64,000 nucleotides of DNA from an uncultured Bacteroidales bacterium. GTDB lineage: Bacteria; Bacteroidota; Bacteroidia; Bacteroidales; Paludibacteraceae. The translations under genes were made by a program, and so were the position numbers. How positions within the stretch are numbered: position 1 is the first letter of the stretch; every line of letters begins with the position of its first letter. The stretch covers positions 65,983-129,982 of the forward strand of contig CACZFM010000011.1 of assembly GCA_902780495.1 (NCBI GenBank), in the 5' to 3' direction. Positions 1 through 64,000 of the stretch are shown piece after piece. The notes beneath the pieces are model-generated. The model was not told the DNA's origin. It searched no databases and saw nothing but the letters and a program-made list of their open reading frames with translations.

Positions 1-405
1 CAAGTGGATGTGGAGACATCCTTACGCCTTCTTACTGCTTTCATACAGGCACATCCTGCCCGTGTGTATGTCACGCAGGGTTTTATCGGCGGAACGGCAG
101 ACGGTATGCGTACCACGCTCGGACGAGAAGGTTCGGACTATTCCGCCGCACTATTCGGCAATATGCTGGATGCAGAGAGTGTCACGCTCTGGAAAGATGT
201 GGACGGTGTGTATAATGCCGACCCGCGAAAGGTGAAAGATGCCCGCTTGCTGCGCCGTCTGACGTATGCCGAAGCGGAAGCCCTCGCCGAACAGGGTGCG
301 CAAATCGTACACCGTAAGACCTTCGCACCCTTGCAACAGAAGCGGATACCGCTGTATGTACGGCCTTTCCTGCATCCCGAACAGGAAGGCACGGTGATAG
401 AGTAG
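1..405 (+). CDS. aspartate-kinase-like amino-acid kinase, C-terminal fragment (5' end lies outside the window)
   Basis: Frame 1 is open from base 1. It carries GREGSDYSAALF and WKDVDGVYNADPRKV, motifs of the aspartokinase catalytic domain. The protein stops right after ...EQEGTVIE, so no ACT domains follow. Confidence 0.75.
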   Translation, partial: QVDVETSLRLLTAFIQAHPARVYVTQGFIGGTADGMRTTLGREGSDYSAALFGNMLDAESVTLWKDVDGVYNADPRKVKDARLLRRLTYAEAEALAEQGAQIVHRKTFAPLQQKRIPLYVRPFLHPEQEGTVIE

Positions 406-456
406 AGAGGGCATTCGGGAAAAACAGAAACCAATGTGTAGAACGAAAAACAAGAT

Positions 457-1356
457 ATGAAACCGACTCTTTTTGTACTTGCTGCCGGTATGGGCAGCCG
501 CTACGGAGGATTAAAACAGATTGACAGTCTCGGACCGAACGGCGAGACCATCATGGATTACAGCGTTTTTGATGCGATGCGTGCCGGATTCGGCAAAGTG
601 GTCTTTGTCATCCGCAAGGATTTTGAAGACGCTTTCCGCGAAGTGGTGCTTTCCAAGTATCAGGACAAGATTCCGTGCGAAGTCTGCTTCCAGTCCATTG
701 ACCGCCTGCCTGCAGGCTATACGTTCAATCCTGACCGTACAAAACCTTGGGGAACCAATCACGCCGTCCTGATGGGCAAAGACCTGATTCATGAACCCTT
801 TGCAGTCATCAATGCAGATGACTTCTATGGCAAAGAGTCCTTTGAGGTGCTGGCGCGTTTCCTGCAGTCGGTGGAAGGAAAAGAAGGGCAGTATTGCATG
901 GTGGGTTACCGCGTACAGAACACGCTGAGCGAGAATGGCAGTGTCAGCCGTGGCGTATGCACCACCGATGCTGATGGCTATCTTACCGGTGTCACCGAGC
1001 GTACCCACATCGAGGATGTTGGCGGCAAAGTGATCTTTACCGAGAACGGAGAAGACACGGTGCTTGACCCGATGACACCCGTTTCTATGAACATGTGGGG
1101 CTTTACGCCGGAGTATTTCCGTTACGCGGAGGAGGCTTTCTGCCGTTTCTTGGATGAGAATAGTCAAGAACTGAAAAAGGAATTCTATATCCCCACTTTG
1201 GTCAACGACCTTATCCAGTCGGGCAAAGCCACCTGCAAAGTGCTGGATACGCCTTCCAAGTGGTTTGGCGTGACGTATTCCGAGGATCGTGAACAAGTGG
1301 TGATGAAGATTAACGCACTGATAAAGAAAGGCGTTTATCCCGAAAAACTATTCTAA
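457..1356 (+). CDS. sugar-phosphate nucleotidyltransferase family protein
   Basis: N-terminal LAAGMGSRYGG signature (GxGxR) of NTP-transferases. 299 aa, adjacent to galE and manA. Confidence 0.8.
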   Translation: MKPTLFVLAAGMGSRYGGLKQIDSLGPNGETIMDYSVFDAMRAGFGKVVFVIRKDFEDAFREVVLSKYQDKIPCEVCFQSIDRLPAGYTFNPDRTKPWGTNHAVLMGKDLIHEPFAVINADDFYGKESFEVLARFLQSVEGKEGQYCMVGYRVQNTLSENGSVSRGVCTTDADGYLTGVTERTHIEDVGGKVIFTENGEDTVLDPMTPVSMNMWGFTPEYFRYAEEAFCRFLDENSQELKKEFYIPTLVNDLIQSGKATCKVLDTPSKWFGVTYSEDREQVVMKINALIKKGVYPEKLF

Positions 1357-1376
1357 CTCATAAAAGCATACATACG

Positions 1377-2405
1377 ATGGCAAGAATCTTGGTGACAGGC
1401 GGTACAGGCTATATCGGTTCGCATACCGTGGTTTGCCTGATGGAACAAGGTTATGATGTAACCATAGTCGATAACCTGAGCAATTCCAATCGTGAGGTGC
1501 TGGATGGCATAACCTCCATCACAGGCCATCGTCCCGATTTTGTGGAGGCGGATTGTCAGGACCGCACGGCTATGGAGCAGGTGTTCACCACCTATCCCGA
1601 CATTCAGGCTGTTATTCATTTCGCGGCCAGTAAGGCTGTGGGTGAGTCGGTGGAAAAACCATTGCTTTACTATCGTAACAATGTGCTTTCTTTGCTCACG
1701 GTGCTTGAAACCATGCAGCGTCATGGTGTAAACAATATCGTTTTCTCATCCTCCTGCACCGTTTATGGTCAGCCAGACGAGGCACATCTGCCCGTGGATG
1801 AGACGGCTCCGCGCCAACAGGCTCTTTCGCCATACGGCAACACCAAACAGATTAACGAGGATATCCTTACCGATGCGGCTCATGCCGACAAGGCGTTACG
1901 TGTCATACTGCTCCGCTATTTCAATCCCATCGGGGCACATCCGTCAGCCAAGATAGGCGAACTGCCCAACGGCGTGCCGAATAACCTCTTGCCTTTCGTT
2001 ACGCAGACAGCTGCCGGACTTCGTCCCATGTTGCGGGTGTTCGGCGATGATTACAATACGCCGGACGGCTCCTGTATCCGTGACTATATCTATGTCATGG
2101 ACCTTGCCAAAGCGCATGTCAAGGCTGTTGACCGCTTGCTGGCTGCCACAGCCTCCGAACAGGTGGAAGTATTCAACCTCGGCACCGGTCGTGGACTGAG
2201 CGTGTTGGAAATTGTGCGCACGTTCATCGAAGTGACAGGGCAGAATGTTCCTTACGAGATTGTCGGTCGCCGTGAAGGGGATATTGAGCAAGTGTGGGCG
2301 AATCCCGCAAAAGCCAACCGTGTGTTAGGATGGAAAGCCGATACACCCGTTGCGGATGTGCTGCTTTCTGCCTGGAACTGGGAAAAACATATCCGTGGAA
2401 TCTGA
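1377..2405 (+). CDS. galE: UDP-glucose 4-epimerase
   Basis: GGTGYIGSH Rossmann motif and the YGNTK catalytic YxxxK. 342 aa, typical GalE length. Confidence 0.92.
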   Translation: MARILVTGGTGYIGSHTVVCLMEQGYDVTIVDNLSNSNREVLDGITSITGHRPDFVEADCQDRTAMEQVFTTYPDIQAVIHFAASKAVGESVEKPLLYYRNNVLSLLTVLETMQRHGVNNIVFSSSCTVYGQPDEAHLPVDETAPRQQALSPYGNTKQINEDILTDAAHADKALRVILLRYFNPIGAHPSAKIGELPNGVPNNLLPFVTQTAAGLRPMLRVFGDDYNTPDGSCIRDYIYVMDLAKAHVKAVDRLLAATASEQVEVFNLGTGRGLSVLEIVRTFIEVTGQNVPYEIVGRREGDIEQVWANPAKANRVLGWKADTPVADVLLSAWNWEKHIRGI

Positions 2406-2433
2406 TTCTATTCACCGCAAAAGCAACGATACG

Positions 2434-3363
2434 ATGGCAATGTTATATCCTTTGAAATTCCAACCTATTACCAAACCCAAAGTGTGGGGTTCGGAAACTT
2501 GGGCACTGTCCGGCTATGGCGATGACGAATCGGTGGTGGCCAATGGTTTCTTGAAAGACAATCTGCTCTCGGAAGTGCAGGAAATCTATATGGATGAACT
2601 GGTGGGCGGAAAAGTGTACGACCGTTTCGGAAACTTCTTCCCGCTCCTTTTCAAATTCATTGATGCCAAAGACGATTTGAGCATCCAAGTGCATCCCACC
2701 GACGAACAAGCGGCTGCTGAAGAGCAGTTGGGTAAAACGGAGATGTGGTATGTCACCGAGGCGGAATCGGATGCAACCATTATCCTCGGTTTCTCACGCG
2801 ATACAACTGAACAAGAAGTGCGCCGTCGTTTGGAGGATGACACCGTATTGGATGTGTTGCAAGTAACGCCCGTACGGAAAGGCGATGTGGCGTTTATCCC
2901 CGCAGGCAGGGTACATGCGTTGCGACGGGGTACACAGGTGGCGGAGATTCAGGAGACCAGTGACCTTACGTATCGCTTGTACGATTACCATCGTCCCGGT
3001 TTGGACGGCAAACTCCGCCCTTTGCATGTGGAGGAGTCGATGCGTTGCCTGGATTTCAAGGCACTTTCCGAACCGCTGACGGAATATCCGCGTAGGGACG
3101 GGCTGACCACGCTGGTGCGGGACTCTCATTTCGTGACCAATATGCTGCAACTCAGTCATGCCGTAGAGCGTGATTATGCGAAATTGGATTCCTTCGTGGT
3201 TTATATGTGCGTGGAAGGAAGTGTTACCATCCATTGTCCGGATACCGATTGCGAGGATGTATCCTTGCAGCAGGGTGAAACACTGCTTGTTCCGGCAGTC
3301 ATAAATGATGTGGTGCTTACGCCACACCCCACCGCCAAACTGCTGGAGGTTTTTGTAGATTAG
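2434..3363 (+). CDS. manA: mannose-6-phosphate isomerase, type I
   Basis: LSIQVHP, KTEMWYV and AGRVHAL metal-site motifs. Start moved to the ATG at 2434 (MAMLYPLKF), because the upstream part of the ORF overlaps the galE 3' end. Confidence 0.85.
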   Translation: MAMLYPLKFQPITKPKVWGSETWALSGYGDDESVVANGFLKDNLLSEVQEIYMDELVGGKVYDRFGNFFPLLFKFIDAKDDLSIQVHPTDEQAAAEEQLGKTEMWYVTEAESDATIILGFSRDTTEQEVRRRLEDDTVLDVLQVTPVRKGDVAFIPAGRVHALRRGTQVAEIQETSDLTYRLYDYHRPGLDGKLRPLHVEESMRCLDFKALSEPLTEYPRRDGLTTLVRDSHFVTNMLQLSHAVERDYAKLDSFVVYMCVEGSVTIHCPDTDCEDVSLQQGETLLVPAVINDVVLTPHPTAKLLEVFVD

Positions 3364-3403
3364 TATTTGTTCCAACAAAAAAGATAGAAAAAATAGAAAT
3401 CGT

Positions 3404-4009
3404 ATGTTATTTGAGAGTCAGATAAGAGACCTTATGCGGGTATTACCGTATTTCCGGATAGAGAAGAAGAAAGCCGAATTGCGAGGCTTGGATAGCCAGC
3501 AACGCCGTGTGATGACCCCTGAGCAAGTTCGGGAAGGTTCGGAAAAGATATGCGAACGTATTGCCGAAATGCAGGCATTCCAAAATGCCAAAACCGTGAT
3601 GGTGTATTATCCTATTCACAACGAAGTGGATCTCCGTCCGTTGGTGACCAAATACCACGATGAAAAGCATTTCCTGTTGCCTGCCACTTTGTCGGAGCAC
3701 CAGATGGAAGTGCGCGAATATATTAAGGGTGAACCGCTGCGGAAAGGACGTTTCGGCATTCCGGAGCCTCAAACCCCGATATGGACAGGTGAGGTGGATT
3801 TGATTATCGTTCCCGGTGTCGCGTTTGACAAAGACATGCACCGTCTGGGTCGAGGTGGCGGTTATTACGACCGTTTCCTCCAGCGCGTTAAAGCCACCAC
3901 GCGGGTAGGAGTATGCTACGACTTCCAACTGCACGAACTCATCCCATCGGCTGCGCACGATGTGTTGATGAATCGTATCGTTACTCCCACACTGACAATA
4001 GCCAAGTAA
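3404..4009 (+). CDS. 5-formyltetrahydrofolate cyclo-ligase
   Basis: LIIVPGVAFDKDMHRLGRGGGYYDRFL is the hallmark MTHFS motif. The exact start is uncertain (a second in-frame Met lies at residue 11). Confidence 0.85.
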   Translation: MLFESQIRDLMRVLPYFRIEKKKAELRGLDSQQRRVMTPEQVREGSEKICERIAEMQAFQNAKTVMVYYPIHNEVDLRPLVTKYHDEKHFLLPATLSEHQMEVREYIKGEPLRKGRFGIPEPQTPIWTGEVDLIIVPGVAFDKDMHRLGRGGGYYDRFLQRVKATTRVGVCYDFQLHELIPSAAHDVLMNRIVTPTLTIAK

Positions 4010-4013
4010 CTTG

Positions 4014-4766
4014 TTATAGCAACGAAAGTTGTGCGTCTGCTGCCTGCTGGAGATGACGATCGGTCTCCTCAGTCAGTTTGGACTCGTTTTTACGGTAGTA
4101 GTAAATGACACCGTAGTTCTGACATGCTTTCATTTTGGCATAGGGCAGAAGATTCTTGTAATGTTCTTCCACTTGGTTCCATATGTCCAAAATGATTCGG
4201 TCTGCTTCTTGGCGCAGATTGTCCAGACCTTCCCACGTGCGTGTTTCGGTCTTTCTGTGCATGTTCTGATTGACCTGATTCTCTTTGAAGATATCGTAAT
4301 GCACCCTCACTTTGTTGATAGTCGGATTGTAGATGGGGAATCCTCCTTGTGCGATACGAGCCTGCTCGCCTTCGATAATGTTTTTACCCCATACTAGCAA
4401 ATCCTCTTCGGTGACAAGTTCTGGCAGAACATGTAAATCCGGGTCAAGATGATAGAGCTTTTTCTGCTCCTTTTTTATTTCCCCTCTGACAACGGCAAGG
4501 TTCAGCACCTGAATAAAATGGGAGATATACATTCTCGCATTCTGCACCATTTTGCGATATTGCCTGCCAGCAGATACACGGCTGTTGAAGTTGTTCTGAT
4601 ACTGGCAGACTTGGTTTTCAAACTGCAAGACAAATCTTTGCGCTTCTGTCAAGGTGGAGTACTGCAACACATGGTTGCTGTATTCCTCTTCACTTGCCCG
4701 TTGTACTGCTTTTTGCAATGCTTTCAGACGGGCTTGGTCGGTGTTCGGAAGTCGACGGTAAGGCAT
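4014..4766 (-). CDS. conserved hypothetical protein
   Basis: 250-aa ORF with normal composition (MPYRRLPNTDQARLKALQKA...). I recognise no motif. Confidence 0.6.
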   Translation of the reverse strand: MPYRRLPNTDQARLKALQKAVQRASEEEYSNHVLQYSTLTEAQRFVLQFENQVCQYQNNFNSRVSAGRQYRKMVQNARMYISHFIQVLNLAVVRGEIKKEQKKLYHLDPDLHVLPELVTEEDLLVWGKNIIEGEQARIAQGGFPIYNPTINKVRVHYDIFKENQVNQNMHRKTETRTWEGLDNLRQEADRIILDIWNQVEEHYKNLLPYAKMKACQNYGVIYYYRKNESKLTEETDRHLQQAADAQLSLL

Positions 4767-4796
4767 AGTTGTAAGGGGTGTTAAGTGGGTTTGTAT

Positions 4797-5744
4797 TTAC
4801 TTTGTTCGGTTGGCCATTTGTTCTGCCAGGTTGCGCAGTTGTTCCCGCACGGTGTTGTCGGGTAGGGTGGCCAGTTCGCGGATAGCCGTTTGTGTATGTT
4901 CGCGTATGGCATCTTCAGCATCCTTGCAGACATTGAGACGGTCGTAGATAGCCGTTACGGCACGGATTTTCTCTTTGGGTTCGGTGTCTTGGCGTGCCAG
5001 TTGCGTTTTCAGTTCCTGCAGCGTTGCCGCATCTGCTTTGTGCAAGGCAGTCAGCAACATGAAACTCTTTTTCCCGCACAGGATGTCGCCACCGATAGCT
5101 TTGCCGAAGGTCTTTTCGTCACCATACACATCCAACAGGTCATCCTGTATCTGGAATGCCAGTCCCAGATGAATGCCGTAGTTGTAAAGGTGCTGTGTAC
5201 TCTGTGGGTCTGCACCGGCTATGTAGGCGCCTGTCTGCAAAGCATTGCCAAGCAGCACGGAGGTCTTCAGGCGAATCATCTCGATGTATTCCGCCATGCT
5301 TACATCCTCGCGGCTCTCGTAATCAACGTCATACTGCTGTCCTTCGCATATCTCGGTAGCCATTAGGTTGAACCATCGTAGCACTTGTGGCAGTTTGTCC
5401 TCTTTCACCTGAGACAGGAGTTTATAGGCTTCTATCATCATTTGGTCACCGGAAAGGATGGCGGTGTTGTCATTCCATTTCACATGCACGGTGGGGCGTC
5501 CACGGCGCACATCGGCTCTGTCCATCACATCATCATGCAGCAGGGTGAAATTGTGGAATACTTCCAGTGCCAAGGCAGCGGGCAGCACATCTTCTTCTTT
5601 TCCGCCGAACAATTCTGCGGCCAGCAGTGCCAGAGTGGGGCGCAAGCGTTTGCCGCCGGAAGCCAGCGTGTAGGCAATCGGTTCGTATAGACCTTGCGGC
5701 TCTTTGGTCCAGTCCAATCGGGCTATTGCGGTGTTGATATCCAT
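4797..5744 (-). CDS. polyprenyl diphosphate synthase (trans-isoprenyl diphosphate synthase family)
   Basis: First and second Asp-rich motifs, LLHDDVMD and IQDDLLD. Confidence 0.9.
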   Translation of the reverse strand: MDINTAIARLDWTKEPQGLYEPIAYTLASGGKRLRPTLALLAAELFGGKEEDVLPAALALEVFHNFTLLHDDVMDRADVRRGRPTVHVKWNDNTAILSGDQMMIEAYKLLSQVKEDKLPQVLRWFNLMATEICEGQQYDVDYESREDVSMAEYIEMIRLKTSVLLGNALQTGAYIAGADPQSTQHLYNYGIHLGLAFQIQDDLLDVYGDEKTFGKAIGGDILCGKKSFMLLTALHKADAATLQELKTQLARQDTEPKEKIRAVTAIYDRLNVCKDAEDAIREHTQTAIRELATLPDNTVREQLRNLAEQMANRTK

Positions 5745-5753
5745 TGTGTGTGT

Positions 5754-6752
5754 TTATTTCCCGTTTTCGATGATATCGGTCAGTACATCTTTGATGTCCA
5801 GTCCGGCAGCGCGTACCTGTTGCGGAATGAACGATGTGGCAGTCATTCCGGGTGTGGTGTTCACCTCCAGCAGGTTGATATCCACATCGCTTGAGTTGTG
5901 GTCAGGCTCTTGACCGGCTTTCTTGGGCGTCAGAATATAGTCCACACGGATGATACCGTTGCAACCTAATATATCATACAGCCTAAGGGTCAGGGCTTGC
6001 ACTTTGTCACGTATCTCATCGGGGATGCGGGCCGGCGTTATTTCTTGCACTTGCCCGTTGTACTTGGCATCATAGTCGAAGAACTCGTTCTCGCTCACCA
6101 CTTCCGTCACAGGGAATGCCACTTCGTTCTTGCTTGTCTTATAGACGCCGCACGTCACTTCGGTGCCGTTCATAAATGCCTCGCAAATCACCTCATTGCC
6201 TTCTTTGAATGCCAGTTGTATGGCGGGCATGATGGCTTCGCGTGTCTTTACTTTGGTGCAACCGAAACTGCTGCCGCCCACATTGCTCTTGATGAAGCAG
6301 GGCAGGCCTACTGTGGCAATAATGCGGTCTTCGATATCCGTTTGGCTCCAGTGTTCTTCGGTGCCCGCGCCGCCTTGCACCATTGTCCCGTTGTCACGCA
6401 ATAGGATGGAGCGCGCAATGCGATAGCCGAAGTTCTGCAGGTAATGGTTACATGCAAACTTATTGAACGTCATCGATGCAGGCAGCACTCCGCAGCAACT
6501 ATATGGAATGTGCATCATGTCCAGATAGCCTTGCAACAGACCGTTCTCACCGGGCGTACCGTGAATGGTGATATACGCATAGTCATAGTCGCGGAGGCGG
6601 CTCAGAGTGTCTATGTCGGCTCCTTGCAGTTCCACGATGGTTACATCATATTTCTCCTTGTCCATAAAGGAGAGGATGCCTTGTGCGCTGCGCAGCGATA
6701 CATCGTGTTCCGAACTGTCACCGCCGGCTACGATTGCAATCTTGCGTTTCAT
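5754..6752 (-). CDS. ddl: D-alanine--D-alanine ligase
   Basis: KIAIVAGGDSSEHDVSLRSA N-terminus, ATP-grasp body and LLEVNTTPGMT C-terminal motif. Confidence 0.9.
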   Translation of the reverse strand: MKRKIAIVAGGDSSEHDVSLRSAQGILSFMDKEKYDVTIVELQGADIDTLSRLRDYDYAYITIHGTPGENGLLQGYLDMMHIPYSCCGVLPASMTFNKFACNHYLQNFGYRIARSILLRDNGTMVQGGAGTEEHWSQTDIEDRIIATVGLPCFIKSNVGGSSFGCTKVKTREAIMPAIQLAFKEGNEVICEAFMNGTEVTCGVYKTSKNEVAFPVTEVVSENEFFDYDAKYNGQVQEITPARIPDEIRDKVQALTLRLYDILGCNGIIRVDYILTPKKAGQEPDHNSSDVDINLLEVNTTPGMTATSFIPQQVRAAGLDIKDVLTDIIENGK

Positions 6753-6785
6753 ACGTCTTGGGGTTTAATGGGTTGTTTATTCGGG

Positions 6786-8564
6786 TTAGATGCCGAACGC
6801 TTTCTTTATCTCCGGCATACGGTTTTCTGCTTCCGCTGTGGCGCGCTCGTAGTCTGCGGGCGAAGTCATCGTAGCAGGTATCTCGAAGTAGTATTTGATT
6901 TTCGGCTCTGTGCCTGATGGACGCACGCTGGCTTTGATGCCGCCTTCCGTGAAGTATTGCAGCACATTGGATGTGGCGCCCAGGGCCATGTCTATCTTGC
7001 TCTCCACCCATTTGCCGTCTTTCAGGTCGCGGCGGACAAGGGTCTTATAGTCTTTTGTGCAGATTACTTTCTCGCCTGCTATCTCGGTCAAGGGCTGTTG
7101 GCGGTAGTTGGTCATCATCTGTGCTATCTCTTCGGCACCTGTTTTGCCGGGGCGAACCACGTTGATGGACACTTCACGCTGGAAGCCGTACTCCATGTAG
7201 ATATTCATCAAGTACTGGTACAGACTCATACCATGGTCTTTCGCGTATGCGGCTATTTCGCAGATGAGGCAGATGGCAGATGGCGAACATTTGTCACGCA
7301 CTTTGTCGTAAGCCAGGAAACCGAAACTCTCTTCTCCTCCACCGATGTATTTGCGGTCTTTCTCCCACATCCGAATACGGTTTGCAATCCACTTGAAACC
7401 GGTGTATTCATCGGTCAGCGTCACGCCTTGGCGGTCGGCAATACGGCGGATTACTTCGCTGGTTACGATGGTCTTCACCAGATACATGTCGGGAGTCATC
7501 TTGCCCAGTGCTTTCATGTTGTTGATGATGTAGTAGCAGTACATCATGCAAGTCTGATTACCGTTGATGATGGTCCATTCGCCTTTGTCGTTACGTGCCA
7601 CGATAGCGATACGGTCGGCATCGGGGTCGCTGGCGATGACCAAATCGGCATTCAGTTTGGTGCCCAGCGCCATACCCATGGTCATGGCTTCCGAGTTTTC
7701 GGGATTGGGGCTTTTTACGGTCGGGAAATTGCCGTCAATCACCATCTGTTCGGGCACTACATGGATGTTCTGGAATCCCCATGAACGCAGGCACATCGGG
7801 ATGATTTGTCGTCCTGTGCCGTGGAGCGGGGTATAAACGATGTTCAGGTCTTTCTGGTTCAGGATGGACTGTTGGTCTATCATCACGCTTTTTACGGCCA
7901 TCATGTAGTTGTAGTCCATCTCACCGCCGATTATCTCTATCAGGTCTTTGTCACCGCCGCGTTTCACATCGCGCATCTGCACTTTGTTCACTTCGTCAAT
8001 GATACCTTGGTCATGCGGTTGCAGCACTTGTGAACCGTCTTCCCAGTAGGCCTTGTAGCCGTTGTATTCTTTGGGGTTGTGCGAAGCGGTCACGTTCACG
8101 CCGCCTTGGCATTTCAAGTCGCGGATGGCGAAACTTACTTCCGGTGTCGGGCGCAGGCTCTCGAACAGATATACTTTGATGCCGTTGGCAGCGAACACAT
8201 CTGCCACGGTCTCTGCGAACAATCGTCCGTTGTTACGGCAGTCGTGGCATACCACAACGCTTGGGCGTCCGCCTTTCTCCAGTGTCTCAAAACCGCCTTC
8301 GCGGGCTATTTTGTTCAGGTAGTTGGCATATCCTTGTGTGGCTTGGGCTACGATGTATTTGTTCATGCGGTTGGTGCCCGGACCCATGATACCGCGCAGA
8401 CCGCCTGTACCGAACTCCAGCGTGCGGTAGAACGAGTCTATCAACTCACTCTTATCTTCTGCGTCCAGCATCTGCTGAACAGCCGTACGTGTCTCTTCGT
8501 CAAACTCTTTACCTGTCCATACTTTCGCCGTGGCGATAATTTGTTTCAACTCTTCGTTTTCCAT
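6786..8564 (-). CDS. phosphoglucomutase / phosphomannomutase family protein
   Basis: GTGGLRG and the TASHNPKEYNGYK active-site serine loop. 592 aa. Confidence 0.9.
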   Translation of the reverse strand: MENEELKQIIATAKVWTGKEFDEETRTAVQQMLDAEDKSELIDSFYRTLEFGTGGLRGIMGPGTNRMNKYIVAQATQGYANYLNKIAREGGFETLEKGGRPSVVVCHDCRNNGRLFAETVADVFAANGIKVYLFESLRPTPEVSFAIRDLKCQGGVNVTASHNPKEYNGYKAYWEDGSQVLQPHDQGIIDEVNKVQMRDVKRGGDKDLIEIIGGEMDYNYMMAVKSVMIDQQSILNQKDLNIVYTPLHGTGRQIIPMCLRSWGFQNIHVVPEQMVIDGNFPTVKSPNPENSEAMTMGMALGTKLNADLVIASDPDADRIAIVARNDKGEWTIINGNQTCMMYCYYIINNMKALGKMTPDMYLVKTIVTSEVIRRIADRQGVTLTDEYTGFKWIANRIRMWEKDRKYIGGGEESFGFLAYDKVRDKCSPSAICLICEIAAYAKDHGMSLYQYLMNIYMEYGFQREVSINVVRPGKTGAEEIAQMMTNYRQQPLTEIAGEKVICTKDYKTLVRRDLKDGKWVESKIDMALGATSNVLQYFTEGGIKASVRPSGTEPKIKYYFEIPATMTSPADYERATAEAENRMPEIKKAFGI

Positions 8565-8603
8565 AGTGCGTATATGTTTTTATATAGTATTCCAAATTTG
8601 CCG

Positions 8604-8634
8604 CAAAGGTAATACTTTTTTTTGAATTGTGCAA
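8604..8634 (-). promoter_or_regulatory. Bacteroidetes-type promoter (TTG, 20 nt, TAccTTTG) for the phosphoglucomutase gene
   Basis: Minus strand reads ttgcacaattcaaaaaaaagtattacctttgc. A 32-bp stretch is identical to 42703-42734. Confidence 0.65.
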
Positions 8635-8670
8635 ATATTTTTGCAAAAAAAGCATTTATACACCGCTTGA

Positions 8671-8856
8671 CAATAAACAGCGCGAAGCGCGGCTCGCTTA
8701 CGAGCGACATACGGGACGATAGAGATGTTGTTTTGTAAAACGCGGATTATCACGGGACCATCTACCGATAATATGCCAATAAAATCTGCCCTACAGACCC
8801 ATGTCTAATAGAACTGTAACGGTATAGAGTGGTAACGGAGTGGTAAGGTAGGCACC
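8671..8856. repeat. modular intergenic repeat, copy A (modules M1 8671-8682, M2 8699-8723, M3 8737-8771, M4 8826-8856)
   Basis: Shares caataaacagcg, tacgagcgacNtacgggacgataga, aaaacgcgNattatcacgggacNatctaccNataa and agagtggtaacggagtggtaaggtaggcNcc with copies at 20.6, 22.7, 42.8 and 63.9 kb. Confidence 0.8.
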
Positions 8857-9009
8857 TTCAAAGGAGCAGATAAATGATGCCAAAAGTCTAAAAATTGCGT
8901 ATTCATACCTTTCATTTTTTTAGTCCGTCCGACTGACCGACTGCGCAACGCGCGTAGCACACGCTTAATGACAACTACGTTGTGGTCGGTCGGTCAGACT
9001 TTCTTTGTA

Positions 9010-9101
9010 ATTTCTTTTTGGTTCTTTTTCTTTATCTACTTTCTTTCATCCGAGCAGTGCCACTCTTGACGAATGACGCTGCAAAAGTAGTGCTTTTTTC
9101 C
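9010..9101. repeat. polypyrimidine-rich repeat, copy 1 of 2 (partner at 20978-21068)
   Basis: atttctttttggttctttttctttatc...gtgccactcttgacgaatgacgctgc aligns by eye with 20978-21068. This copy ends in a reverse-oriented promoter-like box (rc ggaaaaaagcactacttttgcagcg). Confidence 0.65.
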
Positions 9102-9110
9102 GATACAGTT

Positions 9111-9160
9111 ACGAACAACTGCCAACAACTACGAACAACTATGAACAACTACGAACAACT
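9111..9160. repeat. tandem repeat, five exact-phase 10-bp units NNNAACAACT
   Basis: acgaacaact gccaacaact acgaacaact atgaacaact acgaacaact. The array ends 4 nt from the DUF4248 stop codon. Confidence 0.9.
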
Positions 9161-9164
9161 GCTA

Positions 9165-9359
9165 TCATTCGTCAAGTTCGATGTCATATTTCTCGCAGAT
9201 ATACCGTACCACACAAGGGGGTAGATATTTGGCTTTGGGAGACAGATTAACGCTGCGTAGGATGTCTTGATCGTTACGCAGCCATGAACTAAACGTAGAA
9301 AGGCTGACACCCGCGGCATCAGCCAGCTCAGATTTGAGCATAGATTTATATTTTGCCAT
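9165..9359 (-). CDS. DUF4248 domain-containing protein (small helix-turn-helix-like Bacteroidales protein)
   Basis: The 64-aa sequence MAKYKSMLKSELADAAGVSLSTFSSWLRN... matches my recollection of the DUF4248 family. Confidence 0.65.
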   Translation of the reverse strand: MAKYKSMLKSELADAAGVSLSTFSSWLRNDQDILRSVNLSPKAKYLPPCVVRYICEKYDIELDE

Positions 9360-10005
9360 TGTATTTGCTTGGTTTTAAATTTGTTTACATTCCGAGATTT
9401 CAGTAAGTAACCAAGCAAAACGGCGGTGCCCTGGGTTTAGGCCTAAGGCTATGATTATTTTACTTCTGCGCCTTGGGCGTTGTAGGTTTTGCCGTTGCGG
9501 AGGATGAGGAGACGGCCATCTTTGATGACCTTATTTGTCATTGGTGATTGGTCATTGGTGATTTGGTTGAGGGCAGTAGACGCCGATGCGGCACGCACGA
9601 GACGAACCGAATAGCCACACCAACGGTCGATGAATTTATTAACTTGTGAATGCCCTTGGGTGACAGCTGTTTATAGCAGAGCGGTGTATTTTTGTAGTAT
9701 CTTCGGACGCAATATTTGTAGTAACTTAGGCCCTCCCTGCTACTTGCGCAATAAGGAGTTCTATGTGCTCGACGTCGAAGTCTCGCACTCGCGCGCCGCA
9801 CTTACCCCTCAAAATGTCCACCGGACATTCTTCGGTGCGGCTTAATCGCTTCACCAGCGCCGAAGTTGTTTTGAAATGATTTTTTGTCAGTGCAACGCAC
9901 TTTGTTTTTAGCCGATACCCCTGTCACTTTATGCAAGCATGAGTGCCAAGAGTACCGACTAAAAACATCAAACTATATTTGATTGGACAAAAAATCATTC
10001 CAAAA

Positions 10006-10037
10006 TTTGCGTATGTGCAGTTTTTGTAGTAATTTTG
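10006..10037 (+). promoter_or_regulatory. Bacteroidetes-type promoter (TTTG, 20 nt, TAatTTTG) for the HAD hydrolase gene
   Basis: tttgcgtatgtgcagtttttgtagtaattttg, nearly identical to the minus-strand promoter at 41107-41138. Confidence 0.65.
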
Positions 10038-10068
10038 CACCCGGATTGACTGAAGAAAAATATTTACT

Positions 10069-10770
10069 ATGGTATCCTTTAATCTGCATATCTCGCATCG
10101 CTACCGCTGCTACATCTTCGATTTAGATGGAACACTGCTTGATACCATTGCCGACTTGGGCGCAGCATGTAATCATGCTCTGGCGGAATGCGGTCACCCG
10201 CAACATCCCGTGGAAGTGGTGGAAAAAATGGTCGGTAACGGCATCAATGCGCTTTTGTTCCGTGCAATGCCGGAGCGTTTCAAAGCGGGCATGACGGGCT
10301 ATGAACCTCTCACACCGCTTGCCAAGGCGGAGATTATGCGTTTGCGCAAAGCTTTTATCCCTTATTATGACCGCCATTGCTATGACCGTACGGCGCCCTA
10401 TGCGGGCATTCCCGAACTGCTGGCTTCTCTCAAAGCGGAAGGTGCTTTTCTGGCCGTGGCAAGCAATAAGTATCAGGCGGCTACAGAAGCCATTGTCTCG
10501 CATTGCTTTCCCGGTATGTTTGATGTCGTATTGGGCGAACGTGACGGTGTTCCGCGCAAGCCGGACCCGCAGATTGTGGATGACATCTTGAACCGTGTAG
10601 GGGTGGCGAAAGCGGACACATTATATATAGGTGACAGTCTGGTGGATGTTCGGACGGCCGGTAATGCCGGCGTCGATTTCCGTGCATGTGCTTGGGGATT
10701 CACGCCGGAAGCAACGCTTCTTCAGGCAGGTGTCACGCTGATAGACAGGCAATTAGATGCGCAGAACTGA
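10069..10770 (+). CDS. HAD-family hydrolase (phosphoglycolate-phosphatase-like)
   Basis: DxDxT motif IFDLDGTLLDT, and GDSLVDV motif IV. Confidence 0.8.
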   Translation: MVSFNLHISHRYRCYIFDLDGTLLDTIADLGAACNHALAECGHPQHPVEVVEKMVGNGINALLFRAMPERFKAGMTGYEPLTPLAKAEIMRLRKAFIPYYDRHCYDRTAPYAGIPELLASLKAEGAFLAVASNKYQAATEAIVSHCFPGMFDVVLGERDGVPRKPDPQIVDDILNRVGVAKADTLYIGDSLVDVRTAGNAGVDFRACAWGFTPEATLLQAGVTLIDRQLDAQN

Positions 10771-10811
10771 GGAATAAACAACAGGCTGTGATACTTTTTT
10801 TGTAAAAATAC

Positions 10812-10842
10812 TTGCATAATTCAAAAAAAAGCACTACCTTTG
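10812..10842 (+). promoter_or_regulatory. Bacteroidetes-type promoter (TTG, 20 nt, TAccTTTG)
   Basis: ttgcataattcaaaaaaaagcactacctttg lies 30 nt upstream of the ATG at 10872. Confidence 0.65.
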
Positions 10843-10871
10843 CAGCGGATTTTTCAAAACATAGAAACGGT

Positions 10872-12059
10872 ATGCTCGAGAGTTTTTACGTAACACATGC
10901 TAATCTTGTCGCCAACCTGGAAGTTCCCATTCGTCGGAAACTGATGGACGATGTGGATTGGAATGACCGTCTTATCGCTATTAAAGGCGGACGTGGGGTC
11001 GGGAAGACTGACTTCCTCTTGGATTATGCCAGGCACTTGCGGGACACTTTGCCCGAATCCGAACAACGTTCGGTGCTGTATATCAACCTGAACAACTTCT
11101 ATTTCACCGAACATTCGCTCTATGAGTTTGCCGGTGAGTTTGTGGCTGCCGGTGGACGAACGCTGTTGCTGGACCAGACATTCAAATATGAAAACTGGTC
11201 GAAAGAGTTGAGCAATTGTTATTTCCGTTACACCTCTTTGCACATCGTTTTTTCCGCATCTCCGCTGATGAAACTGAAAGAGGGCAACTCGGACATCGGA
11301 CATATAGTCAAAGTATATAACTTCCGCGGTTATTCGTTCCGTGAATACCTAAACCTGAAGACCAAAGCCAATCTGCCGTTCTATAGTCTGGACGATATCC
11401 TGCAAAATCACGAACAGATAGCCAGGTCGGTCTGCACGCATGTCAAGCCGTTGTGGTATTTCCCCGATTATCTGAAGCAGGGCTACTATCCCTATCGCGA
11501 AGTGAGTCGCGATTTTTCGGAGACACTCCTCAAAACCATGAATATGATGCTTGAGGTGGATGTGCTGCTCAACAAACCGATGGATGTCAGCTATCTGGGA
11601 AAAATGCGCCAGTTGCTCTATCGCCTGATGCTGGAGGTGCCTTGTTCGCTTAATATCACCGAACTGGCAACATCCATCAACACCTCGCGTGCAACCATAA
11701 TGAACTATATAAAGAATCTCAAGGATGCCCGTCTGCTCAATTTGTTGTACGCGGACGGAAAAGAGTATCCGATGAAACCCTCCAAAGTCTATATGCAGAA
11801 TCCCAATCTGTGTTATGCGCAGACTACGCGTCCTGTGGACCAACAGGCTATTGCGGAAACATTCTTCTACTCGGCACTGCATGGCTCGGAGAAAATCAAC
11901 GACTCGGAGAACTCCACCTTCCTTGTCAATCATACCATCCGAATGGATGTCTGTGCCACTTCTCCCAAGACGGAAGTGTTCCGTTACACCGCAGTAGCAG
12001 ACATTGAGAGAGGAGAGGATAAACTCATACCCCTTTGGCTGTTCGGATTCCTTTACTGA
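10872..12059 (+). CDS. AAA-family ATPase (COG1373-like)
   Basis: Walker A IKGGRGVGKT. Start set to the ATG at 10872, because the promoter box lies inside the longer ORF. Confidence 0.7.
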   Translation: MLESFYVTHANLVANLEVPIRRKLMDDVDWNDRLIAIKGGRGVGKTDFLLDYARHLRDTLPESEQRSVLYINLNNFYFTEHSLYEFAGEFVAAGGRTLLLDQTFKYENWSKELSNCYFRYTSLHIVFSASPLMKLKEGNSDIGHIVKVYNFRGYSFREYLNLKTKANLPFYSLDDILQNHEQIARSVCTHVKPLWYFPDYLKQGYYPYREVSRDFSETLLKTMNMMLEVDVLLNKPMDVSYLGKMRQLLYRLMLEVPCSLNITELATSINTSRATIMNYIKNLKDARLLNLLYADGKEYPMKPSKVYMQNPNLCYAQTTRPVDQQAIAETFFYSALHGSEKINDSENSTFLVNHTIRMDVCATSPKTEVFRYTAVADIERGEDKLIPLWLFGFLY

Positions 12060-12089
12060 TGCTAACTATATAAACCACTCAATACAATT

Positions 12090-15000
12090 ATGCAAAACAA
12101 GAAATTTATCACATGTGATGGTAACGCGGCGGCGGCACATATCGCCTATATGTTTACCGAAGTGGCTGCAATCTATCCCATCACGCCGTCTTCGCCTATG
12201 GCAGAGAACGTAGACGAATGGGCTGCCGGAGGCAGAAAGAACATGTTCGGTGAAACCGTTCTGGTGCAAGAAATGCAATCGGAGGCCGGTGCTGCCGGTG
12301 CCGTACACGGTTCGCTCTCGGCAGGTGCGCTCACCACTACTTTCACAGCCTCACAAGGCCTGTTGCTGATGATTCCGAACATGTATAAGATTGCAGGAGA
12401 ATTGCTTCCTACCGTCTTTCATGTATCGGCACGTACGCTGGCCAGCCATGTGCTCTGTATCTTCGGTGACCATCAGGATGTGATGGCATGTCGGCAAACC
12501 GGATTTGCCATGCTGGCGGAAGGTTCCGTACAGGAAGTAATGGATTTGTCGGGTGTGGCACATCTTTCCACCATCAAGACCCGCGTACCGTTCCTCAATT
12601 TCTTTGACGGTTTCCGCACATCGCATGAGTATCAGAAGATAGAGGCTATTGATATGGAAGACCTTCGTCCGTTGGTGGATATGGAGGCTTTGCAAGCGTT
12701 CCGCAATCGCGCTATGTCGCCTATGCACCCTGACACACGCGGACTGAACGAGAATCCCGATGTGTTCTTCACACACCGTGAGGCCTCTAACCGTTATTAC
12801 GATGCTGTGGCAGACGTGGTGGCCGATTATATGGATAAAATCAGTGCTATTACCGGACGCAAATATCGTCCCTTCTCCTATTACGGAGCAGCCGATGCCG
12901 AGAATATCATCATCGCTATGGGATCGGTCAGCGAGTGCTTGAAAGAGGTCATTGACCACGAAGCCGCAAAAGGACACAAACTGGGTATGATCAATGTTCA
13001 TCTCTACCGTCCTTTCAGCCTGAAATATCTGGAAGAGGCACTGCCCAAGACCGTCAAACGCATCTGCGTCCTCGACCGCACCAAAGAACCCGGTGCCAAT
13101 GGCGAACCGCTCTATCTGGATGTAAAAGCCGCTTTGGACGAGATGGGACGTCAGGACTTGCTCGTTATAGGCGGACGCTATGGCTTGGGTAGTAACGATA
13201 CGACACCCGCACAGATGTTGGCCGTTTATGAGAACCTCGCCCTGCCTATGCCGAAAAACCATTTCACGGTCGGTATCAATGACGATGTAACCTTCCTGAG
13301 CCTGCCCGTAGGAGAAGAAATAGCCATGGGCGGAAAGGGTATGTTCCAGGCCAAATTCTACGGACTGGGTGCTGACGGTACGGTTGGTGCCAATAAGAAC
13401 TCGGTGAAAATCATCGGTGACACTACCGACAAATATTGTCAGGCTTACTTCTCGTACGACTCGAAGAAATCCGGCGGTTTCACCTGCTCGCACTTGCGTT
13501 TTGGTGATGAACCCATTCGTTCCACCTATCTGGTGACAACGCCTAACTTCGTGGCTTGCCACGTACAAGCATACCTCCACATGTATGATGTCACACGCGG
13601 ACTGCAAGATAATGGCACTTTCCTGCTCAATACCATTTGGAATGGCGAAGAGTTGCGTCGCAATCTGCCGGACGGAATCAAGAAATACTTTGCGGATCAC
13701 CATATCAATGTCTATTACATCAACGCAACGAAGATTGCGCAGGAGATTGGACTCGGTAACCGTACCAACACCATTCTGCAATCGGCTTTCTTCCGCATCA
13801 CAGGTGTTATCCCTGTAGAGAAAGCGGTGGAAGAGATGAAACACTTCATCGACAAATCCTACGGCAAGAAGGGTGAAGACGTGGTGAAGAAAAACTATGC
13901 AGCCGTTGACCGCGGCGGTGAGTATCAGAAACTGGATATTGACCCCGCATGGAGCAATCTCACCGTTACCGATGCCCCGTTGGGAGTGCAGGCGGGCGAC
14001 CCCGATTTCATTAAGAACCTGGTACGTCCCATCAACGCGCAGAACGGCGACCTGCTGCCTGTTTCCGCTTTTATGGGTATTGAAGACGGCGTTTGGCAGT
14101 CCGGTACCAGTAAGTTCGAGAAACGTGGCGTAAGTGCTTTTGTGCCCGTTTGGGAAGCAGACAACTGTATAGAGTGTAATAAGTGTGCTTATGTATGTCC
14201 TCACGCTTGCATCCGACCCTTCGTTATGGATGAGCAAGAGGTGAAAGGCCTCAACGGCAAGACACGCGAGATGAAAGCACCTACTGCCATGAAGGGTATG
14301 CATTTCCGTATGCAGGTAGGCGTTATGGATTGCCTTGGCTGCGGCAACTGTGTGGATGTTTGTCCGGGTAACCCGAAAACAGGCAAAGCCCTTAAGATGG
14401 TTGATTTGGAAAGCCAACTGGCAGAAGCGGACAACTGGACATGGTGCGTAGAGAATGTGAAATCGAAACAAGACCTTGTGGACATCCGTTCCAATGTGAA
14501 GAACTCACAGTTTGCAACGCCGCTCTTTGAGTTCTCCGGTGCTTGCTCCGGTTGTGGCGAAACGCCTTATCTGAAACTTATCAGCCAGTTGTTTGGCGAC
14601 CGTGAAATAGTGGGTAACGCAACAGGTTGCACCTCCATCTATTCGGCTGCCGTTCCTTCTACGCCTTACACCAAGAATGAGAAGGGCTGTGGACCTACTT
14701 GGTCTAATTCGCTCTTCGAGGACTTCTGTGAGTTTGCTCTGGGTATGCAGATTGCGCACAAGAAAATGCAGGCGCGTATCTATGCACTCATGGAGAAAGG
14801 CCTCACATGCGACTGTTGCTCCGATGAGCTGAAAGCCATGTTCCGCGAATGGATGGAGCACCATACCGATGCTGACACCACCAAACGTCTCTACGAACCC
14901 CTTGTGGCGGCAATGGAGGCGTGCGGATGCGATACCTGCAAAGCCATTCTTGCTTGCAAAGACCACCTCGTTAAACGCTCGCAATGGGCGGTTGGCGGAG

Positions 15001-15647
15001 ACGGCGCAAGTTATGACATCGGTTACGGAGGACTTGACCACGTCATCGCTTCCGGCGAAGATGTCAATATCCTTGTCTTGGATACGGAGGTTTATTCCAA
15101 CACCGGTGGTCAGGCGTCCAAATCAACTCCGCTTGGCGCTATCGCCAAGTTCGCTGCGGCCGGAAAGCGCGTACGCAAGAAAGACCTTGGCATGATTGCC
15201 ACCACCTATGGCTATGTTTACGTAGCGCAGGTGGCTATGGGCGCAGACCAAGCGCAGACCTTGAAGGCTATCCGTGAGGCAGAGGCATATCCCGGACCGT
15301 CTCTTATCATCGCTTACGCACCGTGTATCAACCACGGACTGAAAGCCGGTATGGGTAAGAGTCAGGAGGAAGAGGCCAAAGCCGTTGAGTGCGGTTACTG
15401 GCATCTGTGGCGTTACAACCCGATGCTGGAGGCAGAAGGCAAGAATCCGTTCTCGCTTGACTCCAAAGAGCCTGACTGGTCTAAATTCAACGACTTCCTG
15501 AAAGGAGAGGTACGCTTTGCATCGGTAATGAAACAGTATCCGACGGAAGCTGCCGACCTGTTCAAGGCTGCCGAGGATAATGCGCATTGGCGTTATCGTT
15601 CCTATCAGCGTATGCTCTCCACCGATTGGAGCAAGGCCGAGGAGTAA
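12090..15647 (+). CDS. nifJ: pyruvate:ferredoxin (flavodoxin) oxidoreductase
   Basis: 1185 aa. Two ferredoxin-type clusters, CIECNKCAYVCPHAC and CLGCGNCVDVCP. TPP-binding GGDGASYDIGYGGLDH. Confidence 0.95.
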   Translation: MQNKKFITCDGNAAAAHIAYMFTEVAAIYPITPSSPMAENVDEWAAGGRKNMFGETVLVQEMQSEAGAAGAVHGSLSAGALTTTFTASQGLLLMIPNMYKIAGELLPTVFHVSARTLASHVLCIFGDHQDVMACRQTGFAMLAEGSVQEVMDLSGVAHLSTIKTRVPFLNFFDGFRTSHEYQKIEAIDMEDLRPLVDMEALQAFRNRAMSPMHPDTRGLNENPDVFFTHREASNRYYDAVADVVADYMDKISAITGRKYRPFSYYGAADAENIIIAMGSVSECLKEVIDHEAAKGHKLGMINVHLYRPFSLKYLEEALPKTVKRICVLDRTKEPGANGEPLYLDVKAALDEMGRQDLLVIGGRYGLGSNDTTPAQMLAVYENLALPMPKNHFTVGINDDVTFLSLPVGEEIAMGGKGMFQAKFYGLGADGTVGANKNSVKIIGDTTDKYCQAYFSYDSKKSGGFTCSHLRFGDEPIRSTYLVTTPNFVACHVQAYLHMYDVTRGLQDNGTFLLNTIWNGEELRRNLPDGIKKYFADHHINVYYINATKIAQEIGLGNRTNTILQSAFFRITGVIPVEKAVEEMKHFIDKSYGKKGEDVVKKNYAAVDRGGEYQKLDIDPAWSNLTVTDAPLGVQAGDPDFIKNLVRPINAQNGDLLPVSAFMGIEDGVWQSGTSKFEKRGVSAFVPVWEADNCIECNKCAYVCPHACIRPFVMDEQEVKGLNGKTREMKAPTAMKGMHFRMQVGVMDCLGCGNCVDVCPGNPKTGKALKMVDLESQLAEADNWTWCVENVKSKQDLVDIRSNVKNSQFATPLFEFSGACSGCGETPYLKLISQLFGDREIVGNATGCTSIYSAAVPSTPYTKNEKGCGPTWSNSLFEDFCEFALGMQIAHKKMQARIYALMEKGLTCDCCSDELKAMFREWMEHHTDADTTKRLYEPLVAAMEACGCDTCKAILACKDHLVKRSQWAVGGDGASYDIGYGGLDHVIASGEDVNILVLDTEVYSNTGGQASKSTPLGAIAKFAAAGKRVRKKDLGMIATTYGYVYVAQVAMGADQAQTLKAIREAEAYPGPSLIIAYAPCINHGLKAGMGKSQEEEAKAVECGYWHLWRYNPMLEAEGKNPFSLDSKEPDWSKFNDFLKGEVRFASVMKQYPTEAADLFKAAEDNAHWRYRSYQRMLSTDWSKAEE

Positions 15648-15650
15648 TCT

Positions 15651-17696
15651 ATGTTTCACTTCAAAAAGAAAAAACGCTCCTACGCAGGGCTTTGGATTAT
15701 TCTGGTTGCCGCCATTGTGCTGGAACTGACAGCCTGCATCCAATACGTGTTCAGCCGTGCCGGTATACGCGCAGAGGCCGAGCAACGCGCCCGTAGCGAA
15801 CTATGTAGGGCAGAACTGGAAATAAACGTCGTAACCGCCCAAATGGAAGCCGCTGTGCAGATGCTTGCCATGCTTGCAGAAAAACACGTGGACAGCCCGG
15901 ATTCCATAGCGGAGGCCACCAGAGCATTGGTCAGCACCCTGAAGAGCGTGCGCAGTGCGGGGATTGCCTATACGGCGGATTATTTCCCGCAGCAGGGACA
16001 TTGGTTCGAAGTCTGCAGCAGCCGTGAGACCATGGACGGCAAAACCATCGTCTATACGCGCCAAATCGGCAACCAAAATCACGACTATTTGCAGACCGAG
16101 TGGTTTGCCAACGGTATGACGATTGACAGTTGCTGGTGGAGTGAACCGTATTACGACGATTCGGGTGCCCGTGCGATGGTGGTGAGTTGCTCTTATCCCA
16201 TTCGAAACGCGAAAGGGGAGAAAGTGGCAGTCGCTTTGGTGGATTTGTCACTGGAGTACCTGAAGACTGTTTCCGACTATCTGCAGGTGTACAAGGACAG
16301 TTACTATTCCATCGTCTCCAGCAAAGGACTGGATATTGTGGCTCATCCGGATACTATTGAGGGCAAGAAATACCATATCTTCGACGAGGAGATAGATGCA
16401 ACAGGATGGCATATATCGGTCATCATTCCCGATGATGTCATTTTTGCGGACCTGAAACGTATCAGTTTGATTGTCATGCTGCTGATGCTGGCAGGTCTGG
16501 CCATTCTGGCTTTCATCGTCTATCGGGCAGGTCGGGATATGCTTCGTCTGGTGGATTCCACGGCAGCGAACGAGCGGATGGAAAACGAACTGAACATAGC
16601 CCGTTCCATTCAGATGGCTATGGTGCCCAAAGTCTTTCCTCCGTTCCCGGACCGCTTGGATTTGGATATCTACGGCATGGTCAATCCGGCTAAAGAGGTT
16701 GGGGGAGATTTGTATGATTTCTACCTGCGTACCGATAAGTTATTTTTCTGCATAGGTGATGTGAGTGGCAAGGGCGTTCCTGCCGCGTTGGTGATGGCGA
16801 CTATACGTTCCCTGTTCCGAAGTATTGCCGCGCAAGAGGAAGGACCGGCTGCCATTATGGGCAGAATGAATGACACGCTTTCCGAGCAAAACGGACAGAA
16901 CATGTTTGTCACCCTTTTCCTTGGCATACTGGATATGCATACGGGCAGGTTGGATTACTGCAACGCCGGCCATAATGCGCCTGTGCTGCAGGGTAGGAAA
17001 CTGGAGGTGGTGCCCAATTTGCCACTTGGCATCATGCAAGGATATGTGTATCAGGCGCAAACCACACAATTGGAATACAATCAGTTGCTCTTCCTCTACA
17101 CCGATGGTCTGACCGAAGCGGAGAATGACAGCCAGCACCAATATGGCGAAGAACGGATGTTGAACGTGCTGCAGGGTATTGCCAACAACCGTCCGCGCAA
17201 TGTGGTGGAAACCTTGCAAGCCGATGTGGAAGCGTTCGTGGGCGATGCGCAACAGAGTGATGACCTGACGATGATGGCCATTCGCTACCAAATTCCGGCC
17301 ATCGTGTTCCGCAATGACATACAGCAGATTCCCACTTTGTCGGAATGGATTGAAGGGCTGAATTTGCCCAAAGAACTGGATATGCCGGTCAATCTGGCAT
17401 TGGAAGAAGCCGTGAGCAATGTTATGTTGTACGCTTATCCGGAGAACCGAAACGGACAAGTGCTGGTGGAATTTGCTCGAACGAGCGACCAGGCAGGTGA
17501 AAAAATCGTCTTCACCATTTCGGATACCGGCATTCCGTTCGACCCGACCCAAAAAGAAGAAGTGGATATCACGCTATCTTCCGAACAGCGTGCCATTGGC
17601 GGACTGGGCATACACTTGGTGCGCAAACTGATGGATGAAATGGAATACAAACGCGAAGGGAATAAAAACGTATTGACACTGATAAAGAATTTATAA
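15651..17696 (+). CDS. membrane sensor protein: extracytoplasmic domain + SpoIIE/PP2C phosphatase + C-terminal RsbW-like GHKL ATPase
   Basis: Two TM segments (LWIILVAAIVLELTACIQYVF and ISLIVMLLMLAGLAILAFIVY). PP2C motifs GDVSGKGVPAALVMA and YTDGLTEA. C-terminal ...EEAVSNVMLYAY...ISDTGIPFDP...GGLGIHLVRKLMDE. Confidence 0.85.
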   Translation: MFHFKKKKRSYAGLWIILVAAIVLELTACIQYVFSRAGIRAEAEQRARSELCRAELEINVVTAQMEAAVQMLAMLAEKHVDSPDSIAEATRALVSTLKSVRSAGIAYTADYFPQQGHWFEVCSSRETMDGKTIVYTRQIGNQNHDYLQTEWFANGMTIDSCWWSEPYYDDSGARAMVVSCSYPIRNAKGEKVAVALVDLSLEYLKTVSDYLQVYKDSYYSIVSSKGLDIVAHPDTIEGKKYHIFDEEIDATGWHISVIIPDDVIFADLKRISLIVMLLMLAGLAILAFIVYRAGRDMLRLVDSTAANERMENELNIARSIQMAMVPKVFPPFPDRLDLDIYGMVNPAKEVGGDLYDFYLRTDKLFFCIGDVSGKGVPAALVMATIRSLFRSIAAQEEGPAAIMGRMNDTLSEQNGQNMFVTLFLGILDMHTGRLDYCNAGHNAPVLQGRKLEVVPNLPLGIMQGYVYQAQTTQLEYNQLLFLYTDGLTEAENDSQHQYGEERMLNVLQGIANNRPRNVVETLQADVEAFVGDAQQSDDLTMMAIRYQIPAIVFRNDIQQIPTLSEWIEGLNLPKELDMPVNLALEEAVSNVMLYAYPENRNGQVLVEFARTSDQAGEKIVFTISDTGIPFDPTQKEEVDITLSSEQRAIGGLGIHLVRKLMDEMEYKREGNKNVLTLIKNL

Positions 17697-17721
17697 CCAA
17701 TCATATAAAAGAGCAGATAAG

Positions 17722-18027
17722 ATGATGATAACGAAAATCGAGGAAAAGGAGAATCGGTTGATTGCTTTTTTCGCAGGTCGTTTGGATACGGCAGCTGCGG
17801 TGCAGACAACGGAAGATGTCAAACCGCTTTTGCAGGTTTCCGACAAGGAGATTGTTCTGGATTGTACGGATCTGGCATACATATCTTCATCGGGACTCCG
17901 TATCTTCCTTTCCATCCGTAAAGAGGCGGCCACAAAGGGAAACAGGGTCATTGTGCGCAATATCAATGCCGATATCCGGCAAGTGTTTATGATGACAGGT
18001 TTCATCAGTTTGTTTGAAATCGAATAA
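17722..18027 (+). CDS. STAS-domain anti-sigma-factor-antagonist-like protein (RsbV/SpoIIAA type)
   Basis: 101 aa, with DCTDLAYISSSGLRIFLSIRK carrying the conserved phospho-acceptor Ser context. Confidence 0.85.
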   Translation: MMITKIEEKENRLIAFFAGRLDTAAAVQTTEDVKPLLQVSDKEIVLDCTDLAYISSSGLRIFLSIRKEAATKGNRVIVRNINADIRQVFMMTGFISLFEIE

Positions 18028-18040
18028 TTTTTCCGGCCCT

Positions 18041-19132
18041 ATGGATTTACACTGCCAATTGATATTGGACGAGTATGATGCCCGTCTTGCGGAGTTTCAA
18101 CGCCTGGAACAAATCGTACAGAAGACGCTGAAAGAGGCACTGGAACGCAATGCGCTGATGGTTACCGCTGTCACCACGCGCATCAAAACAAGGGATAGCT
18201 TGACCAACAAGTTGGAACTGAAGGGCGGAAAATATCGCTCTATGAACGATATAACCGACATTCTTGGCGCGCGCATCATTACCTTCTACACTGATGATGT
18301 GGACCGCATCGCAGCAATGGCGGAACAGATGTTCGAGATTGATTGGGCGAACTCGGTGGACAAACGTCGTCTCCATGATTTGGATAGTTTTGGTTATAAC
18401 TCGCTTCACTATATCTGCCGCTTGCCCAAAAATATCATTGATGTGCCCGAATGTCCGCAGTTGAACCAAATACGGTTTGAATTGCAGTTGCGTACCACCT
18501 TGCAACATGCTTGGGCGTCCATCAACCACGACACCGGTTACAAATCGGACATAGAGATTCCGCGTGAGTATATGCGCCAGATGAACCGCCTTTCCGGTAT
18601 TCTTGAGATGGCGGACGATGAGTTCAGCCGTATTCGTATCGAACTGAACGATTATCGGAGACGGGTGCATAATCTGGTCAAGAACGGTGAGTTGGACAGC
18701 GTGCAACTGGATGGTGATACTTTCCGAAGTTATCTGCTCGCACGGCCGTTCGATTCTTTGAATAAGCGCATTGCCGCCATCAATCAGGCGGAAATTCAGG
18801 AAGTGTCGCTCCTGCCCTATCTGCGTGTTTTCAAGGCGTTTGGCTGCCTCACGTTGGGCGATGTGGACCGTTTGAGAAGAAAGTATGAGGATGAGGCTTA
18901 TTATCTGTCGCGGCACCAATTGGGCAATACCGATATTGATATCCTTTCATCATCTGTAGGAATACAGAATATCTGCATCGTCTGCATCTTGAAGCAGGGA
19001 GGTGGAAGAATAGGACTTGTACGCCTTTTCAATGCGTTGAACGGGCAGAGTCCTCAAAATGAATTGCTGGCGGACATGATGTACAATCAGGCTGCAAGTA
19101 TGCCTTTTATGAATAACGGAAACAAGTTGTAA
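18041..19132 (+). CDS. RelA/SpoT-domain protein (small alarmone synthetase type) with an uncharacterised C-terminal extension of about 180 aa
   Basis: DILGARIITFYTDDV, YNSLHYICRL and ELQLRTTLQHAWASINHD are synthetase-fold motifs. ATG at 18041 is preferred over the TTG at 18014. Confidence 0.85.
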   Translation: MDLHCQLILDEYDARLAEFQRLEQIVQKTLKEALERNALMVTAVTTRIKTRDSLTNKLELKGGKYRSMNDITDILGARIITFYTDDVDRIAAMAEQMFEIDWANSVDKRRLHDLDSFGYNSLHYICRLPKNIIDVPECPQLNQIRFELQLRTTLQHAWASINHDTGYKSDIEIPREYMRQMNRLSGILEMADDEFSRIRIELNDYRRRVHNLVKNGELDSVQLDGDTFRSYLLARPFDSLNKRIAAINQAEIQEVSLLPYLRVFKAFGCLTLGDVDRLRRKYEDEAYYLSRHQLGNTDIDILSSSVGIQNICIVCILKQGGGRIGLVRLFNALNGQSPQNELLADMMYNQAASMPFMNNGNKL

Positions 19133-19140
19133 GAAATACT

Positions 19141-19980
19141 ATGTCACCTGTTCTGATTGATTTGAATGAATACGAACGTACCGGCGAAGGGGCGAACGGT
19201 GCAAGTTATAACCACAAAACTGACAAGGCGGTGATGCTGAAAATGTATCTTCGCAATTTTGAGTCTGCCCAAAAAGAGTTGGAGGTCGCGAAAAAAGTGT
19301 ATGAGGCCGGTATCCCGACGCCCGAACCAGGAGACCTCGTGACGGATGGCGAACGGATGGGAATCCGTTTCCGGAGGATAGAAGGCAAGAAATCTTATTC
19401 GAGGGCTTGTGGTGACAATCCGGAACGGACGGAAGAGTATGCCCGTGAGTTTGCGCAACTCTGCAAACGCCTGCACGCTACTCATGTGGATACAACCAAA
19501 TTCGAAAATGTCAAGAACCGCCTCTATGCCATGTTGAAGGCCAATCCTTTTTTCTCGGACGAAGAGAAACGCAAAATACATGACTTCATCGCCAATGCTC
19601 CGGATGCCGATACGGCTATCCATGGCGATTTGCAGTATAGCAACGGTATCTTTGTGGAGAAAGACGGAAAGCGCACGCCGTATTTCATTGACCTCGGCGA
19701 TTTCTGCTACGGCTATCCTATGTTCGACATCGGAATGGTTTACCTCTGCTGCTGCTTGAACGAAGAGGCGTGGACGTTGGAACAATACCACATGTCTAAT
19801 GCTACGGCCGCACGCTTCTGGGATGCTTTTGCTGCCGAGTATTTCGGACCGGATGCGGATATGCAGCAGGTGATGAAAGAGGTGAAAATCTATGCGGGAC
19901 TCAAAACGCTTATCATTGAGCGGGATACGCATCGGCCGATGCCGCAGTTCCGTGCAATGTTGGAAGGTACTGTTTATTAA
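19141..19980 (+). CDS. APH/choline-kinase-like phosphotransferase family protein
   Basis: Brenner-type catalytic loop HGDLQYSN, followed by FIDLGDF. Confidence 0.8.
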   Translation: MSPVLIDLNEYERTGEGANGASYNHKTDKAVMLKMYLRNFESAQKELEVAKKVYEAGIPTPEPGDLVTDGERMGIRFRRIEGKKSYSRACGDNPERTEEYAREFAQLCKRLHATHVDTTKFENVKNRLYAMLKANPFFSDEEKRKIHDFIANAPDADTAIHGDLQYSNGIFVEKDGKRTPYFIDLGDFCYGYPMFDIGMVYLCCCLNEEAWTLEQYHMSNATAARFWDAFAAEYFGPDADMQQVMKEVKIYAGLKTLIIERDTHRPMPQFRAMLEGTVY

Positions 19981-19995
19981 AACGGAGTAGGGAAG

Positions 19996-20577
19996 ATGGG
20001 AAACAAGTATATGGATAGCACCCTGCTGGACAGGGCAATCGTTTTTGCCGTGGAGGCACATCGTAACACGGAAAGACGCGGAAAGGGATTCCCTTATATC
20101 GTGCATCCGATGGAAGCCGTGGAAATTGTGGCAACCATCACCAATGACCAGGAATTGTTGGCGGCGGCCATCTTGCATGATACCATTGAGGATACGGATG
20201 TCGCGTATGAGCAATTGAAACGCGAGTTCGGTGACAGGATTGCTGATATCGTGTATGCCGAGAGCGACCGCTTTGTAGAAGGTGTCAGCGAGGAGAATAG
20301 TTGGCATGCGCGCAAGCAGGCGGCTATCACTCGTTTGGCGGAAGCACCGCATGATGCCAAAGTCGTGGCTATGGGCGATAAACTCAGCAACATGCGGGCC
20401 ATCGCAAGGGATTATAAAATGAAAGGGGATGCTTTGTGGCAGATTTTCCATGTCACCGACAAAGAATCTCATGCCTGGCACTATCGCGGATTGGCGGACT
20501 CGTTGGCGGAACTGAAGGACACGTTTGCCTATCAGGAGTTCGTCGCCCTGATAGAGCAGGTCTTTGGCAATAGATAG
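19996..20577 (+). CDS. stand-alone HD-domain (p)ppGpp-hydrolase-like protein (small alarmone hydrolase type)
   Basis: YIVHPMEAV...AAILHDTIEDTD is the RelA/SpoT hydrolase HD signature. 193 aa. Confidence 0.85.
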   Translation: MGNKYMDSTLLDRAIVFAVEAHRNTERRGKGFPYIVHPMEAVEIVATITNDQELLAAAILHDTIEDTDVAYEQLKREFGDRIADIVYAESDRFVEGVSEENSWHARKQAAITRLAEAPHDAKVVAMGDKLSNMRAIARDYKMKGDALWQIFHVTDKESHAWHYRGLADSLAELKDTFAYQEFVALIEQVFGNR

Positions 20578-20594
20578 TGGCATATTTTCAATAC

Positions 20595-20660
20595 GTCAAA
20601 GATCACAATAAACAGCGGAGCAATTCCTTTCGCGACTATCACGGGATCATCTTACGAGAA
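20595..20660. repeat. modular intergenic repeat, copy B (M0 gtcaaagatcaca, M1, M3-like)
   Basis: Contains cacaataaacagcgg and cgcgactatcacgggatcatcttacgagaa. Confidence 0.7.
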
Positions 20661-20692
20661 CACCCTAAAGATAAAATCCATTTAGTAGTGCA

Positions 20693-20730
20693 AAAAACGG
20701 AGGCTACCAAATTTTCGCCTCCGGTTTTGG
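20693..20730 (+). terminator. intrinsic terminator candidate after the alarmone module
   Basis: Stem cggaggc (20698-20704) pairs with gcctccg (20717-20723). It is flanked by an A-run upstream and by gttttgg downstream. Confidence 0.6.
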
Positions 20731-20977
20731 TATCAGGATTCCATTTTTGATAAATCATATCCTGCGTAGGTGCTCAAATCCATTATTTCAGTGATGTGGA
20801 AAAAGTCTCGTTTATGCCGTGCGTGTCGGTTTTTGTGCCCATATCGGCGGTGGCCATGATAAATAAAAATTTTAATTCAAAAGAATGCCTCGCCACGCCA
20901 CGCCTTTTAGAGCTTTCGTTGTTTTGCCACGGTGCTTATATATAGGCAAGGCATGGCTGCTTTTTTTTTCTTTATTA

Positions 20978-21068
20978 ATTTTCTTTTGGTTCTTTTCTTT
21001 TATCAGCTTTCTTTTTTGTGTGCTGTGCGGCACTCTAAACGATCTGCTGCGCTGTATGCTTTTTTCGC
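20978..21068. repeat. polypyrimidine-rich repeat, copy 2 of 2
   Basis: attttcttttggttcttttcttttatc...gcggcactctaaacgatctgctgc aligns with 9010-9101. Confidence 0.65.
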
Positions 21069-21128
21069 TCGCTTTTCTTCATCCTTTTTTGCAGATTCCC
21101 TCTAATTTAACAAAAAACTACAAATAAA

Positions 21129-21160
21129 TTTGCGCACTCCAAAATTTTTTACTACCTTTG
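21129..21160 (+). promoter_or_regulatory. Bacteroidetes-type promoter (TTTG, 20 nt, TAccTTTG) driving leader L1
   Basis: tttgcgcactccaaaattttttactacctttg. Confidence 0.7.
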
Positions 21161-21300
21161 CAGTCGGAAATGAAACCTATCGTCCTCTCTCACGGACGTT
21201 AAACGTGAGGGCGCTGGTGCTGACAGCGTAAAAAAGCGGTGACATACTGAATAAAAAGAAGCGTTTGCTTTACTCTTGAAACTGAAAACTTAGGAACTTT
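21161..21300 (+). promoter_or_regulatory. conserved 5' leader RNA motif, copy L1 (hairpins 21181-21198 and 21212-21228, then GTAAAAAAG)
   Basis: Aligns with 54045-54305. The first hairpin, cgtcc/ggacg, is identical in both copies. The second hairpin is cgctg/cagcg here and cactg/cagtg in L2. Confidence 0.6.
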
Positions 21301-21481
21301 TCAATACAATGGTAAGGGCAATGCAATATGTTTCCACGATAGTGGCGTGGAAATCTATCTGCATACTTACCATTACAAGGTTTCCTAAGACCGTCAGTTT
21401 CGGGTGTGTGGCATAGAGTCCCACGCTTTTATTATGCAACCAATCCTTGCCGGGGCTACAAGGAGAAATAAAAAAGATGAA

Positions 21482-22159
21482 ATGAGACGAATTTTCTTTA
21501 TTGTGATGTGTACATTATGTACCACTTGTATCGATGCACAGATTGAGGTTACTAAATTTTTAGGCATTCCTGTTGATGGATCTAAACAACAAATGATTTC
21601 ACAACTTAAGGCAAAAGGATACAAATATGACCCCACATTGGATTATTTGACGGGTGAGTTTAATGGAAGAGATGTTAACATACATATTGCGACCAATAAC
21701 AATAAAGTTTATCGCATAGTGCTTGAAGATGCTTTATACTCTTCAGAAACTGATATAAAAATTAGATTTAATACCCTTTGTCGCCAATTCAAAAACAATG
21801 AAAAGTATTTGAAGCCTTCTTTGAATGAGTATGAAATATCAGAAACAGAAGATATATCATTTGAAATGAGTTGTCATAATAAACGCTATGAAGCGTCATA
21901 TTATCAAGTTACAAATCAATTGGATTCTGTAACAATGACGAATAAACTACAGGAATTTCTTTTCTCCAAGTATGGAAAAGATTTGTCAAATCTGACAGAG
22001 GAACAAAAAATGGACGTTTTAGCATCCTCGTTACTTTTTTATTTGAACCTATATGAGGATAACTCTGTGTGGTTTATGATAAATAGACGCTACGGAAAAT
22101 TTGGAATTCTAATGTATTATGATAATAATCATAATCGTGCTAATGGTGAAGATTTGTAA
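21482..22159 (+). CDS. hypothetical secreted protein or lipoprotein (AT-rich gene)
   Basis: Signal-peptide-like MRRIFFIVMCTLCTTCIDAQ. I recognise no motif. Start moved to the ATG at 21482. Confidence 0.6.
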   Translation: MRRIFFIVMCTLCTTCIDAQIEVTKFLGIPVDGSKQQMISQLKAKGYKYDPTLDYLTGEFNGRDVNIHIATNNNKVYRIVLEDALYSSETDIKIRFNTLCRQFKNNEKYLKPSLNEYEISETEDISFEMSCHNKRYEASYYQVTNQLDSVTMTNKLQEFLFSKYGKDLSNLTEEQKMDVLASSLLFYLNLYEDNSVWFMINRRYGKFGILMYYDNNHNRANGEDL

Positions 22160-22173
22160 TTTGTAATATCACA

Positions 22174-22572
22174 ATGAAAGACAAAAAATCATTTTGGGGC
22201 GGAGTCGCCGTTGGAGTCGTCGGAACAATTCTATTACTTTTTGTGTTGGCCATTGGTCATGAGAAGAATGATGATCTTGTTGGTGCTACTATGTTTGACC
22301 AACCAGGAGAAGTAATTAACGAGCAATCGTTTAAAGTGCTACAGGTTGTTAATGAAAACTCGGCATTAGTATATGGAAAAAAGAATGCTCGCGATAAATA
22401 CTATTCTGGAACATTGTACATGATTCGAAGCAATGAACAAGAATACTATTATGACGAGGAAATAATCCATGTTCCATCAGATAAAATCATCCGTCAAGTA
22501 GGAATTTATCAATATACAAATAAGCTCAACACACAAAAAACGGTACCCATTATAAAGATAATGGATCGATAA
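22174..22572 (+). CDS. hypothetical membrane-anchored protein (AT-rich gene)
   Basis: N-terminal TM segment FWGGVAVGVVGTILLLFVLAIG. 132 aa. Confidence 0.55.
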   Translation: MKDKKSFWGGVAVGVVGTILLLFVLAIGHEKNDDLVGATMFDQPGEVINEQSFKVLQVVNENSALVYGKKNARDKYYSGTLYMIRSNEQEYYYDEEIIHVPSDKIIRQVGIYQYTNKLNTQKTVPIIKIMDR

Positions 22573-22604
22573 TTTGCAAGAACTACAATCCCTAATTTGG
22601 ATAA

Positions 22605-22778
22605 GTCAAAGTTCACATTTCGTGGCCACTTTCAGGCCACTCTCAAGCCACTTTGAAGGATGGGGAATCTGAACTGTAAAACGCGATTATCACGGGACTA
22701 TCTACCAATAAGAAACCAATAACCCACCAATAGTCCTGTGACGGACCAGAGTGGTAACGGAGTGGTAAGGTAGGCGCC
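22605..22778. repeat. modular intergenic repeat, copy C (M0 22605-22617, tandem 22624-22658, M3 22677-22711, M4 22748-22778)
   Basis: taaaacgcgattatcacgggactatctaccaataa and agagtggtaacggagtggtaaggtaggcgcc are near-identical to copy A. Confidence 0.8.
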
Positions 22779-22779
22779 C

Positions 22780-23796
22780 TCAAAAACCAGATGGTATTTT
22801 CGGAAGGATTTGCTCCAAAGCCCGGAGGGTGAGACGAGACAAGGCGTAATCCTGCAAATCGCCCAATCTGACAGCCCGCGTATCCGGCATAAGCGGCAAT
22901 TCTTTAACAGGCTTCAAAACAAATGTGGCGTGGAGCCGCTGATGACTCAAGGTATGCGTGAGCGTGAAACCGTCCTCGAACGGCGTGTCACTTTCCTCAA
23001 TGGGAAATTCCCAGAGATGATGCCAGATGTCTTTCTCCGTCCGTTGGTGAATTAACGTGCGGCAAGAGATAAAATCTCCGTTGGATTTTTCGAGATAGAC
23101 AGTGTATCGGAAATAGCGGTCACGCAGAGCCGGACGGGGTTTGCGGACAGGCAATAAAAGCACTGTGTCGTTTTCAAAGGCTTTGCAGAAAACCTGCAAG
23201 GGACATTGGCTGCAATCGGGCGATTGCGGAGTGCAAAAGAGTGCGCCGAATTCCATGATGGCCGTATTGAAAAGGCGCGGTTGCGAACGGTCCAGCAAAT
23301 CTTCCGCCAACTGACGGAAGGTGTGTTTTCCCTGCGTGGTGTCAAACGGGATGTCGCAATCATACAATCGGCTGAGGACACGGTAAACATTTCCGTCCAG
23401 CGCAGGATGGGGCAGGTTGTAAGCAAATGAAGCGATAGCCCCTGCGGTATATTCCCCGACTCCGGGTATGGTGCGCAGTTCGGCAAACGTGGCGGGAAAA
23501 GGTTTGCCCGCCAAGAGTTGGGCTCCTTTATATAAATTGCGTGCCCGCGAATAGTATCCCAGCCCTTGCCAATAAAGCAAGACTTCGTCTTCTTCCGCTT
23601 CCGCCAATGCTTCGACAGAAGGAAAACGGTTGATGAAACGCAGGTAGTATTCCAATCCTTGTGCGACCCTTGTCTGTTGCAGAATAATTTCCGACACCCA
23701 AATCCTATATGGGTCAGTTGTTTCGCGCCAAGGCAGGATGCGATGATGCTGTTCGTACCAAGCGTATAAGTGCCTATATAAGAGAGGATTATTCAT
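22780..23796 (-). CDS. mutY: A/G-specific adenine DNA glycosylase
   Basis: HhH-GPD region GLGYYSRARNL...IPGVGEYTAGAI, an FeS cluster loop CTPQSPDCSQCPLQVFC, and a C-terminal NUDIX-like domain. Confidence 0.9.
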   Translation of the reverse strand: MNNPLLYRHLYAWYEQHHRILPWRETTDPYRIWVSEIILQQTRVAQGLEYYLRFINRFPSVEALAEAEEDEVLLYWQGLGYYSRARNLYKGAQLLAGKPFPATFAELRTIPGVGEYTAGAIASFAYNLPHPALDGNVYRVLSRLYDCDIPFDTTQGKHTFRQLAEDLLDRSQPRLFNTAIMEFGALFCTPQSPDCSQCPLQVFCKAFENDTVLLLPVRKPRPALRDRYFRYTVYLEKSNGDFISCRTLIHQRTEKDIWHHLWEFPIEESDTPFEDGFTLTHTLSHQRLHATFVLKPVKELPLMPDTRAVRLGDLQDYALSRLTLRALEQILPKIPSGF

Positions 23797-23877
23797 TTCT
23801 TTTGATGTGTTTCACACGGAAAAACGTTGCAAAAGTACAAAAAAAATCTCACATTTTGCATTTTTTTGGAAAAAAAC

Positions 23878-23908
23878 TTGTATAAATCAAATAATTGTAG
23901 TAATTTTG
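23878..23908 (+). promoter_or_regulatory. Bacteroidetes-type promoter (TTG, 20 nt, TAatTTTG) for the HU gene
   Basis: ttgtataaatcaaataattgtagtaattttg. Confidence 0.6.
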
Positions 23909-23956
23909 CAGCGATTTTCGTTTCAAGAAATTGGAAATATATAAAATACAAGTATT

Positions 23957-24232
23957 ATGACAAAAGCTGAATTGGTTAACACAATTGCTATCCAGACAGG
24001 ATACGACCGCAATACGATTATGACAATCGTAGAGGCAATGATGATGAATGTGAAGAAAACCGTATGTGGCGGAGAAGATGTATATCTCCGTGGCTTCGGA
24101 AGTTTCATTACGAAAGTACGCGCTCAGAAAGTAGCTCGTAACATTACGAAAGAGATTTCTATTATTGTTCCGGAGCACAAGATTCCGGCCTTCAAGCCCT
24201 CGAAAGAGTTTATGGCAGCAATGAAGAAATAA
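23957..24232 (+). CDS. hup: HU/IHF-family DNA-binding protein
   Basis: 91 aa. MTKAELVNTIA...YLRGFGSF...PAFKPSKEF matches the HU fold signature. Confidence 0.9.
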   Translation: MTKAELVNTIAIQTGYDRNTIMTIVEAMMMNVKKTVCGGEDVYLRGFGSFITKVRAQKVARNITKEISIIVPEHKIPAFKPSKEFMAAMKK

Positions 24233-24269
24233 GCGTAAATAATTAATATACAAATAAACTCATTAGATT

Positions 24270-24359
24270 ATGCCAAACGGTAAGAAACACAAGAGACATA
24301 AGATGTCGACGCACAAGCGCAAAAAACGCTTGCGTAAGAATCGTCATAAGCATAAGTAA
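24270..24359 (+). CDS. 29-aa very basic protein, probable bS22 (AURKAIP1/COX24-like) small ribosomal protein
   Basis: Not in the ORF track because it is too short. ATG at 24270, TAA at 24357-24359. Sequence MPNGKKHKRHKMSTHKRKKRLRKNRHKHK. Confidence 0.55.
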   Translation: MPNGKKHKRHKMSTHKRKKRLRKNRHKHK

Positions 24360-24403
24360 ATCGCAGCGATAGTCTGCGCGTGCTTTTGGCGCGTTATTTA
24401 ACC

Positions 24404-24459
24404 GGCTTTGTGGCGAAAAACTGTCTTGGGCGCAAGCGGTTGGCTACAAAGCCATTTTT
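24404..24459 (+). terminator. hairpin plus T-run: terminator of the HU/bS22 unit, or a 5'-UTR structure of the RNase G gene
   Basis: ggctttgt (24404-24411) pairs with acaaagcc (24446-24453), followed by atttttatt. Confidence 0.4.
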
Positions 24460-24474
24460 ATTGAAGTACTGAAT

Positions 24475-26085
24475 ATGAAAAGCGAACTAATAGTGGACGT
24501 GCAACCCGATGAGATTGCGATTGCGCTGACCGAAGACGACCGTTTGCAAGAGATGAACCGTGAGAAACGGGACCAGGATAACTTTTCCGTAGGTAACATC
24601 TATTACGGTCGCGTTCGAAAAGTGATGCCGGCGCTGAACGCAGCATTCGTGGATGTAGGTCATGAGAAGGAAGCTTTTCTGCACTATCTGGATTTAGGTT
24701 CAAGTTTTCTGATGCTTCGCCAATATGTGAACCGCGCGGTATCCGATCGCCGCAAAGTTCCTGCGATGGGCAGACAACGCGAGAAAGAAGTAACGAAGGA
24801 AGGCAAGATAGAGGATGTTCTGAAAGTAGGCGACATGATATTGGTGCAGGTGATAAAAGAGCCCATCAATTCGAAAGGTCCCCGTCTGACAGGTGAAATC
24901 AACATAGCCGGCCGCAATATGGTGCTGATTCCATACGCCGACAAGGTGATGGTGAGTCAAAAAATCCGTCGCGAAGCCGAACGCAGCCGTTTGAAACAAC
25001 TTCTCCAGTCCATCAAGCCCGAAGGTTTCGGTATCATCGTTCGAACGGTGGCCGAAGAAAAACGCGTGGCAGAATTGGATAATGAACTTCGTATACTGCT
25101 GAAACGTTGGGAAGATACCATTCACAATCTGCAACACCCAAAAGAGAGCCCGCAAACCAATAAGAAAGATGCTGAAGTGCGCCTTGTGAGCGAAGAATTA
25201 GGCCGCACAATAGGTATCATTCGGGATGTTTTCTCAACCGACTTCACATCTATTCAGGTAAATGACGAATCCATCTACGAAGAGGTACGCCAATACGTGG
25301 AACTGATAGCCCCGGAATATGTGAAGATAGTGAAGCACTACAAGCAAGAACAACCCATCTTTGACAAGTTCGACATCACCCGCCAAATGAAAACAGGTCT
25401 TGGACGGACAGTGGGGTTCAAACATGGCGGATACTTGATAATCGACCGCACGGAAGCGCTCTTTGCAATAGATGTGAACTCCGGTTCGAAGAAGTTGTTC
25501 GAAGATCAGGAACAAAATGCCTTTCAGTTCAATATGCTCGCTGCCGATGAGATTGTTCATCAATTGCGTCTGCGCGATATAGGCGGCATCATCATTGTTG
25601 ATTTCATTGACATGGATGACAAGGATAATCAGCAGAAGTTGTATGAGCATGTGCGTGAACTGATGGAACGTGACCGAGCCAAACATAACGTGCTGCCCCT
25701 TAGCAAATTCGGACTGATGCAAATCACCCGCCAACGCGTGCGCCCCGCGGTGGAAATGGATGTGAGAGAAGTATGTCCGACCTGTAACGGCACCGGCAAA
25801 GTACAACCAACGCTGTTGTTTACAGACCAAGTGGAGGAGCAGATTGAGCAATACGCGCACCGGTATGGTAATTCGTTACGCCTGGAGTTACACCCATTTG
25901 TGTATGCGTATGTTTCCAAAGGTTGGCTGACAAGTTTGAAAGCCAAATGGAGACGCCAATACGGCATCAGAGTGAACGAAAATCAAGCGCTTGGAATGCT
26001 CGAAATGCGTTTCTTGGACAGAGAAGGTAATCGCTTGTCACTGAAACAGGATAGTGAGAAGAGCAATGAAAAAGAGCGGCCCTGA
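24475..26085 (+). CDS. rng: ribonuclease E/G family protein
   Basis: S1 domain GNIYYGRVRKVMPALNAAFVDVG, a catalytic-domain segment FAIDVNSG, and CPTCNGTG near the C-terminus. Confidence 0.9.
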   Translation: MKSELIVDVQPDEIAIALTEDDRLQEMNREKRDQDNFSVGNIYYGRVRKVMPALNAAFVDVGHEKEAFLHYLDLGSSFLMLRQYVNRAVSDRRKVPAMGRQREKEVTKEGKIEDVLKVGDMILVQVIKEPINSKGPRLTGEINIAGRNMVLIPYADKVMVSQKIRREAERSRLKQLLQSIKPEGFGIIVRTVAEEKRVAELDNELRILLKRWEDTIHNLQHPKESPQTNKKDAEVRLVSEELGRTIGIIRDVFSTDFTSIQVNDESIYEEVRQYVELIAPEYVKIVKHYKQEQPIFDKFDITRQMKTGLGRTVGFKHGGYLIIDRTEALFAIDVNSGSKKLFEDQEQNAFQFNMLAADEIVHQLRLRDIGGIIIVDFIDMDDKDNQQKLYEHVRELMERDRAKHNVLPLSKFGLMQITRQRVRPAVEMDVREVCPTCNGTGKVQPTLLFTDQVEEQIEQYAHRYGNSLRLELHPFVYAYVSKGWLTSLKAKWRRQYGIRVNENQALGMLEMRFLDREGNRLSLKQDSEKSNEKERP

Positions 26086-26105
26086 TGAGGTCGCTCTTTC
26101 GTTTT
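26073..26105 (+). terminator. weak intrinsic terminator candidate
   Basis: agagcg (26073-26078) pairs with cgctct (26092-26097), then ttcgtttta. The structure spans the rng stop codon. Confidence 0.35.
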
Positions 26106-26121
26106 ACTGAAATCGTGAGGA

Positions 26122-27552
26122 TTATTTCGACACGAGCATATATTCCCACGGGCCAAGCGTGATGGTAGCCGTCTCGTCAAATTCGATTTCCTTACCACAA
26201 ATGGATTCATATTCATCGGCAAGTTCCCCCATTTGCACATTGAACGTTTGCTCTTCGGCAGACATGTTCATGAGGGCAATAACCACATTCTCTTTTGCTT
26301 TGCAGCACTCCTTGTGTTTCGCGCAAGCATGTTTGTCGCAACATGGTTTTTCGGCTTTGCAGGCACCTTCTTTGCAGCAATGACGAAACTCGCGTACACA
26401 AGCGAAGATGTTGTCATTGTCGGTCTCTAAGCGGAACATAGGCGCACCTTTTCCGTTGCTATAGAGAGCAGGGTTGGATTTGCGGAAACTATTGAGGTGC
26501 TGGTACATTTTATATTCCGGTGCATTATCCACGCGGTCAATAAGGTCTTTCTCGAAGAATTGCAAGCGATGGTGATTGCCACTGAGTTGGCCGGTGTAAA
26601 TAAGAGGCATACCGGGTACAACATAGGTGAAAGCTGCCATCAGATGTGCTGCATCCCCCATACGTTCGTATTCAGTGCCGTTCCATGAGTTTTCATCGTG
26701 ATTGCTGGTGAAGTTCATACGGATAGCCTTGCAGCAGATGGTAGTGTCCACTTTCTGGAAATAGTTCCATAAGTCGTTGACAGTGCTCTTTCCCTGTGCT
26801 ACGCTATTCATCAAATGATGAAGCGTCCATCCATAGTACATATCAAAAGCCTCTTCCGTAAGTTCCTGCGCTTTGTCTTCATCTTCGGCGAGCGTGAACA
26901 TATCAGGGTGCGATTGACGCAAGTCAGCCATTGCCCAATTCCAAAAATCAGTGGGCACTTCTCCTGCTACATCACAACGGAATCCGTCAATTCCGATGGA
27001 ATCCATCCAGAAATGCATGGCTTGTAACATGGCTTGCCGCATATCTTGATTGTCATAATTCAGTTTGGCGATGTCTGTCCAGTCGTATTGCACCATGAGG
27101 TTTCCAAGACTGTCACGATAGTGCCATCCTTCGTTTTGTGTCCATGCATTGTCGGGTGAAGTGTGATTGGCCACCCAGTCAAGAATGACCTTAAATCCCT
27201 GATTGTGCGCTTCGGCAAGGAAATGCTCAAAGTCTTGACGTGTGCCAAATTCAGGATTGATGGCGCAATAATCCATGATTGAGTAGTAACTGCCAAGCGT
27301 TCCTTTGCGGGTAATCTTTCCAATCGGTTGACAAGGCATAACCCAGATAATGTCAATACCTGCTTCTTTCAATTCCGGTAACAATGCCTCCGCAGCACGG
27401 AACGTGCCTTCGGGAGTAACTTGACGTGTGTTCAGTTCGTAAATAGTGGCATCGTATGCCCATTGAGGATGCGCTGAATGACAGCATTTGTGCTCCTTGC
27501 TGCAACCGACTAATGCCAAAGCAGCAGCCAAGAAAAGAAACATCTTTTTCAT
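26122..27552 (-). CDS. GH13 alpha-amylase family lipoprotein with a Cys/Lys-rich insertion
   Basis: Lipobox LALVGCS. GH13 regions DGFRCDVAG, FTLAEDED and FTSNHD. The insert is HCCKEGACKAEKPCCDKHACAKHKECCK. Confidence 0.88.
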   Translation of the reverse strand: MKKMFLFLAAALALVGCSKEHKCCHSAHPQWAYDATIYELNTRQVTPEGTFRAAEALLPELKEAGIDIIWVMPCQPIGKITRKGTLGSYYSIMDYCAINPEFGTRQDFEHFLAEAHNQGFKVILDWVANHTSPDNAWTQNEGWHYRDSLGNLMVQYDWTDIAKLNYDNQDMRQAMLQAMHFWMDSIGIDGFRCDVAGEVPTDFWNWAMADLRQSHPDMFTLAEDEDKAQELTEEAFDMYYGWTLHHLMNSVAQGKSTVNDLWNYFQKVDTTICCKAIRMNFTSNHDENSWNGTEYERMGDAAHLMAAFTYVVPGMPLIYTGQLSGNHHRLQFFEKDLIDRVDNAPEYKMYQHLNSFRKSNPALYSNGKGAPMFRLETDNDNIFACVREFRHCCKEGACKAEKPCCDKHACAKHKECCKAKENVVIALMNMSAEEQTFNVQMGELADEYESICGKEIEFDETATITLGPWEYMLVSK

Positions 27553-27581
27553 AACATGTTGATTTTAGTTAATATAATGAT

Positions 27582-28643
27582 TTACTTATTGTGATTGATT
27601 TGCAGTAATGCGCCCACCAAATCTTCGCTACGGGCAGAAAGATTGCCGTTCCCGCGAACAACAGCTGTGAGAATACCATCGGTGGGTTTATATTGCATTT
27701 TGTTACCGTCCGCTTTAATAATCTCTGAACCGCTGACTACTCCCAACAATTCACCGGCACCGTCCAACTCAACGGATACAACGTTTGTTGCCTTGTTGCA
27801 GAGATAGTTGTTAGAAGCCAGAAGACGGATATGGACGTATGTCAAATCGCCCACATATTCAGGAAGCAACTCAAGATGAGAGGGGGCATCGGAGGTGACC
27901 AGACAGGCAGCATCTTTCTTCTTCCATTGTTTGAGATATTTGTAATAGGCAAGAGTGGGTTGATAACCGTATTCTAACGGCTCATCAACAAACGTACGCA
28001 GCAATGGAGCGGCCGCAGGGTCGGAAGCCGTAATGAGAATAAATCCAAGCTGATCGCAAATATCCGGTAAGGAAGGATTGGACTCTGCCGAGCATCCAAT
28101 GGCATTACAGCCGATAGGGCGCAACCATTTCAGCCGATAACGAATGGCATCCTTGGGGTTAGTAGGTGCAAATGGTTCTTGCTCTTGCATACGTACCCCG
28201 TGAAGATTCAGTTTCTTTCCATTGAGGATACATGTCTGGTCTGCGAATTCCACTGTGCGTACAGGGAAAAAGACCGTGCGATGACCAATTTCTTTCTCTT
28301 CCAACCAAAGAGAAAATTCAGCACGATAGAGATTGGGGTATTCGGGCGTCCAAGCATGAACGTTTTTCAAATTCACATTGAAAGCAATAGCTTCACCTTG
28401 TTTGTAAGGGCGATTACGGAAATAAAGACGTGTGTTGTCGTAGAAGACTTCCAATTGTAGGCTTATCCCTTTGGCACGCTTACTATGTACCAAACATTCC
28501 ACGGCTACTTTCGCTTTTCCGTTTTCCAGTTGCACGGTTTCAAATTGAATGCCGTTTTCTGCAATTGTGGCAACGGGTTCTTCTGCTGTTATCCAGCTCA
28601 TTCCTGCTATTGCAAGCAGAAGGGTTAGAAAAATCTTTTTCAT
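27582..28643 (-). CDS. GH2-related protein apparently lacking most of the catalytic TIM barrel
   Basis: Signal peptide present. N-terminal part is beta-galactosidase-like (HAWTPEYPNLY, LNGKKLNLHGVRMQE). The C-terminal part resembles the GH2 C-terminal Ig-like domain. Only 353 aa. Confidence 0.55.
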   Translation of the reverse strand: MKKIFLTLLLAIAGMSWITAEEPVATIAENGIQFETVQLENGKAKVAVECLVHSKRAKGISLQLEVFYDNTRLYFRNRPYKQGEAIAFNVNLKNVHAWTPEYPNLYRAEFSLWLEEKEIGHRTVFFPVRTVEFADQTCILNGKKLNLHGVRMQEQEPFAPTNPKDAIRYRLKWLRPIGCNAIGCSAESNPSLPDICDQLGFILITASDPAAAPLLRTFVDEPLEYGYQPTLAYYKYLKQWKKKDAACLVTSDAPSHLELLPEYVGDLTYVHIRLLASNNYLCNKATNVVSVELDGAGELLGVVSGSEIIKADGNKMQYKPTDGILTAVVRGNGNLSARSEDLVGALLQINHNK

Positions 28644-30604
28644 AATTGAAACAGTATTTCGTTATTTCGTGTGATTGTACTAATGTCGGAGGTGGAAATG
28701 CGTACACGAATACGGTCTCCCATATAGATACGCTCGAATTCAAGTGTCGTGGCATCGCTGTAGACAGGTATATATTCGCCATATAGCAATGCCATATTGC
28801 TACGACGGAGACGAATAAGTTCTTGTACTTTCGTCCTGAATGCCAGTTCGTTATCATTCAAATTGTCAAAGCGCACCATTTTTCGGTTGTCGGGGTCGTT
28901 GGCACCGACTTCTGCGTATTCGTCTCCCTGATAAATGCAAGGAACTCCGGGAATTGTGAGATTGAGCATTTCCAAGAGTAATGCCGTATGATATGCTTTT
29001 GGGGCATTCCCTATGCCCACTTCTCGTGTCCATCCTGCCTCTTTGGCATCCTCATTGAAATTGAGTGCTCCGCCTGCCACTGACGCAAAACGGGCCTGAT
29101 CGTGATTGCCGGAAATATTTCCCATCGTATGGTGAGCCCCATACGTGGCAAGCGAAGTAAGAATTGTTTCGTTGATGCTTGCCATAGAACCATCACCCGT
29201 CAAGGCATGAATGGCCGTAAAATAGATGTTGAAATCAAATTGAGCATTTAGCATACCGCTCTTGACGTATGTGTTAATCAGTTCGGGTGACCCGTACGTT
29301 TCTCCAATCATCCAGATATGTCTTCCGGGAAAACGCGTAACTGCCTTATGCGTTAATGTACGCCAATAGCATTCCGGAATATGCTTGCAGGCATCATGGC
29401 GGAAACCGTCTAAATCAAAGTTTTCCAGCCAAAAGAGAGCAGAATCCGTCATCGCCTCATATACTTCTTGGCGCTCCAAATCAAGTGTGGGTAGATGGGT
29501 ATCAAACCAAGTGGTCAAGCGTTGTTCGTCCCACAATTCAAAGTTGCGCGTTCCATCTGGCAAAATGGAATCTGTATGCCAATCGGGATGCTCTATGTAT
29601 ACCGGCGCATCTTTGTGGAGATGGTTAGCCACATAGTCAAGCACTACATTTATTCCGTGATTGTGCGCTGTCGCCAACAATGTCTTGAGTTCGTCATTTG
29701 TGCCAAGTCGCTTGTCTATAACAGTTGTATAGATCGGCCAATAGCCATGGTAACCGGAAAACTTGGTATAGGGCATAGAAGAATTGTATTTGTTTCCGTT
29801 GGGGAACGGATAGCATCCCCATGCCGACCATGGATTTTGGGTAATCGGGCTAATCCAAAGAGTTGTGATGCCAAGTGTGTCGAAGAAGCCCTCATTGATT
29901 TTATTCGTAATGCCACGGAAATCACCGCCTTGGTAATCAACGATATCAAGCACTTCCGGTGAGTTGAGTTTCCGGTTGTTCGTACTGTCTCCATCTTGGA
30001 AGCGGTCAATCAGAATAGAGTAGAGCACTTGCCCTTGGTCATCATGGCGATTAAGTTCCTCTGTGCATAGAACAGGATGACCGTCTTGTAATGGTACTAG
30101 GATGTCGTTGTAGAGTCTCTTCTCGCCACGTGCGTAAACACGCAAGTAACTGCGTCCTATAGGGCAAGTGGGAAGCGATATCTTAATAGAACCATCTTCT
30201 TGTGTAAACAAGGCTGCCGATGAAAGCAGTTGGTTTTGTATGAAGACCAGCACTTGCTCCAATCGGCTTCCGTCAATAGTGGCAATCGTTACCTCTGCAT
30301 CGGTGGCTGAAACGGTAACCAATGCTTGTTGAACCGGCAATTTCGGAAGAACAGGAATGGATATCGTATCATCACCTTTATTGAGGAGGAGAACAGACAA
30401 TGTGTCGCTGTTTGCCAATGTAATCACAGAGTTGGTTTCCCATTGTGGCACATAGTCGGTTAAATAAATGCAAGTAGTGTCGCTCAATAAATGAATAGGC
30501 ATGATAGGAGTTGCATCTGCCACTTTGAGTTCAACAGACCGATTACTGCACCCGATGAGTGCGAGAGTCGTAATACTGATAAATAGAAAAAGTCGGTTTC
30601 GCAT
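28640..30604 (-). CDS. GH13 alpha-amylase family lipoprotein (neopullulanase / cyclomaltodextrinase-like)
   Basis: Lipobox LALIGCS. GGDFRGI, DGFRHDACKH, MIGETYG and GNHDQARF. Confidence 0.88.
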   Translation of the reverse strand: MRNRLFLFISITTLALIGCSNRSVELKVADATPIMPIHLLSDTTCIYLTDYVPQWETNSVITLANSDTLSVLLLNKGDDTISIPVLPKLPVQQALVTVSATDAEVTIATIDGSRLEQVLVFIQNQLLSSAALFTQEDGSIKISLPTCPIGRSYLRVYARGEKRLYNDILVPLQDGHPVLCTEELNRHDDQGQVLYSILIDRFQDGDSTNNRKLNSPEVLDIVDYQGGDFRGITNKINEGFFDTLGITTLWISPITQNPWSAWGCYPFPNGNKYNSSMPYTKFSGYHGYWPIYTTVIDKRLGTNDELKTLLATAHNHGINVVLDYVANHLHKDAPVYIEHPDWHTDSILPDGTRNFELWDEQRLTTWFDTHLPTLDLERQEVYEAMTDSALFWLENFDLDGFRHDACKHIPECYWRTLTHKAVTRFPGRHIWMIGETYGSPELINTYVKSGMLNAQFDFNIYFTAIHALTGDGSMASINETILTSLATYGAHHTMGNISGNHDQARFASVAGGALNFNEDAKEAGWTREVGIGNAPKAYHTALLLEMLNLTIPGVPCIYQGDEYAEVGANDPDNRKMVRFDNLNDNELAFRTKVQELIRLRRSNMALLYGEYIPVYSDATTLEFERIYMGDRIRVRISTSDISTITRNNEILFQL

Positions 30605-30615
30605 GGTATTTCTCT

Positions 30616-31512
30616 TTATTTTGTTAGATGGTTATTTCTTTTGTTAACAGGTCGTACTCGATAACCGGATTGACGCAAGGCACTGATTAATCCTTTATCC
30701 CCTCCGAGGTAGATGGCATTCAGTGTGATAAACGTACGGCCGTCTTTCAGATATGATTGCAAACGCTTTACCCATACATTATTGCGTTGGCAATAGACCT
30801 GATAGTCGGAAAAAGACAATGTACTATGATTGTCCGGTGAAAGAATAGTATAAGTCATATCACTGAGTCGCCCCCATCGATACATCTCTGTAAGTATTCG
30901 TTCTTGGCGCACTTCATTTTCGGGGCTGTCAATAATCTTTTTTAGTTCCTCGCATTGGAAATGGAAAGGTTCACGGTCGAAAAGCATATACATTGTTTCG
31001 CCCAAATTATCCAAACCATATACCGGTTTCCCGCTTTCTTGTGCCACTTGCTCGAAGAATGTTTCCATGGATTGTTTTTCGTCATATTGCAACCATCTCC
31101 GCATCAGTTCGGTACGGTACAATTCGGTTAAATACGATGGTTTCATGCGACAAAGTTGGTCCAAACCCATCCCAAGAGATAATTGCAGTGCATCGTTGAT
31201 GGCACGATATTCTTCAACAGTATAAAAATTACTTAGTTTTACAGAGTCCGGCAGGATGGCTGCTTTGCGAAGCGTGGCGATGGCTTCATGGTCTTGGATA
31301 GCAAATTCGGTTATTACTTTATTGCATCGGCCATAGCATTTGAAGACATTGGGTATAGAATCTAAAAAAGTGTAACCAACCAACCGATTGGTAGCCAATA
31401 GATATGATTTAGCACGTGTATTGTTGCCGGATATCTCCCACAATACTTGCGCTTGCAATCTTCCGAAGCAAGGTAATAATGCTAAATATAGGATGACTAT
31501 ATACCGGTTCAT
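30616..31512 (-). CDS. TraB/GumN family protein
   Basis: Signal peptide, plus the N-terminal LWEISGNNTRAKSYLLAT pattern and a length typical of GumN-like proteins. Confidence 0.55.
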   Translation of the reverse strand: MNRYIVILYLALLPCFGRLQAQVLWEISGNNTRAKSYLLATNRLVGYTFLDSIPNVFKCYGRCNKVITEFAIQDHEAIATLRKAAILPDSVKLSNFYTVEEYRAINDALQLSLGMGLDQLCRMKPSYLTELYRTELMRRWLQYDEKQSMETFFEQVAQESGKPVYGLDNLGETMYMLFDREPFHFQCEELKKIIDSPENEVRQERILTEMYRWGRLSDMTYTILSPDNHSTLSFSDYQVYCQRNNVWVKRLQSYLKDGRTFITLNAIYLGGDKGLISALRQSGYRVRPVNKRNNHLTK

Positions 31513-32153
31513 TTCTCTATTTGTTGTTCATAATAGCGGCACCAAGGCTTTATCCCGCATTTTTCACATTGTGGTTTGCGGGCAAGGCATACATACCGGC
31601 CGTGCAACAGAAGCCAATGATGTGCTTTAGGGATGTCGGCTTTATGTATGTATTTTACAAGTGTATCTTCTGTTTGGCGAGGAGTTTTGCTATGGGTTGT
31701 TAGTCCCAATCGTTCGGAAACACGGAAGATATGTGTATCTACAGCCATAGTCGGTTGATTCCAAATCACGGCACAAACCACATTGGCTGTTTTTCGTCCT
31801 ACTCCGGCAAGGGTCTGTAAATCTTCTATATTATCCGGTATAAGTCCGTTGTACACAGCAACCACTCGTTGGGCCATTTGGATGAGATGTTCTGCTTTCG
31901 AACGGGGATAACTGACAGACTTTACGAATTCGAACACATCGTCAAAGCCGGCTCTTGCCAGTTTCTCAACGGTCGGAAATGCGGAAAAAAGAGCAGGGGT
32001 TACCTGGTTTACCCGCTTGTCAGTACATTGTGCAGAAAGCATCACTGCCACCAACAATTCATACGGATTATTGTAGTGGAGTTCCGATTCTGCAGTCACT
32101 GCATTTTCCCGAAACCATTGTAGAATATGTTCGTATCGTTCTGCGGTCCGCAT
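31509..32153 (-). CDS. nth: endonuclease III
   Basis: LVAVMLSAQCTD, LAGVGRKTANVV and the CxxxxxxCxxCxxxxxC cluster CLARKPQCEKCGIKPWC. Start set at 32153, directly after the upstream stop. Confidence 0.9.
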   Translation of the reverse strand: MRTAERYEHILQWFRENAVTAESELHYNNPYELLVAVMLSAQCTDKRVNQVTPALFSAFPTVEKLARAGFDDVFEFVKSVSYPRSKAEHLIQMAQRVVAVYNGLIPDNIEDLQTLAGVGRKTANVVCAVIWNQPTMAVDTHIFRVSERLGLTTHSKTPRQTEDTLVKYIHKADIPKAHHWLLLHGRYVCLARKPQCEKCGIKPWCRYYEQQIEK

Positions 32154-32155
32154 AA

Positions 32156-32620
32156 TTACATGTTTTCTCCCTTGTCTTGATCCATATATGTTTTGCTCAA
32201 AAAGCGCAACAATTGAGTGGCATCTTTCACCACCACATTCGTCTCTTCGGATATTTCTTGTTTTTGCAACCGAAGCATCATCACTTGATAGAGTAACACG
32301 AGACACGCTTCCACATCCGACATCGTGGGGCGATCCGTTTTGGCTTTTAGGATATTGAGTGATGGCTCGATATGCAATATCGTGGCTTTGTAGGGGGCTT
32401 CTGTCGCGAGGAGTTCTTCATGCAAATCTTCCAATTCCGACAGGGCGATTTTTGCCAGTTGCAGATGACCGGATTCCCAAATACCTTCTTGATGCATCAT
32501 TTCGCTTATTTCCATCAACTCTTTACTTTGATAGGCTTGTTCGGGAAAGGCGCGCAGATAATCCTCCAATTGCCAGAGGTACAAAATATATTCGGCTATA
32601 TTGTCGTGTTTGTTTTTCAT
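32156..32620 (-). CDS. conserved hypothetical protein (DUF4924-like)
   Basis: NIAEYILYLWQLEDYLRA resembles the DUF4924 N-terminus as I recall it. Confidence 0.55.
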   Translation of the reverse strand: MKNKHDNIAEYILYLWQLEDYLRAFPEQAYQSKELMEISEMMHQEGIWESGHLQLAKIALSELEDLHEELLATEAPYKATILHIEPSLNILKAKTDRPTMSDVEACLVLLYQVMMLRLQKQEISEETNVVVKDATQLLRFLSKTYMDQDKGENM

Positions 32621-32630
32621 ATTTCGTTAT

Positions 32631-33041
32631 TTATTCATCGTCTTCATCATCATCCGCAAAGTCCGGATAATCATCACTGAGGAAAAATTCTATTTCTCGG
32701 CGGTCTTTTTTAGTGGGGCGGCCTGTTCCTCTATCGCGACCGCTTTTCCCTGCCAGACGTGCCAATTCAAGCAATTCCAATTGGTCAGGTGTAGTAATGT
32801 CGCGCATATATTCCGGCACCAATTTTGCACCAAGTCGGTTCTCGCTTAGGCGCAGAACTTCATAGGTATAGGTGATGGGTCCTTTGCGGACGGAGAAAGT
32901 ATCGCCGATTTTGAAAGTGCGGGATGGTTTCAGTTCCGCACCTTTCATCGTCACACGTCCTTTCTTGCAGGCATCGGCCGCTACGGAGCGTGTCTTGTAG
33001 ATGCGCATGGCAAAAAGATATTTATCCACTCGTTCTTCCAT
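32631..33041 (-). CDS. hslR: S4-domain RNA-binding protein (Hsp15-like) with an acidic tail
   Basis: RVDKYLFAMRIYKTRSVAADACKKGRV matches an S4 domain. C-terminal DDYPDFADDDEDDE. Confidence 0.75.
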   Translation of the reverse strand: MEERVDKYLFAMRIYKTRSVAADACKKGRVTMKGAELKPSRTFKIGDTFSVRKGPITYTYEVLRLSENRLGAKLVPEYMRDITTPDQLELLELARLAGKSGRDRGTGRPTKKDRREIEFFLSDDYPDFADDDEDDE

Positions 33042-33045
33042 CGTT

Positions 33046-35019
33046 TTATTCTACAGTCAGCCGGTTGTCCATCATTCGTGAAAGGTATTGCTGTACGTAT
33101 GCCTTTAGATACAATACCATCTTATCTGTTTCTTGCGGATATGTATCAATCTTATGTAACCCTCCGTTTTCATCGGTCGTCCGCAGGTCGTACACGTTCA
33201 ATATATGCCCGTTTTGATCGACTTGCACCATCAGACTATCGGAAAATACTTGATAAACGGGTTCGTTATACACTACGACATACGGATTTTCTTTGGCTTT
33301 TGTCAGTGCATCTTCACCGAAACTGTTGAATGCCTCGTCGTATCCTAAATAGGCGAGAATAGAAGGTTCTATGTCGGCTTGGCACACGGGATAAGTGTCA
33401 ATCAACCGTCCGTTATTTTCTTTGCTTGGGTCAAAGAAGACGATGGGCACTTCATACACACCTTTGTCGTTCCTGTATTCTTGGTGCGTCAGTTCGTTAG
33501 TATGGTCTGCCACCAGAACAAAGAGTGTGTTGGCATACCACGGCTGTTGCTTGGCGGTTTCAAAGAAACGGCGCAAAGCCATATCCACGTATCCGATGCA
33601 ATGATGGATAGGGGCTGTCCCTTCAGGGAAAACACCTTCATAACGGGCGGGTACATGGAAAGGATGATGACTTGTTGCTGTGAAGACGGAAGTCATAAAC
33701 GGCTCTTTCATTTCGCTCATCGTTAGGGCATAGTATTGCAGGAACTCTTCGTCCCATATTGCCCAAGTACCATCGTAATCGGCATCATTGCCGTATTCGC
33801 TTTTCCCGTAGTATTTTTGGAATCCGCATGAGCGTGAGAAAGCCAGAAAACCCATCGAACCATTAGGCGCACCATGGAAGAAACCTGTCTCATACCCTTT
33901 TTGTCCGAGATAAAGGGCGATGGAAGACACTTCATTGGTCGAGTAGGGTGTCAGAATATAGGGCGTGCCGATACGGGGAATACTGGCGAGTACCGATGGC
34001 ATTGCATCAATGGATTTCCTACCGCTCGAGTATGAATATTGGTAGGTCACGGATTGGGCAATCAGCGAATCAAGAAATGGCGTATAGCCTTGATATGTCC
34101 CGCCATCCAGATTCTTGTTATAGAATCCGATATATTCTTTTGACATGCTTTCCAGAATCAGGATTACCACATTCTTGGGCGTAAACACAGCGGTGGTATC
34201 GGCAGGATGGTAAGGGGTCATTATTGCGGTCATTTCCTCATCGGACATGAAATTCGGGCGCATATATGCTTTTCCTTCTGTAGACCGCATCAGGCAGAAT
34301 GGCGTATTGAGTACAATGTTTGTTTCTGCCGGTGTATTAGTGTATTGCAGCGCATTGCTGAGCGTAATGGGACGGGTGTACGAACCAAAACCGCTACGGA
34401 TGCCGATGACTACAAAATAAATACTTAATGCAAAGAGTAGTGCGCCGTGCAGATAGAACCAAACGGCACTTTTCACATCCTTTCGTTCCGTCATCTTTTC
34501 TTGCAATGGGGTGGCAACACAACGATGGCGGGAGAATAGTATCATGGCTGCTAGCATGGCAATGCCGAAAAGGGTGACATACCAATACTGCAATGCGGCT
34601 TGTGCGGCAATAGTCCCGAGGTTGTCGTCATTTTGAAACTCGGCGAAAAACGCCATCGTTGTCCGGCGGGCGGAAAAGCGGACATACACCATATCCACGC
34701 AGTTGGCGATAATGCCCAGACCATTGGGAATCAAGTAGAACCATTGTGCCACCCTTTGATATACTCTTTCTGTCCGCCACGGAAGGGGCAGGAACATCAG
34801 AGCCATATACACCGAATTGAGGTAGAATAGTGCCGTAATGTCAAAACGCAGTCCGCCAATCATCATCTCAAGCAGATGTCCGGTCGTCACATTGGGATAT
34901 AGGTCCAAACTGATTAGGTAATAGAACAACCGGCAGATGGTATAGATAAGCAGTATGAGCGCGATGTTTTGTACGCCCATTGCCCAAGGAGAGTTGATTA
35001 TTTTTTTCAGGTTGTTCAT
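33046..35019 (-). CDS. LTA-synthase / sulfatase-family membrane protein (phosphoglycerol-transferase-like)
   Basis: N-terminal polytopic region plus an alkaline-phosphatase-superfamily domain ([16 protein letters not shown]). Confidence 0.8.
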
Positions 35020-35582
35020 TTTCCGTTGTATTGATTCATGGTTCTTTCGATGCCGGCGAGGCAGAAACTGGGTATGATTTCTTTCACGAGATTCAGTTTT
35101 TCTGGTATCTGTTGTATTTCTTCATCGGTCCATTCTCCCAGCACGAAATTGATTTGTGCACCACGCGAGTATTCGTTGCCTATACCGAATCGCACGCGCG
35201 CGTATAAAGAAGTACCCAGCACCTGTTCGATATGTTTCAATCCGTTGTGTCCGCCGGCACTGCCTTGTTTGCGGATGCGGATAGTGCCAAAGGGTAGATT
35301 CAAATCGTCCACCAACACCAACAGGTTTTCTACGGGTATTTTCTCTTCGTTCATCCAGTAGCGCACAGCGTTGCCGCTCAGGTTCATAAAAGTAGAAGGC
35401 TTAAGCAGCACCAGTTCGGCATTCTTCACACGGCATCGTCCGACAAATCCGTAGCGTTTGTCTTCAAATGCAACGTTGGACGCTTCGGCAAAAGCGTCCA
35501 ACATTTTGAATCCTATGTTGTGTCGGGTATTACGGTACTCGTCGCCGATATTGCCGAGCCCGACAATCAGATATCTGTTCAT
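35016..35582 (-). CDS. pth: peptidyl-tRNA hydrolase
   Basis: [21 protein letters not shown] and [10 protein letters not shown]. Confidence 0.93.
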
Positions 35583-35588
35583 TCGTTT

Positions 35589-36161
35589 TTATTCAGCGGC
35601 TTCGGTAGCGGTAGCGCTTGCACGAGTAGTTTTAACTTGTACAACGCACTGGTCTTTTACGCTTGCCAATGTGCAGTTTTCAACGGTGATGTCGCTCACT
35701 GCCATCTTCTTGCCGAGACCGAGGTTGGTTACATCCACTACAACGCGGTCAGGAATTTGGGTATAGATTCCGCGAACTTTCAGTTTGCGCATCTCAAGGC
35801 TTAACTTACCACCGGCTTTCACACCTTCTGCGTGACCGGTCAACTGTACGGGAATTTCCACAACAACGGCTTTCTTCTCATCTACTGCCAGAAAATCAAT
35901 GTGCAGCAGGTTGTCGGTCAGAGGATGGAATTGCAGCTCTTTTACCACTGCCATCATTTTCTTTTCGCCAATCGTCAGGGCTACTGCCATGGTGTCAGGC
36001 GTATAAACCAACTTGCGAACTGCTTCTTTCTCAACAGCGAATGTGATGTTCTCACCCAGACCATACAGGTTGCAGGGAATCAACTCTTGTTTACGAAGTC
36101 CTTTTGCGGCCTTCTTGCCGTACTCTGAACGGAGAGTACCATTCAATTCAAAAACTTTCAT
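35589..36161 (-). CDS. rplY: 50S ribosomal protein L25 / general stress protein Ctc
   Basis: RSEYGKKAAKGLRKQELIPCNLYG N-terminus. 190 aa. Confidence 0.9.
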   Translation of the reverse strand: MKVFELNGTLRSEYGKKAAKGLRKQELIPCNLYGLGENITFAVEKEAVRKLVYTPDTMAVALTIGEKKMMAVVKELQFHPLTDNLLHIDFLAVDEKKAVVVEIPVQLTGHAEGVKAGGKLSLEMRKLKVRGIYTQIPDRVVVDVTNLGLGKKMAVSDITVENCTLASVKDQCVVQVKTTRASATATEAAE

Positions 36162-36294
36162 CTTTCTTGTTTGTTTTGTTACTTTATTCAGACCTTGTTG
36201 CCGGCGGAGTTATCTCTTTGCCGTTTCGTGATGGGTCCTACTTATCATCACAAAAAAAAGCCTTTCGGCAAACTTGCCTTACGGCCATCTTTTG

Positions 36295-36365
36295 TTGCCT
36301 AACGAGGAGTCGAACCTCGCCCCTCAGAACCAAAATCTGATGTACTACCGATATACGATTAGGCA
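36295..36365 (-). tRNA. tRNA-Gln (anticodon UUG)
   Basis: Folded by hand. Acceptor TGCCTAA/TTAGGCA, D-stem GTAT/GTAC with a GG loop, anticodon stem TCAGA/TCTGA with loop TTTTGGT, T-arm CGAGG-TTCGACT-CCTCG. 71 nt, CCA not encoded. Confidence 0.9.
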
Positions 36366-36387
36366 CTGCCTTTTACAAAAGCGGCTG

Positions 36388-36419
36388 CAAAAGTACTGCT
36401 TTTTTTTGATATGACCAAA
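36388..36419 (-). promoter_or_regulatory. Bacteroidetes-type promoter (TTTG, 20 nt, TActTTTG) for tRNA-Gln / rplY / pth
   Basis: Minus strand reads tttggtcatatcaaaaaaaagcagtacttttg. Confidence 0.65.
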
Positions 36420-36448
36420 TATTTCTGTATTTTTTTTCAAAAAACATA

Positions 36449-37531
36449 CTATTTTTTCTCTTTTTGGCTTTGTAGGATGCTTTCGGGATAGTAATATCGC
36501 AGTATTTCGTCGTATGATTTGCCTTGGTCTGCCATCACGGCTGCACCTATTTGGCACAAACCTACGCCGTGTCCCCATCCATGCCCGCGAAGGACGAACG
36601 CACCATCACTCTCTTTCTCTATATCAAACCAACTCGAGTAGAGGCAACTATCGCTTAACTGACGGCGTATGACCAACTCTTTGCCGATAGTCTCGGTGTG
36701 AAGACTGCCTTCTATGCGAAGTTGGTAGATTCTGCCTGATGCACCGCGGCGGAGAGGAACCAGCTTCTTTATTTCGCCGTAATCGATGCCCGATTTGCGA
36801 AGAAGTATCTCGCGCAGGGTGGAGTTGCTGTAGCGAACCTCCCAGTCATGAAAATCGCTTGTCTCTTGGTCATAGCCGTTCAGTACTTGGCGCAATATAT
36901 GTTCGTCTTTGGTATTGCAGTATGGGCAGTCCACGGGTTGCAGATAGGGCACTTCCTTATCTTCCCAGCAAGTACTGAACCGTTCTGTTTTGCCTCCGCA
37001 GCATTTATGGAAACGGCAGTCGCATATTTCTTCTGTCCCGTTTTCGTTTTTCCACACCAGCACTTGTCCGCGTGTGGCTTGTACGGCTTCGGTGGCTCTT
37101 CGGTTGATACGCCGGATACCTTCGTAGCGTTGGCAGTGGTCATCCGCGCAAACATCAAATCCGATATGTCCGTTACTTTCGTATTGTAGCGGTTCTCGAG
37201 CGGTTCTCAAGCGGTGTCGGTTTGCTTCAATGGCACGTATCACCCAACTGCGGGAAATCACGGCATGGGCTTTCAGCAGTTCCATCGGACTGTCGGCATT
37301 CATCTCGCTGGAGATGACCGAGCAGAGGTAGTCTTCGATGTCAATGGTATTGACTGCTGTTTCTGTGCCATCGGCGTTTTTGCGTATCTCTAATCGCCCT
37401 GCAAACTCTTCCTCTTCTTCTCGGTCCCAGTGAAAACCGATGCCTATCCGCACGTTTTTCAGCACAAAGGTTGTTTCGCGCTGTTCATATTCAATGTGCG
37501 GTGCAGTCAGTATGCCTACGCGTACGTTCAT
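36449..37531 (-). CDS. SpoIID/LytB-domain protein
   Basis: AHAVISRSW, DVCADDHCQRYEG and HKCCGGKTE. Its ATG overlaps the upstream stop as ATGA at 37528-37531. Confidence 0.8.
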   Translation of the reverse strand: MNVRVGILTAPHIEYEQRETTFVLKNVRIGIGFHWDREEEEEFAGRLEIRKNADGTETAVNTIDIEDYLCSVISSEMNADSPMELLKAHAVISRSWVIRAIEANRHRLRTAREPLQYESNGHIGFDVCADDHCQRYEGIRRINRRATEAVQATRGQVLVWKNENGTEEICDCRFHKCCGGKTERFSTCWEDKEVPYLQPVDCPYCNTKDEHILRQVLNGYDQETSDFHDWEVRYSNSTLREILLRKSGIDYGEIKKLVPLRRGASGRIYQLRIEGSLHTETIGKELVIRRQLSDSCLYSSWFDIEKESDGAFVLRGHGWGHGVGLCQIGAAVMADQGKSYDEILRYYYPESILQSQKEKK

Positions 37532-38895
37532 GCTTGATTCTCTTTGTTCATGCGGATGCGCGCTTGTAGTTCCCACGTGCGTATGCGATCCTTGTATAGG
37601 TTGTTGCGGTTCATCGTTTCTATATCGCAGTTGGCATCGGAATTGTCTTCCCAGCGGCGGCAGTGATATAGTACGTTATAGATACGCCCTATCTGATATT
37701 CGCGGCTTACGCGCAATCCCACGGCGTAGTCTTCACCGTATTTGGTGGTCGGGAAGTTCAGTTGGCGAAGCAGACCGGTGTAGAATCCGCGTGGCGCACC
37801 CAGACCGTTGATACGGAGAGCGTTGTTGCGGCCGTTGTCGGGAGTCCATTCTTTGTGGTCAATCACACCGGGCGGCAGCATGTTTCCGTCAAAGTCGGTC
37901 AGACAGTAACTGCCTACCACCATTGCGCATTTCTGTTCGTGGAATGCGTCAATAAACTGTTGCACCGTCGTCTCATCGTGATAGGTATCATCTGAATCCA
38001 GTTGGATGGCAAAGCGGCCGCATTTCTCGTGGTGCAGGGCCATGTTCCAGTTGCCGCCGATGGCGTGCCAGGTCTTGTCTTGGGCGATATAGATGAGTTC
38101 GGGGGCTGTCTTGTCTTGGGCGCGAAGGGCTGTGTTTTCTGACACTAAACGTTGGATGGTTTCTTGGGTGCCATCGGTGGAGTTGTCGTCCACTACAATC
38201 ACATTATATATATAGGGTGCATTTACTTTCTGGCTCAATGCGCTACGGATGGCTGTTTCTATTGTCTTCACTCTGTTCTTGCAGGGGATTACCACGCTGG
38301 CTTCGGCTGTGAAATTGCCTTCTGTCATGTCCGGCTCTTTGAAACGCGGTGCCAGGTAGCCGCCGATGGCTTTCAGGTGTTCGGTTTCCACAGCTTCCAT
38401 TTCTATCTGTACCTCGCGGTTTTTCGGGTCCACGTAATCAAAGAGTTTTTCGCCCGATTTGCGGGTATCTTCTTCGATGTCATAGTACAGATATTCGTTG
38501 ATATGCTCCGGTTTTCCGATGCGGCTCAGGCGCAGACGAAGGTCGTAGAGGCCACCGTAGGTATAGGTTTTGTTCATCTCTTTGGCGGCTTGTTTCAGTG
38601 CATCGGTGCGTAACATCCATACGCTGCCAAAATCAAAGTCATCGCGCAATGCACCTTCCTGATAATCAATCACGGGGGCTTGAATCGTTTGGTCGCCTGT
38701 TTGTTGGAAGTGGTCGGAGTATGCCATTACGGCACCTGTGTCTTGCATGATTTGCAGCATACGTTCTTGGGCGAATGCCACCCATTGGATATGGGGTTTC
38801 AGATAAAGGAGTACGTACGGGTCTTTTGCCGCTTGGGCAATGTCTTGAATGGCTTGGGTGCTGCACAGCCGCCCTGCGAGATGGAATGCCTGCAT
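37528..38895 (-). CDS. family-2 glycosyltransferase with an N-terminal extension of about 190 aa
   Basis: VVIPCKNRVKTIETAIRSALSQ, VVDDNSTDGT and QLDSDD. Confidence 0.8.
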   Translation of the reverse strand: MQAFHLAGRLCSTQAIQDIAQAAKDPYVLLYLKPHIQWVAFAQERMLQIMQDTGAVMAYSDHFQQTGDQTIQAPVIDYQEGALRDDFDFGSVWMLRTDALKQAAKEMNKTYTYGGLYDLRLRLSRIGKPEHINEYLYYDIEEDTRKSGEKLFDYVDPKNREVQIEMEAVETEHLKAIGGYLAPRFKEPDMTEGNFTAEASVVIPCKNRVKTIETAIRSALSQKVNAPYIYNVIVVDDNSTDGTQETIQRLVSENTALRAQDKTAPELIYIAQDKTWHAIGGNWNMALHHEKCGRFAIQLDSDDTYHDETTVQQFIDAFHEQKCAMVVGSYCLTDFDGNMLPPGVIDHKEWTPDNGRNNALRINGLGAPRGFYTGLLRQLNFPTTKYGEDYAVGLRVSREYQIGRIYNVLYHCRRWEDNSDANCDIETMNRNNLYKDRIRTWELQARIRMNKENQA

Positions 38896-38917
38896 AGATG
38901 TATCTGTTTAAAACGCT

Positions 38918-38950
38918 GCAAAAGTACTGCTTTTTTTTGATATGTGCAAA
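38918..38950 (-). promoter_or_regulatory. Bacteroidetes-type promoter (TTTG, 20 nt, TActTTTG) for the GT2-SpoIID pair
   Basis: Minus strand reads tttgcacatatcaaaaaaaagcagtacttttg. It is divergent from the rlmH promoter. Confidence 0.65.
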
Positions 38951-38977
38951 CATATTTGTGCTTTTTTGTCGGAATCC

Positions 38978-39008
38978 TTGCCTATATGAGAAAAAAGCAC
39001 TACCTTTG
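38978..39008 (+). promoter_or_regulatory. Bacteroidetes-type promoter (TTG, 20 nt, TAccTTTG) for rlmH
   Basis: ttgcctatatgagaaaaaagcactacctttg. The ATG lies only 4 nt downstream of the box, so the mRNA would have a very short leader or none. Confidence 0.55.
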
Positions 39009-39012
39009 CACC

Positions 39013-39483
39013 ATGAAAATGACACTTCTTCTGGTGGGAAAAACCACCGACAACGGTTTGGAACGGATGATTCAGGATTATGTGGAGCGCTTGAAACACT
39101 ATAATCCGTTGGAAATCTGTGTCTTGCCCGAACTGCGTAACGCCAAGAGCTTATCCGAAGCCCAACAGAAACAACTGGAAGGCGACATGATTCTTCAGAA
39201 AGTCTCTTCCCAAACCGACCTTGTTCTTCTTGATGAACATGGACTGGAGATGCGGAGCATGGAGTTTGCCGCGTATATGCAGAAAAAAATGTCCGCCGGT
39301 CGTGAACTGACGTTCGTAATCGGCGGGCCTTACGGTTTCTCGGAGGCTGTTTATCAGCGGGCGAATGGCAAAATCAGCCTTAGCAGGATGACTTTCAGCC
39401 ACCAGATGATTCGTCTCTTATTTACAGAACAGCTTTATCGGGCATTCACAATTCTCAGGGGCGAAAAATATCATCACGAGTAA
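39013..39483 (+). CDS. rlmH: 23S rRNA (pseudouridine1915-N3)-methyltransferase
   Basis: 156 aa from the ATG at 39013. LLDEHG, FVIGGPYGFS and the MTFSHQMIRLLFTEQLYRAFTI SPOUT knot region. Confidence 0.88.
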   Translation: MKMTLLLVGKTTDNGLERMIQDYVERLKHYNPLEICVLPELRNAKSLSEAQQKQLEGDMILQKVSSQTDLVLLDEHGLEMRSMEFAAYMQKKMSAGRELTFVIGGPYGFSEAVYQRANGKISLSRMTFSHQMIRLLFTEQLYRAFTILRGEKYHHE

Positions 39484-41082
39484 AGCGATGGCTACGGCTG
39501 CGGCTATCGAACCCAGCACGATACCCCATATCGCACCTTTGCTCAGTTTCTTCTTGATTTTCAGCAACGGATATTGTGCTTGCTCGGTCAGGGTGGTGCC
39601 AAACAGAACGCTAATCAGTGCATCGGCGTTGATGGCCCATCCGTTGGCATTAAGCACGGGCGCAAGGTTGCGGCGGCGCAGTTTGAGCCAGGCCATTATC
39701 ATGCTCGGACCGCTGATGAGCAGCAGTATGCCGATGAACACCAGAATTTGTTGCCACCATGTGAGGGTGATCCAACCCTTTGCCACGCTCACAAGCATCG
39801 TACCTATCATGCCTAATGCCATGCCGATGGCAGCGAATATGCCGGCGAACTTGGCGATGTCGAAGGCTGGCTTCGGGTTTTCTTCTTTGTTCTCTGTTTT
39901 GGCGGGAATGTCCATCTTTGTCGTCACGTCGTTCATCACTGCGGCATCTTTCTCTGCGGCGGATTTGTTGATTTTCTCTTCCACCCAGTTCGCCAGTTTG
40001 CGATAGGGGGTCCAGAAGGCCTGACGGATAGAGATGGGGTTGTCGATAATCTTTGTCACGGTGGCATCGTAGTCATTGCCGTCGTTGTCATAGAACACAG
40101 CGTTTTTGCCCACGTTCAGGTTCTTTATTTCGCCTTGTGTCATGGCGGCGACAATCTGCATTTTCTTGCCCAGTTTCTTGCTTTCGCAATCGCAGTACAG
40201 TAGGTAAATCCCGCTGAGCGGTGCCTGCACGTCATGTTTGGGCAGGTCGTTCACGCGGATGCACAGGCGGCACGCGCGCTGGTCTATAATCAGTGTTCCG
40301 GCCTGGAACGAAGCGATGGTATTGCGGTCGTTGTCATAGAAATCCTCAAAGCTCACGAAGTTGCGCAGCAGGCGGTAGAAATCGCGGTGGAGCAGCAGCA
40401 GCTTGCGCAGTGGCAGATACTCGGCTTGGGCGGCTTTCAGTGCTTCCGCATTGGCATTTTCTGCTGCGGCTTTGGCGGCTTCCCATTCGCTTATTTGAGC
40501 GCCCATCTCGATGAATTTCTTCTCGGTCATACCGGGTTTTACAGCATCTTCGGCGATAACGGCCAGACCTAATTTCTGCAGTTTCTCTTGTTCGAAGTAT
40601 GCGGCGTATTCGGCACTCTTTTCTTTGTAGGCAGCCATGACGTCAGTCTCTATCGGGGCGGCGGGAATGGCTTGTTCTTCGATGGTGATGGCGGCCAGCG
40701 CGGCTTCCACATCGGCCAGAGTTACGATGTCTTTGCCTCCTGCCACTTTCTTTGCCACGGCGGCAATGGCTTCGTCGTTGATGTTGGCAATGGCTGTCTC
40801 GTCTTTTTGTGCTAACAGCGTGTCGGGGCTTTTCAGTGTGGCACAGAGCCATTCGGCGGTAGCCACCACTTCTTTTATGCGCAACTTGCCATCGCCGTCA
40901 AGGTCCATCAATGACAGCGAGTCGGAACTTATTTCCAGTCCTGTTACGGGGCAGGAGAGGACGGTCCACATTTTCTGGTCCAGTTCATTCAGATGGCGGA
41001 TATCTTCGCCTGACTGGATGCGGACGCGGGTGTTGCCACCTATCGTGGCGAAACTAAACGGATAGTTCATGGTATATAGCAT
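39418..41082 (-). CDS. hypothetical membrane protein with an EF-hand-like loop
   Basis: 554 aa. DLDGDGKLRIKE loop, an Ala/Glu-rich coiled segment, and three or four C-terminal TM segments. I could not place it in a family. Confidence 0.6.
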   Translation of the reverse strand: MLYTMNYPFSFATIGGNTRVRIQSGEDIRHLNELDQKMWTVLSCPVTGLEISSDSLSLMDLDGDGKLRIKEVVATAEWLCATLKSPDTLLAQKDETAIANINDEAIAAVAKKVAGGKDIVTLADVEAALAAITIEEQAIPAAPIETDVMAAYKEKSAEYAAYFEQEKLQKLGLAVIAEDAVKPGMTEKKFIEMGAQISEWEAAKAAAENANAEALKAAQAEYLPLRKLLLLHRDFYRLLRNFVSFEDFYDNDRNTIASFQAGTLIIDQRACRLCIRVNDLPKHDVQAPLSGIYLLYCDCESKKLGKKMQIVAAMTQGEIKNLNVGKNAVFYDNDGNDYDATVTKIIDNPISIRQAFWTPYRKLANWVEEKINKSAAEKDAAVMNDVTTKMDIPAKTENKEENPKPAFDIAKFAGIFAAIGMALGMIGTMLVSVAKGWITLTWWQQILVFIGILLLISGPSMIMAWLKLRRRNLAPVLNANGWAINADALISVLFGTTLTEQAQYPLLKIKKKLSKGAIWGIVLGSIAAAVAIALLVMIFFAPENCECPIKLFCK

Positions 41083-41106
41083 TTATGTGTTTTCAAAATC
41101 AGCGTG

Positions 41107-41138
41107 CAAAATTACTACAAAAATTGCACATACGCAAA
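41107..41138 (-). promoter_or_regulatory. Bacteroidetes-type promoter (TTTG, 20 nt, TAatTTTG) for the EF-hand membrane protein gene
   Basis: Minus strand reads tttgcgtatgtgcaatttttgtagtaattttg, one mismatch from 10006-10037. Confidence 0.65.
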
Positions 41139-41429
41139 TATTTTGGCGTTTTTTTTGTTCAATCGGATGTTTCCGAGTTTTTTAGACTGTCTATCGTTGG
41201 CTATGCTCGCATAAGCAGGCGATAGGCAGTGTAAAAAAGTGGTGCTTCGCACGGACAAAAAAATCGCCAAAATATTCCTGTGTATGCCCGGCAGGACGCG
41301 AACGTATGTTCGGGGGAATTTCATTGCTGCGTGGATTGTTGTTGGGGCTGTAGCAATGAAAGGCGGCGTCCGAAAGTACACTATATTTGGAATACGCAAA
41401 TCTTTTTCAGATTTTTTGTCCTTTCTCCC

Positions 41430-42662
41430 TCACTTTACCCTCTTGCACACGAACAATGCGGGTTTGGCGCCTTGCCCTTTGCCTGTGCCTTGCATCGTTG
41501 TGGCGCCGAGCAGATAGGTCGTCCCGCCGTCTTTGGCGTGAAGGCGTTTCTTCAGCGCATCGGCGGACATGCCGTAGTTACGGCAGATGATGTTGGCTTG
41601 TATGCCTTGCAGTTCGCGCATATTCGCATAAGCTTGTTCCACGCGGAAGATACGTCCGGGGAACGCATTTCCCATCGTTGCCGAATGGTAAATATGGGTG
41701 TTGGTCGCCAGTTTGGCTACGCCGTATCGCTTGCACAGCACGCGGAACGCACCGGCTTTCAGCAGGGCGGCATGGGGCTCATATAGATAATCGCCTTCAT
41801 CAATCGTTGCCATGCAGAGATTTTCTTGGGCTTCGGCCTCTTCTTCGCCTGTAAAAGTGAACAGCAGGTCTTGTGTCGGGTCAGCGGCTGTTATCTGTGC
41901 TGCCGTTTGGTTTTTGTCGTGTAGCAGAAGCACCTCTTTCACTTCGCCCGATGCGGCAACGATATGGGTCTGCCATGTCCCGCCAAGAGTACGGATGGCG
42001 GCAGTCAGATCCAGCATGGGGGATAGTTTCAGCAGCACGCAGTCGCTCTTGGCCAGCAGGGTAGGCAGCAGGGCGGTCACATCGGGTTGGCAGTCTTCTA
42101 TCCGAACCACTTTGCCGCCTGTTTCCGAACGGCGTGCCGGGTCAAGGTAAATCAGCCGCTTGCCGTTTGTTGTGGGGGCGAAGGTGAATTGTTGAAGGAA
42201 CTTCTCCGCATCTTCGCACAATACATCACAATGTGCGTAATTTCCGGTCAGCCGCAGGTTATATCGCACGATGGCTGCCAGATTATTATCACGCTCTGCA
42301 TATACGGCTTTCTGCAGACCGCGGGACATATAAAGGAAATCAATCCCGAAACCGCCTGTCAGGTCCAGCAGTTGGCATACGCCCAATGCTTGTATGAGGC
42401 GGGCTTTGTATTGGGCGGTTACCTCGCTGCTGCACTGTTCCATGTTGATGCGTGGCGGAAAGATGATACCTTGTATGCTTGTCAGTTCCGGCAGTTTGCG
42501 TTGCATCCGCCTGCGCCCGTCCACTTGTTGCACCAGCATGTTCCAGGCCTCATCGTCCAGGTCTGGGTAGCGTTTGCGTTGGAATGCCAGTTCGTCTGCC
42601 GACATTTCCCGTGCCGCCTCGGCCGCCAATGCACTGATATGTGGATAATTGCTTGCGTCCAT
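41430..42662 (-). CDS. class I SAM-dependent methyltransferase (THUMP-like C-terminal region)
   Basis: Motif I LLDLTGGFGIDF. Start set to the ATG at 42662, downstream of the promoter box. Confidence 0.7.
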   Translation of the reverse strand: MDASNYPHISALAAEAAREMSADELAFQRKRYPDLDDEAWNMLVQQVDGRRRMQRKLPELTSIQGIIFPPRINMEQCSSEVTAQYKARLIQALGVCQLLDLTGGFGIDFLYMSRGLQKAVYAERDNNLAAIVRYNLRLTGNYAHCDVLCEDAEKFLQQFTFAPTTNGKRLIYLDPARRSETGGKVVRIEDCQPDVTALLPTLLAKSDCVLLKLSPMLDLTAAIRTLGGTWQTHIVAASGEVKEVLLLHDKNQTAAQITAADPTQDLLFTFTGEEEAEAQENLCMATIDEGDYLYEPHAALLKAGAFRVLCKRYGVAKLATNTHIYHSATMGNAFPGRIFRVEQAYANMRELQGIQANIICRNYGMSADALKKRLHAKDGGTTYLLGATTMQGTGKGQGAKPALFVCKRVK

Positions 42663-42703
42663 GCCTTTTCTCTCGCCTTGCCTTTTATGTTTTAATTTTG
42701 GTG

Positions 42704-42734
42704 CAAAGGTAATACTTTTTTTTGAATTGTGCAA
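42704..42734 (-). promoter_or_regulatory. Bacteroidetes-type promoter (TTG, 20 nt, TAccTTTG)
   Basis: A 32-bp stretch is identical to the promoter at 8603-8634. Confidence 0.65.
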
Positions 42735-42819
42735 GAAAATTGTCAAATAATCGTTCCGTAGGATAAGAAAAATCAAAGATTTTAGTTGAAAGTTTACTAT
42801 TTATAAACCGCGCTCTGTG

Positions 42820-42894
42820 CAATAAACAGCGAAGCGCTCCCTATGACTATTAGGTTATTATTGCGTTATTATTGGGTTATTATTAGGTTATTAA
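42820..42894. repeat. modular intergenic repeat, copy D (M1 42820-42837) plus four 11-bp tandem units (42851-42894)
   Basis: caataaacagcgaagcgc, then taggttattat tgcgttattat tgggttattat taggttattaa. Confidence 0.75.
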
Positions 42895-43079
42895 GCCAAC
42901 GAAAAGCAGACGTCACCATGATTTCTTCTCATGTATGCGCGCGCGGTAGGGTATAAAAAAGGAGAATAAAAGCCCTAAAAAGCAATTGCAGACCATATAA
43001 GGCATACTTCGAATATCCACCGACATTCATATTAAATGGAATAAAAATGCAGGAAAAACGAAAAAAATAGCCAAAACGC

Positions 43080-43110
43080 TTGCACACCTCATTTTTTTTT
43101 TGTACTTTTG
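43080..43110 (+). promoter_or_regulatory. Bacteroidetes-type promoter (TTG, 20 nt, TActTTTG) for gyrA
   Basis: ttgcacacctcattttttttttgtacttttg. Confidence 0.6.
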
Positions 43111-43164
43111 CAGCGAATTTCGAAACAAACCATAACGAAATAGATAATTAAAGAATATAACAAC

Positions 43165-45756
43165 ATGATTGAAGACAGAATTATTCCTGTAAAGATTGAC
43201 GAGGAAATGCGAACCTCGTACATCGACTACTCGATGAGTGTCATCGTGTCGCGTGCCCTTCCTGATGCTCGCGACGGCTTTAAGCCCGTGCAGCGCCGTG
43301 TGCTGTTCGGAATGAACGAACTGGGTAACACCAGCGACAAACCCACCAAGAAAGCGGCACGTATCGTCGGTGAGGTAATGGGTAAGTACCACCCGCATGG
43401 TGATAGCAGTATCTACGGAACCTTAGTGCGCCTCGCACAGCCCTGGAACATGCGCTATTGCTTGGTGGACGGACAAGGTAACTTCGGTTCGGTGGACGGC
43501 GATGGAGCTGCTGCAATGCGTTACACCGAAGCCCGACTCTCCAAGCTGGCGGAAGAAATGCTCCGCGACATCGAAAAAGACACCGTGGATATGCAGCTTA
43601 ACTTCGACGACACCTTGCGTGAACCCGTCGTGCTGCCTTGCCGTTTCCCCAACCTCTTGGTCAATGGTGCCACAGGTATCGCCGTCGGTATGGCTACCAA
43701 CATGGCAACCCACAATCTGGGAGAAGTCATTGACGGATGCGTAGCTTACGTAAAGCGTCAGATTGCCATCGACGAAGCTAAAAAGAATGGTACGGAAGTG
43801 CCGGAAGAAATATCCGTGGAGGAACTGATGGAGTATATCAAGGCTCCCGATTTCCCGACAGGTGGTACCATCTATGGCTATCAGGGCGTTCGCGACGCTT
43901 TCGAAACAGGGCGTGGTCGTATCGTTATCCGCAGTAATGCCGATATTGAGACAGAAGACAATGGACGCGAACGTATTATTATCACAGAACTGCCGTACGG
44001 CGTGGTGAAGAGCGACCTGGTGAAGAATATTGCCGAACTTGTGAGCGACAAGAAGATAGAAGGAATCTCCGACATCAGCGACCAGTCTAAGCGCGATATC
44101 CGTATCGTGGTGGATGTTAAGCGTGACGCGAACGCACAGGTTGTGCTCAATAAACTATACAAATACACTGCGTTGCAATCGAGTTTCTCGGTGAACAACA
44201 TCGCTTTGGTGAAAGGCCGTCCGATGCTCCTGAATTTGAAAGACTTGGTCGGTAACTTCATTGACCATCGCATGGAGGTGGTTACACGCCGCACGCGTTG
44301 GGAGCTGAAAAAAGCCCAGGAGCGCGCACATATATTGGAAGGCTTGATTATCGCGGTGGATAATATTGACGAGGTGGTACGCATCATTCGTGCCAGCCGT
44401 ACCCCGCAGGATGCACAAACCAACTTGGAAAAACGCTTCGACTTGGATAATCTCCAGTCTAAAGCCATCGTGGATATGCGCTTGAGCCAACTCACAGGCT
44501 TGCGTATCGACGAGTTGAAGAACGAATATGCTGAATTGGAGAAACTCATTGCCCATCTGAACGAACTCCTCTCCAATGAAATCATGCGTTATGAGGTAAT
44601 CTCTGACGAACTGGCGGAAATCAAAGAAAAATATGCTGACGAACGCCGCACCAAGATTGTCAAGATGGCCACCGAGTTTAATCCCGAAGATATGTATGCC
44701 GATGACGATATGGTTATCACTATCTCGCATTTGGGATACATCAAGCGCACGCCGCTGGCTGAATTCCGTCAGCAGGGACGTGGCGGCATAGGAACAAAGG
44801 CAAGTGCAAGCCGCGATCAGGACTTCATTGAGTATGTCCATCAGGCATCCATGCACTCCACAATGATGTTCTTCACCGAAAAGGGACGTCTCTATTGGCA
44901 GAAAGTGTACGAACTGCCCGAAGGCAACCGCCAGTCCAAAGGACGAGCTATACAGAACATTATCAATCTGGAGAAGGGAGATAAAGTATGCACCTTTATC
45001 AATGTCAAAGGACTGAACGATGCCGAATATGTCAATTCACACTACCTCATCTTTGCCACCAAGAACGGCTTGATGAAGAAAACAACGCTGGAATCCTACA
45101 GTCGTCCGCGTGCGAATGGTATCAATGCCGTTGGTTTGCGCGAAGGAGATGCCCTCATTGGCGTTACCCTCACCGACGGACAGAGCCAGATGCTCATTGC
45201 CTCGTACAATGGTAAGGTAGTCCGTTTCCCGGAGAACACAGTCCGTGCTATGGGCCGTACCGCTACCGGTGTGAAGGCTATCACGCTCGACGAAGACGGG
45301 CAGGATAGAGCTGTTGGCATGATTTGTGTAGAAGATAATAGTGAAAAGACAGTCCTCGTCATTTCGGAGAACGGCTTTGGTAAGCGCACACGCCTGGATG
45401 ATGAAGAAGGTGAACCGGTTTATCGTATCACTAACCGTGGCGGTAAGGGCGTAAAAACCATGCAGCTGACCGAGAAAACGGGTATGCTTATCGGACTACA
45501 TGCGGTGGGTGACGATGATGACCTGATGCTTATTACCAAGTCCGGAACAGCCATCCGTATGGCAATGGACTCCATTCGTGTAATGGGACGCGCAACGCAG
45601 GGGGTCAAACTCATCGAACTGCAGAAACGCAACGATACACTCATGTTCGGTTGCATCGTACCGAAAGAAGAAGCCGAAGAAACGGCTGAAACAACGGAAG
45701 GTGCCGCTGAAGCAACGGAAAACGAAACAAACGAAAACAATAACGAAACCAACTAA
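43165..45756 (+). CDS. gyrA: DNA gyrase subunit A
   Basis: AARIVGEVMGKYHPHGDSSIY (QRDR region), AAMRYTEARL with the active-site Tyr, beta-pinwheel repeats, and an acidic C-terminal tail. Confidence 0.97.
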   Translation: MIEDRIIPVKIDEEMRTSYIDYSMSVIVSRALPDARDGFKPVQRRVLFGMNELGNTSDKPTKKAARIVGEVMGKYHPHGDSSIYGTLVRLAQPWNMRYCLVDGQGNFGSVDGDGAAAMRYTEARLSKLAEEMLRDIEKDTVDMQLNFDDTLREPVVLPCRFPNLLVNGATGIAVGMATNMATHNLGEVIDGCVAYVKRQIAIDEAKKNGTEVPEEISVEELMEYIKAPDFPTGGTIYGYQGVRDAFETGRGRIVIRSNADIETEDNGRERIIITELPYGVVKSDLVKNIAELVSDKKIEGISDISDQSKRDIRIVVDVKRDANAQVVLNKLYKYTALQSSFSVNNIALVKGRPMLLNLKDLVGNFIDHRMEVVTRRTRWELKKAQERAHILEGLIIAVDNIDEVVRIIRASRTPQDAQTNLEKRFDLDNLQSKAIVDMRLSQLTGLRIDELKNEYAELEKLIAHLNELLSNEIMRYEVISDELAEIKEKYADERRTKIVKMATEFNPEDMYADDDMVITISHLGYIKRTPLAEFRQQGRGGIGTKASASRDQDFIEYVHQASMHSTMMFFTEKGRLYWQKVYELPEGNRQSKGRAIQNIINLEKGDKVCTFINVKGLNDAEYVNSHYLIFATKNGLMKKTTLESYSRPRANGINAVGLREGDALIGVTLTDGQSQMLIASYNGKVVRFPENTVRAMGRTATGVKAITLDEDGQDRAVGMICVEDNSEKTVLVISENGFGKRTRLDDEEGEPVYRITNRGGKGVKTMQLTEKTGMLIGLHAVGDDDDLMLITKSGTAIRMAMDSIRVMGRATQGVKLIELQKRNDTLMFGCIVPKEEAEETAETTEGAAEATENETNENNNETN

Positions 45757-45769
45757 ATTTGATACAACC

Positions 45770-46996
45770 ATGAAAAGATCCTTATTTTTGGCAGCAGTGG
45801 TGTTGGTATGCACCGGATGCTTTGCACAGAAAGCCAACGTAAGACGTGCCGAGACGCTTATTAGTGCAGAGGCACCTGATTTCAAGGGCGCACGTGCCGT
45901 TATCGCTGAGGCACTGCAGAATGATGAAACAAAAGGACAGGCAAAAACCTGGTTCGTGGCTGGCTTGATAGGCTACACACAGAACCAAACCGAATATGTC
46001 AAACTGCAGGAAGGAAAGGGCGGACAGGATTACGTCCTCCGCGGAGCGGCTGTCTATGAAAGTTATAACTATTGGCTCAAAGCCGATGAGATTGCCATGA
46101 CACCTGTCTATAACAAGAAAGGAAAAGCGAAAGTGGACACCCGCACCCGCAAACAGATTGCGGATAAAATGGTGGAGTATTTCGAGCACCGCGAACTGAT
46201 TAACTATGCGTATGACCTCCTCGACAAACAGGAATATGCCAAAGCGTATGATATGTTCAAAGCATATTTGGCGCTTCCTGACCTGGAGATGATGCAGGAC
46301 AAACGCTATCAGGAGCGTATGCCGAAGGATACCTTGTACGAGTTGTTCCAGTTCCAATCTGCCCTCACGGCGTACAATGCCGCTATGTATCAAGAGGCTG
46401 CTAATGTGTTCCGTACGTTGGTGGATAAGAATGTGAAGGCTGTGGCTTCGGCGCAGTTCCTCTATCAGTCTTACATCAATATGCAGGATTCTGCCACAGC
46501 CAATAAGGTGCTGGACGAGTGCATTGAACGTTTCCCCACAGAGGCATGGTTCGTGCAGAACCGTATCAACAACCTTGTGAGCGCAGGGCAGATGGAAGAT
46601 GCTATCATTTATCTGGATCGAGCTATCGCTACCGACCCGCAAATCCAGTACTACCTCCTGAAAGCCTCCATCTTGGACGTACAGCAGCGTTTCGATGAGG
46701 CTATCGCAACCTACGAAGAGGCACTGGCACGGGATAATAGCAATGCAGACATCTACTACAATTATGGCGTTGTTTTTGTAGATAAAGCCAACAAAATGAA
46801 CGATGATGCCGCTTATCTGGATGCCAAAGCCTACAAGGCTGCACGCAAGAACATCGACGAGACCTTGAAGCAGGCGCTGCCGTACTTCAAAAAGGCCTAT
46901 GAGATGGATAGCGAGAACTTCACCTACAAACGCCAGTTGCGTGCGTTGTACTATCGTCTGGGAATGACCAACGAATATAACGCCCTCTCCGATTGA
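45770..46996 (+). CDS. TPR-repeat lipoprotein
   Basis: Lipobox VLVCTGCFAQ. Repeated A/Y-rich helical pairs typical of TPR. Confidence 0.65.
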   Translation: MKRSLFLAAVVLVCTGCFAQKANVRRAETLISAEAPDFKGARAVIAEALQNDETKGQAKTWFVAGLIGYTQNQTEYVKLQEGKGGQDYVLRGAAVYESYNYWLKADEIAMTPVYNKKGKAKVDTRTRKQIADKMVEYFEHRELINYAYDLLDKQEYAKAYDMFKAYLALPDLEMMQDKRYQERMPKDTLYELFQFQSALTAYNAAMYQEAANVFRTLVDKNVKAVASAQFLYQSYINMQDSATANKVLDECIERFPTEAWFVQNRINNLVSAGQMEDAIIYLDRAIATDPQIQYYLLKASILDVQQRFDEAIATYEEALARDNSNADIYYNYGVVFVDKANKMNDDAAYLDAKAYKAARKNIDETLKQALPYFKKAYEMDSENFTYKRQLRALYYRLGMTNEYNALSD

Positions 46997-46997
46997 T

Positions 46998-47411
46998 ATG
47001 GCTCGCATACTGGCCATTGACTACGGCAAAAAGCGTACCGGATTAGCCATTACGGATACCCTCCGCATAACGGCTAATCCGTTGCTTACCATCGATACGG
47101 ATGCCTTGCAAAATTGGCTGCTTACCGAACTGGGAAAAGGTGAAATAGATACCGTAGTGATAGGCCGGCCTACACAACTGAACGGGCAGGAAAGCGAATC
47201 CATGCAGTATATCCGACCCTTTATGGCATGGTTCAGGAGTACGTTCGCACAAATTCCTCTGGTGGAATACGACGAACGCTTCACCTCTACACTGGCGCAT
47301 CAAGCCATGTTGGCGGGGGGAATGAAGAAAATGCAAAGGCGGGACAAAACCGTGGTGGATAAATTGGCTGCCTGTATCATCCTGGAGGATTATCTGACAT
47401 CTCAACAATAA
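46998..47411 (+). CDS. ruvX: Holliday-junction-resolvase-like nuclease RuvX/YqgF
   Basis: ILAIDYGKKRTGLA and DERFTS. Confidence 0.9.
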   Translation: MARILAIDYGKKRTGLAITDTLRITANPLLTIDTDALQNWLLTELGKGEIDTVVIGRPTQLNGQESESMQYIRPFMAWFRSTFAQIPLVEYDERFTSTLAHQAMLAGGMKKMQRRDKTVVDKLAACIILEDYLTSQQ

Positions 47412-47425
47412 AACAAATAACAAAC

Positions 47426-47974
47426 ATGATACTTCCCATTTACTTATATGGTCAGCCCGCACTTCGCAAGGAAACGGAAGAAGTGGAGAAGGGCGAAATG
47501 GATATCAAACAACTCATTAGCGATATGCAGGAAACCCTTACGCAGGCGGAAGGCTGCGGATTGGCAGCCCCTCAGATTGGCTTGAGCAAGCGCCTGTTTA
47601 TCGTGGATGGCAGCGAACTGGGAGAAGATTATCCGGAATGTGCTGATTTCAAACAGGTGTTTATCAACCCTGAGATACTGGAAGAGAGCAGCGAGACGGT
47701 CTCTTACAGCGAAGGTTGTTTGTCGCTCCCCGGCATTTCGGAGAATGTAGTGCGACCCAAGACCATCACTATCCGCTATCAGGACGAAGACTTCCAATGG
47801 CATGAAGAGACGCTTACGGACTTCAAGGCACGTATTGTGCAACATGAATACGACCACCTCGAAGGGCATGTCTTCACCGACCGTATATCACCCATTCGCA
47901 AACAGTTCGTGAAGGGCAAACTGTCCAACATCGCTAAGGGAAAAACAGTTTCGCGTTACAAGTACAAACGCTGA
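47426..47974 (+). CDS. def: peptide deformylase
   Basis: GCGLAAPQIG, EGCLSLPG and QHEYDHLEG. Confidence 0.95.
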   Translation: MILPIYLYGQPALRKETEEVEKGEMDIKQLISDMQETLTQAEGCGLAAPQIGLSKRLFIVDGSELGEDYPECADFKQVFINPEILEESSETVSYSEGCLSLPGISENVVRPKTITIRYQDEDFQWHEETLTDFKARIVQHEYDHLEGHVFTDRISPIRKQFVKGKLSNIAKGKTVSRYKYKR

Positions 47975-47975
47975 T

Positions 47976-48542
47976 ATGGATATCCTCACTCTGATAGTGC
48001 TTGGAATAGGATTGGCAATGGATTGCTTTGCCGTATCATTGGGGAAAGGCTTGGCTGTGGATTCGCACCATACCCCTGCCCAATGGCATAAGCCATGCTT
48101 AATGGCGGTCTTGTTCGGCTTGTTTCAGGGGGGAATGCCGTTGATAGGGTATTATGCCTGCTCTTTCTTCTCAGCCTTCTTTAACGCCTATGCAGGCTGG
48201 ACGGCACTGGTGTTGCTCGCTTGTATCGGCGGTAAAATGATTTGGGAAGGGCTGAAAGCACCGAAGGAACAACCCGCCAATCCGGATTTCTCGCTTCCGA
48301 CGCTTCTGTTGCTTGCTGTAGCAACCTCTATTGATGCTTGGGCGACGGGAGTACTCTTTATCCCCCAACCGGATAAACTCTGGATAGGAATCTGTATTAT
48401 CGCTCTATGTTCGTTCGCGTTCTCCTGGATAGGTTACTTGATCGGAGTCTTTATCGGAACACGCTTTCGCCTGAATGCCAATCTGATTGGAGGAATAATC
48501 CTGATAGGAATAGGGGTAAAGATATGCTTCTTTTCCGCATGA
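47976..48542 (+). CDS. mntP: manganese efflux pump MntP
   Basis: GLAMDCFAVS and ATSIDAWATG duplicated motifs. Six TM segments. Confidence 0.85.
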   Translation: MDILTLIVLGIGLAMDCFAVSLGKGLAVDSHHTPAQWHKPCLMAVLFGLFQGGMPLIGYYACSFFSAFFNAYAGWTALVLLACIGGKMIWEGLKAPKEQPANPDFSLPTLLLLAVATSIDAWATGVLFIPQPDKLWIGICIIALCSFAFSWIGYLIGVFIGTRFRLNANLIGGIILIGIGVKICFFSA

Positions 48543-48579
48543 AAACAATATATGTACAAGATACTAAATAACGAAAACA

Positions 48580-49458
48580 ATGATACTGATTGCTGACTCA
48601 GGCTCTACCAAAACCGACTGGGCGCTTCTCACCGCCAACGGACAATCTACACGGGTGCAGACCGATGGTATAAATCCCTTTTTTCAGAACGAAGATGCTG
48701 TCAGAGAAACGGTATCCAATCAGTTGTTGCCTAAGATAGGGCATCTTCTGTGGGCGGGAACAATCACCCATGTCTTCTTTTACGGAGCCGGTTGTACGCC
48801 CGAAAAGAGTCCTATAGTGGCTGCGGCTGTCCGTTCGGTGTTCAAAAAAGCACAGGTGGAAGTGGCATCCGATATGGTAGGCGCTGCCCGTGCTTTGTTG
48901 AAACAGGAGAAAGGTATAGCATGCATACTCGGAACGGGAAGCAATAGTTGTTATTACAACGGCTCGTCCATCGAGTGGGGTGTACCTGCACTGGGCTTTA
49001 TCTTGGGCGATGAAGGAAGCGGTGCGGTACTGGGCAAACGCTTGGTGGCGGATGTCTTGAAGAACCAGTTGCCGGAATCCGTAAAGAACAAGTTCCTTAC
49101 GCAATACAATGTCACGCAGGCGGATATCATTGAGCATGTCTATCGGCAGCCTTTCCCGAACCGTTATCTGGCGGCCTTTAGCCGTTTCTGTGCGGAAAAC
49201 ATAGAGGAAGAATCCGTTCGTAGATTGGTATACGACCATTTTGAGCAGTTCGTCCAACGCAACCTGGAGCAGTATTTCACCCCTCAAACTAAACAGCAGA
49301 TGCCTGTGGGCTTTGTAGGCTCAATAGCGTACTACTATCGTGACATCCTTACCGAAGTGTTGCAAGCACATGGTATGCGCCTGCAGCAAATCATGCAGGC
49401 ACCGATGGAGGGGCTTATGGAATACCACAAAAAAGATATCGTACCGACACAGGTATAA
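48580..49458 (+). CDS. BadF/BadG/BcrA/BcrD-type ATPase (N-acetylglucosamine-kinase-like)
   Basis: LIADSGSTKTDW and ILGTGSNS phosphate-binding motifs. Confidence 0.75.
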   Translation: MILIADSGSTKTDWALLTANGQSTRVQTDGINPFFQNEDAVRETVSNQLLPKIGHLLWAGTITHVFFYGAGCTPEKSPIVAAAVRSVFKKAQVEVASDMVGAARALLKQEKGIACILGTGSNSCYYNGSSIEWGVPALGFILGDEGSGAVLGKRLVADVLKNQLPESVKNKFLTQYNVTQADIIEHVYRQPFPNRYLAAFSRFCAENIEEESVRRLVYDHFEQFVQRNLEQYFTPQTKQQMPVGFVGSIAYYYRDILTEVLQAHGMRLQQIMQAPMEGLMEYHKKDIVPTQV

Positions 49459-49471
49459 CATCATACTGACA

Positions 49472-50482
49472 ATGAAGATAGAAGAACACGCATCCCTGAC
49501 TGCCCTCAACACCTTTGGCTTGCATCCGAATGCACGTGTGTTGGCTGAGTTTGACAATAAAGACGAACTCCGCGCCCTTTTGCACCGTTATTCGGGTGAG
49601 CGTTTCCTGACTGTGGGTGAGGGTAGCAATCTGCTTTTCTTGCGCGATTTCGATGGAGTGGTGCTGCATTCGCGTATGTGCCGCGCACGGGCGCTCAAGG
49701 AAACCAAAGACGAGGTATGGATAGAGGCGGAGAGCGGCTTGCGTTTGGATGACCTCATTCAGCAGCTTGCCGATATGGACTTGCGAGGTTTGGAGAACCT
49801 GAGCCATATTCCGGGTACTGTTGGGGCAAGTGCAGTGCAGAATGTGGGCGCGTATGGCGTTGAGGCAAAAGATGTGATAGAGACGGTAAGGGCTATAGCG
49901 GTGCAAACGGGCGAAGAGGTGACTTTCACGAATGCGGATTGTTGCTTCGCCTATCGGGATAGCCGGTTTAAGAACGACTGGAAAGATCAATATGTCATCA
50001 CGGCCGTTACGTTCCGTCTTAAGAAAGAGGGCGGTCTCCGATTGGATTACGGCGGGCTCGGGAACGCTTTCGAAGGGCGCGAATTGTCACAACTGACCCC
50101 ATTGGAGGTGCGTGAGAAAGTCATAGAGATACGTCGCCGGAAGTTGCCGGAGGTGGGCGAATTTGGTTCGGCGGGCTCGTTCTTTAAGAATCCTGTTATT
50201 TCACCTACCTGCTTCGAGGCGTTACAAACGCAATACCCTGCTATGCCGCATTTCGATACGTCGGATGGTGTCAAAGTGCCTGCAGCGTGGCTTATTGAGC
50301 AATGTGGGCTCAAAGGCTGTCAGCATGGCGGAGCAAGAGTATGGGATAAGCAACCGCTGGTGATTGTCAATGCCGGCAATGCCTCTGCGGAGGATATACG
50401 CCTGTTGGCGGAGAAAGTGATGAAAGATGTAAGCGGGCGGTTTGGAATCACCCTGTCGCCCGAAGTGAACTATATAGAATAA
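49472..50482 (+). CDS. murB: UDP-N-acetylmuramate dehydrogenase
   Basis: FAD-binding GEGSNLLF, and GSAGSFFKNP. Start set to the ATG at 49472. Confidence 0.9.
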   Translation: MKIEEHASLTALNTFGLHPNARVLAEFDNKDELRALLHRYSGERFLTVGEGSNLLFLRDFDGVVLHSRMCRARALKETKDEVWIEAESGLRLDDLIQQLADMDLRGLENLSHIPGTVGASAVQNVGAYGVEAKDVIETVRAIAVQTGEEVTFTNADCCFAYRDSRFKNDWKDQYVITAVTFRLKKEGGLRLDYGGLGNAFEGRELSQLTPLEVREKVIEIRRRKLPEVGEFGSAGSFFKNPVISPTCFEALQTQYPAMPHFDTSDGVKVPAAWLIEQCGLKGCQHGGARVWDKQPLVIVNAGNASAEDIRLLAEKVMKDVSGRFGITLSPEVNYIE

Positions 50483-50490
50483 TTTGAGTT

Positions 50491-51798
50491 ATGGCAAGTT
50501 TTATTGTAGAAGGAGGCCATCGCCTGCACGGCAGTATCACACCTGCAGGGGCAAAGAACGAAGCCTTACAGGTCTTGTCGGCAGTGTTGCTGACAAGTGC
50601 GGAAGTCGTTATTGACAATCTTCCCGATATCTTGGATGTGAACAACCTGATTGACCTTCTGGCGATGATGGGTGTCCGTGTGCAGCGTGACGGAAAGCGT
50701 TGCGCTTTTTGTGCGGAGCATATTGATACGGCTTTCCTGGAGAGTCCTGATTTTCTGCATCGTTGTAACAGGCTGCGTGGCTCGGTGATGCTCATCGGAC
50801 CGTTGCTTGCCCGCTTGGGAAAGGTGCATTATTCCAAGCCTGGTGGTGACCAGATTGGGCGCCGTCGTTTAGATACCCATTTCCAGGGCTTGCACAATCT
50901 TGGCGCAGAGTTTGCTTACAACAAGGACTTGCAGGCTTATACCTTTACGACTCCCGATGGCTTGAAAGGAACGTACATGTTGCTGGACGAAGCCAGTGTC
51001 ACCGGTACGGCTAACATCATTATGGCGGCTGTATTGGCAGAGGGGAAAACCACTATTTACAATGCGGCCTGTGAGCCTTACTTGCAGCAACTTTGCAAGA
51101 TGCTTTGCCGTATGGGAGCGAAGATTTCCGGTATCGGAAGCAACCTGCTTACCATCGAAGGCGTGCGCACTTTGCAGGGTACTACCCATACTTTGCTGCC
51201 GGATATGATTGAGGTGGGTTCTTTTATCGGAATGGCAGCCATCACGGGCAGTGAACTTACCATTCGGAATGTCTCGTATTGCGACTTGGGTATCATTCCC
51301 GAAACTTTCCGTCGTCTGGGCATTCGCTTGGAGCAGCGGGGCGATGATATCTATATCCCGCAGCAGGACCATTATCAGATTGAGTCTTTCCTTGACGGTA
51401 GTATTCTGACTATTGCCGATGCCCCTTGGCCTGGGTTGACGCCCGACTTATTGAGCGTTATCCTCGTTGTCGCTACGCAGGCGCGTGGCTCGGTGCTTAT
51501 TCACCAGAAGATGTTTGAGAGTCGTCTCTTCTTTGTGGACAAACTGATTGATATGGGCGCGCAGATTATCCTTTGCGACCCGCATCGTGCCGTAGTTGTT
51601 GGGCATGACCAACAGATGCGCTTGCGCCATAACAACATGACCAGTCCGGATATCCGCGCAGGTATTGCTATGTTGATTGCGGCTATGTCTTCCGAGGGTA
51701 CGAGCCGGATTGACCATATTGACCAGATTGACCGTGGTTACGAGCGTATTGAAGAGCGCCTCAATGCTATAGGTGCCCATATACGCCGAGAAGAGTAA
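50491..51798 (+). CDS. murA: UDP-N-acetylglucosamine 1-carboxyvinyltransferase
   Basis: GAKNEALQVL, PGGDQIGRRRLDTH and the full 435-aa EPT fold. An Asp (PGGD) sits where E. coli MurA has the catalytic Cys. Confidence 0.93.
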   Translation: MASFIVEGGHRLHGSITPAGAKNEALQVLSAVLLTSAEVVIDNLPDILDVNNLIDLLAMMGVRVQRDGKRCAFCAEHIDTAFLESPDFLHRCNRLRGSVMLIGPLLARLGKVHYSKPGGDQIGRRRLDTHFQGLHNLGAEFAYNKDLQAYTFTTPDGLKGTYMLLDEASVTGTANIIMAAVLAEGKTTIYNAACEPYLQQLCKMLCRMGAKISGIGSNLLTIEGVRTLQGTTHTLLPDMIEVGSFIGMAAITGSELTIRNVSYCDLGIIPETFRRLGIRLEQRGDDIYIPQQDHYQIESFLDGSILTIADAPWPGLTPDLLSVILVVATQARGSVLIHQKMFESRLFFVDKLIDMGAQIILCDPHRAVVVGHDQQMRLRHNNMTSPDIRAGIAMLIAAMSSEGTSRIDHIDQIDRGYERIEERLNAIGAHIRREE

Positions 51799-51819
51799 TC
51801 CGTTTATTCCCTGATTGCT

Positions 51820-52431
51820 ATGATTACTTCAGCCCAATTTGTTATCTCCTCTCCCGATGTTGCTATGTGTCCGAAGTCGGCATTGCCCGAATATGCTTTC
51901 ATCGGACGTTCCAATGTGGGCAAGTCCAGCCTCATTAATATGCTGTGCCGCAATCCTAAGTTGGCAAAGACCAGTCAGAAACCCGGCAAGACCCTGCTTA
52001 TTAACCATTTCCTGATTAACGGTGAAGCGCAGGCATCGCGCCCGTGGCATTTGGTGGACCTGCCCGGATATGGCTTTGCACAGACGTCGTTGACGGAGCG
52101 GGAGAAACTGCGGACGATGATTGAGCGTTACTGCCTGCATCGCGAACCCTTGGTTTCTATGTTCGTGCTCATTGATTGCCGGCTCGCACCGCAGAAAGTG
52201 GATTTGGAGTTTATGCAATGGTTGGGCGAGAACGAAGTGCCCTTTGCGATTGTCTTTACCAAGATTGACAAGGTCGGGCGTGGGCGTTTGAGTGAGAATA
52301 TCGGTGCCTACAAACTCAAACTCAGCGAAGTATGGGAAGAGTTACCGCCTATGTTCCTTACCTCGGCGGAGAAAGGGCAGGGCAGGGACGAATTGGTGGA
52401 ATATATCGAAACAATCAATAGCAATTTATAA
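51820..52431 (+). CDS. engB: ribosome-biogenesis GTPase EngB/YsxC
   Basis: G1 [11 protein letters not shown]3 DLPGYG and G4 TKIDK. Confidence 0.9.
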
Positions 52432-52441
52432 CCTTGCTGCC

Positions 52442-53005
52442 ATGATTTGGGATGACAACGAAGATATTCGCCTGATTACTTGCCTTAACGAACGCAAGGC
52501 GGTGCAGTCGGCATTGGATGACTGCCGCGAAGAGCGACGGCCGTATGTCTTTGTCACCAACACCATGCGCGAAGTGCTGCGCCTTAATCGTATTCTTGTG
52601 CCTGTAACAATGTTGGAGGAAGAAGTGTATAAGGCAGAGATTTGTACCTATTTGGCGCGCAAAACGGGCGCGACGATTCTCTTGTTGCCCGCCAATGATT
52701 ATGGCTCACATGCCCGCAACAACCTCAATCGTATCGTCACGCATATCCGTTCCGTGGCGGAGCGTACGGGCGAGGATATTCATTATGAACTCTTGACGGC
52801 AAAGAAAGACAGTTTCTCGCTTGTGAAAGAGTGTATTGAGCGGCAGCGCGATTTCGGTCATCAGTTGTTGTTGCTCACGGCCAGCCGCGAATATGGCTTG
52901 GATGATATCCTTTTCGGCCCGCCCGAACGCTTGGCGGTGCGAAGGAGTCAGGTCCCTGTCATGTTGGTGAATCCGCGTGCCGACCTCTTCTCCCTTTGCG
53001 ACTGA
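52442..53005 (+). CDS. hypothetical protein (possibly universal-stress-protein-like)
   Basis: 187-aa ORF from the ATG at 52442. Resemblance to a USP-type alpha/beta fold is weak. Confidence 0.45.
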   Translation: MIWDDNEDIRLITCLNERKAVQSALDDCREERRPYVFVTNTMREVLRLNRILVPVTMLEEEVYKAEICTYLARKTGATILLLPANDYGSHARNNLNRIVTHIRSVAERTGEDIHYELLTAKKDSFSLVKECIERQRDFGHQLLLLTASREYGLDDILFGPPERLAVRRSQVPVMLVNPRADLFSLCD

Positions 53006-53038
53006 TAATCATTCCGTTATACATACTCTTTTTGCCTT

Positions 53039-53929
53039 ATGAAGAAAAATGTAGCACTTGTCCTTGCCAGCGGAGGCGCACGCGGATTGGCGCATATCGG
53101 AGCCATTGAAGAACTCCAGAGGCGCGGTTATAGAATCACTTCTATTGCCGGATGTTCCATTGGAAGTCTTATCGGTGGTATCTATGCTGCCGGCAAAATA
53201 GCCGAGGCGCACGATTGGTTTACTTCCCTCAACCGGCAGCAGGTTCTCTCGCTTACGGATTTCTCTTTCGGTCTTAGCCATATCGTCAAGGGAGAAAAGG
53301 TGTTACATGCTATTCAGCAGTGGGTTCCCGATTGCTTGATTGAGGATTTGCCTATACCTGCCGCTTTTGTCGCTACGGATTTGATTAATTCTGAGGAAGT
53401 TGTCTTCCGTTCAGGCAGTCTCTTTCGGGCTATTAGAGCATCGATATCTATTCCGATGTGTTTTAAGCCGGTGGACTATAATGGAACCATTCTTGTTGAT
53501 GGCGGATTGGTCAATCCTTTCCCGCTTAACCTTGTGCAGCGCCATGAAGGAGATATCCTTGTGGGAATCAATATCTCCGGCCGTAGCCGTATGCCCGAAG
53601 CCCGTGTCATAGGTGGGTCGCCTGCGTTCTTCGATAAGTTGGGACGTATTGGGGATAGGGCAGAGGAGATGTGGAATCATGTGCGGCAAGAGATGGAACA
53701 GACCAAACATTCTCGCGGATTGGATTATATCTCTTTGGTCAATCGCACGATTGATTTGCAGATTCAGGCTTCGTGTCGTCTTATGACGCAGATGATGAAA
53801 CCGGATGTCTTGGTGGAGATGGCGCAGGATGCTTATACCACGTTCGATTTTGACAAAGCTTCCGAGATTATTGACCAGGGGCGCTTGCTTATGTCTCAAG
53901 CCCTTGACCGTTACGAGCAACAAAGCTAA
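53039..53929 (+). CDS. patatin-like phospholipase
   Basis: Oxyanion SGGARG, nucleophile elbow GCSIG, and the catalytic Asp in VDGGLVNP. Confidence 0.88.
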   Translation: MKKNVALVLASGGARGLAHIGAIEELQRRGYRITSIAGCSIGSLIGGIYAAGKIAEAHDWFTSLNRQQVLSLTDFSFGLSHIVKGEKVLHAIQQWVPDCLIEDLPIPAAFVATDLINSEEVVFRSGSLFRAIRASISIPMCFKPVDYNGTILVDGGLVNPFPLNLVQRHEGDILVGINISGRSRMPEARVIGGSPAFFDKLGRIGDRAEEMWNHVRQEMEQTKHSRGLDYISLVNRTIDLQIQASCRLMTQMMKPDVLVEMAQDAYTTFDFDKASEIIDQGRLLMSQALDRYEQQS

Positions 53930-53940
53930 TCTTGTATCCA

Positions 53941-53984
53941 TAGTCCTACTAGTCTAACTAGAACACTAGTCTCATTAGTCCAAC
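53941..53984. repeat. tandem repeat, five units of about 9 bp, TAGTCNNAC
   Basis: tagtcctac tagtctaac tagaacac tagtctcat tagtccaac. It ends 29 nt upstream of the -33 box at 54013. Confidence 0.85.
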
Positions 53985-54012
53985 AATAAATCCACAAAAA
54001 ACTGCAGATTTA

Positions 54013-54044
54013 TTTGGTTATTTCACAAAAAAGCATTACCTTTG
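54013..54044 (+). promoter_or_regulatory. Bacteroidetes-type promoter P1 (TTTG, 20 nt, TAccTTTG) of the glycan operon leader
   Basis: tttggttatttcacaaaaaagcattacctttg. Confidence 0.7.
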
Positions 54045-54305
54045 CAGCGAATTTGAAACACTCTCGTCCTCTCTCACGGACGTTAAACCAGAGGGCACTG
54101 GGCTCAACAGTGTAAAAAAGAAAAACTATTCCCCACTGCAAAAAAATCATAAAACATTTGGTCAGTTCAAAAAAAAGCAGTACCTTTGCACCCGCAAACT
54201 CACGCTGGGGTGTCTGCATAGATGTCACAGGTGAGGGCGCAGACATATTGAATGGCGTTTGCTAACGCTTGTTTTTGACTTTCTGAAAACTAGGAATCTT
54301 CAGAT
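54045..54305 (+). promoter_or_regulatory. conserved 5' leader RNA motif, copy L2 (hairpins 54065-54082 and 54096-54112, then GTAAAAAAG), interrupted by a partial duplication
   Basis: Aligns with 21161-21300. An extra block of about 120 nt (54121-54240) carries a second promoter and a diverged copy of the gtgagggcgc segment. Confidence 0.6.
54157..54188 (+). promoter_or_regulatory. Bacteroidetes-type promoter P2 inside the leader
   Basis: tttggtcagttcaaaaaaaagcagtacctttg. Confidence 0.6.
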
Positions 54306-54554
54306 TTGTTGTTCGAAAACAAGTAGTGGTAGATGCTCATGGGTGTATAATTACGCCCGCGTGTATTTTTGTATCTAATATACAACGTAACGATACGCGC
54401 GTGTGTTCATATACACGGCGTGGGTTTCTGCATTGCTTATTCGACAACAAGGGTTTTCCTAGTACCTCAGAAAGCGGATAAGCAAGAGAAGAAATCCGCG
54501 TTTTATTTGACTGCCGGAAACAAAGTTTTCCCCGTCTTGACAAGGATTTGGCAA

Positions 54555-54585
54555 CCGCCATCTATGTCGAGGCGGGGATTTTTTT
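54555..54585 (+). terminator. intrinsic-terminator-like hairpin inside the leader, about 50 nt before the first gene
   Basis: ccgcc (54555-54559) pairs with ggcgg (54571-54575), followed by gga and seven T (54579-54585). Confidence 0.5.
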
Positions 54586-54635
54586 GTTGGTGTTGAGAGA
54601 TAATACACTCATAATAAGTTAAAGAAAATATTGGA

Positions 54636-55952
54636 ATGAATACCATAGGTGTGGTAACATATAAGAAAGAGAGCTTGTTTGATCCGGTTGGAAGAATTTG
54701 TGTTATGGGAGATAGAATCTTCCGTGCTATTTCTTGTGGATATGAGGAAAAAGTTCTATCTTTTTTATCATCGGATTTGTTCAAAGAGTTGCGAAATAGA
54801 AATTGGATTGTAGACACATGGATAGCAGAGGACGTTAAGATTGATAATTGTAAATTAATCCTTGAACATGAAAAGCTTACATGCATTTGTCCTGATGTCT
54901 GGACATTCAGTCAATGGGTGGATGCCGCAAAGTTTTATATTGAACTTCACGATTATTGCATTAATAATGGCGGTACAGTAAATGATGCTCGTCCTAGCAA
55001 TATCGTGTTCCAGAATGGAAAGCCTATATTTATTGATTTTGGCAGTTTAATTAAGTTGGATGAAGATATAAGATTAAATTGGAGTAGAGATTTCTATATA
55101 TCATTTCTTCAGACGATTTCTTATTTGTCTGCTAGAGAGTATTTCTATGCATTTGCGTGGGCAAATAATGCTTATTGTTATTACATTGACAACCAGATAC
55201 TTCCGTCGAAGCGTATAGAGGATTCATTGGACTTCTATAGAACCTATCGGCATGTGATTAAATCTTATGATGTCTGTCGGCGTCAAAAACAAGCTCACAT
55301 CAGAGTGAGATTATACTCTACGGTAGCGTTTATAAAATTTTGTAATAAAATTGCCCGATGGTTATTTAACAAGAAAATAGATTGGAATTTATTCAAAATT
55401 ACAGCATTATATAAAGCCCCATCCTTATCGTGCATTGAGAGAATAGGATTGCCTTATTCTCTATCTGATATTCGGTCAATACATGAAATACATAACTTAT
55501 CTATAGTCCGTGAATTAACTACAATAAAGTCGCGTTTCCATATTAAGCGAATGCTGATGTATGGGAATGTCGGGCTATCTGAAATGAAGAGTGTTGCAGA
55601 ATCGACTAATATGGAAATTATAGTTGTCAGCCCAGACTTGGTTTACACTGATACTTTGTACCGCAACATAAAAAAGTGTGGTTTAAATATTCATGTGACA
55701 TGTGCAAACTTGCGTTTGGAATTGCGACAAAATGTACTAAACGATATAGCATCGGATATAGTATATATTCCGGAGAATAATCCATCATTCTTTCGTATGT
55801 CTCCTGTAGAATTATGTGCAGCGGTGCAAAAAGTTTCATCACGAGTAATGTTACCCACAAATTTGTATAGTCAAATAGCTTTACAAAATATGGGATTTAG
55901 CACTCAGGGGCAGTGTGATAATTATTTAATTTTAGAAAAATGTCAAGCATAA
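54636..55952 (+). CDS. hypothetical protein: N-terminal protein-kinase-like fold plus C-terminal Rossmann-like region
   Basis: NDARPSNIVF (DxxxxN catalytic loop) followed 11 aa later by IFIDFGS (DFG-like). The C-terminal 140 aa has a MYGNVG glycine-rich turn. AT-rich gene. Confidence 0.55.
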   Translation: MNTIGVVTYKKESLFDPVGRICVMGDRIFRAISCGYEEKVLSFLSSDLFKELRNRNWIVDTWIAEDVKIDNCKLILEHEKLTCICPDVWTFSQWVDAAKFYIELHDYCINNGGTVNDARPSNIVFQNGKPIFIDFGSLIKLDEDIRLNWSRDFYISFLQTISYLSAREYFYAFAWANNAYCYYIDNQILPSKRIEDSLDFYRTYRHVIKSYDVCRRQKQAHIRVRLYSTVAFIKFCNKIARWLFNKKIDWNLFKITALYKAPSLSCIERIGLPYSLSDIRSIHEIHNLSIVRELTTIKSRFHIKRMLMYGNVGLSEMKSVAESTNMEIIVVSPDLVYTDTLYRNIKKCGLNIHVTCANLRLELRQNVLNDIASDIVYIPENNPSFFRMSPVELCAAVQKVSSRVMLPTNLYSQIALQNMGFSTQGQCDNYLILEKCQA

Positions 55953-56923
55953 TGAAAAATATGAAACAATTGATATTAACTATTTTACGAAGAGGTTGGC
56001 ATCTTGTTTCCCGGCCAACACGTATCATCGCCAAAATCATCGTAAAATATAATCCCGATAAATGCCCTGATAAGTGGTATTTAAAGTTACAATGGGAAAA
56101 CTCGCATGATTATAAGCTTAATCTGAAGAACCCCAAAACCTTAAGCGAAAAAATAGTCTGGTTAAAATTATATGATAGAAAACCGCTATATACTGAATTA
56201 GTTGACAAATACAAAGCAAAATTCTGGCTATCTTCAAATTTTGGAAATGAGCATATCATACCAACTATTAAGCAATATAAAAGAGTTGATGATATTAATT
56301 GGGAAGAATTGCCCAATGAATTTGTGATAAAATGCAATCATGATAGTGGAAGTGTCTATATTTGTCGGGATAAAACAAAAGGTGTCTTGTATGATAAGCA
56401 CATGAAGTCCTTATCTATTCATGAGGTCGAGATCCAATTGCGAGAAGCTCTGACTAAAAACTATTATCTCCCCTGCCGTGAATGGCCTTATAAAAATGTA
56501 GTACCATGCATTATCGTTGAGAAACTTATGCTACAAAAGAGCGGGGAATTACCAAATGACTATAAATTGTTTTTTATCAATGGTGAATTCCAATTCGTTT
56601 ATTTGTCCTATGCAAGAGAAAGTATAGATGATCGTTGTACGTACGATGGAAATTGGAATCGTCTTCCGTTTGTGTATGTTGAAAAACAAACATATAGAGA
56701 TGGCATAAACACCGCTGTTGCTGAATGCCCTCAATCATTCCAAGAGATGATAAAGTTCGGAAAAGAAATTGCTAAAAACTTCAAATTTGTCCGTATAGAT
56801 TTTTATGATATAGACGGCAAAATGTATTTTGGTGAGATTACTCCATTTCATAGCGCAGGATGCGCTGAATTCTTTCCTGAGAAATACGATTTAATCTTTG
56901 GAGAAAAATTAAAACTTTCTTAA
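55940..56923 (+). CDS. ATP-grasp amidoligase, TupA-like family
   Basis: FVIKCNHDSGSVYIC, NDYKLFFINGEF and FVRIDFYDIDGKMYFGEITPFHSAG. Alternative start at 55952 (TAATG overlap). Confidence 0.75.
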   Translation: MSSIMKNMKQLILTILRRGWHLVSRPTRIIAKIIVKYNPDKCPDKWYLKLQWENSHDYKLNLKNPKTLSEKIVWLKLYDRKPLYTELVDKYKAKFWLSSNFGNEHIIPTIKQYKRVDDINWEELPNEFVIKCNHDSGSVYICRDKTKGVLYDKHMKSLSIHEVEIQLREALTKNYYLPCREWPYKNVVPCIIVEKLMLQKSGELPNDYKLFFINGEFQFVYLSYARESIDDRCTYDGNWNRLPFVYVEKQTYRDGINTAVAECPQSFQEMIKFGKEIAKNFKFVRIDFYDIDGKMYFGEITPFHSAGCAEFFPEKYDLIFGEKLKLS

Positions 56924-56924
56924 T

Positions 56925-58028
56925 ATGAAGTTCCCAAATAAATATCTACGTAACTTGAGGCCGTATAAGTTGGCTTCTCACAAAGTGTGGGCTGTTGCTC
57001 CGGAAAAACGTAAGGAAATCTTAAAATTGGATTGGAATGAGGCAACCATCCCACCAACACCTTTAGTGATGGAGCGGATAGAAGCACTGCTGAAAGAGCC
57101 ATCATTCTTCAATCTCTATCCGACAACATATAACGACGAGTTACTATCGCTGTTGGCGCAGTACGTGGAGTTACCCAAAGAGAACATTCAGTACTTCGGC
57201 AGTTCAGATGTGCTCCATGAGTATATCTGCAAGGCTTTCATTAGCGTGGGAGATCCTGTGATGATATTAGGTCCGAGTTATGATAATTTCCGCTTAACAT
57301 GCCAAGCCAATGGAGCCGATGTGTATTTCTCGTATTACAATGACGATTTTACGTTTGATACAGAGCGGTTCGAGAATGATATTATCACACGCGAACCGGC
57401 TGTAGTTTATATCTGCAATCCGAACAATCCCACCGGCAATGTGCATTCAAAAGAGTATATTGAGCACTTATTGCAGGAATATCCGGATACATTGTTCTTA
57501 ATAGATGAAGCCTATTACGAGTTTTCGGGTATCACGGTCAAAAATCTGGTTTTGAAATATGACAATATCCTCATCTCTCGTACGATGTCTAAGGCATTTG
57601 CATTGGCAAATTTCCGTTTGGGCTATTTGATTGCCGGAAAAGATAATGTGCAATTTATCAACAAGATACGTAATCCGAAGAACTTGAGCACGTTTGCACA
57701 AGTTGCTGGATGTGCAGCATTGAGTGATACGCAATATATGTGGAATTATGTGGAAGAAGTGCATCGCGGCAAGGATTATTTTGCGGAAGCTATGCAGAAG
57801 TATGCAGATAGATTGAAGGTGCATCCAAGTCATGGTAATTTTACGCTGATTGAATTCAAGACGTATGAAGATAAGATTGAGCTATTGAACCACTTAGCAG
57901 ATAATAATATTTTTGTGCGTGATACTACACAAGCGTCAATGGTACGCAACTGCTTCCGCATAACAATAGGAACAGTTGAGCAGATGAAAAGAATAATTGA
58001 TGCAATAGAGATATTCTATGCAAAATAA
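56925..58028 (+). CDS. PLP-dependent class I/II aminotransferase-fold enzyme (HisC/CobD-like aminotransferase or phospho-amino-acid decarboxylase)
   Basis: NPNNPTGN, and SRTMSKAFALANFRLGY with the Schiff-base Lys. Confidence 0.8.
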   Translation: MKFPNKYLRNLRPYKLASHKVWAVAPEKRKEILKLDWNEATIPPTPLVMERIEALLKEPSFFNLYPTTYNDELLSLLAQYVELPKENIQYFGSSDVLHEYICKAFISVGDPVMILGPSYDNFRLTCQANGADVYFSYYNDDFTFDTERFENDIITREPAVVYICNPNNPTGNVHSKEYIEHLLQEYPDTLFLIDEAYYEFSGITVKNLVLKYDNILISRTMSKAFALANFRLGYLIAGKDNVQFINKIRNPKNLSTFAQVAGCAALSDTQYMWNYVEEVHRGKDYFAEAMQKYADRLKVHPSHGNFTLIEFKTYEDKIELLNHLADNNIFVRDTTQASMVRNCFRITIGTVEQMKRIIDAIEIFYAK

Positions 58029-58689
58029 AAAAGAAAAGATAGCATTATTCGATTTTTGCGACACTTTGGTTAGTTTTCAAACTGCCAATGAGTATGTCCG
58101 ATTCTATATCAAACATCACGCGTCGTTTGCTGTTAAATTAAGACATATTTGTTATTTACTTATGTCGATAACAGGGCTTGTTTCAAGGATGGAAAATAGA
58201 GCACCTGACAAAAACATCAGAAAAAGAATGCTGCTGTGGCAATTAAAAGGTTGTCCTATAAAAAGGATGGAACAAGCGGCTATGGAATATTATCAGCAGC
58301 GCATAAAACCTTGTTTAATAATAGAAACGATTCATGAATTAACCCGATTGCAGAAAGAAGGATGGCGCATTTTGATTGTGAGTGGTGGATATGATTTGTA
58401 TATCAATCATTTTGCTCTCGAGTTCGGAATTTCCGGAAATGATGTTATTTCAAATCATCTTGTGTTTATCAATGGGATTTTCTCAGGGAGATATGATGTA
58501 GATTGCATGGGCAGCAAAAAAGTAGAAATATTAAATGACAAATTTAATCGCAAGAACTATGATGTAATTGCGTATAGTGATTCGGAAAGTGATTTGCCTA
58601 TGCTACTATGGGCAGACACGGCTATCGTTATATCTAAATCATGGGCGAAAAATTACAATTTTCAAGAAATAAGGATACCAACTTTATAG
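58018..58689 (+). CDS. HAD-IB-like hydrolase with an atypical motif I
   Basis: Motif I reads ALFDFCDTLV, with Cys where the Asp+2 general acid normally sits. SGGYD and YSDSESDLPML are the later motifs. Confidence 0.7.
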   Translation: MQNKKEKIALFDFCDTLVSFQTANEYVRFYIKHHASFAVKLRHICYLLMSITGLVSRMENRAPDKNIRKRMLLWQLKGCPIKRMEQAAMEYYQQRIKPCLIIETIHELTRLQKEGWRILIVSGGYDLYINHFALEFGISGNDVISNHLVFINGIFSGRYDVDCMGSKKVEILNDKFNRKNYDVIAYSDSESDLPMLLWADTAIVISKSWAKNYNFQEIRIPTL

Positions 58690-59610
58690 ATGAAGAAGTT
58701 CGCAATATATACAGCACTTATTGGAGGATACGACAGTATTCAACAACCGAAAGTCATTGACGATCAATTCGACTATTACTTGTTTACGGACGATATACAA
58801 GAAAAGGAAATCGGCATTTGGAAAGTACGTAGGGTGGAATACACGAATACAGATAAAACACGTATTGCTCGATACGTAAAAACGCATCCGCACCGTTTGC
58901 TTCCGGAATATGATGCTACACTTTGGATGGATGCCAATGTCCAAATTATATCTTCAAAAATATACGACCGTTTTATTTATTTGTCATCAAGTAATATTGA
59001 TGTGGCAAGTATATATCACCCTTTTCGTGATTGTATATATGATGAAGCCTTTGAGGTTTCGTATAGCAAAAGATATGGAAGATTGGAGCATGATGTTATA
59101 GCTATCAATTGGTGTCATTATCTTTTCCAAGAGTGTTATCCTTCTCATAATGGCTTATTTGAAACAAACATCTTGTTTAGAAAAAATACTGAGTCCGTAA
59201 ATGTGGCTAATGATTTATGGTGGGAATGTATCAATGACTTTTCGAAAAGAGATCAACTGTCATGTAATTATGTATTATGGAAGTATCAATTGAAACTAGA
59301 TTATTTCCTCCCTCAAGGAGAACATGCACAGCATTCATATGAAGTACGCTACATACCTCATGAACAAGTGTCTCGTCGGAAATTAGTAAATGCAGATGTC
59401 CTTGAACAATGGAGGTATAAGACAGTTAATTTATCTAATTGGACTTTGAAAATGTGGCAACGCGTTTGGAGAAAAGCATCTGAATCAAACAAGCCATTTG
59501 CCATACTCAACGTATATGGACTTGCTATGGGATTATTATGTTCTCCTCATTTACTTTTTAATGTAATTAAGCATCGAATAACGAAAATAATCAATAACTA
59601 TGAGCGATAA
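58690..59610 (+). CDS. DUF616-type glycosyltransferase
   Basis: FAIYTALIGGYD N-terminus, with YYLFTDD. Confidence 0.7.
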   Translation: MKKFAIYTALIGGYDSIQQPKVIDDQFDYYLFTDDIQEKEIGIWKVRRVEYTNTDKTRIARYVKTHPHRLLPEYDATLWMDANVQIISSKIYDRFIYLSSSNIDVASIYHPFRDCIYDEAFEVSYSKRYGRLEHDVIAINWCHYLFQECYPSHNGLFETNILFRKNTESVNVANDLWWECINDFSKRDQLSCNYVLWKYQLKLDYFLPQGEHAQHSYEVRYIPHEQVSRRKLVNADVLEQWRYKTVNLSNWTLKMWQRVWRKASESNKPFAILNVYGLAMGLLCSPHLLFNVIKHRITKIINNYER

Positions 59611-60697
59611 ACAACCTAAAGCAAGAGTGTTGGCATATTATCTGCCACAATTTCATCCGATACCAGAGAATGATGAATGGTGGGGAAAAGGATTTACGGA
59701 GTGGACGAATGTCGGAAAAGCGAAATCGCTTTTCCCAGGACATTATCAGCCACATGTTCCAGCTGATTTGGGCTATTATGATCTGCGTGTGCCGGAAACA
59801 CGTGAAGCACAAGCTCAATTGGCTCGTGAAGCAGGAGTGGAAGGATTTGTGTATTGGCATTATTGGTTCGGCAATGGAAAACGGCTATTAGAGCGTCCAT
59901 TCAATGAGGTCCTGACTTCCGGAAAACCGGATTTCCCGTTTGCACTCGCATGGGCAAATGAAACATGGAGCGGTAGTTTTCACGGACTGAAAGAAGGCAA
60001 CGTTTTAATAGAACAAACCTACCCGAGAGATGAGGATTTTATTACACACTTTAATACCGTGTTACCGGCATTCAAAGATAAACGGTATATCACTTGTGAT
60101 GAAAAACCGATGTTCTTTATATACAAACCGGAATGGATTGACGATATAATGAGACACTTCATAGAGTTATGGCAACAACTGGCTAAAGAAAATGGCTTGA
60201 AAGGAATCTATTTCGTTGCTATGTTAGATTCTATGTATGAAGAAGAATTGTCAAAGAAGAGATACAACCAAATGATGAAACTTGGGTTTGATGCAGTTAA
60301 TTCAATGAACTTATATCACGGTGACCTTGGATTAAAATGGCGTCTGTGGAATAAGTTTTTTAACAAAAAACTCAAATTATTCCCCCGCATGATGCCTTAT
60401 GATATGAATAGGATGGCAGGGGCATTGGATGCTGTTGAAAACGTATTCCCGATGATAACTTCTAATTGGGATCATACTCCTCGTTCCGGCAAAAGAGGAC
60501 TTGTGCTAAGTGGCTGTACACCGGGTGCTTTTAAGAAAAACTTGCATACCTTTATTGAGCGAATCTCCAACAAACCTCTAGAGCATCGTATCTTATTACT
60601 TAAGTCGTGGAATGAATGGGCGGAAGGTAACTATGTGGAGCCGGATTTGAAATATGGGCATCAGTATTTAGATGCTCTGAAAGAAGAAATCTATTGA
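59600..60697 (+). CDS. WbsX-like (GH99-like fold) glycosyltransferase family protein
   Basis: AYYLPQFHPIPENDEWWGKGFTEWTNV. Confidence 0.75.
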   Translation: MSDKQPKARVLAYYLPQFHPIPENDEWWGKGFTEWTNVGKAKSLFPGHYQPHVPADLGYYDLRVPETREAQAQLAREAGVEGFVYWHYWFGNGKRLLERPFNEVLTSGKPDFPFALAWANETWSGSFHGLKEGNVLIEQTYPRDEDFITHFNTVLPAFKDKRYITCDEKPMFFIYKPEWIDDIMRHFIELWQQLAKENGLKGIYFVAMLDSMYEEELSKKRYNQMMKLGFDAVNSMNLYHGDLGLKWRLWNKFFNKKLKLFPRMMPYDMNRMAGALDAVENVFPMITSNWDHTPRSGKRGLVLSGCTPGAFKKNLHTFIERISNKPLEHRILLLKSWNEWAEGNYVEPDLKYGHQYLDALKEEIY

Positions 60698-60708
60698 GAA
60701 GATTAAAT

Positions 60709-61677
60709 ATGCCGATACTCTCCATTATAATTCCTGTATATAACGTCGAAAAGTATCTTCGTCGCTGTTTGGATAGCGTCTTGTCACAATCTTTCCGCGA
60801 CTACGAGCTTCTACTTGTTGATGACGGAAGTAGCGATCAGTCCGGTGCTATATGCGATGAATATGCGGTTCGTGATGAGCGGATACGTGTATTTCACAAA
60901 TCCAATGGGGGTGTCTCATCTGCTCGCAATGTGGGATTAGAGCACTCTAAAGGAGAATGGATTTATTTCGTGGATGCAGATGATGAAGTGTTAGCGGATG
61001 GCATCTCTTCCATGTTAGGGGCAGCAAGTGGATACGAGGCAGTGTTAGCAAGTTTTGAAAGTTGCAATAGGGACGGAGAAAGATTATATCAAACCACGAT
61101 AGGAACTAATAAGATTATGTCCCGAGAGGATAGTATTCGAACTTTATATGGAGAATCGAAAACGCTCGTAGGTATGTGGGGATGGTTATGGGTACGTTTA
61201 TTCAGGAATGAGATAATCAAAAAGAATAACTTGAGGTTTGATACAAATGTTAGCTATAATGAAGATGGTTTGTTTATTGCAGAGTATATATGTCATATAA
61301 GCACCCCTGTTCGTTATGTGGATTCTTTAGTATATCGATACTATGAAACCGATACAAGCGTCATGGAGTCCACAAAACGCTATTTTAATCCAAAGGTATT
61401 AACGAGTTTCGCTTCGTTAGTTCTGATGTATCAGTGCATTGCAAAGGATGCGGAATTGGATACAGAACTACTACGCATTGCTAAAGATGGTATCATCAAC
61501 CGCTATTTGATGATACGCGGACAGATGGAACAACATAATGCGGTTGATAAAGTTGTCCTCAAAGATTTCCGTCATCAATGCGTCCAAGAATGTGGGATTC
61601 TGTTTGTGGTTGGATATATGATACGGCGGGCAAAACGAAGAATAACGAATTTAATAAAACGAAAACTGAAAATATAA
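60709..61677 (+). CDS. family-2 glycosyltransferase
   Basis: LSIIIPVYNVEKYLRRCLDSVLSQS, LLVDDGSSDQS and FVDADD. ATG at 60709 is preferred over the TTG at 60694. Confidence 0.85.
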   Translation: MPILSIIIPVYNVEKYLRRCLDSVLSQSFRDYELLLVDDGSSDQSGAICDEYAVRDERIRVFHKSNGGVSSARNVGLEHSKGEWIYFVDADDEVLADGISSMLGAASGYEAVLASFESCNRDGERLYQTTIGTNKIMSREDSIRTLYGESKTLVGMWGWLWVRLFRNEIIKKNNLRFDTNVSYNEDGLFIAEYICHISTPVRYVDSLVYRYYETDTSVMESTKRYFNPKVLTSFASLVLMYQCIAKDAELDTELLRIAKDGIINRYLMIRGQMEQHNAVDKVVLKDFRHQCVQECGILFVVGYMIRRAKRRITNLIKRKLKI

Positions 61678-61681
61678 GAAT

Positions 61682-63346
61682 ATGATACGTACGGCAGTCA
61701 TAATGGCAGCAGGAATGGGAACGAGATTCGGTAAATACACAGAACTCATTCCGAAAGGTTTTGTGAAAGTGAATGGCATTCCAATGGTAATTCAATCCAT
61801 TGAAACCCTTATCTCATGTGGTATAGAACGCATTATTATCGGAACTGGCTATCACAAAGAGGCCTATGAAGCTTTATGCGAAGATTATCCGGAAGTAATC
61901 TGTTGTCATAGCCCTCGATATGCAGAAACGAATTGTCTATATACGTTATGGAACTGCCGGAATCTAATCGGTGATGAGGATTTCTTAATGTTGGATTCGG
62001 ACTTGATTTATGAACCCAAGGCTATCACAGAGCTTATTGAATGTAAATATCCCTCTGCGATTTTGACAACTTCGGTTAAAAAGTTCCAAGACTCATATTT
62101 TGTGGAGGAAGATAAAAGACATCGGTTTGTCAAATGGTCGAAAAACTATGGTGAGCTGAATGCCTGTGGAGAACTTATTGGTATTCACAAATTGAGCAAC
62201 AAGTTCTTCCGTGAAGTTTGCTGCGAGTTCGAAAGTGACTTGCTAAAAAATGAGCGCAGTAGTTATGAACCTTTCTTCCAAAAAGTATCGAATACGAAAT
62301 GCCCCATCTATATCCTCAAAATAGATGATTTGGAGTGGTATGAGATTGATGATGAGGCAGATTTGAAAGTGGCAGAACAGAGCGTACGTATAGAGCACAA
62401 ACGCCATACGTATCATACCGGAGTCAAAAACATGCTCAAAACGCCATATGTATGCTATCGTAATACGCGCTACTATGGCCATACGGAGAGAATAAATAAG
62501 GAAAATGCTGCATACTTATTAAATACGCTCAAAAAAGTATTTGAAGAAAACGGCATTGAACTTATTCTTGCTTATGGTACTTTACTTGGCGCAATCAGAG
62601 AACATGATTTCATAGGTCATGACAATGATATGGATACTATGATTTGGGGTAAACACATGCAAAAATGCTTGGACCTGGCTCCTGAATTAGAGAAATATGG
62701 TATCAAATTGGAATGCTATGTATTACCATGGATTTTCACGTATAGTTATAAAGGTGTAACTTGTGACATAGATCTCATCAATGAACCAATTTACCCCTTA
62801 AATAAACGTTATTGTCTCTTAGAATCGCAATATATTCAGCGTTCGTTTTTTGAACACACGGAGAAATATGAGTTCCAAGGTGAAATGCATAATGTTCCTG
62901 CACATCCGGAAGTCCTTTTGGAATACCACTACGGTAAGAACTGGCGTATTCCGGGAGGACCACACGCAAGATTGCAGTCCAAGTTATTCTTCTGGTATTA
63001 TATTGATAGACAGATTCAACGAGTAAAACGTTTCTTGAAACGTAAACTAGATAAAGAACATATCCAGTTCAAAGAAGTTAATGTGGCGCGCGTATTGGCT
63101 CACATGAAGAATATAGATGAGTTTACACTGAATGACATGCTTGCAAAATACAAAGCAGAGATGCCGGATGAATATAATAGATGGATTGTACAATTCCTGC
63201 ACACCGGCAATGCAGAGGAAATCATTGCAAAACAGATGTTCCAATATATGTATGAGCGTCACGGAAACTTTGGCGCGATTCTGACAAAATTTGACGGAAA
63301 CATGGAGCATTATAAAGATTTTCCATGGCATTGGGTAAAAGGTTAA
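61682..63346 (+). CDS. bifunctional LicC-like nucleotidyltransferase / LicD-family phosphotransferase fusion
   Basis: N-terminal AVIMAAGMGTRFG NTP-transferase signature. C-terminal half has AYGTLLGAIREHDFIGHDNDMD, the LicD signature. Confidence 0.8.
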   Translation: MIRTAVIMAAGMGTRFGKYTELIPKGFVKVNGIPMVIQSIETLISCGIERIIIGTGYHKEAYEALCEDYPEVICCHSPRYAETNCLYTLWNCRNLIGDEDFLMLDSDLIYEPKAITELIECKYPSAILTTSVKKFQDSYFVEEDKRHRFVKWSKNYGELNACGELIGIHKLSNKFFREVCCEFESDLLKNERSSYEPFFQKVSNTKCPIYILKIDDLEWYEIDDEADLKVAEQSVRIEHKRHTYHTGVKNMLKTPYVCYRNTRYYGHTERINKENAAYLLNTLKKVFEENGIELILAYGTLLGAIREHDFIGHDNDMDTMIWGKHMQKCLDLAPELEKYGIKLECYVLPWIFTYSYKGVTCDIDLINEPIYPLNKRYCLLESQYIQRSFFEHTEKYEFQGEMHNVPAHPEVLLEYHYGKNWRIPGGPHARLQSKLFFWYYIDRQIQRVKRFLKRKLDKEHIQFKEVNVARVLAHMKNIDEFTLNDMLAKYKAEMPDEYNRWIVQFLHTGNAEEIIAKQMFQYMYERHGNFGAILTKFDGNMEHYKDFPWHWVKG

Positions 63347-63369
63347 TAATCTAATAAACAAACGATAAC

Positions 63370-63582
63370 ATGTTGAAATACACTAAAAGACTAATCTCCG
63401 ACATTCGTTTCTGGTGTCAGGAATGCAAGTTTCGCCACAAAGAATACGCCGAATTAGAGCGCATTGAAAGTGAAGCAGAGTATCATCATCCGATGGCTGG
63501 TTTCGGTTACTACCAGACCATGAAACGCAATCGTGCCGAACGCAAACGCCTTCACGCTGAGCAACGTGCTGCCATCAAGTAA
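63370..63582 (+). CDS. small hypothetical protein (70 aa, basic C-terminus)
   Basis: ORF only. No motif recognised. Confidence 0.35.
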   Translation: MLKYTKRLISDIRFWCQECKFRHKEYAELERIESEAEYHHPMAGFGYYQTMKRNRAERKRLHAEQRAAIK

Positions 63583-63731
63583 TCTCTGCGTCGGGATAAT
63601 TGTGCCTTTGGGGCTAAGAATTGATTTTTTGCAGCATTATTATAGAAACGCGCCTTCCTCAAACTTGGCGCGATTTCGGTCTGTTATCGGTTCTACCAAC
63701 CTCTGCTTAAGGTCGGCGTAACCTCTGCTGG

Positions 63732-63764
63732 AAAGTATTGCGAAAGTATTGTGAGGGTATTGCG
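63732..63764. repeat. tandem repeat, three 11-bp units
   Basis: aaagtattgcg aaagtattgtg agggtattgcg. Confidence 0.75.
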
Positions 63765-63876
63765 GGAGCAGTTACGGAAAAATGCACTTTTTTGAAAAAA
63801 AGTTGCATTTCAGGTGATAGATTTTGCCTCTTTTTTGCCTTATATATGGAGGGGTATATGTAAGAGGATGGGTAGT

Positions 63877-63983
63877 TTATTGGTAGATGGTCCCGTGATG
63901 GTCGCATTTTTACTGGTATTTTGAGGCTGCCTACCTTACTCACAGGAGTATATCTATCGTCCCGTAGGTCGCTCGTAGGGCGC
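63877..63983. repeat. modular intergenic repeat, copy E, inverted relative to A/C (M3rc 63877-63912, M4rc 63925-63943, M2rc 63953-63977)
   Basis: ttattggtagatggtcccgtgatggtcgcattttta, ggctgcctaccttactcac and tctatcgtcccgtaggtcgctcgta. Module order differs from copy A. Confidence 0.8.
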
Positions 63984-64000
63984 AGGTAAGATTGATAGGA

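What the first reader, a model, noticed from the sequence alone, without database searches (positions are those of the whole stretch)
15651..20577. Partner-switching sensor module joined to an alarmone synthetase / APH-like kinase / alarmone hydrolase trio, with no sigma factor
Seen in sequence: five same-strand genes begin 3 nt after the nifJ stop codon. The gaps between them are 25, 13, 8 and 15 nt.
- Gene 1 has a TM segment, about 250 extracytoplasmic residues, a second TM segment, a SpoIIE/PP2C domain (GDVSGKGVPAALVMA) and a fused RsbW-like GHKL ATPase.
- Gene 2 is a 101-aa STAS protein (YISSSGLRIFL).
- Gene 3 has the RelA/SpoT synthetase fold (ELQLRTTLQHAWASINHD) plus about 180 C-terminal residues that I cannot assign.
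- Gene 4 is APH-like (HGDLQYSN, IDLGDF).
- Gene 5 is a 193-aa HD hydrolase (HPMEAV, LHDTIEDTD).

Established knowledge: RsbU/RsbV/RsbW-type partner switching normally ends on a sigma factor. Small alarmone synthetases and hydrolases exist as separate proteins. Some SAS proteins are toxins (toxSAS) that are neutralised by an adjacent small alarmone hydrolase, and CapRel-type enzymes carry a C-terminal regulatory domain.

Inference: the output of this switch may be nucleotide second-messenger synthesis rather than a sigma factor, with the hydrolase acting as a reset or antidote. Alternatively it is a toxSAS-like growth-arrest or defence module that carries an unexplained kinase-like third component. 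Physical linkage to PFOR suggests a redox or carbon-status input. I do not know of this five-gene architecture having been described.
Basis: partly seen in the sequence, partly recalled or inferred. Interest (0 to 1): 0.72.

Follow-up and report, generated by a model that had tools for sequence, protein, structure and literature searches.

The report
Sensor switch wired to alarmone synthetase
Rumen Bacteroidales carry a conserved operon in which a membrane sensor with an RsbU/RsbW/RsbV-type phosphorylation switch sits beside, and in some lineages is fused to, a small (p)ppGpp-type alarmone synthetase and its hydrolase. This suggests an undescribed way for an outside signal to control a stress nucleotide.

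Summary
The five genes exist as described, and every domain call passes its Pfam threshold. The link is not chance. In 80 species-representative Bacteroidales/Paludibacteraceae genomes, sensor-PP2C-kinase, STAS and synthetase lie in that order in 74 of 75 informative loci, and the APH-like kinase and hydrolase follow in 67 of 75. Flanking genes differ between genomes.

A sixth gene, a Y_phosphatase3 phosphatase, completes the cluster in most genomes but is missing from this window. A sister clade carries the same genes in two other orders. Three protein clusters fuse the RsbW-like kinase domain directly to the synthetase.

Catalytic motifs of all five proteins are invariant across about 75-86 orthologues. 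The synthetase is closest to RelQ/RelP. It carries a 155-residue C-terminal domain that is confidently predicted but has no detectable structural relative and occurs only in this family.

The nifJ/PFOR linkage is peculiar to this genome (0 of 86 loci), so the redox-input idea fails. A toxSAS or defence role is disfavoured.

Best reading: a partner switch whose output is alarmone synthesis instead of a sigma factor. This rests on comparative genomics only. The roles of the APH-like kinase and the phosphatase remain unexplained. I found no published description.

The parts
15651..17696 (+). g1: membrane sensor that combines a phosphatase and a kinase. Layout: TM1 at about residues 13-34, periplasmic PDC/dCache-type domain at about 35-267, TM2 at about 268-292, PP2C/SpoIIE phosphatase at 362-546, RsbW-like GHKL Ser kinase at 563-679.
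   Evidence: Pfam, NCBIfam RsbW/SpoIIAB/SiaA partial hits, hydropathy. The PP2C Asp motifs (GGDxxD, GDVSGKG, TDG, DD) and the kinase N/G1/G2 boxes are invariant in 83 sequences.
16734..17288 (+). PP2C (SpoIIE) phosphatase domain of g1
   Evidence: PF07228, 169.8 bits, residues 362-546. Metal-binding aspartates are invariant.
17337..17687 (+). RsbW-like GHKL serine-kinase domain of g1
   Evidence: PF13581, 82.6 bits, residues 563-679. It is 44% identical (E 5e-31) to the N-terminal domain of the fusion protein P0136.
17722..18027 (+). g2: single-domain STAS protein (anti-sigma-antagonist type). The predicted phospho-serine is S56 (codon 17887-17889).
   Evidence: PF01740 and TIGR00377 above cutoff. 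'YISSSGL' aligns to the SpoIIAA 'FMDSSGL' motif, where S58 is the known phosphosite (established knowledge; alignment). S55-S57, G58 and L59 are invariant in 86 sequences.
18041..18661 (+). g3, N-terminal part: small alarmone synthetase domain of the RelQ/RelP type (residues 1-207)
   Evidence: PF04607. phmmer hits to RelQ/RelP structures at 1.7e-15 to 1e-8. Foldseek 5dec TM 0.73. R47, K49, D73, G76, R78, Y119, H123, E147, Q149 and R151 are invariant.
18662..19132 (+). g3, C-terminal part: orphan domain of about 155 residues (208-363), mostly helical with three short strands
   Evidence: As conserved as the catalytic domain. AF2 gives pLDDT 93.4 and pTM 0.88. No PDB match (best E 2.6) and no viral-structure match (best E 3.7). 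Only 94 clusters among 1.84 billion representatives match it, and those checked carry the synthetase domain or are fragments.
19141..19980 (+). g4: APH-fold kinase of the uncharacterised TIGR02172 family
   Evidence: PF01636. TIGR02172 scores 230.3 bits against a cutoff of 228.2. K34, H161-G-D163...N168 and D184-x-x-D187 are invariant in 78 sequences. No solved relative was found by sequence.
19996..20577 (+). g5: small alarmone hydrolase (HD_4)
   Evidence: PF13328. phmmer hits to SAH structures 7qoc and 7qoe (5e-23, 2e-21) and to the hydrolase domains of long Rel proteins. The H37, H61-D62, E65-D66 and D128...N132 motifs are invariant in 76 sequences.
20691..20729 (+). Terminator-like hairpin flanked by an A-tract and a U-tract, about 115 nt after the g5 stop. 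It is the probable 3' end of the transcription unit.
   Evidence: Seen in the sequence. RNA fold gives -15.9 kcal/mol, z = -2.76, with 1 of 200 shuffles as stable. The consensus scan missed it because the loop is 12 nt.

Best explanation
This is a partner-switching signalling operon whose output is a nucleotide alarmone rather than a sigma factor.

**Step 1, partly shown.** g1 is an inner-membrane protein. Its periplasmic PDC/Cache-type domain would sense an extracytoplasmic ligand. It would set the balance between its own two cytoplasmic activities: an RsbW-like Ser kinase and a PP2C phosphatase. The domain architecture and the intact catalytic motifs are shown. The ligand and the direction of control are inferred.

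**Step 2, inferred.** Both activities would act on S56 of the STAS protein g2. This rests on homology to SpoIIAA/RsbV and on invariance of the site.

**Step 3, inferred from genomics.** The phosphorylation state of STAS would decide whether the RsbW-like domain or STAS itself is bound to g3, the long RelQ/RelP-like synthetase. That would switch synthesis of (p)ppGpp or a related 3'-pyrophosphorylated nucleotide on or off. I slightly favour the canonical logic. In that logic the RsbW-like domain holds the synthetase, and unphosphorylated STAS displaces it. My reason is that a natural fusion joins exactly that domain to the synthetase. The alternative is direct activation by unphosphorylated STAS, as with SiaC and SiaD.

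**Step 4, inferred.** The orphan C-terminal domain of g3 is the likely docking or regulatory surface.

**Step 5, partly shown.** g5, the small alarmone hydrolase, degrades the product and resets the signal. The enzyme family and catalytic motifs are shown. The role is inferred.

**Step 6, unresolved.** g4 (APH-fold kinase) and, in most genomes, a Y_phosphatase3 phosphatase form a second writer/eraser pair. They would act either on the nucleotide or on one of the proteins. Their substrate is unknown.
For: **Genes, domains and catalytic residues.**
- All five genes and their domains are confirmed.
- Every catalytic motif is invariant across 75-86 orthologues.

**Co-conservation in clade A.**
- g1, g2 and g3 lie in that order in 74 of 75 species-level loci with enough upstream sequence.
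- g4 and g5 are both present in 67 of 75 loci with enough downstream sequence.
- Among fully flanked loci, 46 of 69 have the six-gene form and 14 of 69 the five-gene form.
- Flanking genes are unrelated between genomes.
- Median gaps are 16.5, 2, 12 and 29 nt, and many gene pairs overlap.

**Sister clade (50-56% identical synthetase).**
- The same gene families occur in two other orders.
- One order is SAS, g1, STAS, HD, APH, Y_phosphatase3 (L095).
- The other is APH, Y_phosphatase3, HD, g1, STAS, SAS (L132, L136, L138, L170).

**Fusion proteins.**
- P0136, P0215 and P0216 are three separate 90%-identity clusters, seen on two NCBI contigs and in one JGI record.
- Each joins an RsbW-like domain to the synthetase and its C-terminal domain.
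- The RsbW-like domain is 44% identical to the last 132 residues of g1, and its N/G1/G2 boxes are intact.

**Other support.**
- No sigma-factor gene lies in any annotated neighbourhood.
- The synthetase is nearest to RelQ/RelP, and the hydrolase is nearest to characterised SAHs.
- There is precedent for non-sigma outputs of partner switches. SiaABCD acts on a diguanylate cyclase (PMC8457831). SypE/SypA uses a fused kinase-phosphatase acting on a STAS protein (PMC8256260).
Against: **No experimental or interaction data.**
- No protein-protein interaction was tested or modelled, because no multimer prediction was available.
- The inter-domain arrangement of the full-length g3 model is uncertain (pTM 0.53).

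**The modules also occur apart.**
- The synthetase stands alone in Prevotella and other lineages.
- It occurs as a simple SAS-SAH pair.
- It occurs as APH, Y_phosphatase3, SAH, SAS without g1 or g2 (L104, L107).
- A paralogous g1/STAS pair sits in front of an NRPS (L006).
- The sensor pair is therefore a portable input, and the synthetase does not strictly need it.

**Other weaknesses.**
- The fusion proteins have no STAS or PP2C gene nearby.
- The product of g3 is unknown.
- The model does not explain why an APH-like kinase and a Cys-phosphatase are co-conserved.
Confidence: 0.6

Rival explanations
1. It is a toxSAS-type toxin-antitoxin or anti-phage module. g3 would be a growth-arresting synthetase. 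It could act through (pp)pApp or (p)ppGpp overproduction, or through tRNA pyrophosphorylation. It would be held in check by its own C-terminal domain, CapRel-style, and by the hydrolase g5 as a type IV antitoxin. The other genes would act as triggers or modulators.
For: - SAS-SAH adjacency resembles FaRel and its ATfaRel SAH (PMC7229694).
- g3 has a fused C-terminal domain and a length similar to CapRel (one search lists 7ztb at 344 residues).
- There is a weak PADLOC hit of the SAS domain to candidate PDC-S33 (3e-16).
- One distant relative, P0201, lies beside TIR/LRR genes.
- Seven distant relatives (33-44% identity) are on IMG/VR contigs.
Against: - The cluster sits among housekeeping genes such as IF2/NusA and ThrRS, with no integrase or transposase in the annotated loci examined (L001-L006 and L095 only).
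- It is present in 204 species genomes of one lineage, with 67-76% identity among the best 80 loci and conserved synteny.
- GC content matches the surrounding genome.
- The SAS domain is closest to the non-toxic RelQ/RelP, not to CapRel.
- The C-terminal domain has no CapRel-like fold, and the full-length superposition on CapRel has an rmsd of 21.8 A.
- The synthetase occurs without any hydrolase in several lineages.
- The architecture has five or six genes, not two or three.
Confidence: 0.12
2. It is a neighbourhood of independent units. The g1/g2 switch would control an unlinked target, such as a sigma factor or another enzyme encoded elsewhere. g3/g5 would be a self-contained alarmone pair. 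g4, with or without Y_phosphatase3, would be a third unrelated unit. Adjacency would reflect co-expression at most.
For: - Each module is found on its own. SAS-SAH pairs occur in L096. APH, Y_phosphatase3, SAH, SAS occurs without the sensor in L104 and L107. A paralogous sensor/STAS pair sits upstream of an NRPS in L006.
- g4 or g5 are missing in a minority of clade A loci.
- In the SypE/SypA and Chlamydia Rsb systems the target is likewise not encoded next to the switch (PMC8256260).
Against: - The same families re-associate in three different gene orders in two clades.
- STAS and SAS are separated by a median of 2 nt and often overlap.
- The RsbW-like domain is covalently fused to the synthetase in three protein clusters.
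- Flanks vary while the block stays intact.
Confidence: 0.18
3. It is a pathway for a modified or new nucleotide messenger. g3 would pyrophosphorylate a substrate other than GDP/GTP, or would make (p)ppGpp that the APH-fold kinase and the Y_phosphatase3 phosphatase then interconvert. g5 would be the degrading enzyme and the partner switch the on/off control.
For: - Three antagonistic enzyme pairs are co-conserved: kinase/PP2C, SAS/SAH and APH/Cys-phosphatase. Of 69 fully flanked loci, 46 have all six genes.
- APH and Y_phosphatase3 are directly adjacent in both sister-clade arrangements.
- g4 belongs to an uncharacterised APH subfamily with intact catalytic residues and no solved relative.
- In the window clade, N162 replaces the glutamate of the usual 'IEH' motif of the synthetase.
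Against: - No direct evidence exists. APH-fold enzymes and Y_phosphatase3 proteins could equally act on proteins.
- g4 is absent from some loci that keep g5 and Y_phosphatase3 (L055, L059).
- This window lacks Y_phosphatase3 altogether.
- The catalytic core of the synthetase is otherwise a standard RelQ/RelP type.
Confidence: 0.1

Closest known systems
Bacillus RsbU/RsbV/RsbW and SpoIIE/SpoIIAA/SpoIIAB partner-switching modules
   Same: A PP2C phosphatase, a GHKL Ser kinase and a STAS protein with the conserved phospho-serine, all with intact catalytic motifs.
   Different: - The kinase and phosphatase are fused in one membrane protein with a periplasmic PDC/Cache sensor.
- No sigma factor is encoded nearby.
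- The linked genes, and in one lineage the fused partner, encode an alarmone synthetase.
Pseudomonas aeruginosa SiaABCD (PMC8457831, PMC7647112)
   Same: A membrane PP2C phosphatase and a kinase set the phosphorylation state of a small switch protein, which controls a nucleotide second-messenger synthetase. This is the closest functional analogy.
   Different: - The output there is a diguanylate cyclase making c-di-GMP, not a RelA/SpoT-type synthetase.
- I did not compare the switch protein SiaC with g2. From my own knowledge, SiaC is not an RsbV-type STAS protein.
- SiaA and SiaB are separate proteins.
- g1 scores 55 bits against the SiaA model, whose cutoff is 700.
Vibrio fischeri SypE/SypA (PMC8256260)
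   Same: One protein carries both the RsbW-like kinase and the PP2C phosphatase, and both act on a single-domain STAS protein. The unphosphorylated form of that STAS protein is the active output towards a non-sigma target.
   Different: - From my own knowledge, SypE is cytoplasmic and has a central receiver domain. PMC8256260 as read here shows only that it is a dual kinase/phosphatase. g1 has TM segments and a periplasmic sensor and shows no receiver domain.
- The SypA target is unknown. Here a candidate target is encoded next door.
Chlamydia trachomatis RsbU-RsbV1/2-RsbW (PMC8256260; Soules et al. 2020 as cited there)
   Same: A membrane RsbU with a periplasmic sensor domain feeds a partner switch. 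The cited title links that sensor to TCA-cycle regulation.
   Different: The kinase is a separate protein there. The proposed target is availability of the housekeeping sigma factor. No RSH enzymes are linked.
RelQ/RelP small alarmone synthetases of Firmicutes (PDB 5dec, 6fgk, 6ewz)
   Same: Best sequence and structure matches to the g3 N-terminal domain. The catalytic residues are conserved.
   Different: - g3 carries an extra orphan C-terminal domain of about 155 residues.
- It scores 62 bits against the RelQ equivalog model, whose cutoff is 320.
- From my own knowledge, RelQ/RelP are controlled by transcription and by allosteric pppGpp or RNA, not by a partner switch.
toxSAS systems (FaRel-ATfaRel, CapRel; PMC7229694, PDB 7ztb)
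   Same: A SAS next to a SAH. The SAS has a fused C-terminal domain and a length similar to CapRel.
   Different: - The cluster has five or six genes and sits among core chromosomal genes.
- The C-terminal domain is unrelated in fold to that of CapRel.
- The SAS domain is nearer to RelQ/RelP.

Membership tests
RsbU/V/W-type partner-switching system | PP2C (SpoIIE/PPM) phosphatase with metal-binding aspartates | tested here: met
   PF07228 at 169.8 bits. D353, D356, D370, D485 and D537-D538 are invariant in 83 sequences.
RsbU/V/W-type partner-switching system | RsbW/SpoIIAB-like GHKL serine kinase with N, G1 and G2 boxes | tested here: met
   PF13581 at 82.6 bits. Partial hits to RsbW and SpoIIAB models. 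E585...N590, D625-x-G627 and G650-G-L-G653 are invariant.
RsbU/V/W-type partner-switching system | Single-domain STAS antagonist with the conserved phosphorylatable serine | tested here: met
   TIGR00377 scores 62.2 bits against a cutoff of 53.45. S56 aligns with SpoIIAA S58. The SSSGL motif is invariant in 86 sequences.
RsbU/V/W-type partner-switching system | A sigma factor as the protein sequestered by the kinase | tested here: not met
   No Sigma70-family gene lies in the window between 10 and 26 kb or in the annotated neighbourhoods of relatives. A sigma factor encoded elsewhere cannot be excluded.
RsbU/V/W-type partner-switching system | Actual phosphorylation and dephosphorylation of STAS, with mutually exclusive binding | not testable with these tools
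   This needs biochemistry or multimer modelling.
Small alarmone synthetase (RelQ/RelP-like SAS) | RelA/SpoT synthetase fold with catalytic residues (R-x-K, D-x-x-G-x-R, G-Y-x-S-x-H, E-x-Q-x-R-T) | tested here: met
   PF04607. Alignments to 3l9d, 2be3 and 6fgk. Foldseek TM 0.73 to 5dec. The residues are invariant in 87 sequences.
Small alarmone synthetase (RelQ/RelP-like SAS) | Single-domain protein of about 200-250 residues; membership of the RelQ equivalog | tested here: not met
   g3 is 363 residues long with an extra folded domain. The NF053588 RelQ model scores 62.3 bits against a cutoff of 320.
Small alarmone synthetase (RelQ/RelP-like SAS) | Product is (p)ppGpp | not testable with these tools
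   This needs an enzyme assay with LC-MS or TLC.
RSH subfamily classification (Atkinson 2011; Jimmy 2020) | Assignment of g3 and g5 to one of the 30 SAS and 11 SAH subfamilies by the authors' HMMs | not tested
   The HMMs and datasets are not available here. The 2011 survey lists Bacteroidia with Rel and RshB only.
toxSAS toxin-antitoxin module | Conserved two- or three-gene TA-like operon | tested here: not met
   The block has five or six genes. The synthetase also occurs alone.
toxSAS toxin-antitoxin module | Toxicity of the SAS, neutralised by the neighbouring gene product | not testable with these tools
   This needs an expression assay.
CapRel fused toxin-antitoxin | C-terminal antitoxin domain (pseudo-ZFD fold) that docks on the synthetase | tested here: not met
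   The C-terminal domain model (pLDDT 93) gives no PDB hit below E 2.6. CapRel aligns only over the SAS domain, and the full-length superposition has an rmsd of 21.8 A.
Small alarmone hydrolase (SAH) | Stand-alone HD_4 domain with the H...HD...ED...D...N motifs of the RelA/SpoT hydrolase | tested here: met
   PF13328. phmmer gives 5e-23 to 7qoc and 3e-17 to Lmo0812. The motifs are invariant.
APH-fold phosphotransferase, TIGR02172 family | Score above the curated cutoff; the catalytic H-x-D-x4-N and D-x-x-D motifs and the N-lobe lysine | tested here: met
   TIGR02172 scores 230.3 bits against 228.2, which is marginal. The L095 orthologue scores 254.9. The motifs are invariant. The substrate is unknown.
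SiaABCD-type switch | SiaA, SiaB and SiaC orthology, and a GGDEF output | tested here: not met
   g1 scores 55.3 bits against the SiaA model, cutoff 700, over the PP2C part only. There is no GGDEF gene in the cluster. This is a functional analogy only.

The most novel reading that the evidence does not exclude
The six co-conserved genes encode a complete, ligand-gated pathway for a nucleotide messenger that is not simply (p)ppGpp. The partner switch would gate a long SAS through its orphan C-terminal domain. The uncharacterised APH-fold kinase and the Cys-phosphatase would interconvert phosphorylated forms of the product. The SAH would destroy it. This would add a new messenger chemistry and the first post-translational, extracytoplasmic-signal input to an RSH enzyme.
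Probability: 0.12. Interest if true: 0.85.

Novelty: new variant of a known kind. Interest (0 to 1): 0.68.

Why it matters
From my own knowledge, small alarmone synthetases are controlled by transcription and by allosteric nucleotides or RNA. The long RSH enzymes respond to ribosomes, acyl carrier protein and a few binding partners. A partner switch that couples an extracytoplasmic sensor to an alarmone synthetase would be a new type of input into stringent-type signalling. It would also be a further non-sigma output for the RsbU/V/W logic, parallel to SiaABCD for c-di-GMP.

The system is common in abundant but uncultured rumen Bacteroidales, whose stress physiology is barely known. It comes with a confidently predicted domain with no detectable structural relative and an uncharacterised kinase family (TIGR02172). 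The operon gives both a concrete functional context. All components are small, soluble or truncatable proteins that could be tested heterologously.

Tried and rejected
- **PFOR linkage as a functional clue.** nifJ is upstream in 0 of 86 related loci. Rejected.
- **C-terminal domain of g3 as a known fold (CapRel antitoxin, STAS, sigma-like).** Foldseek of a pLDDT-93 model gave nothing below E 2.6 in PDB or 3.7 in BFVD.
- **C-terminal domain as a shared module in other proteins.** Only 94 clusters among 1.84 billion representatives match it. The full-length ones I scanned carry the synthetase domain, and most of the rest are short fragments. Two are long repeat proteins with weak partial matches, P0195 and P0205. 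One is an amidohydrolase + C-domain protein, P0128, which is probably a chimeric assembly.
- **A STAS-like phosphosite in the C-domain.** I noticed that 'DILSSSVG' resembles the STAS 'YISSSGL' and also follows a strand at a helix N-terminus. The motif is 'SEN' in the sister clade, including cluster-bearing L095, and 'AEN' in the fusions. It is therefore not a general phosphosite.
- **Solved relatives of g4.** A single-sequence search gave nothing. A profile search gave only spurious RecA-repeat hits and sub-threshold APH, NleH and MTR-kinase hits.
- **Sigma-70 and terminator consensus scans.** Counts were at or below shuffled expectation.
- **The Bacteroidetes -7 motif TAnnTTTG.** It is absent on the + strand between 10842 and 18385. 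So no canonical promoter directly precedes g1 or nifJ, but the motif count in the window is not above chance.
- **Rfam and tRNA scans of 9-27 kb.** Nothing found.
- **Literature.** No paper combined SAS or ppGpp with partner switching, STAS or PP2C, or with Paludibacteraceae. The supplements of Jimmy et al. 2020 are not held.

Full report
**1. Observation**

The ORF table shows nifJ at 12090-15647, followed on the + strand by five genes:
- g1 at 15651-17696 (681 aa)
- g2 at 17722-18027 (101 aa)
- g3 at 18041-19132 (363 aa)
- g4 at 19141-19980 (279 aa)
- g5 at 19996-20577 (193 aa)

The ORF holding g3 opens at a TTG at 18014. Orthologues start at the ATG at 18041. The gaps are 3, 25, 13, 8 and 15 nt, as reported.

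Pfam and NCBIfam confirm every domain call.
- g1 has MCP-like_PDC_1/dCache, SpoIIE (PP2C) at residues 362-546 and HATPase_c_2 (RsbW-like) at 563-679.
- g2 is STAS, above the cutoff of the anti-sigma-antagonist superfamily model.
- g3 has RelA_SpoT at residues 46-170.
- g4 is APH, and is just above the cutoff of the uncharacterised TIGR02172 family (230.3 bits against 228.2).
- g5 is HD_4.

A hydropathy scan puts the two TM segments of g1 at about residues 13-34 and 268-292. The N-terminus is K/R-rich, so about 233 residues are periplasmic.

No sigma factor lies in the 10-26 kb region. The neighbours are a HAD hydrolase, an AAA_14 ATPase, PFOR, two ORFans, MutY, HU and RNase E/G.

The consensus scan finds no excess of terminators inside the block: 8 were found against 9.5 +/- 3.1 expected. 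A hairpin at 20691-20729, flanked by an A-tract and a U-tract, is a plausible operon end (-15.9 kcal/mol, z = -2.76).

**2. Is the linkage real?**

The g3 protein has thousands of relatives. The best 120 are all full-length and at least 70% identical, and those that carry a source name come from Paludibacteraceae or Bacteroidales MAGs.

Annotated contigs for three of them show the same five genes in the same order. The surroundings are unrelated: a peptidase S66/M15 gene, IF2/NusA and ThrRS, or a GH53 gene.

A scan of one genome per GTDB species found 204 species with a relative. The best 80 are all gut or rumen Bacteroidales. tblastn of the window proteins against these loci gave these counts:

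| Test | Result |
|---|---|
| g1, g2, g3 in order, loci with enough upstream sequence | 74 of 75 |
| g4 and g5 both present, loci with enough downstream sequence | 67 of 75 |
| nifJ upstream | 0 of 86 |

The PFOR linkage is therefore specific to this genome, and the proposed redox or carbon input has no comparative support.

Median intergenic distances are 16.5, 2, 12 and 29 nt, and many gene pairs overlap.

A sixth gene, a Y_phosphatase3 (PF13350) Cys-phosphatase, follows g5 in 53 of 73 loci. Of 69 fully flanked loci, 46 have six genes and 14 have the five-gene form seen here. The window has no such gene anywhere in its 64 kb. In its place is an AT-rich stretch with two ORFans.

**3. Evidence beyond one clade**

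The C-terminal 159 residues of g3 were searched against 1.84 billion representative proteins. Only 94 clusters matched. Their lengths indicate that most are fragments or roughly 350-aa proteins. Of ten scanned with Pfam, seven carry RelA_SpoT. One hit, P0136 (521 aa), has an N-terminal HATPase_c_2 domain, then the synthetase, then the C-domain.

A search with P0136 found two more such fusions, P0215 and P0216, at 81-82% identity. They come from a second NCBI contig and a JGI record, so the fusion is not an assembly artefact. Its N-terminal domain is 44% identical (E 5e-31) to residues 550-681 of g1, which is the whole RsbW-like domain up to the g1 C-terminus. It keeps the N, G1 and G2 boxes. 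The fusion genes have no PP2C or STAS gene nearby.

The same search revealed a sister clade of long synthetases, 50-56% identical to g3 and including Prevotella. Its contexts vary:

| Context | Example |
|---|---|
| Solitary synthetase | P0277 (Prevotella), P0256 |
| SAS-SAH pair | P0271 |
| SAS, g1, STAS, HD, APH, Y_phosphatase3 | L095 |
| APH, Y_phosphatase3, HD, g1, STAS, SAS | L132, L136, L138, L170 |
| HD, g1, STAS, SAS; or g1, STAS, SAS | many loci |
| APH, Y_phosphatase3, HD, SAS without the sensor | L104, L107 |

Of 24 sister-clade loci with adequate flanks, 14 carry g1 next to the synthetase and 7 have the synthetase alone.

Three different gene orders built from the same families, together with a domain fusion, are classical indicators of functional coupling.

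More distant long synthetases (26-40% identical over the full length) are solitary genes in other phyla-level contexts.

**4. The parts**

All catalytic signatures are invariant across 75-86 orthologues:
- the PP2C aspartates
- the kinase N/G1/G2 boxes
- the STAS motif 'ISSSGL', in which S56 aligns with SpoIIAA S58
- the synthetase R47/K49, D73/G76/R78, Y119/H123 and E147/Q149/R151
- the APH K34, H161-G-D163...N168 and D184...D187
- the hydrolase H37, H61-D62, E65-D66 and D128...N132

The synthetase domain is nearest to RelQ/RelP by sequence (1.7e-15 to 3l9d) and by predicted structure (TM 0.73 to 5dec). CapRel and the long Rel enzymes rank lower.

The C-terminal domain is as conserved as the catalytic domain. 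Predicted alone, it reaches pLDDT 93.4 and pTM 0.88. It has no significant match in PDB or BFVD. In the full-length model pTM is only 0.53, so the position of the C-domain relative to the active site is undefined.

g5 matches characterised small alarmone hydrolases. g4 has no solved relative detectable by sequence.

**5. Mechanism**

The best-supported model is a partner switch with an alarmone synthetase in the place of the sigma factor.
- A periplasmic ligand biases g1 between kinase and phosphatase.
- That balance sets the phosphorylation state of STAS at S56.
- The state of STAS decides which partner holds the synthetase, and so whether it is active.
- g5 removes the product.

Shown here are the architecture, the catalytic competence by sequence, the co-conservation, the rearrangement-resistant linkage and the fusion. 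Inferred are every protein-protein contact, the sign of regulation, the ligand and the product.

The fusion of exactly the RsbW-like domain to the synthetase tips me slightly towards the canonical geometry. In that geometry the kinase domain binds the target and unphosphorylated STAS competes with it. The alternative is SiaC/SiaD-like direct activation by STAS. The tight STAS-SAS spacing (median 2 nt) is equally compatible with that alternative.

The APH-fold kinase and Y_phosphatase3 look like a third writer/eraser pair. They are adjacent in both sister-clade arrangements. Their substrate, nucleotide or protein, is open.

**6. Rivals**

A toxSAS or defence module is disfavoured for these reasons:
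- The flanks are housekeeping genes, and no mobility genes appear in the loci whose genes were annotated.
- The cluster is consistently present in one lineage.
- GC content matches the genome.
- The catalytic domain is RelQ/RelP-like.
- The C-domain is not CapRel-like.
- The synthetase occurs without a hydrolase in some lineages.
- Only distant relatives are on viral contigs.

The points in its favour are SAS-SAH adjacency, a weak PADLOC PDC-S33 hit and one distant relative next to TIR/LRR genes.

'Independent neighbouring units' is supported by the modularity seen in the sister clade and by a paralogous sensor/STAS pair upstream of an NRPS. It is hard to reconcile with the three re-associations and the fusion.

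**7. Comparison with known systems and novelty**

The closest known logic has three parts:
- RsbU/V/W and SpoIIE/AA/AB, for the components.
- SypE/SypA, for the fused kinase-phosphatase acting on a STAS protein with a non-sigma output (PMC8256260).
- SiaABCD, for a phosphorylation switch that controls a nucleotide-messenger synthetase (PMC8457831).

None of these involves an RSH enzyme.

Full-text searches found no paper linking a small alarmone synthetase or (p)ppGpp synthesis to partner switching, STAS or PP2C. The 2011 RSH survey lists Bacteroidia with only Rel and RshB. The 2020 survey's main text mentions no such neighbourhood, but its datasets could not be read. The g3 family may therefore already have a subfamily name there.

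I rate this a new variant of a known kind. It combines a known signalling logic with known enzyme families in an undescribed wiring. It adds a domain with no detectable structural relative and an unexplained kinase/phosphatase pair.

**8. Verdict**

The main idea is strengthened. The PFOR input is refuted. The toxSAS alternative is weakened. 'Five genes' should read 'usually six'.
- Confidence that the switch controls the synthetase is about 0.6.
- Interest is 0.68.

Noticed in passing
window 20580-22600: Directly after g5, where most relatives encode the Y_phosphatase3 gene, the window has an AT-rich stretch (GC 0.33-0.41 against 0.48-0.54 around it). It holds two ORFs with no Pfam family: 21404-22159 (251 aa) and 22174-22572 (132 aa). 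This could be a replacement of the sixth gene by foreign DNA.
   Followed up: partly
L001:4614-7577 (also L011, same-sized gap between g1 and STAS): A complete MmeI-type restriction-modification gene (987 aa) is inserted between g1 and the STAS gene in one strain. Near-identical strains L002 and L003 lack it. The gap in L011 has the same size but was not examined.
   Followed up: partly
L006:11433-17068 (same contig as L016): A second, paralogous PDC-SpoIIE-HATPase_c_2 + STAS pair lies 0.7 kb downstream of the cluster, directly upstream of an NRPS of at least 2368 aa. It is 30% and 34% identical to g1 and g2. This suggests the sensor/STAS pair is a portable input module used for other outputs.
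   Followed up: no
P0128 (422 aa): This protein has an Amidohydro_1-like N-terminal part joined to the last helix of the synthetase and the orphan C-domain. It could be a chimeric assembly or a real fusion. I did not resolve which.
   Followed up: partly
L024:9071-10130: A gap of about 1 kb separates g3 and g4 in one species, where other species have about 12 nt. Its content was not examined.
   Followed up: no
window 10812-12059; L001-L003:15125-16336; L003:2358-3563: An AAA_14 ATPase gene, with a weak sub-threshold DUF4143 hit, precedes nifJ by 30 nt in the window. Genes of the same Pfam families lie a few kb from the cluster in L001-L003. This may be coincidence, because the family seems common in these genomes.
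   Followed up: no
L180:2106-3113 (IMG/VR UViG_2576861821_000001): This is the only viral-collection hit that covers the C-terminal domain as well as the synthetase (residues 11-359, 33% identity). Its neighbourhood was not examined.
   Followed up: no
window 12351-14471 (-), 19144-20583 (-), 18047-18919 (-): Long antisense ORFs of 706, 479 and 290 aa lie opposite nifJ and opposite g3-g5. They are most likely shadow ORFs of the coding strand and were not tested.
   Followed up: no
window g3 residue N162 (codon 18524-18526): In the window's clade the usual 'IEH' motif of RelA/SpoT synthetases reads 'INH'. N is present in 82 of 87 sequences. The sister clade, the fusions and RelQ have E. The significance for substrate or catalysis is unknown.
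   Followed up: partly

What the first reader, a model, noticed from the sequence alone, without database searches (positions are those of the whole stretch)
21161..21300. Conserved promoter-proximal leader RNA shared by the two AT-rich accessory blocks, with one compensatory base-pair change
Seen in sequence: immediately downstream of two consensus promoters (21129-21160 and 54013-44), the transcripts would share one block.

The shared block is: ...c[ta]tcgtcctctctcacggacgttaaac[gt/ca]gagggc, then hairpin 2, then gtaaaaaag. Further on they share gacata[ct]tgaat...gcgtttgct...ctgaaaac(t)taggaa.

- Hairpin 1 (cgtcc-8 nt-ggacg) is identical in both copies.
- Hairpin 2 is cGctg...cagCg in L1 (21212-21228) and cActg...cagTg in L2 (54096-54112). 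This is a double change that keeps the pairing.
- Both leaders precede low-GC, apparently acquired genes (21482-22572 and 54636-63346).

Inference: this is a cis-acting regulatory RNA, for example an antitermination or loading site for a NusG-like factor or an RNA-binding-protein site. It could instead be the 5' part of a small RNA family. I cannot match it to a named Rfam family from memory.
Basis: seen in the sequence. Interest (0 to 1): 0.65.

Follow-up and report, generated by a model that had tools for sequence, protein, structure and literature searches.

The report
Pseudoknot-capped leader attenuator RNA family
The shared block is real: it is two small RNA pseudoknots at the front of a large, widespread, apparently undescribed leader RNA of rumen and gut Bacteroidales that carries a built-in terminator switch and sits before many unrelated accessory genes.

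Summary
An exact 25-mer and about 65 nt of homology follow Bacteroidetes-type promoters at 21129-21160 and 54013-54044. The G-C to A-U swap in hairpin 2 is real.

The block is only the front end of something larger. Each "hairpin" is an H-type pseudoknot (modules T1 and T2), in which the hairpin loop pairs with the strand after an A-rich linker. This is supported by permutation tests and covariation in relatives.

The pseudoknots are one of several interchangeable 5' caps. They are fused to an invariant GACAUAUUGAA that opens a 170-300 nt leader, which has:
- a small hairpin followed by U-rich sequence;
- a long covarying rod;
- a 3' segment, directly before a U tract, that can pair with the rod's 3' strand.

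Four mutually complementary segments give two nearly isoenergetic folds, as in an attenuator.

One capped metagenome scan returned 120 stretches, about 116 of them family members, from rumen and gut samples. Each has a co-oriented gene immediately downstream. Cargo includes surface proteins, restriction and defence genes, toxins and polysaccharide loci. Rfam 15 has no matching family, and block A only weakly resembles GP20-b.

Transcription, the trigger of the switch and the role of the caps remain untested.

The parts
21129..21160 (+). Locus 1 promoter, Bacteroidetes type (TTTG at 21129-21132, TACCTTTG at 21153-21160, 20-nt spacer)
   Evidence: Pattern TTTG-N19-21-TAnnTTTG has 10 matches in the window against 0.97 expected. 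The promoter region is homologous to L076 2000-2090.
21181..21209 (+). S1 is CGUCC 21181-21185 with GGACG 21194-21198. S2 is the loop 3' part CUCAC 21189-21193 with GUGAG 21205-21209. The linker is UUAAAC 21199-21204.
   Evidence: Loop-to-tail complementarity is 6.90 in matched modules against 4.79 +/- 0.32 in permuted ones, 0 of 5000 permutations as high. Many distinct S2 sequences occur in relatives.
21212..21241 (+). S1 is CGCUG 21212-21216 with CAGCG 21224-21228. The linker is UAAAAAAG 21229-21236. S2' is CGGUG 21237-21241, which here pairs only weakly with loop UGCUG 21218-21222 (three G-U pairs).
   Evidence: Alignment A6 is 93.2% paired, with 31 double-change cells against 10.9 +/- 2.6 shuffled. 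The covariance model scores 43.4 bits.
21241..21277 (+). Start of the core: near-invariant GACAUACUGAA (21241-21251), the small hairpin P0 (AAGC 21259-21262 with GCUU 21267-21270), and the U-rich run that follows. Together these form segment 1.
   Evidence: GACATRYTGAA...GCGTYT is shared by all family members recovered. Segment 1 to rod-interior duplexes have mean z -3.2.
21278..21401 (+). Long rod. P1 is GAAACUGA 21278-21285 with UCAGUUUC 21394-21401. P2 is UUAGGAA 21290-21296 with UUCCUAA 21382-21388. The interior holds segment 2 (21312-21335), segment 3 (21343-21369) and the apical hairpin UCCACG/CGUGGA.
   Evidence: The rod is the minimum-free-energy fold. The subfamily alignment has 14 pairs with compensatory changes.
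21401..21433 (+). Segment 4 plus U tract (terminator). CGGGUGUGUGGCAUAGAGUCCCACGC is followed by UUUUAUU. It can form a local hairpin or pair with segment 3.
   Evidence: The duplex of segment 4 with 21343-21369 is -29.1 kcal/mol. Family-wide, segment 4 to rod-interior duplexes have mean z -3.8.
21482..22572 (+). Locus 1 cargo: a 225-aa protein with a signal peptide (21482-22159) and a 132-aa protein (22174-22572). Both are low in GC and match no known family.
   Evidence: No family match. GC is 0.36. Other strains carry different cargo at this locus (L010, L011).
54013..54044 (+). Locus 2 promoter P1
54065..54094 (+). T1 pseudoknot, second copy. S1 is 54065-54069 with 54078-54082. S2 is in a shifted register: UCUCU 54070-54074 with AGAGG 54090-54094.
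54096..54120 (+). T2 module, truncated. S1 is CACUG with CAGUG, followed by UAAAAAAG. The S2' strand is missing, because sequence diverges from other strains right after GTAAAAAAG.
   Evidence: Strain variants L002 and L016 keep TGAGT or TGAGC, which pair with loop GCTCA. The covariance model scores 37.5 bits.
54157..54188 (+).
54199..54252 (+). Alternative 5' cap of the P2 unit, followed by GACAUAUUGAA at 54242-54252. CUCAC 54199-54203 pairs with GUGAG 54231-54235, and UGUCUGC 54211-54217 pairs with GCAGACA 54239-54245, in pseudoknot topology.
   Evidence: Read from the sequence. Homologous caps occur in L010, L076, L144 and L150.
54253..54474 (+). Core of the P2 unit. P0 is GGCGUU with AACGCU, 54254-54269, plus a U run. 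P1 is 54279-54286 with 54467-54474. P2 is CUAGGAA 54290-54296 with UUCCUAG 54456-54462. Segment 2 is about 54299-54338 and segment 3 about 54416-54444.
   Evidence: the minimum-free-energy fold here is the 1:2 plus 3:4 form. nhmmer relates it to L010 at 6e-13.
54475..54508 (+). Segment 4 (CGGAUAAGCAAGAGAAGAAAUCCGCG) plus the U tract
   Evidence: Duplex with segment 3 is -26.5 kcal/mol.
54555..54586 (+). Second intrinsic terminator (CCGCC...GGCGGGG followed by U7) between the leader and the first gene
   Evidence: Read from the sequence; it lies within the strongly structured region (z -7.65).
54636..63346 (+). Locus 2 cargo: a low-GC polysaccharide biosynthesis locus with TupA-like ATP-grasp, aminotransferase, HAD, glycosyltransferase and LicD/nucleotidyltransferase genes
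   Evidence: Other strains carry unrelated genes here (L002, L004).

Best explanation
The shared block is two tandem small H-type RNA pseudoknots, modules T1 and T2. Together they form one of several interchangeable 5' caps of a modular, cis-acting leader RNA family found in rumen and gut Bacteroidales.

**Layout of the leader, 5' to 3'.**
- The cap abuts an almost invariant, single-stranded GACAUAUUGAA.
- A small hairpin (P0) follows, with a U-rich run after it.
- Then comes a long rod (helices P1 to P5).
- Last is a segment that lies directly before a U tract.

**Proposed mechanism.** Four segments are mutually complementary.
- Segment 1 is P0 and the stretch after it.
- Segment 2 is the 5' strand of the rod interior.
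- Segment 3 is the 3' strand of the rod interior.
- Segment 4 is the stretch directly before the U tract.

The RNA can therefore fold in two ways. In the rod (2:3 pairing), segment 4 is left free. In the other fold, a 1:2 hairpin forms together with a 3:4 hairpin that is an intrinsic terminator. This is the layout of a transcription attenuator that sets how much transcription reaches the accessory gene or operon just downstream.

**Shown.**
- The repeat and its homologues.
- The pseudoknots, the rod and the alternative helices, by covariation and energies.
- The U tract.
- The strict position and orientation in front of genes.

**Inferred.**
- That the region is transcribed from the predicted promoters.
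- That the rod form lets polymerase read through.
- That an unknown factor recognising GACAUAUUGAA with P0 (arranged like a nut or pause site) sets the balance.
- That the pseudoknot caps insulate or protect the 5' side of the switch.
For: **Repeat and promoters.**

**Homologues.**
- The same species carries further copies in strain variants and other loci.
About 116 look like family members on reading, and 57 match known members outside the pattern region.
- There are 140 oriented cores in the DNA held. Each with enough downstream sequence is followed by a co-oriented ORF starting within about -80 to +400 nt of the end of the match, mostly within 130 nt.

**Pseudoknots.**
- T1: loop-to-tail complementarity 6.90 matched against 4.79 +/- 0.32 permuted, 0 of 5000 as high.
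- T2: 8.73 against 6.48 +/- 0.62, 0 of 5000.
- T2 alignment: 93.2% paired, 7 of 10 pairs with compensatory changes, 31 double-change cells against 10.9 shuffled.

**Rod.** 97.7% paired, 16 pairs with compensatory changes, 125 double-change cells against 38 +/- 6 shuffled. The window's own subfamily has 14 compensated pairs.

**Alternative helices.**
- 3:4 is 97.6% paired, with 14 double changes against 4.3 shuffled; slid controls reach at most 62%.
- 1:2 is 98.9% paired.
- The two folds average -54.6 and -51.3 kcal/mol.
- Window locus 2 folds as 1:2 plus 3:4, and locus 1 as the rod.
- Across 59 distinct members, segment 4 has mean z -3.8 and segment 1 mean z -3.2. Their best partners lie in the expected halves of the rod interior, 86% and 98%.

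**Strand specificity.** Invariant G-U pairs make the structure specific to the plus strand.

**Promoters in relatives.** 61 of 116 relatives have a TAnnTTTG box within 160 nt upstream.
Against: - There are no expression data, so transcription, 3' ends at the U tracts and regulated read-through are all untested.
- Segment 4 can also pair with segment 1 or form a local hairpin. The element could therefore terminate in every fold and act simply as a strong terminator or insulator.
- Covariation in 3:4 rests mainly on three sequences that changed together. 1:2 shows only one-sided changes.
- The four-way complementarity could partly be a legacy of a duplicated hairpin.
- No trigger is known: there is no conserved leader ORF, no ligand and no linked protein gene.
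- One leader in front of functionally unrelated genes is unusual for an attenuator.
- Sequences are related and the alignments are MAFFT-based, so shuffle counts overstate significance.
Confidence: 0.6

Rival explanations
1. Loading site for a processive antitermination factor; this is the first reader's preferred reading. GACAUAUUGAA with the P0 hairpin and its U-rich pause would recruit a NusG paralogue or another factor, or would modify RNA polymerase directly as put and EAR RNAs do. Polymerase would then read through the leader terminator and later terminators in AT-rich foreign genes.
For: - The arrangement of a linear motif followed by a hairpin resembles a nut site.
- P0 with its U run scores as a terminator or pause site.
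- Locus 2 has two terminators in series before a 9-kb polysaccharide operon.
- Cargo is horizontally acquired and low in GC.
- Bacteroides capsule leaders recruit UpxY at pause hairpins (PMC11685472).
Against: - No NusG, KOW or UpxY-like gene opens either locus.
- No factor has been identified.
- The conserved alternative pairings point to a switch within the RNA rather than a simple loading site.
- Nothing here tests protein binding.
Confidence: 0.2
2. A family of independent small RNA genes. Each would have its own promoter, a structured body and a terminator, and the 170-300 nt product would act in trans. The downstream genes would merely be neighbours, or would insert next to it.
For: - Promoter, structured body and U-tract terminator together make a complete small transcription unit.
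- Genomes carry several copies.
- Some copies lie next to tRNA genes.
Against: - Every copy with enough sequence has a co-oriented ORF close downstream.
- About 45% follow an upstream ORF, and about a quarter do so with no promoter box of their own.
- The interior sequence is highly variable while the pairing is kept, which fits a cis structure better than a trans-acting seed.
Confidence: 0.12
3. A DNA-level element: a recombination site or portable homology block that marks the borders of exchangeable gene cassettes, like an integron attC site or a repeated mobile element. On this view the RNA structure is secondary.
For: - Cargo differs between strains at both loci, with break points at module borders, for example right after GTAAAAAAG.
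- A chimeric element (L120) and a deletion variant (L075) exist.
- A tyrosine recombinase lies directly upstream in L036, L063 and L132, and some copies abut tRNA genes.
- Cargo resembles integron or defence-island content.
Against: - Usually there is one element per locus, not arrays.
- No recombinase lies near either window locus.
- Orientation relative to the downstream gene is strict.
- Promoters, U tracts, invariant G-U pairs and conserved alternative pairings are not expected of an att site.
- There are no matches in phage or plasmid collections.
Confidence: 0.1
4. T1 and T2 are miniature ligand-binding aptamers, built like preQ1-I riboswitches, that pass a metabolite signal to the attenuator downstream.
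For: - They share the preQ1-I architecture: a 5-bp stem, an A-rich linker and a second helix formed with the loop (PMC11625349).
- Stem and linker are conserved in sequence while the second helix varies.
- The last nucleotide of the module is the G of GACAU, so folding of the module could be coupled to the switch.
Against: - The preQ1 model gives no hit even at E <= 10.
- Cargo has no common metabolic theme.
- The modules are optional and can be replaced by plain hairpins.
- They also occur away from the core.
Confidence: 0.05

Closest known systems
GP20-b RNA motif (Rfam RF03003; candidate cis-regulatory motif upstream of phage GP20 genes)
   Same: The GP20-b consensus reads as the same two-module layout as block A. 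It has a short stem whose loop pairs with the strand after a GNCGUAAAA-type linker, then a second hairpin, then UAAAAAAGCG. It is the only Rfam family that touches block A.
   Different: - The score is 17.2 bits against a gathering score of 36.2, with E 0.36 in a 401-nt search.
- Other T1+T2 tandems give no hit.
- The context is not phage, and no GP20 gene is present.
- The resemblance is one of architecture, not established homology.
preQ1-I riboswitch aptamer and similar compact H-type pseudoknots with an A-rich loop in the stem minor groove
   Same: Size (about 30 nt), a 5-bp stem, an A-rich linker and a second helix made with the 3' part of the loop.
   Different: - No Rfam match.
- No link to queuosine genes.
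- Here the stem and linker are conserved in sequence and the second helix is variable, whereas preQ1-I conserves the loop nucleotides that contact the ligand.
- The modules occur in tandem, in either order, and are optional.
Classical transcription attenuators and riboswitch expression platforms (for example the trp leader with its 1:2, 2:3 and 3:4 pairings)
   Same: Four consecutive segments with mutually exclusive pairings, the last pair being a hairpin directly before a U tract, placed between a promoter and the regulated gene.
   Different: - No leader peptide and no known sensor.
- The 2:3 form is embedded in a long covarying rod with extra helices (P1, P2, P3).
- The regulated genes are functionally unrelated accessory genes.
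Leaders that recruit specialised NusG paralogues or act as antitermination RNAs (Bacteroides UpxY/ops, RfaH/ops, LoaP, lambda nut, HK022 put, Bacillus EAR)
   Same: A promoter-proximal conserved element in front of horizontally acquired, often polysaccharide or surface-structure operons, with a hairpin plus pause-like U run and terminators downstream.
   Different: - No locus-encoded NusG paralogue.
- No ops-like sequence recognised.
- The element is much larger and more structured.
- Function as an antiterminator is untested.
DUF805b RNA motif (Rfam RF02914)
   Same: It occurs inside the same leaders in relatives, between the terminator and the start codon (L070, 41.2 bits). Similar sequences occur in at least 12 loci.
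   Different: It is absent from the window. It is a separate 35-nt module, not part of block A or the core.
Integron attC sites and modular intergenic repeats (BOX, ERIC, Correia elements)
   Same: - An imperfect long hairpin with a conserved base and a variable tip.
- A modular build.
- A position next to exchangeable accessory genes.
- Evidence of recombination between copies.
   Different: - Single copies.
- Fixed orientation upstream of a gene.
- Own promoters and U-tract terminators.
- Alternative pairings.
- No integrase in the window.

Membership tests
GP20-b RNA (RF03003) | Covariance-model score at or above Rfam's gathering score (36.2 bits) | tested here: not met
   17.2 bits, E 0.36, at 21181-21238. 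No hit at 54065-54120 or in other T1+T2 tandems.
GP20-b RNA (RF03003) | Two hairpins followed by a UAAAAAAGCG tail | tested here: met
   The alignment shows both hairpins and the tail matching.
GP20-b RNA (RF03003) | Location upstream of phage GP20 genes | tested here: not met
   Downstream genes match no known family or are polysaccharide genes. No viral or phage matches.
preQ1-I riboswitch | H-type pseudoknot with an A-rich linker after the first stem | tested here: met
preQ1-I riboswitch | Match to the Rfam model and its conserved ligand-contacting nucleotides | tested here: not met
   No preQ1 hit at E <= 10 on either leader.
preQ1-I riboswitch | Control of queuosine synthesis or transport genes | tested here: not met
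   Cargo survey of 94 downstream proteins.
Terminator/antiterminator attenuator | Hairpin directly followed by a U tract, upstream of and co-oriented with the gene | tested here: met
Terminator/antiterminator attenuator | Conserved, mutually exclusive alternative pairings | tested here: met
   2:3, 3:4, 1:2. The two folds are near-equal in energy, and the pattern holds family-wide.
Terminator/antiterminator attenuator | Condition-dependent read-through | not testable with these tools
   Needs expression or in vitro transcription data.
UpxY/RfaH/LoaP-type (specialised NusG) leader | A NusG paralogue encoded at the start of the operon (the Bacteroides capsule rule) | tested here: not met
   The first genes after both leaders have no NusG or KOW domain.
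UpxY/RfaH/LoaP-type (specialised NusG) leader | A pause or ops element bound by the factor | not testable with these tools
   P0 with its U run looks pause-like, but binding cannot be tested.
Integron attC / cassette array | Adjacent integrase | tested here: not met
   Neighbours of both loci are housekeeping genes. Only L036, L063 and L132 among relatives have a tyrosine recombinase upstream.
Integron attC / cassette array | Arrays of sites separating successive cassettes | tested here: not met
   Almost always one core per locus of up to 14 kb.

The most novel reading that the evidence does not exclude
This is a previously undescribed, abundant RNA system of Bacteroidales: a portable expression-control unit in front of horizontally acquired accessory genes. 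It combines a promoter, interchangeable pseudoknot or hairpin caps, an invariant recognition motif and a bistable four-segment terminator switch. It would be read by a dedicated, still unknown factor. If so, a whole class of surface, defence and capsule genes would share one leader-encoded control point, and the conserved leader would double as the homology that lets cassettes be swapped between strains.
Probability: 0.3. Interest if true: 0.85.

Novelty: new variant of a known kind. Interest (0 to 1): 0.7.

Why it matters
Bacteroidales dominate rumen and gut communities. Their strain-specific surface proteins, capsules and defence genes shape phage resistance, competition and interactions with the host.

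A single conserved leader in front of many such genes, carrying a built-in terminator switch, would be a common control point for the variable part of these genomes. It would also give a handle for finding the factor that reads it.

The element is large, well supported by covariation, frequent in metagenomes and absent from Rfam 15, so it is a good candidate for a new RNA family.

The tiny pseudoknot modules are among the smallest recurrent structured modules seen. They may be useful as natural insulators or stabilisers for Bacteroides genetics.

Tried and rejected
- **Rfam.** The gathering search of the window returned only a tRNA. Permissive searches of both leaders gave only sub-threshold hits. 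Twenty relatives gave only tRNAs and one DUF805b. Other T1+T2 tandems gave no GP20-b hit.
- **Orthologous loci.** Patatin orthologues at 62-76% identity in related Paludibacteraceae have no leader after them, so synteny could not supply diverged copies.
- **Viral, phage and plasmid collections.** Three viral-contig scans and BLAST against phages and plasmids found nothing.
- **Literature.** Searches by name and by sequence strings found no description. The supplement of the paper that defined GP20-b and DUF805b is not held.
- **Common cargo protein.** The first proteins after four leaders are unrelated. Across 94 cargo proteins the commonest Pfam family (BspA-type LRR) was found in only 5, and most have no match.
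- **Leader peptide.** A UUG-started frame in segment 1 is not conserved between subfamilies (read).
- **Integron-like arrays.** Not seen.
- **rAID-1 clusters** (bioRxiv 10.1101/471110). Considered, because they have integron-like intergenic repeats. They have a recombinase and densely packed genes, which is not the case here, and their repeat sequences could not be compared.
- **Covariance model of T2.** It finds only the two known copies in the window and 17 in 100 relatives, all of them already known.
Full report
**1. The observation**

The window is from an uncultured rumen member of the Paludibacteraceae (Bacteroidales).
- The only genome-collection hit to the block is a yak-omasum MAG of that family.
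- Flanking proteins recur in rumen metagenome contigs and in Paludibacteraceae MAGs.

The 25-mer TCGTCCTCTCTCACGGACGTTAAAC occurs exactly twice, at 21180 and 54064, with none expected by chance. nhmmer aligns about 65 nt around it at E near 1e-8 to 1e-9.

This pattern rests on my own knowledge of Bacteroides promoters.

Hairpin 1, hairpin 2 with its G-C to A-U double change, and the downstream shared motifs are all present as described.

**2. What block A is**

Relatives show that each "hairpin" is half of a small H-type pseudoknot.

*Module T1* reads CGUC(N), loop, (N)GACG, UUAAAC, then a short strand that pairs with the 3' part of the loop.
- In the window this second helix is CUCAC with GUGAG.
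- In relatives it is replaced by CUUGC/GCAAG, CUUC/GAAG, CCGC/GCGG, CUCCCG/CGGGAG, UUUCGG/CCGAAA, UCUCC/GGAGA and others.
- Across 67 distinct candidate modules, including regex noise, loop-to-tail complementarity is 6.90 in true pairs against 4.79 +/- 0.32 when tails are permuted. None of 5000 permutations reached the observed value.
- The fifth pair of the first stem covaries (C-G, G-C, A-U). One relative changes the first pair from C-G to U-A.

*Module T2* reads CGCUG, a 7-nt loop, CAGCG, UAAAAAAG, then a 5-nt strand.
- In an alignment of 19 distinct copies, 93.2% of cells pair and 7 of 10 pairs show compensatory changes.
- There are 31 double-change cells against 10.9 +/- 2.6 in shuffles. 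Slid controls pair at most 50%.

*State of the two window copies.*
- The window's first T2 has a weak second helix with three G-U pairs.
- The second T2 copy (54096-54120) has lost its second-helix strand altogether. Strain variants L002 and L016 keep TGAGT or TGAGC, which pair with the loop GCUCA. In the window, sequence diverges right after GTAAAAAAG into a new promoter and a complete second leader unit.

**3. What block A is attached to**

The last nucleotide of the cap is the G of a nearly invariant GACAUAUUGAA. A pattern built from that motif and two downstream motifs was scanned once over metagenome contigs.
- All but about four are evident family members on reading.
- 57 have significant nhmmer similarity to known members outside the pattern region.
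- They come from rumen, human-gut and rodent-gut samples.

Upstream of GACAU the sequence is modular. It can be T1, T2, both in either order, a GCGCAA/UUGCGC hairpin, a plain hairpin right after a promoter, or a larger cap like that of the window's P2 unit. A covariance model of T2 finds it in 17 of 100 relatives and only at the two known sites in the window.

*Context of the leaders.*
- Of 116 leaders, 61 have a TAnnTTTG box within 160 nt upstream.
- 52 follow a same-strand ORF that ends within about 140 nt upstream of the core.
- Read from the upstream sequences, the caps that directly follow such an ORF typically start 4-8 nt after its stop codon.
- T1 or T2 can also occur away from a core.

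**4. The core**

Downstream of GACAUAUUGAA come a small hairpin (P0) with a U-rich run, a long rod, and a segment directly before a U tract.

*Evidence for the rod.*
- In 24 members of the shortest subfamily the rod (P1 to P5) is 97.7% paired.
- It has 16 pairs with compensatory changes and 125 double-change cells against 38 +/- 6 in shuffles. Slid controls pair at most 47%.
- P2 (GUAGGAA/UUCCUAC) is invariant, while P1 and P3 covary heavily.
- Several pairs are invariant G-U, so only the strand that reads towards the gene can form the structure.
- The window's own subfamily (12 members including 21241-21433) gives the same picture, with 14 compensated pairs.

**5. A four-segment switch**

The 16 nt before the U tract (segment 4) repeat the 5' strand of the rod interior (segment 2), so they can pair with the 3' strand (segment 3).
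- The 3:4 helix is 97.6% paired over 14 pairs, with 14 double-change cells against 4.3 in shuffles. Slid controls reach at most 62%.
- When 3:4 is imposed, the freed segment 2 pairs with segment 1 (P0 and the stretch after it). The 1:2 helix is 98.9% paired, with only one-sided changes that stay compatible.
- The two folds are close in energy, with means of -54.6 and -51.3 kcal/mol.
- In the window, locus 1 folds as the rod. Locus 2 folds as 1:2 plus 3:4, and its leader is far more stable than shuffles (z -7.65).
- Across 59 distinct members of all subfamilies, segment 4 pairs with the rod interior at a mean of -27.9 kcal/mol (z -3.8; 95% below -2). Segment 1 pairs at -20.7 kcal/mol (z -3.2).
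- Their best partners lie in the 3' and 5' halves of the interior in 86% and 98% of members.

This is the anatomy of a transcription attenuator. Which fold allows read-through, and what shifts the balance, is inference. Segment 4 can also pair with segment 1. No conserved leader ORF exists, and no factor is known.

**6. What lies downstream**

Every oriented core with enough sequence is followed by a co-oriented ORF starting close by, mostly within 130 nt of the end of the match. The proteins are unrelated to each other.

Pfam matches among 94 of them include:
- BspA-type leucine-rich-repeat surface proteins;
- PLD-helicase, restriction and methylase proteins;
- YafQ and Fic toxins;
- UDP-galactopyranose mutase;
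- a TonB-dependent receptor.

Most have no match, and many start with signal peptides.

*Window cargo.*
- Locus 1 carries two proteins that match no known family.
- Locus 2 carries a 9-kb low-GC polysaccharide locus, preceded by a second strong terminator at 54555-54586.

*Evidence of recombination.*
- Other strains carry different cargo at both loci. At the patatin locus the promoter and block A are retained.
- Chimeric and deleted elements occur.
- Recombination between leaders therefore happens. However, single copies per locus, fixed orientation, promoters, U tracts and alternative pairings argue that the selected function is at the RNA level.

**7. Comparison with known families**

- Rfam 15 has no family for the core.
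- Block A touches only GP20-b (RF03003), at 17.2 bits against a gathering score of 36.2. The consensus can be read as the same T1+T2 layout. Score, context and the lack of hits in other tandems fail the membership test.
- The modules share the fold class of preQ1-I aptamers (PMC11625349), but neither their model nor their gene context.
- Bacteroides capsule leaders recruit UpxY at pause hairpins (PMC11685472).
- DUF805b (RF02914) occurs between the leader and the start codon in relatives, not in the window.
- No paper in the library contains the signature sequences.

**8. Verdict**

The two hairpins are pseudoknots, and the block is an optional cap of a much larger element. The copy at locus 2 is a remnant.

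The element as a whole is best described as a new, widespread leader-attenuator family. Its structure is well supported, while its function is inferred.

Noticed in passing
L070 1328-1362; similar sequences in L098, L101, L106, L110, L117, L118, L145, L147, L150: The DUF805b RNA motif (RF02914, 41 bits) lies between the leader's terminator and the start codon. Similar sequences (GGAGKAAGCCGAAAAKCC...AGAGUAGGC) lie 15-30 nt before many start codons, including genes inside cargo. It is not present in the window.
   Followed up: partly
L016 3840; L046 2608 and 3441; L041, L045, L071, L089, L122, L128, L133: A second conserved motif, CCGAUGRGGCGAUGGGAUAUAAC, lies 10-20 nt before the ATG of signal-peptide proteins in 11 loci. 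No Rfam match was seen for it.
   Followed up: partly
window 54555-54586: A second strong intrinsic terminator (CCGCC...GGCGGGG followed by U7) lies after the attenuator and before the first gene of the polysaccharide locus, so two terminators stand in series.
   Followed up: partly
L075 3792-3860; L120 (minus strand): L075 is a natural deletion variant that keeps GACAU, P0, segment 4 and the U tract but lacks the whole rod. L120 is a chimera whose 5' half matches L125 and whose 3' half matches L059.
   Followed up: partly
L074 4107-4243; L095 about 560-660: Leaders start within a few nt of the 3' end of tRNA genes, and a T2-like module lies just before the tRNA in L074.
   Followed up: no
L036, L063, L132 (about 90 nt upstream of the core): The C-terminus of a tyrosine recombinase (HSSVQITKIYLGL) ends just before the promoter and leader of one distinct subfamily. 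This is reminiscent of the recombinase-associated gene clusters described in Bacteroidales.
   Followed up: no
window 15651-20577: A cluster resembling a partner-switching signalling module: a dCache/SpoIIE/HATPase sensor, a STAS protein, a small RelA_SpoT-type synthetase, an APH-family kinase and an HD hydrolase, directly upstream of locus 1.
   Followed up: no
window 20885-21127: An 80-aa ORF called as a gene in metagenome annotations lies in a T-rich non-coding-looking stretch shared with strain variant L011. It is probably not a gene.
   Followed up: no
L076 1925-2090: T1 identical to the window's follows a stop codon by 3 nt and is followed by its own terminator. Next comes a promoter region homologous to window 21085-21160 and a leader of the locus-2 type. 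This shows modules being recombined within one species.
   Followed up: partly
window 36294-36365 (minus strand): tRNA-Gln (UUG), the only Rfam or ARAGORN hit in the window.
   Followed up: yes

Follow-up and report, generated by a model that had tools for sequence, protein, structure and literature searches.

A probable glycan-tailoring operon in a rumen Paludibacteraceae genome belongs to a genus-wide family of cassette loci

Introduction

Polysaccharide pathways that depend on the Wzm/Wzt transporter need neither Wzx nor Wzy, and in Escherichia coli O9a the protein WbdD combines a kinase with a methyltransferase domain. Canonical HAD phosphatases use the residue at Asp+2 as general acid. 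In Campylobacter jejuni HS:2, Cj1438C and Cj1435 amidate a uronic acid with an amine phosphate and then remove the phosphate (PMC11800397). For TupA-like enzymes the general prediction is that they attach amino-acid or amine decorations (PMC13419641), and galacturonosyltransferase activity of plant MUCI70 is seen in vitro (PMC10576798). Here we describe a cassette in which proteins of these kinds are encoded side by side, in the 97%-complete genome of an uncultured rumen Paludibacteraceae/Bacteroidales bacterium assembled from a metagenome.

Gene content and base composition

The cassette lies in the window, that is, the whole stretch of 64,000 nucleotides that was analysed (Table 1). A preliminary description had placed nine tightly packed genes, more AT-rich than their flanks, between 54636 and 63346. 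Nine real genes are indeed present, but the ORF listing has only eight large plus-strand ORFs in that interval; the ninth, a 70-aa gene, begins 23 nt after gene 8, just past the end given. The packing was as described (junction overlaps of 13, 11, 11, and 4 nt, gaps of 0 to 4 nt), and all the domain calls were reproduced (ATPgrasp_TupA, Aminotran_1_2, HAD-IB, TOD1_MUCI70 or DUF616, WbsX, GT2, and NTP_transf_3 plus LicD). The compositional contrast is borne out by both the GC profile, 0.34 to 0.41 in the cassette (54.5 to 63.5 kb) versus 0.49 to 0.53 upstream and 0.45 to 0.50 downstream, and GC3, for which seven of the eight large genes fall at the 2nd to 8th percentile of the genome's ORFs and the flanking genes at the 38th to 90th. 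Transcript data consist of a few 151-nt RNA contigs covering genes 1 and 2 only.

Table 1. Features of the cassette and its borders, in window coordinates
Feature	Coordinates	Strand	Basis or position
Dispersed promoter-bearing repeat (unit A)	53942..54121	+	between patatin gene and leader promoter
Conserved promoter block (…TTTGgtcagttcaaaaaaaagcagTACCTTTGCA), upstream of leader	54140..54195	+	sequence and repeat matches
Structured leader RNA, ~310 nt, intrinsic terminator at end	54191..54508	+	fold, covariation
Second terminator-like hairpin and T-run	54527..54589	+	predicted hairpin, ~50 nt 5' of first start codon
Gene 1, 438 aa, protein-kinase-like N-domain and methyltransferase-like C-domain (WbdD-like domain composition)	54636..55952	+	fold matches
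Gene 2, 327 aa, TupA-like ATP-grasp amidoligase	55940..56923	+	PF14305, E = 1e-54
Gene 3, 367 aa, HisC/CobD-family PLP enzyme, predicted amino-alcohol phosphate maker	56925..58028	+	Aminotran_1_2
Gene 4, 223 aa, HAD-IB-like, Cys at Asp+2 (motif FDFCDT)	58018..58689	+	TIGR01490, 104 bits
Gene 5, 306 aa, TOD1/MUCI70 (DUF616) glycosyltransferase-like, candidate uronic-acid transferase	58690..59610	+	PF04765, E = 4.6e-16
Gene 6, 365 aa, WbsX-family glycosyltransferase	59600..60697	+	PF14307, E = 1.5e-127
Gene 7, 327 aa, TTG start, GT2 glycosyltransferase	60694..61677	+	PF00535, E = 2.6e-37
Gene 8, 554 aa, nucleotidyltransferase (LicC/NTP_transf_3-like) and LicD phosphotransferase fusion	61682..63346	+	domain matches
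Gene 9, 70 aa, small basic helical-hairpin protein	63370..63582	+	conserved, last in cassette
Tandem repeat, 11-nt unit, 3.1 copies	63731..63764	.	repeat search
Dispersed genome-wide repeat, right edge of low-GC, low-divergence block	63793..63952	.	repeat matches

The locus, the upstream genes, and the ~7 kb read past the window edge all lack genes for Wzx, Wzy, an initiating transferase, and UpxY, and the locus and its flanks contain no multi-pass membrane protein gene. The same functions are encoded on other contigs of the genome: Bac_transf genes on C1, C9, and C2, Polysacc_synt (Wzx) on C9 with weaker matches on C11 (~42 kb upstream of the window) and C3, and Wzy_C on C7 and C9. The whole genome has a single NusG-family gene and no paralogue of it, which means that UpxY is missing from the entire genome as well as from the locus. 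These results uphold both the reported lack of flippase, polymerase, initiating transferase, and UpxY and the proposal that the operon probably does not build a complete polysaccharide by itself.

The leader and the small last gene frame variable cassettes

The structured leader proposed upstream of the operon is real and strongly structured (fold z = -7.75 versus shuffles). It occurs in 48 of 121 genomes of the genus, with as many as 7 copies in a single genome and identities of 68 to 80%, and the source genome has a second copy on C6. The structure is supported by strong covariation: in an alignment of 35 copies, 96.8% of cells pair, compared with 40 to 49% when partner columns are slid; 190 cells are compensatory, where shuffles give 54; and of the 21 long-range pairs, 15 have changed on both sides. 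A search of Rfam with the leader returned no family at E<=1. Its terminator stem (GCGGAT at 54474-54479 with ATCCGC at 54494-54499) is followed by a U-run. Of the aligned copies, just some (L013, L014, L043, L028, and L033) keep the second hairpin.

The promoter block, which we take to be a Bacteroidetes -33/-7 promoter, spans ~45 to 55 nt, recurs at 88 to 98% identity at dozens of sites, both in the source genome and in its relatives, and aligns 5' of most leader copies shown in the alignment. A Bacteroidetes-type TTTG...TACCTTTGCA promoter-like block is also found inside unit A, copies of which are 83 to 88% identical at C7:5233-5424, C9:2154-2337, and C4:60439-60625; the genome has over 25 further partial copies. 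Only ~9 nt separate the aligned terminator tail from the first start codon in L052 and L055, leaving no space for a separate promoter. Transcription from the leader promoter would have to pass the leader terminator, and the leader may gate expression of the genes behind it. Other leader copies, too, are followed first by glycan genes (UbiA, FrhB-like, GLF, Acyl_transf_3, pyruvyl transferase, GT4, and HisC-like).

At the other end, gene 9 is 71 to 75% identical at the amino acid level to genes at the 3' end of cassettes L009 to L012, and its relatives were found at 27 loci in rumen Paludibacteraceae/Bacteroidales genomes. A gene of this kind stands last in every cassette of the class. The family comprises 501 or more protein clusters, all without a Pfam domain; the model shows two long helices (pLDDT 89.5), and a structural search with it found no relative. 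At 15 of the 27 loci a leader lies 2.3 to 9 kb upstream, and the cassettes in between differ, being AT-rich and rich in glycosyltransferases. Promoter, ~310-nt leader, variable AT-rich glycan cassette, and 70-aa gene form a frame that recurs across the genus, and unrelated glycan gene sets are carried in it, both elsewhere in the source genome and in other members of the genus. Far from being a one-off island, the cassette belongs to a family of such loci that spans the genus.

Predicted decoration of a glycan begun elsewhere

Within the HisC/CobD family, transaminase and decarboxylase chemistry are inseparable by sequence. Gene 3 scores 270.8 bits against the hisC model (just below the cut-off of 276.55) and 156 bits against CobD, and its closest relatives of solved structure are HisC enzymes; histidinol dehydrogenase (hisD) was not found in the source genome. 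Its product would be an amino-alcohol phosphate, most likely serinol phosphate made from dihydroxyacetone phosphate, with ethanolamine phosphate or aminopropanol phosphate, formed via decarboxylation, as alternatives. A paralogue (69% amino acid identity) belongs to the C15 glycan locus, and gene 2 has paralogues on C6, C15, and C9.

Genes for the PLP enzyme, the HAD protein with Cys, and TupA are adjacent on C15 and, in other lineages, in L077, L080, L081, and L082; the gene 2 type is collinear with PLP and HAD genes in other lineages, and the gene 4 type adjoins a PLP gene in five of them. In L077 the trio is followed by a TOD1/MUCI70 gene, and the set sits directly 3' of a Wzx flippase gene. 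TupA and the gene 5 type occur together in the window, L009, L059, and L077. The PLP-HAD-TupA set matches the uronic-acid amidation set of C. jejuni HS:2, a likeness drawn without direct comparison to the Cj1435-1438 sequences. Gene 5 would first add a uronic acid; by analogy with Cj1438C and Cj1435, the gene 2 ATP-grasp would join the amine phosphate to its carboxylate as an amide, and the gene 4 HAD would then strip the phosphate. The last step is uncertain, since Cys stands at Asp+2 in all 63 gene 4 homologues found (61 fit FDFC[DEN]T and 2 read YDFCGT) and the family thus lacks the Asp+2 general acid. L058, which has the HisC-like gene and neither HAD nor TupA, fits a HAD needed on the amide route only.

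A second route would end in a phosphodiester. The N-terminal 237 aa of gene 8 share 86% identity with a stand-alone NTP transferase encoded directly after the HisC-like gene of L058. PLP, cytidylyltransferase, and phosphotransferase genes are adjacent in L058 (TagF-like) and on C15 (IspD-like and TagF-like), and the PLP and cytidylyltransferase pair is adjacent in L028. We infer, solely from gene neighbourhood in these other loci, that the nucleotidyltransferase of gene 8 acts on what gene 3 makes. It would form a CDP-activated amino-alcohol, from which the LicD domain would move phospho-amino-alcohol onto a sugar hydroxyl. Further sugars may be added by gene 7 and by gene 6, which is 70% identical at the amino acid level to a gene in cassette L057.

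These same neighbourhoods, together with the fusion of the cytidylyltransferase to LicD in the window, the constant lack of the Asp+2 general acid in the HAD family, and the general prediction for TupA-like enzymes (PMC13419641), also suit a single route, in which the gene 3 product is solely CDP-activated and LicD-transferred to give a teichoic-acid-like phospho-amino-alcohol substituent, the ATP-grasp acylates its free amine with an amino acid or another carboxylate, and the HAD is not a phosphatase. We consider this quite unlikely, given that L077, L080, and L081 have the trio but no cytidylyltransferase or phosphotransferase, that in L077, L081, and L082 TupA is accompanied by a putative uronosyltransferase of the MUCI70 type or by genes of uronate/ulosonate pathways, and that C. 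jejuni provides an exact biochemical precedent for the trio. In our reading, the cassette probably installs both amino-alcohol amide and phospho-amino-alcohol decorations.

Gene 1 and the route of export

Gene 1 had no match in Pfam or NCBIfam. In Foldseek, the N half of its AlphaFold2 model (pLDDT 84) matches protein kinases and the C half matches class I methyltransferases. D117, N122, and D134 are invariant among 1200 cluster representatives of its homologues (HMMER, E<=1e-3), and the protein carries the invariant D-x4-N and DFG-type motifs. By predicted fold, this is the domain set of E. coli O9a WbdD, although gene 1 has a degenerate SAM motif (MYGNVG versus the family consensus DLAGNxG). 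Gene 1 would phosphorylate a hydroxyl of the glycan and may in this way cap its end.

The cassette might then feed an ABC-transporter-dependent (Wzm/Wzt) pathway, with gene 1 as a WbdD-like terminator whose phosphate cap at the non-reducing end is read by the Wzt_C domain encoded on C5. Two distant gene 1 relatives (P0005 and P0004) lie directly 3' of Wzt (ABC_tran plus Wzt_C) in ABC-transporter O-antigen-type loci, a slot that we take to be the WbdD position; the genome encodes a single Wzt that bears a Wzt_C domain (C5:59084-60331) and no other member of the gene 1 family; and L081, the context of a P4 homologue, also begins with an ABC_tran gene. However, no wzm or wzt lies in or near the cassette, the WbdD position on C5 is taken by a 481-aa protein unrelated to gene 1, the SAM motif is degenerate, and the PLP-HAD-TupA-MUCI70 set of L077 directly follows a flippase gene, so we regard a Wzm/Wzt role as unlikely. 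Most likely, the cassette attaches sugars and amino-alcohol decorations to a surface glycan begun elsewhere in the genome, with lipid-carrier initiation, export, and any polymerisation supplied by genes on other contigs. That the operon extends or decorates a glycan made elsewhere, as first suggested, would fit its three glycosyltransferases and two putative decoration modules.

Spread of the cassette through strains

Public metagenomes from four other independent studies were compared with the window as reference. The cassette differed at 7/9441, 9/8981, 5/6645, and 2/2726 positions, or 0.07 to 0.10%, while at equal depth the left flank diverged by 1.0 to 2.5% (one piece by 6.5%) and the right flank by ~1.1 to 1.6%. 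Divergence in the cassette is thus ~20-fold below that of both flanks, synonymous sites included. The contigs of the other samples break at the repeats on both sides, so the cassette may or may not occupy the same chromosomal site there. The switch from low to high divergence falls between 63825 and 63959. Both elements described downstream, the tandem array and then a copy of an intergenic repeat, are present at this border; the latter matches C19:10282-10441 at 98% identity, and over 20 partial copies of it occur in the genome, many at contig ends.

The whole block was absent from every other species of the genus compared, and the left and right flanks are syntenic in none of the relatives examined. 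The idea of a simple indel between conserved flanks fails. The closest relatives of individual genes are in differently composed cassettes of other species (84 to 86% amino acid identity in L058 and 70% in L057).

Base composition says little here: every cassette with this frame in the genus has a GC content of 0.37 to 0.45, so AT-richness alone is weak evidence of transfer. An old, vertically inherited, and immobile block, AT-rich as glycan genes typically are and of low diversity through purifying selection or assembly bias, would agree with this lack of a foreign mark and with contigs that break at the flanking repeats. It is nevertheless very improbable in view of the ~20-fold deficit in four independent studies, the restriction of the block to one species among those compared, the flanks that are never syntenic, and the scattered closest relatives. 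The near-identical cassette beside diverged flanks, and its absence as a whole from relatives, favour the horizontal acquisition or spread that had been proposed. We read the cassette as recently swept, having spread almost unchanged through strains whose flanks are 1 to 2% apart. Rather than making a polysaccharide alone, it is probably an accessory glycan-tailoring operon, an allele-like member of a set of exchangeable cassettes found across the genus.

An AT-rich cassette, probably for glycan tailoring, with export and polymerization genes elsewhere

Eight large plus-strand ORFs fill the interval between 54636 and 63346, joined by overlaps of 13, 11, 11, and 4 nt and otherwise separated by gaps of 0 to 4 nt. 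The preliminary description had counted nine genes in this interval; the packing stands but the count does not, as the ninth gene, which codes for a 70-aa protein, lies just beyond it, starting 23 nt past the end of gene 8. Every domain assignment made in that description was recovered with Pfam and NCBIfam. Its claim that the block is more AT-rich than its surroundings was borne out as well, with a GC content of 0.34 to 0.41 over 54.5 to 63.5 kb compared with 0.49 to 0.53 in the flanks (0.45 to 0.50 past the window edge). Seven of the eight large genes fall between the 2nd and 8th percentiles of GC3 among the ORFs of the genome (2.03 Mb, 47% GC, 97% complete), while the flanking genes, which are ordinary in kind, range from the 38th to the 90th. 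The window occupies C11:65983-129982 of this genome. Less extreme are the small gene 9 (35th percentile) and the HisC-like gene 3 (20th). The latter (56925-58028) has a GC of 0.405 and a GC3 of 0.45, above the GC3 of its neighbors (0.30 to 0.39), which fits a mosaic origin of the cassette.

The locus had also been described as a decorating cassette that is incomplete by itself, a reading that our searches supported and sharpened. Profile searches found no match to Polysacc_synt or Wzy_C in the locus or its flanks, and none of the cassette proteins has three or more predicted membrane segments. The missing functions are also absent from the ~7 kb past the window edge, and are encoded on other contigs instead. 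The NusG family is represented by a single gene in the whole genome, located on contig C6 and not in the locus; therefore, there is no UpxY-type antiterminator anywhere in the genome. Judging by the predicted functions of its genes, the cassette is of a known kind, an accessory glycan-tailoring operon that combines a putative Campylobacter jejuni-like amidation module with a Lic-like phosphotransfer enzyme.

Features of the window locus and of related loci (positions without a contig or locus name are those of the window; C, contigs of the same genome; L, loci)
Feature	Coordinates	Strand	Content
Upstream flank			murA-type enzyme, EngB-type GTPase, uncharacterized protein, patatin-like protein
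Promoter block	54140-54195		Bacteroidetes-type, …TTTG…TACCTTTGCA
Long-range helix of the leader	~54279-54312 with ~54444-54474		Many compensatory changes
Leader terminator	54474-54479 with 54494-54499		GCGGAT paired with ATCCGC, then U-run; invariant hairpin
Second terminator-like hairpin	54527-54589		Window copy; common to only some copies
Genes 1 to 8	54636-63346	+	Large ORFs
Gene 9	63370-63582	+	70-aa protein
Core of dispersed repeat	63793-63863		>20 copies in the genome; copies <300 nt from contig ends at C2:20-90, C10:33-97, C16:191-257, C25:51622-51692, C5:106366-106436
Downstream flank	~7 kb past window edge		DUF6175, other uncharacterized proteins, M6 peptidase
Second cassette of the genome	C6, L009 7491-16274	-	Leader 79% identical to window copy
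C15 locus	L070 4908-10471	-	Without leader
Initiating transferase	C1, C9, C2 only		Bac_transf; none in locus
Flippase	C9; weaker matches on C11 (~42 kb upstream of window) and C3		Polysacc_synt
Polymerase/ligase	C7, C9		Wzy_C
ABC exporter with glycan-end recognition	C5		ABC_tran + Wzt_C
Outside locus L077			Wzx, PLP, HAD, TupA, TOD1/MUCI70, … WbsX
Outside locus L080 (Synergistaceae MAG)			HAD, TupA, PLP
Outside locus L081			ABC ATPase, GT2, TupA, PLP, HAD, epimerase
Outside locus L082			AsnB+TupA fusion, PLP, HAD, CMP-sugar synthetase, KdsA-like, SIS
Outside locus L083			GT, PLP, HAD, uncharacterized 437-aa protein, PGA_cap, CapK-like ×2

The dispersed repeat found downstream of gene 9 has many copies at contig ends and is thus probably one of the main causes of assembly breaks.

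A predicted amidation module

In C. jejuni HS:2, Cj1437 converts dihydroxyacetone phosphate to serinol phosphate and Cj1436 converts phosphoserine to ethanolamine phosphate; with the C-terminal ATP-dependent domain of Cj1438, the amine phosphate amidates glucuronate in the growing chain, and the HAD enzyme Cj1435 afterwards strips the phosphate from the amide (PMC11800397). The window cassette likewise has a TupA-like ATP-grasp (gene 2; PF14305, E = 1e-54, full profile covered), a PF00155 PLP enzyme (gene 3), and a HAD protein (gene 4) next to one another and beside glycosyltransferases, a likeness of enzyme classes and gene adjacency rather than of aligned Cj sequences. The window ATP-grasp is a stand-alone protein, whereas that of Cj1438 is fused to a glycosyltransferase, and a single PLP enzyme takes the place of the two in C. 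jejuni. The host is a member of the Bacteroidales, and no Kps-type export genes are found at the locus.

Gene 3 matches Aminotran_1_2, with both hisC-like and CobD-like scores and a value just below the hisC equivalog cutoff; its nearest solved structures are HisC enzymes. No histidinol dehydrogenase (PF00815) was found in the 97%-complete genome, which suggests histidine auxotrophy. We rejected a role of gene 3 as the housekeeping hisC, since hisD is missing from the genome and the lone paralogue (69% amino acid identity) also belongs to a glycan locus, on contig C15. Both HisC/CobD-family PLP copies of the genome are thus in glycan loci, in keeping with a predicted role in making an amine phosphate rather than in histidine or cobalamin synthesis. 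The order of genes on C15 is an IspD-like cytidylyltransferase, the HisC-like enzyme, a HAD-IB protein (motif DFCGT), a TupA ATP-grasp, a TagF-like phosphotransferase, and a GT2; upstream of this module are an AraC-type regulator and two small ORFs.

The gene 4 protein (58018-58689) has the HAD-IB fold and the nucleophile Asp, with a Cys at Asp+2, the position of the general acid in HAD phosphatases, a residue that sets it apart from the C. jejuni enzyme. The same Cys is present in the C15 HAD protein and in 63 of 63 HAD homologues (P0157-P0219; FDFC[DEN]T in 61 and YDFCGT in the other 2), hence these proteins form a distinct HAD-IB subfamily. The gene of this Cys-HAD adjoins a HisC/CobD-like PLP gene on C15 and in all five outside loci examined, which come from five other lineages. 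The PLP-HAD pair is invariant across these five loci, its companion being a carboxylate-activating ligase, often joined by genes for the supply or transfer of an acidic sugar. The trio of TupA, PLP, and HAD genes is kept as a unit in several lineages. The TOD1/MUCI70 family, which includes gene 5, is found together with TupA at four loci. Galacturonosyltransferase activity in vitro is documented for the plant homologue MUCI70 (PMC10576798); by analogy, gene 5 is a plausible candidate for the transfer of the uronic acid.

A predicted phosphodiester route

Gene 8 codes for a 554-aa protein with an NTP_transf_3 domain (residues 5 to 121) followed by a LicD domain (residues 288 to 336), both above the Pfam cutoffs. 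In two other species (L058 3337-5133 and L028 2-1448), the gene right after the HisC-like one codes for a separate nucleotidyltransferase that is homologous to the N-terminal domain of gene 8, with DNA 78 to 83% identical to the first third of this gene. This adjacency implies that the same amine phosphate would be CDP-activated and transferred with the phosphate retained, a second, CDP-dependent exit that has no counterpart in the C. jejuni module. The pair is preceded in L058 by a TagF-like phosphotransferase, and neither HAD nor TupA genes are present there, which fits a requirement for HAD on the amide route only. From these gene contents we infer that the window cassette and the C15 locus would contain both exits for the amine phosphate, amide and CDP.

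As in the Lic phosphocholine pathway, an NTP_transf_3-type nucleotidyltransferase and LicD share an operon with a kinase-like gene, while the sister loci (L058 and C15) have TagF-like enzymes where the window has LicD, comparable to the CDP-alcohol systems of the TarI/TagF type. However, in the window the nucleotidyltransferase and the phosphotransferase are fused in one protein, gene 1 is not of the LicA type (no choline/APH-type kinase profile matched it in Pfam or NCBIfam), and there is no choline transporter gene in the locus. Gene neighborhood suggests that the fusion protein acts on an amino-alcohol phosphate supplied by the HisC-like enzyme rather than on choline.

Gene 1 and a possible Wzt-dependent pathway

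No Pfam or NCBIfam model matched gene 1, and a word-based search retrieved only five relatives, while HMMER recovered 1200 cluster representatives, mostly of 430 to 490 aa. The family has the invariant residues D117, N122, and D134, corresponding to a D-x4-N catalytic loop and a DFG-type Asp. In the AlphaFold2 model (pLDDT 84), the N-terminal half resembles protein kinases and the C-terminal half class I methyltransferases. The SAM motif kept by the family, DLAGNxG, is degenerate in the window copy (MYGNVG). The model places predicted protein-kinase-like and class I methyltransferase-like folds in a single protein, a putative match to the domain set of WbdD of Escherichia coli O9a, but with the domain order reversed (kinase first), a degenerate SAM motif, and no detectable sequence similarity to any named family. 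A role for gene 1 in the amine module was also considered and discarded, given that the 437-aa protein that follows HAD in L083 and the 481-aa protein on contig C5 are both unrelated to it.

The kinase/methyltransferase WbdD is encoded directly after Wzt. Two distant members of the gene 1 family occupy this very position, directly after a Wzt with a Wzt_C domain, in loci of the ABC-transporter O-antigen type, and the cassette could accordingly serve the ABC-transporter Wzt pathway encoded on C5, with a WbdD-like gene 1. However, the WbdD position on C5 is taken by an unrelated 481-aa protein, the amidation set of L077 is linked to a Wzx, and no ABC transporter genes adjoin the window locus. 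Considering the C5 protein and the coupling to Wzx, we rate this pathway as an unlikely destination for the product of the cassette. The C5 locus (L087; C5:48000-60331) is of the ABC-transporter type, and its Wzt gene, with Wzt_C, overlaps that of the 481-aa uncharacterized protein, which is followed by GT2, DegT, WbqC, and GT2 genes; there is no Wzm immediately upstream, where RuvC is found instead.

A structured leader RNA with its own terminator

That the cassette is preceded by a structured leader had been proposed from the sequence of the window and was confirmed, since this copy folds far better than its shuffles (z = -7.75). From the promoter block, the leader extends over about 310 nt to the terminator hairpin and its U-run. 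The alignment of 35 distinct copies (A4) shows long-range helices with many compensatory changes; 15 of the 21 long-range pairs have changed on both sides, and one of them is UA in 10 copies, GC in 10, AU in 9, and CG in 6, with no mismatches. In the proposed structure 96.8% of the cells pair, compared with 40 to 49% when the partner columns are slid, and compensatory cells number 190 versus 54 in shuffled alignments. Both leader terminators were taken from the alignment and the fold, and are missed by a simple scan because their loops exceed 8 nt. No Rfam 15 family matched the leader at E ≤ 1 (search of 50000-64000). Covarying structure, a 3' intrinsic terminator, and genes directly downstream give the leader the attributes of a terminator-bearing cis-regulatory element of the riboswitch or attenuator class.

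RNAalifold offers an alternative fold, an extended hairpin built from invariant sequence and running to the same U-run, with a local energy of about -36 kcal/mol in the window copy, compared with -7.6 for the bare 6-bp hairpin. The loop of the longer hairpin doubles as the 3' strand of the covarying helix, so that on topological grounds the two folds could not fully coexist. In two other loci (L052 and L055), the first start codon is about 9 nt past the aligned terminator tail, so transcription of these genes requires read-through of the terminator. RNA-seq data consisted of a few 151-nt contigs over genes 1 and 2 from two poly(A) libraries, too thin a coverage for leader termination. Our conclusion is that a genuine structured RNA precedes the cassette operons and probably gates them.

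The promoter-like block at 54140-54195 is repeated, over about 45 to 55 nt and with 88 to 98% identity, at dozens of sites in this genome and its relatives (for example, C4:142803-142859, C12:26-82, and C24:20874-20930). Over 53736-54202 the depth of metagenome contigs is more than 100 times that of neighboring bins, and assemblies break there. Contigs of three runs skip about 118 nt at 54048-54167, with sides of about 20 nt in a repeated region that make these joints unreliable; some copies or strains may lack a duplicated promoter unit there.

A family of cassettes framed by the leader and a small gene

A DNA search of relatives showed that what is conserved within the genus is part of the leader (54136-54504) and the small gene, which in other genomes bracket 3 to 7.5 kb of unrelated DNA. 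Of the 121 genomes sampled from the genus, 48 carry the leader, in as many as 7 copies each and in two copies in the genome studied here (C11 and C6); it was found in none of 16 genomes from other families of the order. Fifteen of the 27 loci with the small protein have a leader 2.3 to 9 kb upstream on the same strand. The leader-bounded cassettes (n = 17) have a GC of 0.37 to 0.43 and a gene content that varies by locus; only three encode a protein predicted to have at least three membrane segments. The C6 cassette comprises, in order, an uncharacterized protein, GT4, epimerase, TupA ATP-grasp, a weak MUCI70-like match, GT2, GT4, GT2, and a homologue of the small protein. A gene for an ORF6N-domain protein lies directly upstream of the leader in this cassette and in another locus (L010). 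Behind ten other copies of the leader, the first gene is nearly always a glycan gene (UbiA, FrhB-like, GLF, Acyl_transf_3, pyruvyl transferase, GT4, or HisC-like enzyme).

The protein encoded by gene 9 is basic and is modeled as two long helices (pLDDT 89.5). Its conservation at 71 to 75% identity in five related loci indicates a real coding sequence, and its start, so close behind the last enzyme gene, implies cotranscription. It matches no Pfam domain and lacks structural relatives, the fold search having given nothing below E = 6; the idea of a zinc ribbon was dropped on this result and because the cysteines are not conserved. Public data hold at least 501 clusters of this protein, and the closest relatives come from rumen MAGs (cattle, goat, sheep, and deer) of Paludibacteraceae or uncultured Bacteroidales. 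That it might act as a partner of the leader is speculation.

Population divergence and mobility

Public data from at least 10 studies include more than 20 runs with sequence near identical to the window. We compared the divergence of the cassette and its flanks in contigs of four metagenome runs, each from a different study and none from the likely source study of the window.

Divergence from the window in four metagenome runs (differences/bases, or percentage)
Run	Cassette (54415-63825)	Left flank (50000-54066)	Right flank (from 63959)
X10	7/9441	88/4067	143/9059
X5	9/8981	34/1526 + 18/1100	about 126/9083
X6	5/6645	15/781 + 96/1487	about 137/8936
X18	2/2726	1.0-2.5%, four pieces	about 1.1%

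Overall, divergence is 0.07 to 0.10% in the cassette, 1.0 to 2.5% in the left flank pieces (6.5% in one of them), and 1.1 to 1.6% on the right, and the contig depths of cassette and flanks match inside each run. The switch points fall in the multicopy promoter/leader region (54066-54415) and in the dispersed repeat (63793-63952). With divergence about 20-fold below that of both its neighbors, the cassette seems to have undergone a recent gene-specific sweep or to have spread horizontally from strain to strain; the contigs end at the flanking repeats, so that the chromosomal site is read in the window only.

The horizontal acquisition proposed earlier is supported by this low divergence, by the absence of the whole block from any other species in the DNA search of relatives, and by flanks that are never neighbors in relatives. 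The best relatives of single genes lie in cassettes of different composition, which points the same way: two adjoining genes of L058 match gene 3 and residues 1 to 237 of gene 8 with 84% and 86% identity, respectively, and a gene of another locus (L057) is 70% identical to gene 6. Likewise, the HisC-like and nucleotidyltransferase genes, adjacent in L058 and L028, are four genes apart in the window, which suggests module shuffling between cassettes. AT-richness, by contrast, is not diagnostic of a foreign origin, since the whole class of cassettes is AT-rich. A simple indel between conserved flanks was rejected, as the patatin gene and the DUF6175 block are on separate contigs in every relative and nothing else near either of them is syntenic. 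Metagenome contigs that skip about 9.7 to 9.8 kb were likewise discarded as empty-site joints, one of their sides being just 21 to 25 nt long and inside dispersed repeats.

Comparison with other systems and implications

The arrangement recalls the capsular loci of Bacteroides, where several variable AT-rich glycan loci per genome each lie behind a long untranslated leader. Those loci are headed by upxY/upxZ, whereas no UpxY-type NusG paralogue exists here; the window locus lacks wzx, wzy, and the initiating transferase; one conserved structured leader ending in a terminator is common to all loci; and a conserved 70-aa gene closes each of them. Leader elements that let polysaccharide operons pass terminators are known in EAR of Bacillus and in ops/JUMPStart with RfaH, which the window leader may resemble as a conserved structured RNA at the head of such operons. 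However, it has no sequence or Rfam relationship to them, bears its own conserved terminator, and is multicopy within a genome, being known from sequence alone. What is new is the organization: a shared covarying leader with a terminator, the lack of a NusG paralogue, a shared terminal microgene, and population data that indicate a sweep.

Tentatively, and with more doubt than confidence, we propose that the leader represents a new class of cis-regulatory RNA that in this rumen genus stands in for the UpxY/UpxZ system of Bacteroides as a two-state switch. One state would be the covarying long-range helix and the other the extended, much more stable terminator hairpin, and all exchangeable glycan cassettes of the genome would be under its control. 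The trigger would be either a metabolite or the conserved 70-aa helical-hairpin protein encoded at the cassette end, and the leader and the small gene would double as homology arms for cassette swapping and for sweeps through populations.

In the Bacteroides model each locus has its own antiterminator; the glycosyltransferase-only cassettes described here lie instead between a common leader RNA and a common small gene, in a genome without a NusG paralogue. As a unit, the amidation module of C. jejuni appears to be widespread and to have a HAD subfamily of its own. The population data suggest that an allele for a surface glycan has recently swept through a gut commensal, a pattern expected under phage or host-immunity pressure. 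Two surface decorations are predicted, an amide between a uronic acid and an amino-alcohol, and a phospho-amino-alcohol substituent. Paludibacteraceae/RF16-like bacteria are common in the rumen, and for these hosts, known from MAGs alone, the locus gives a concrete and testable glycan prediction.
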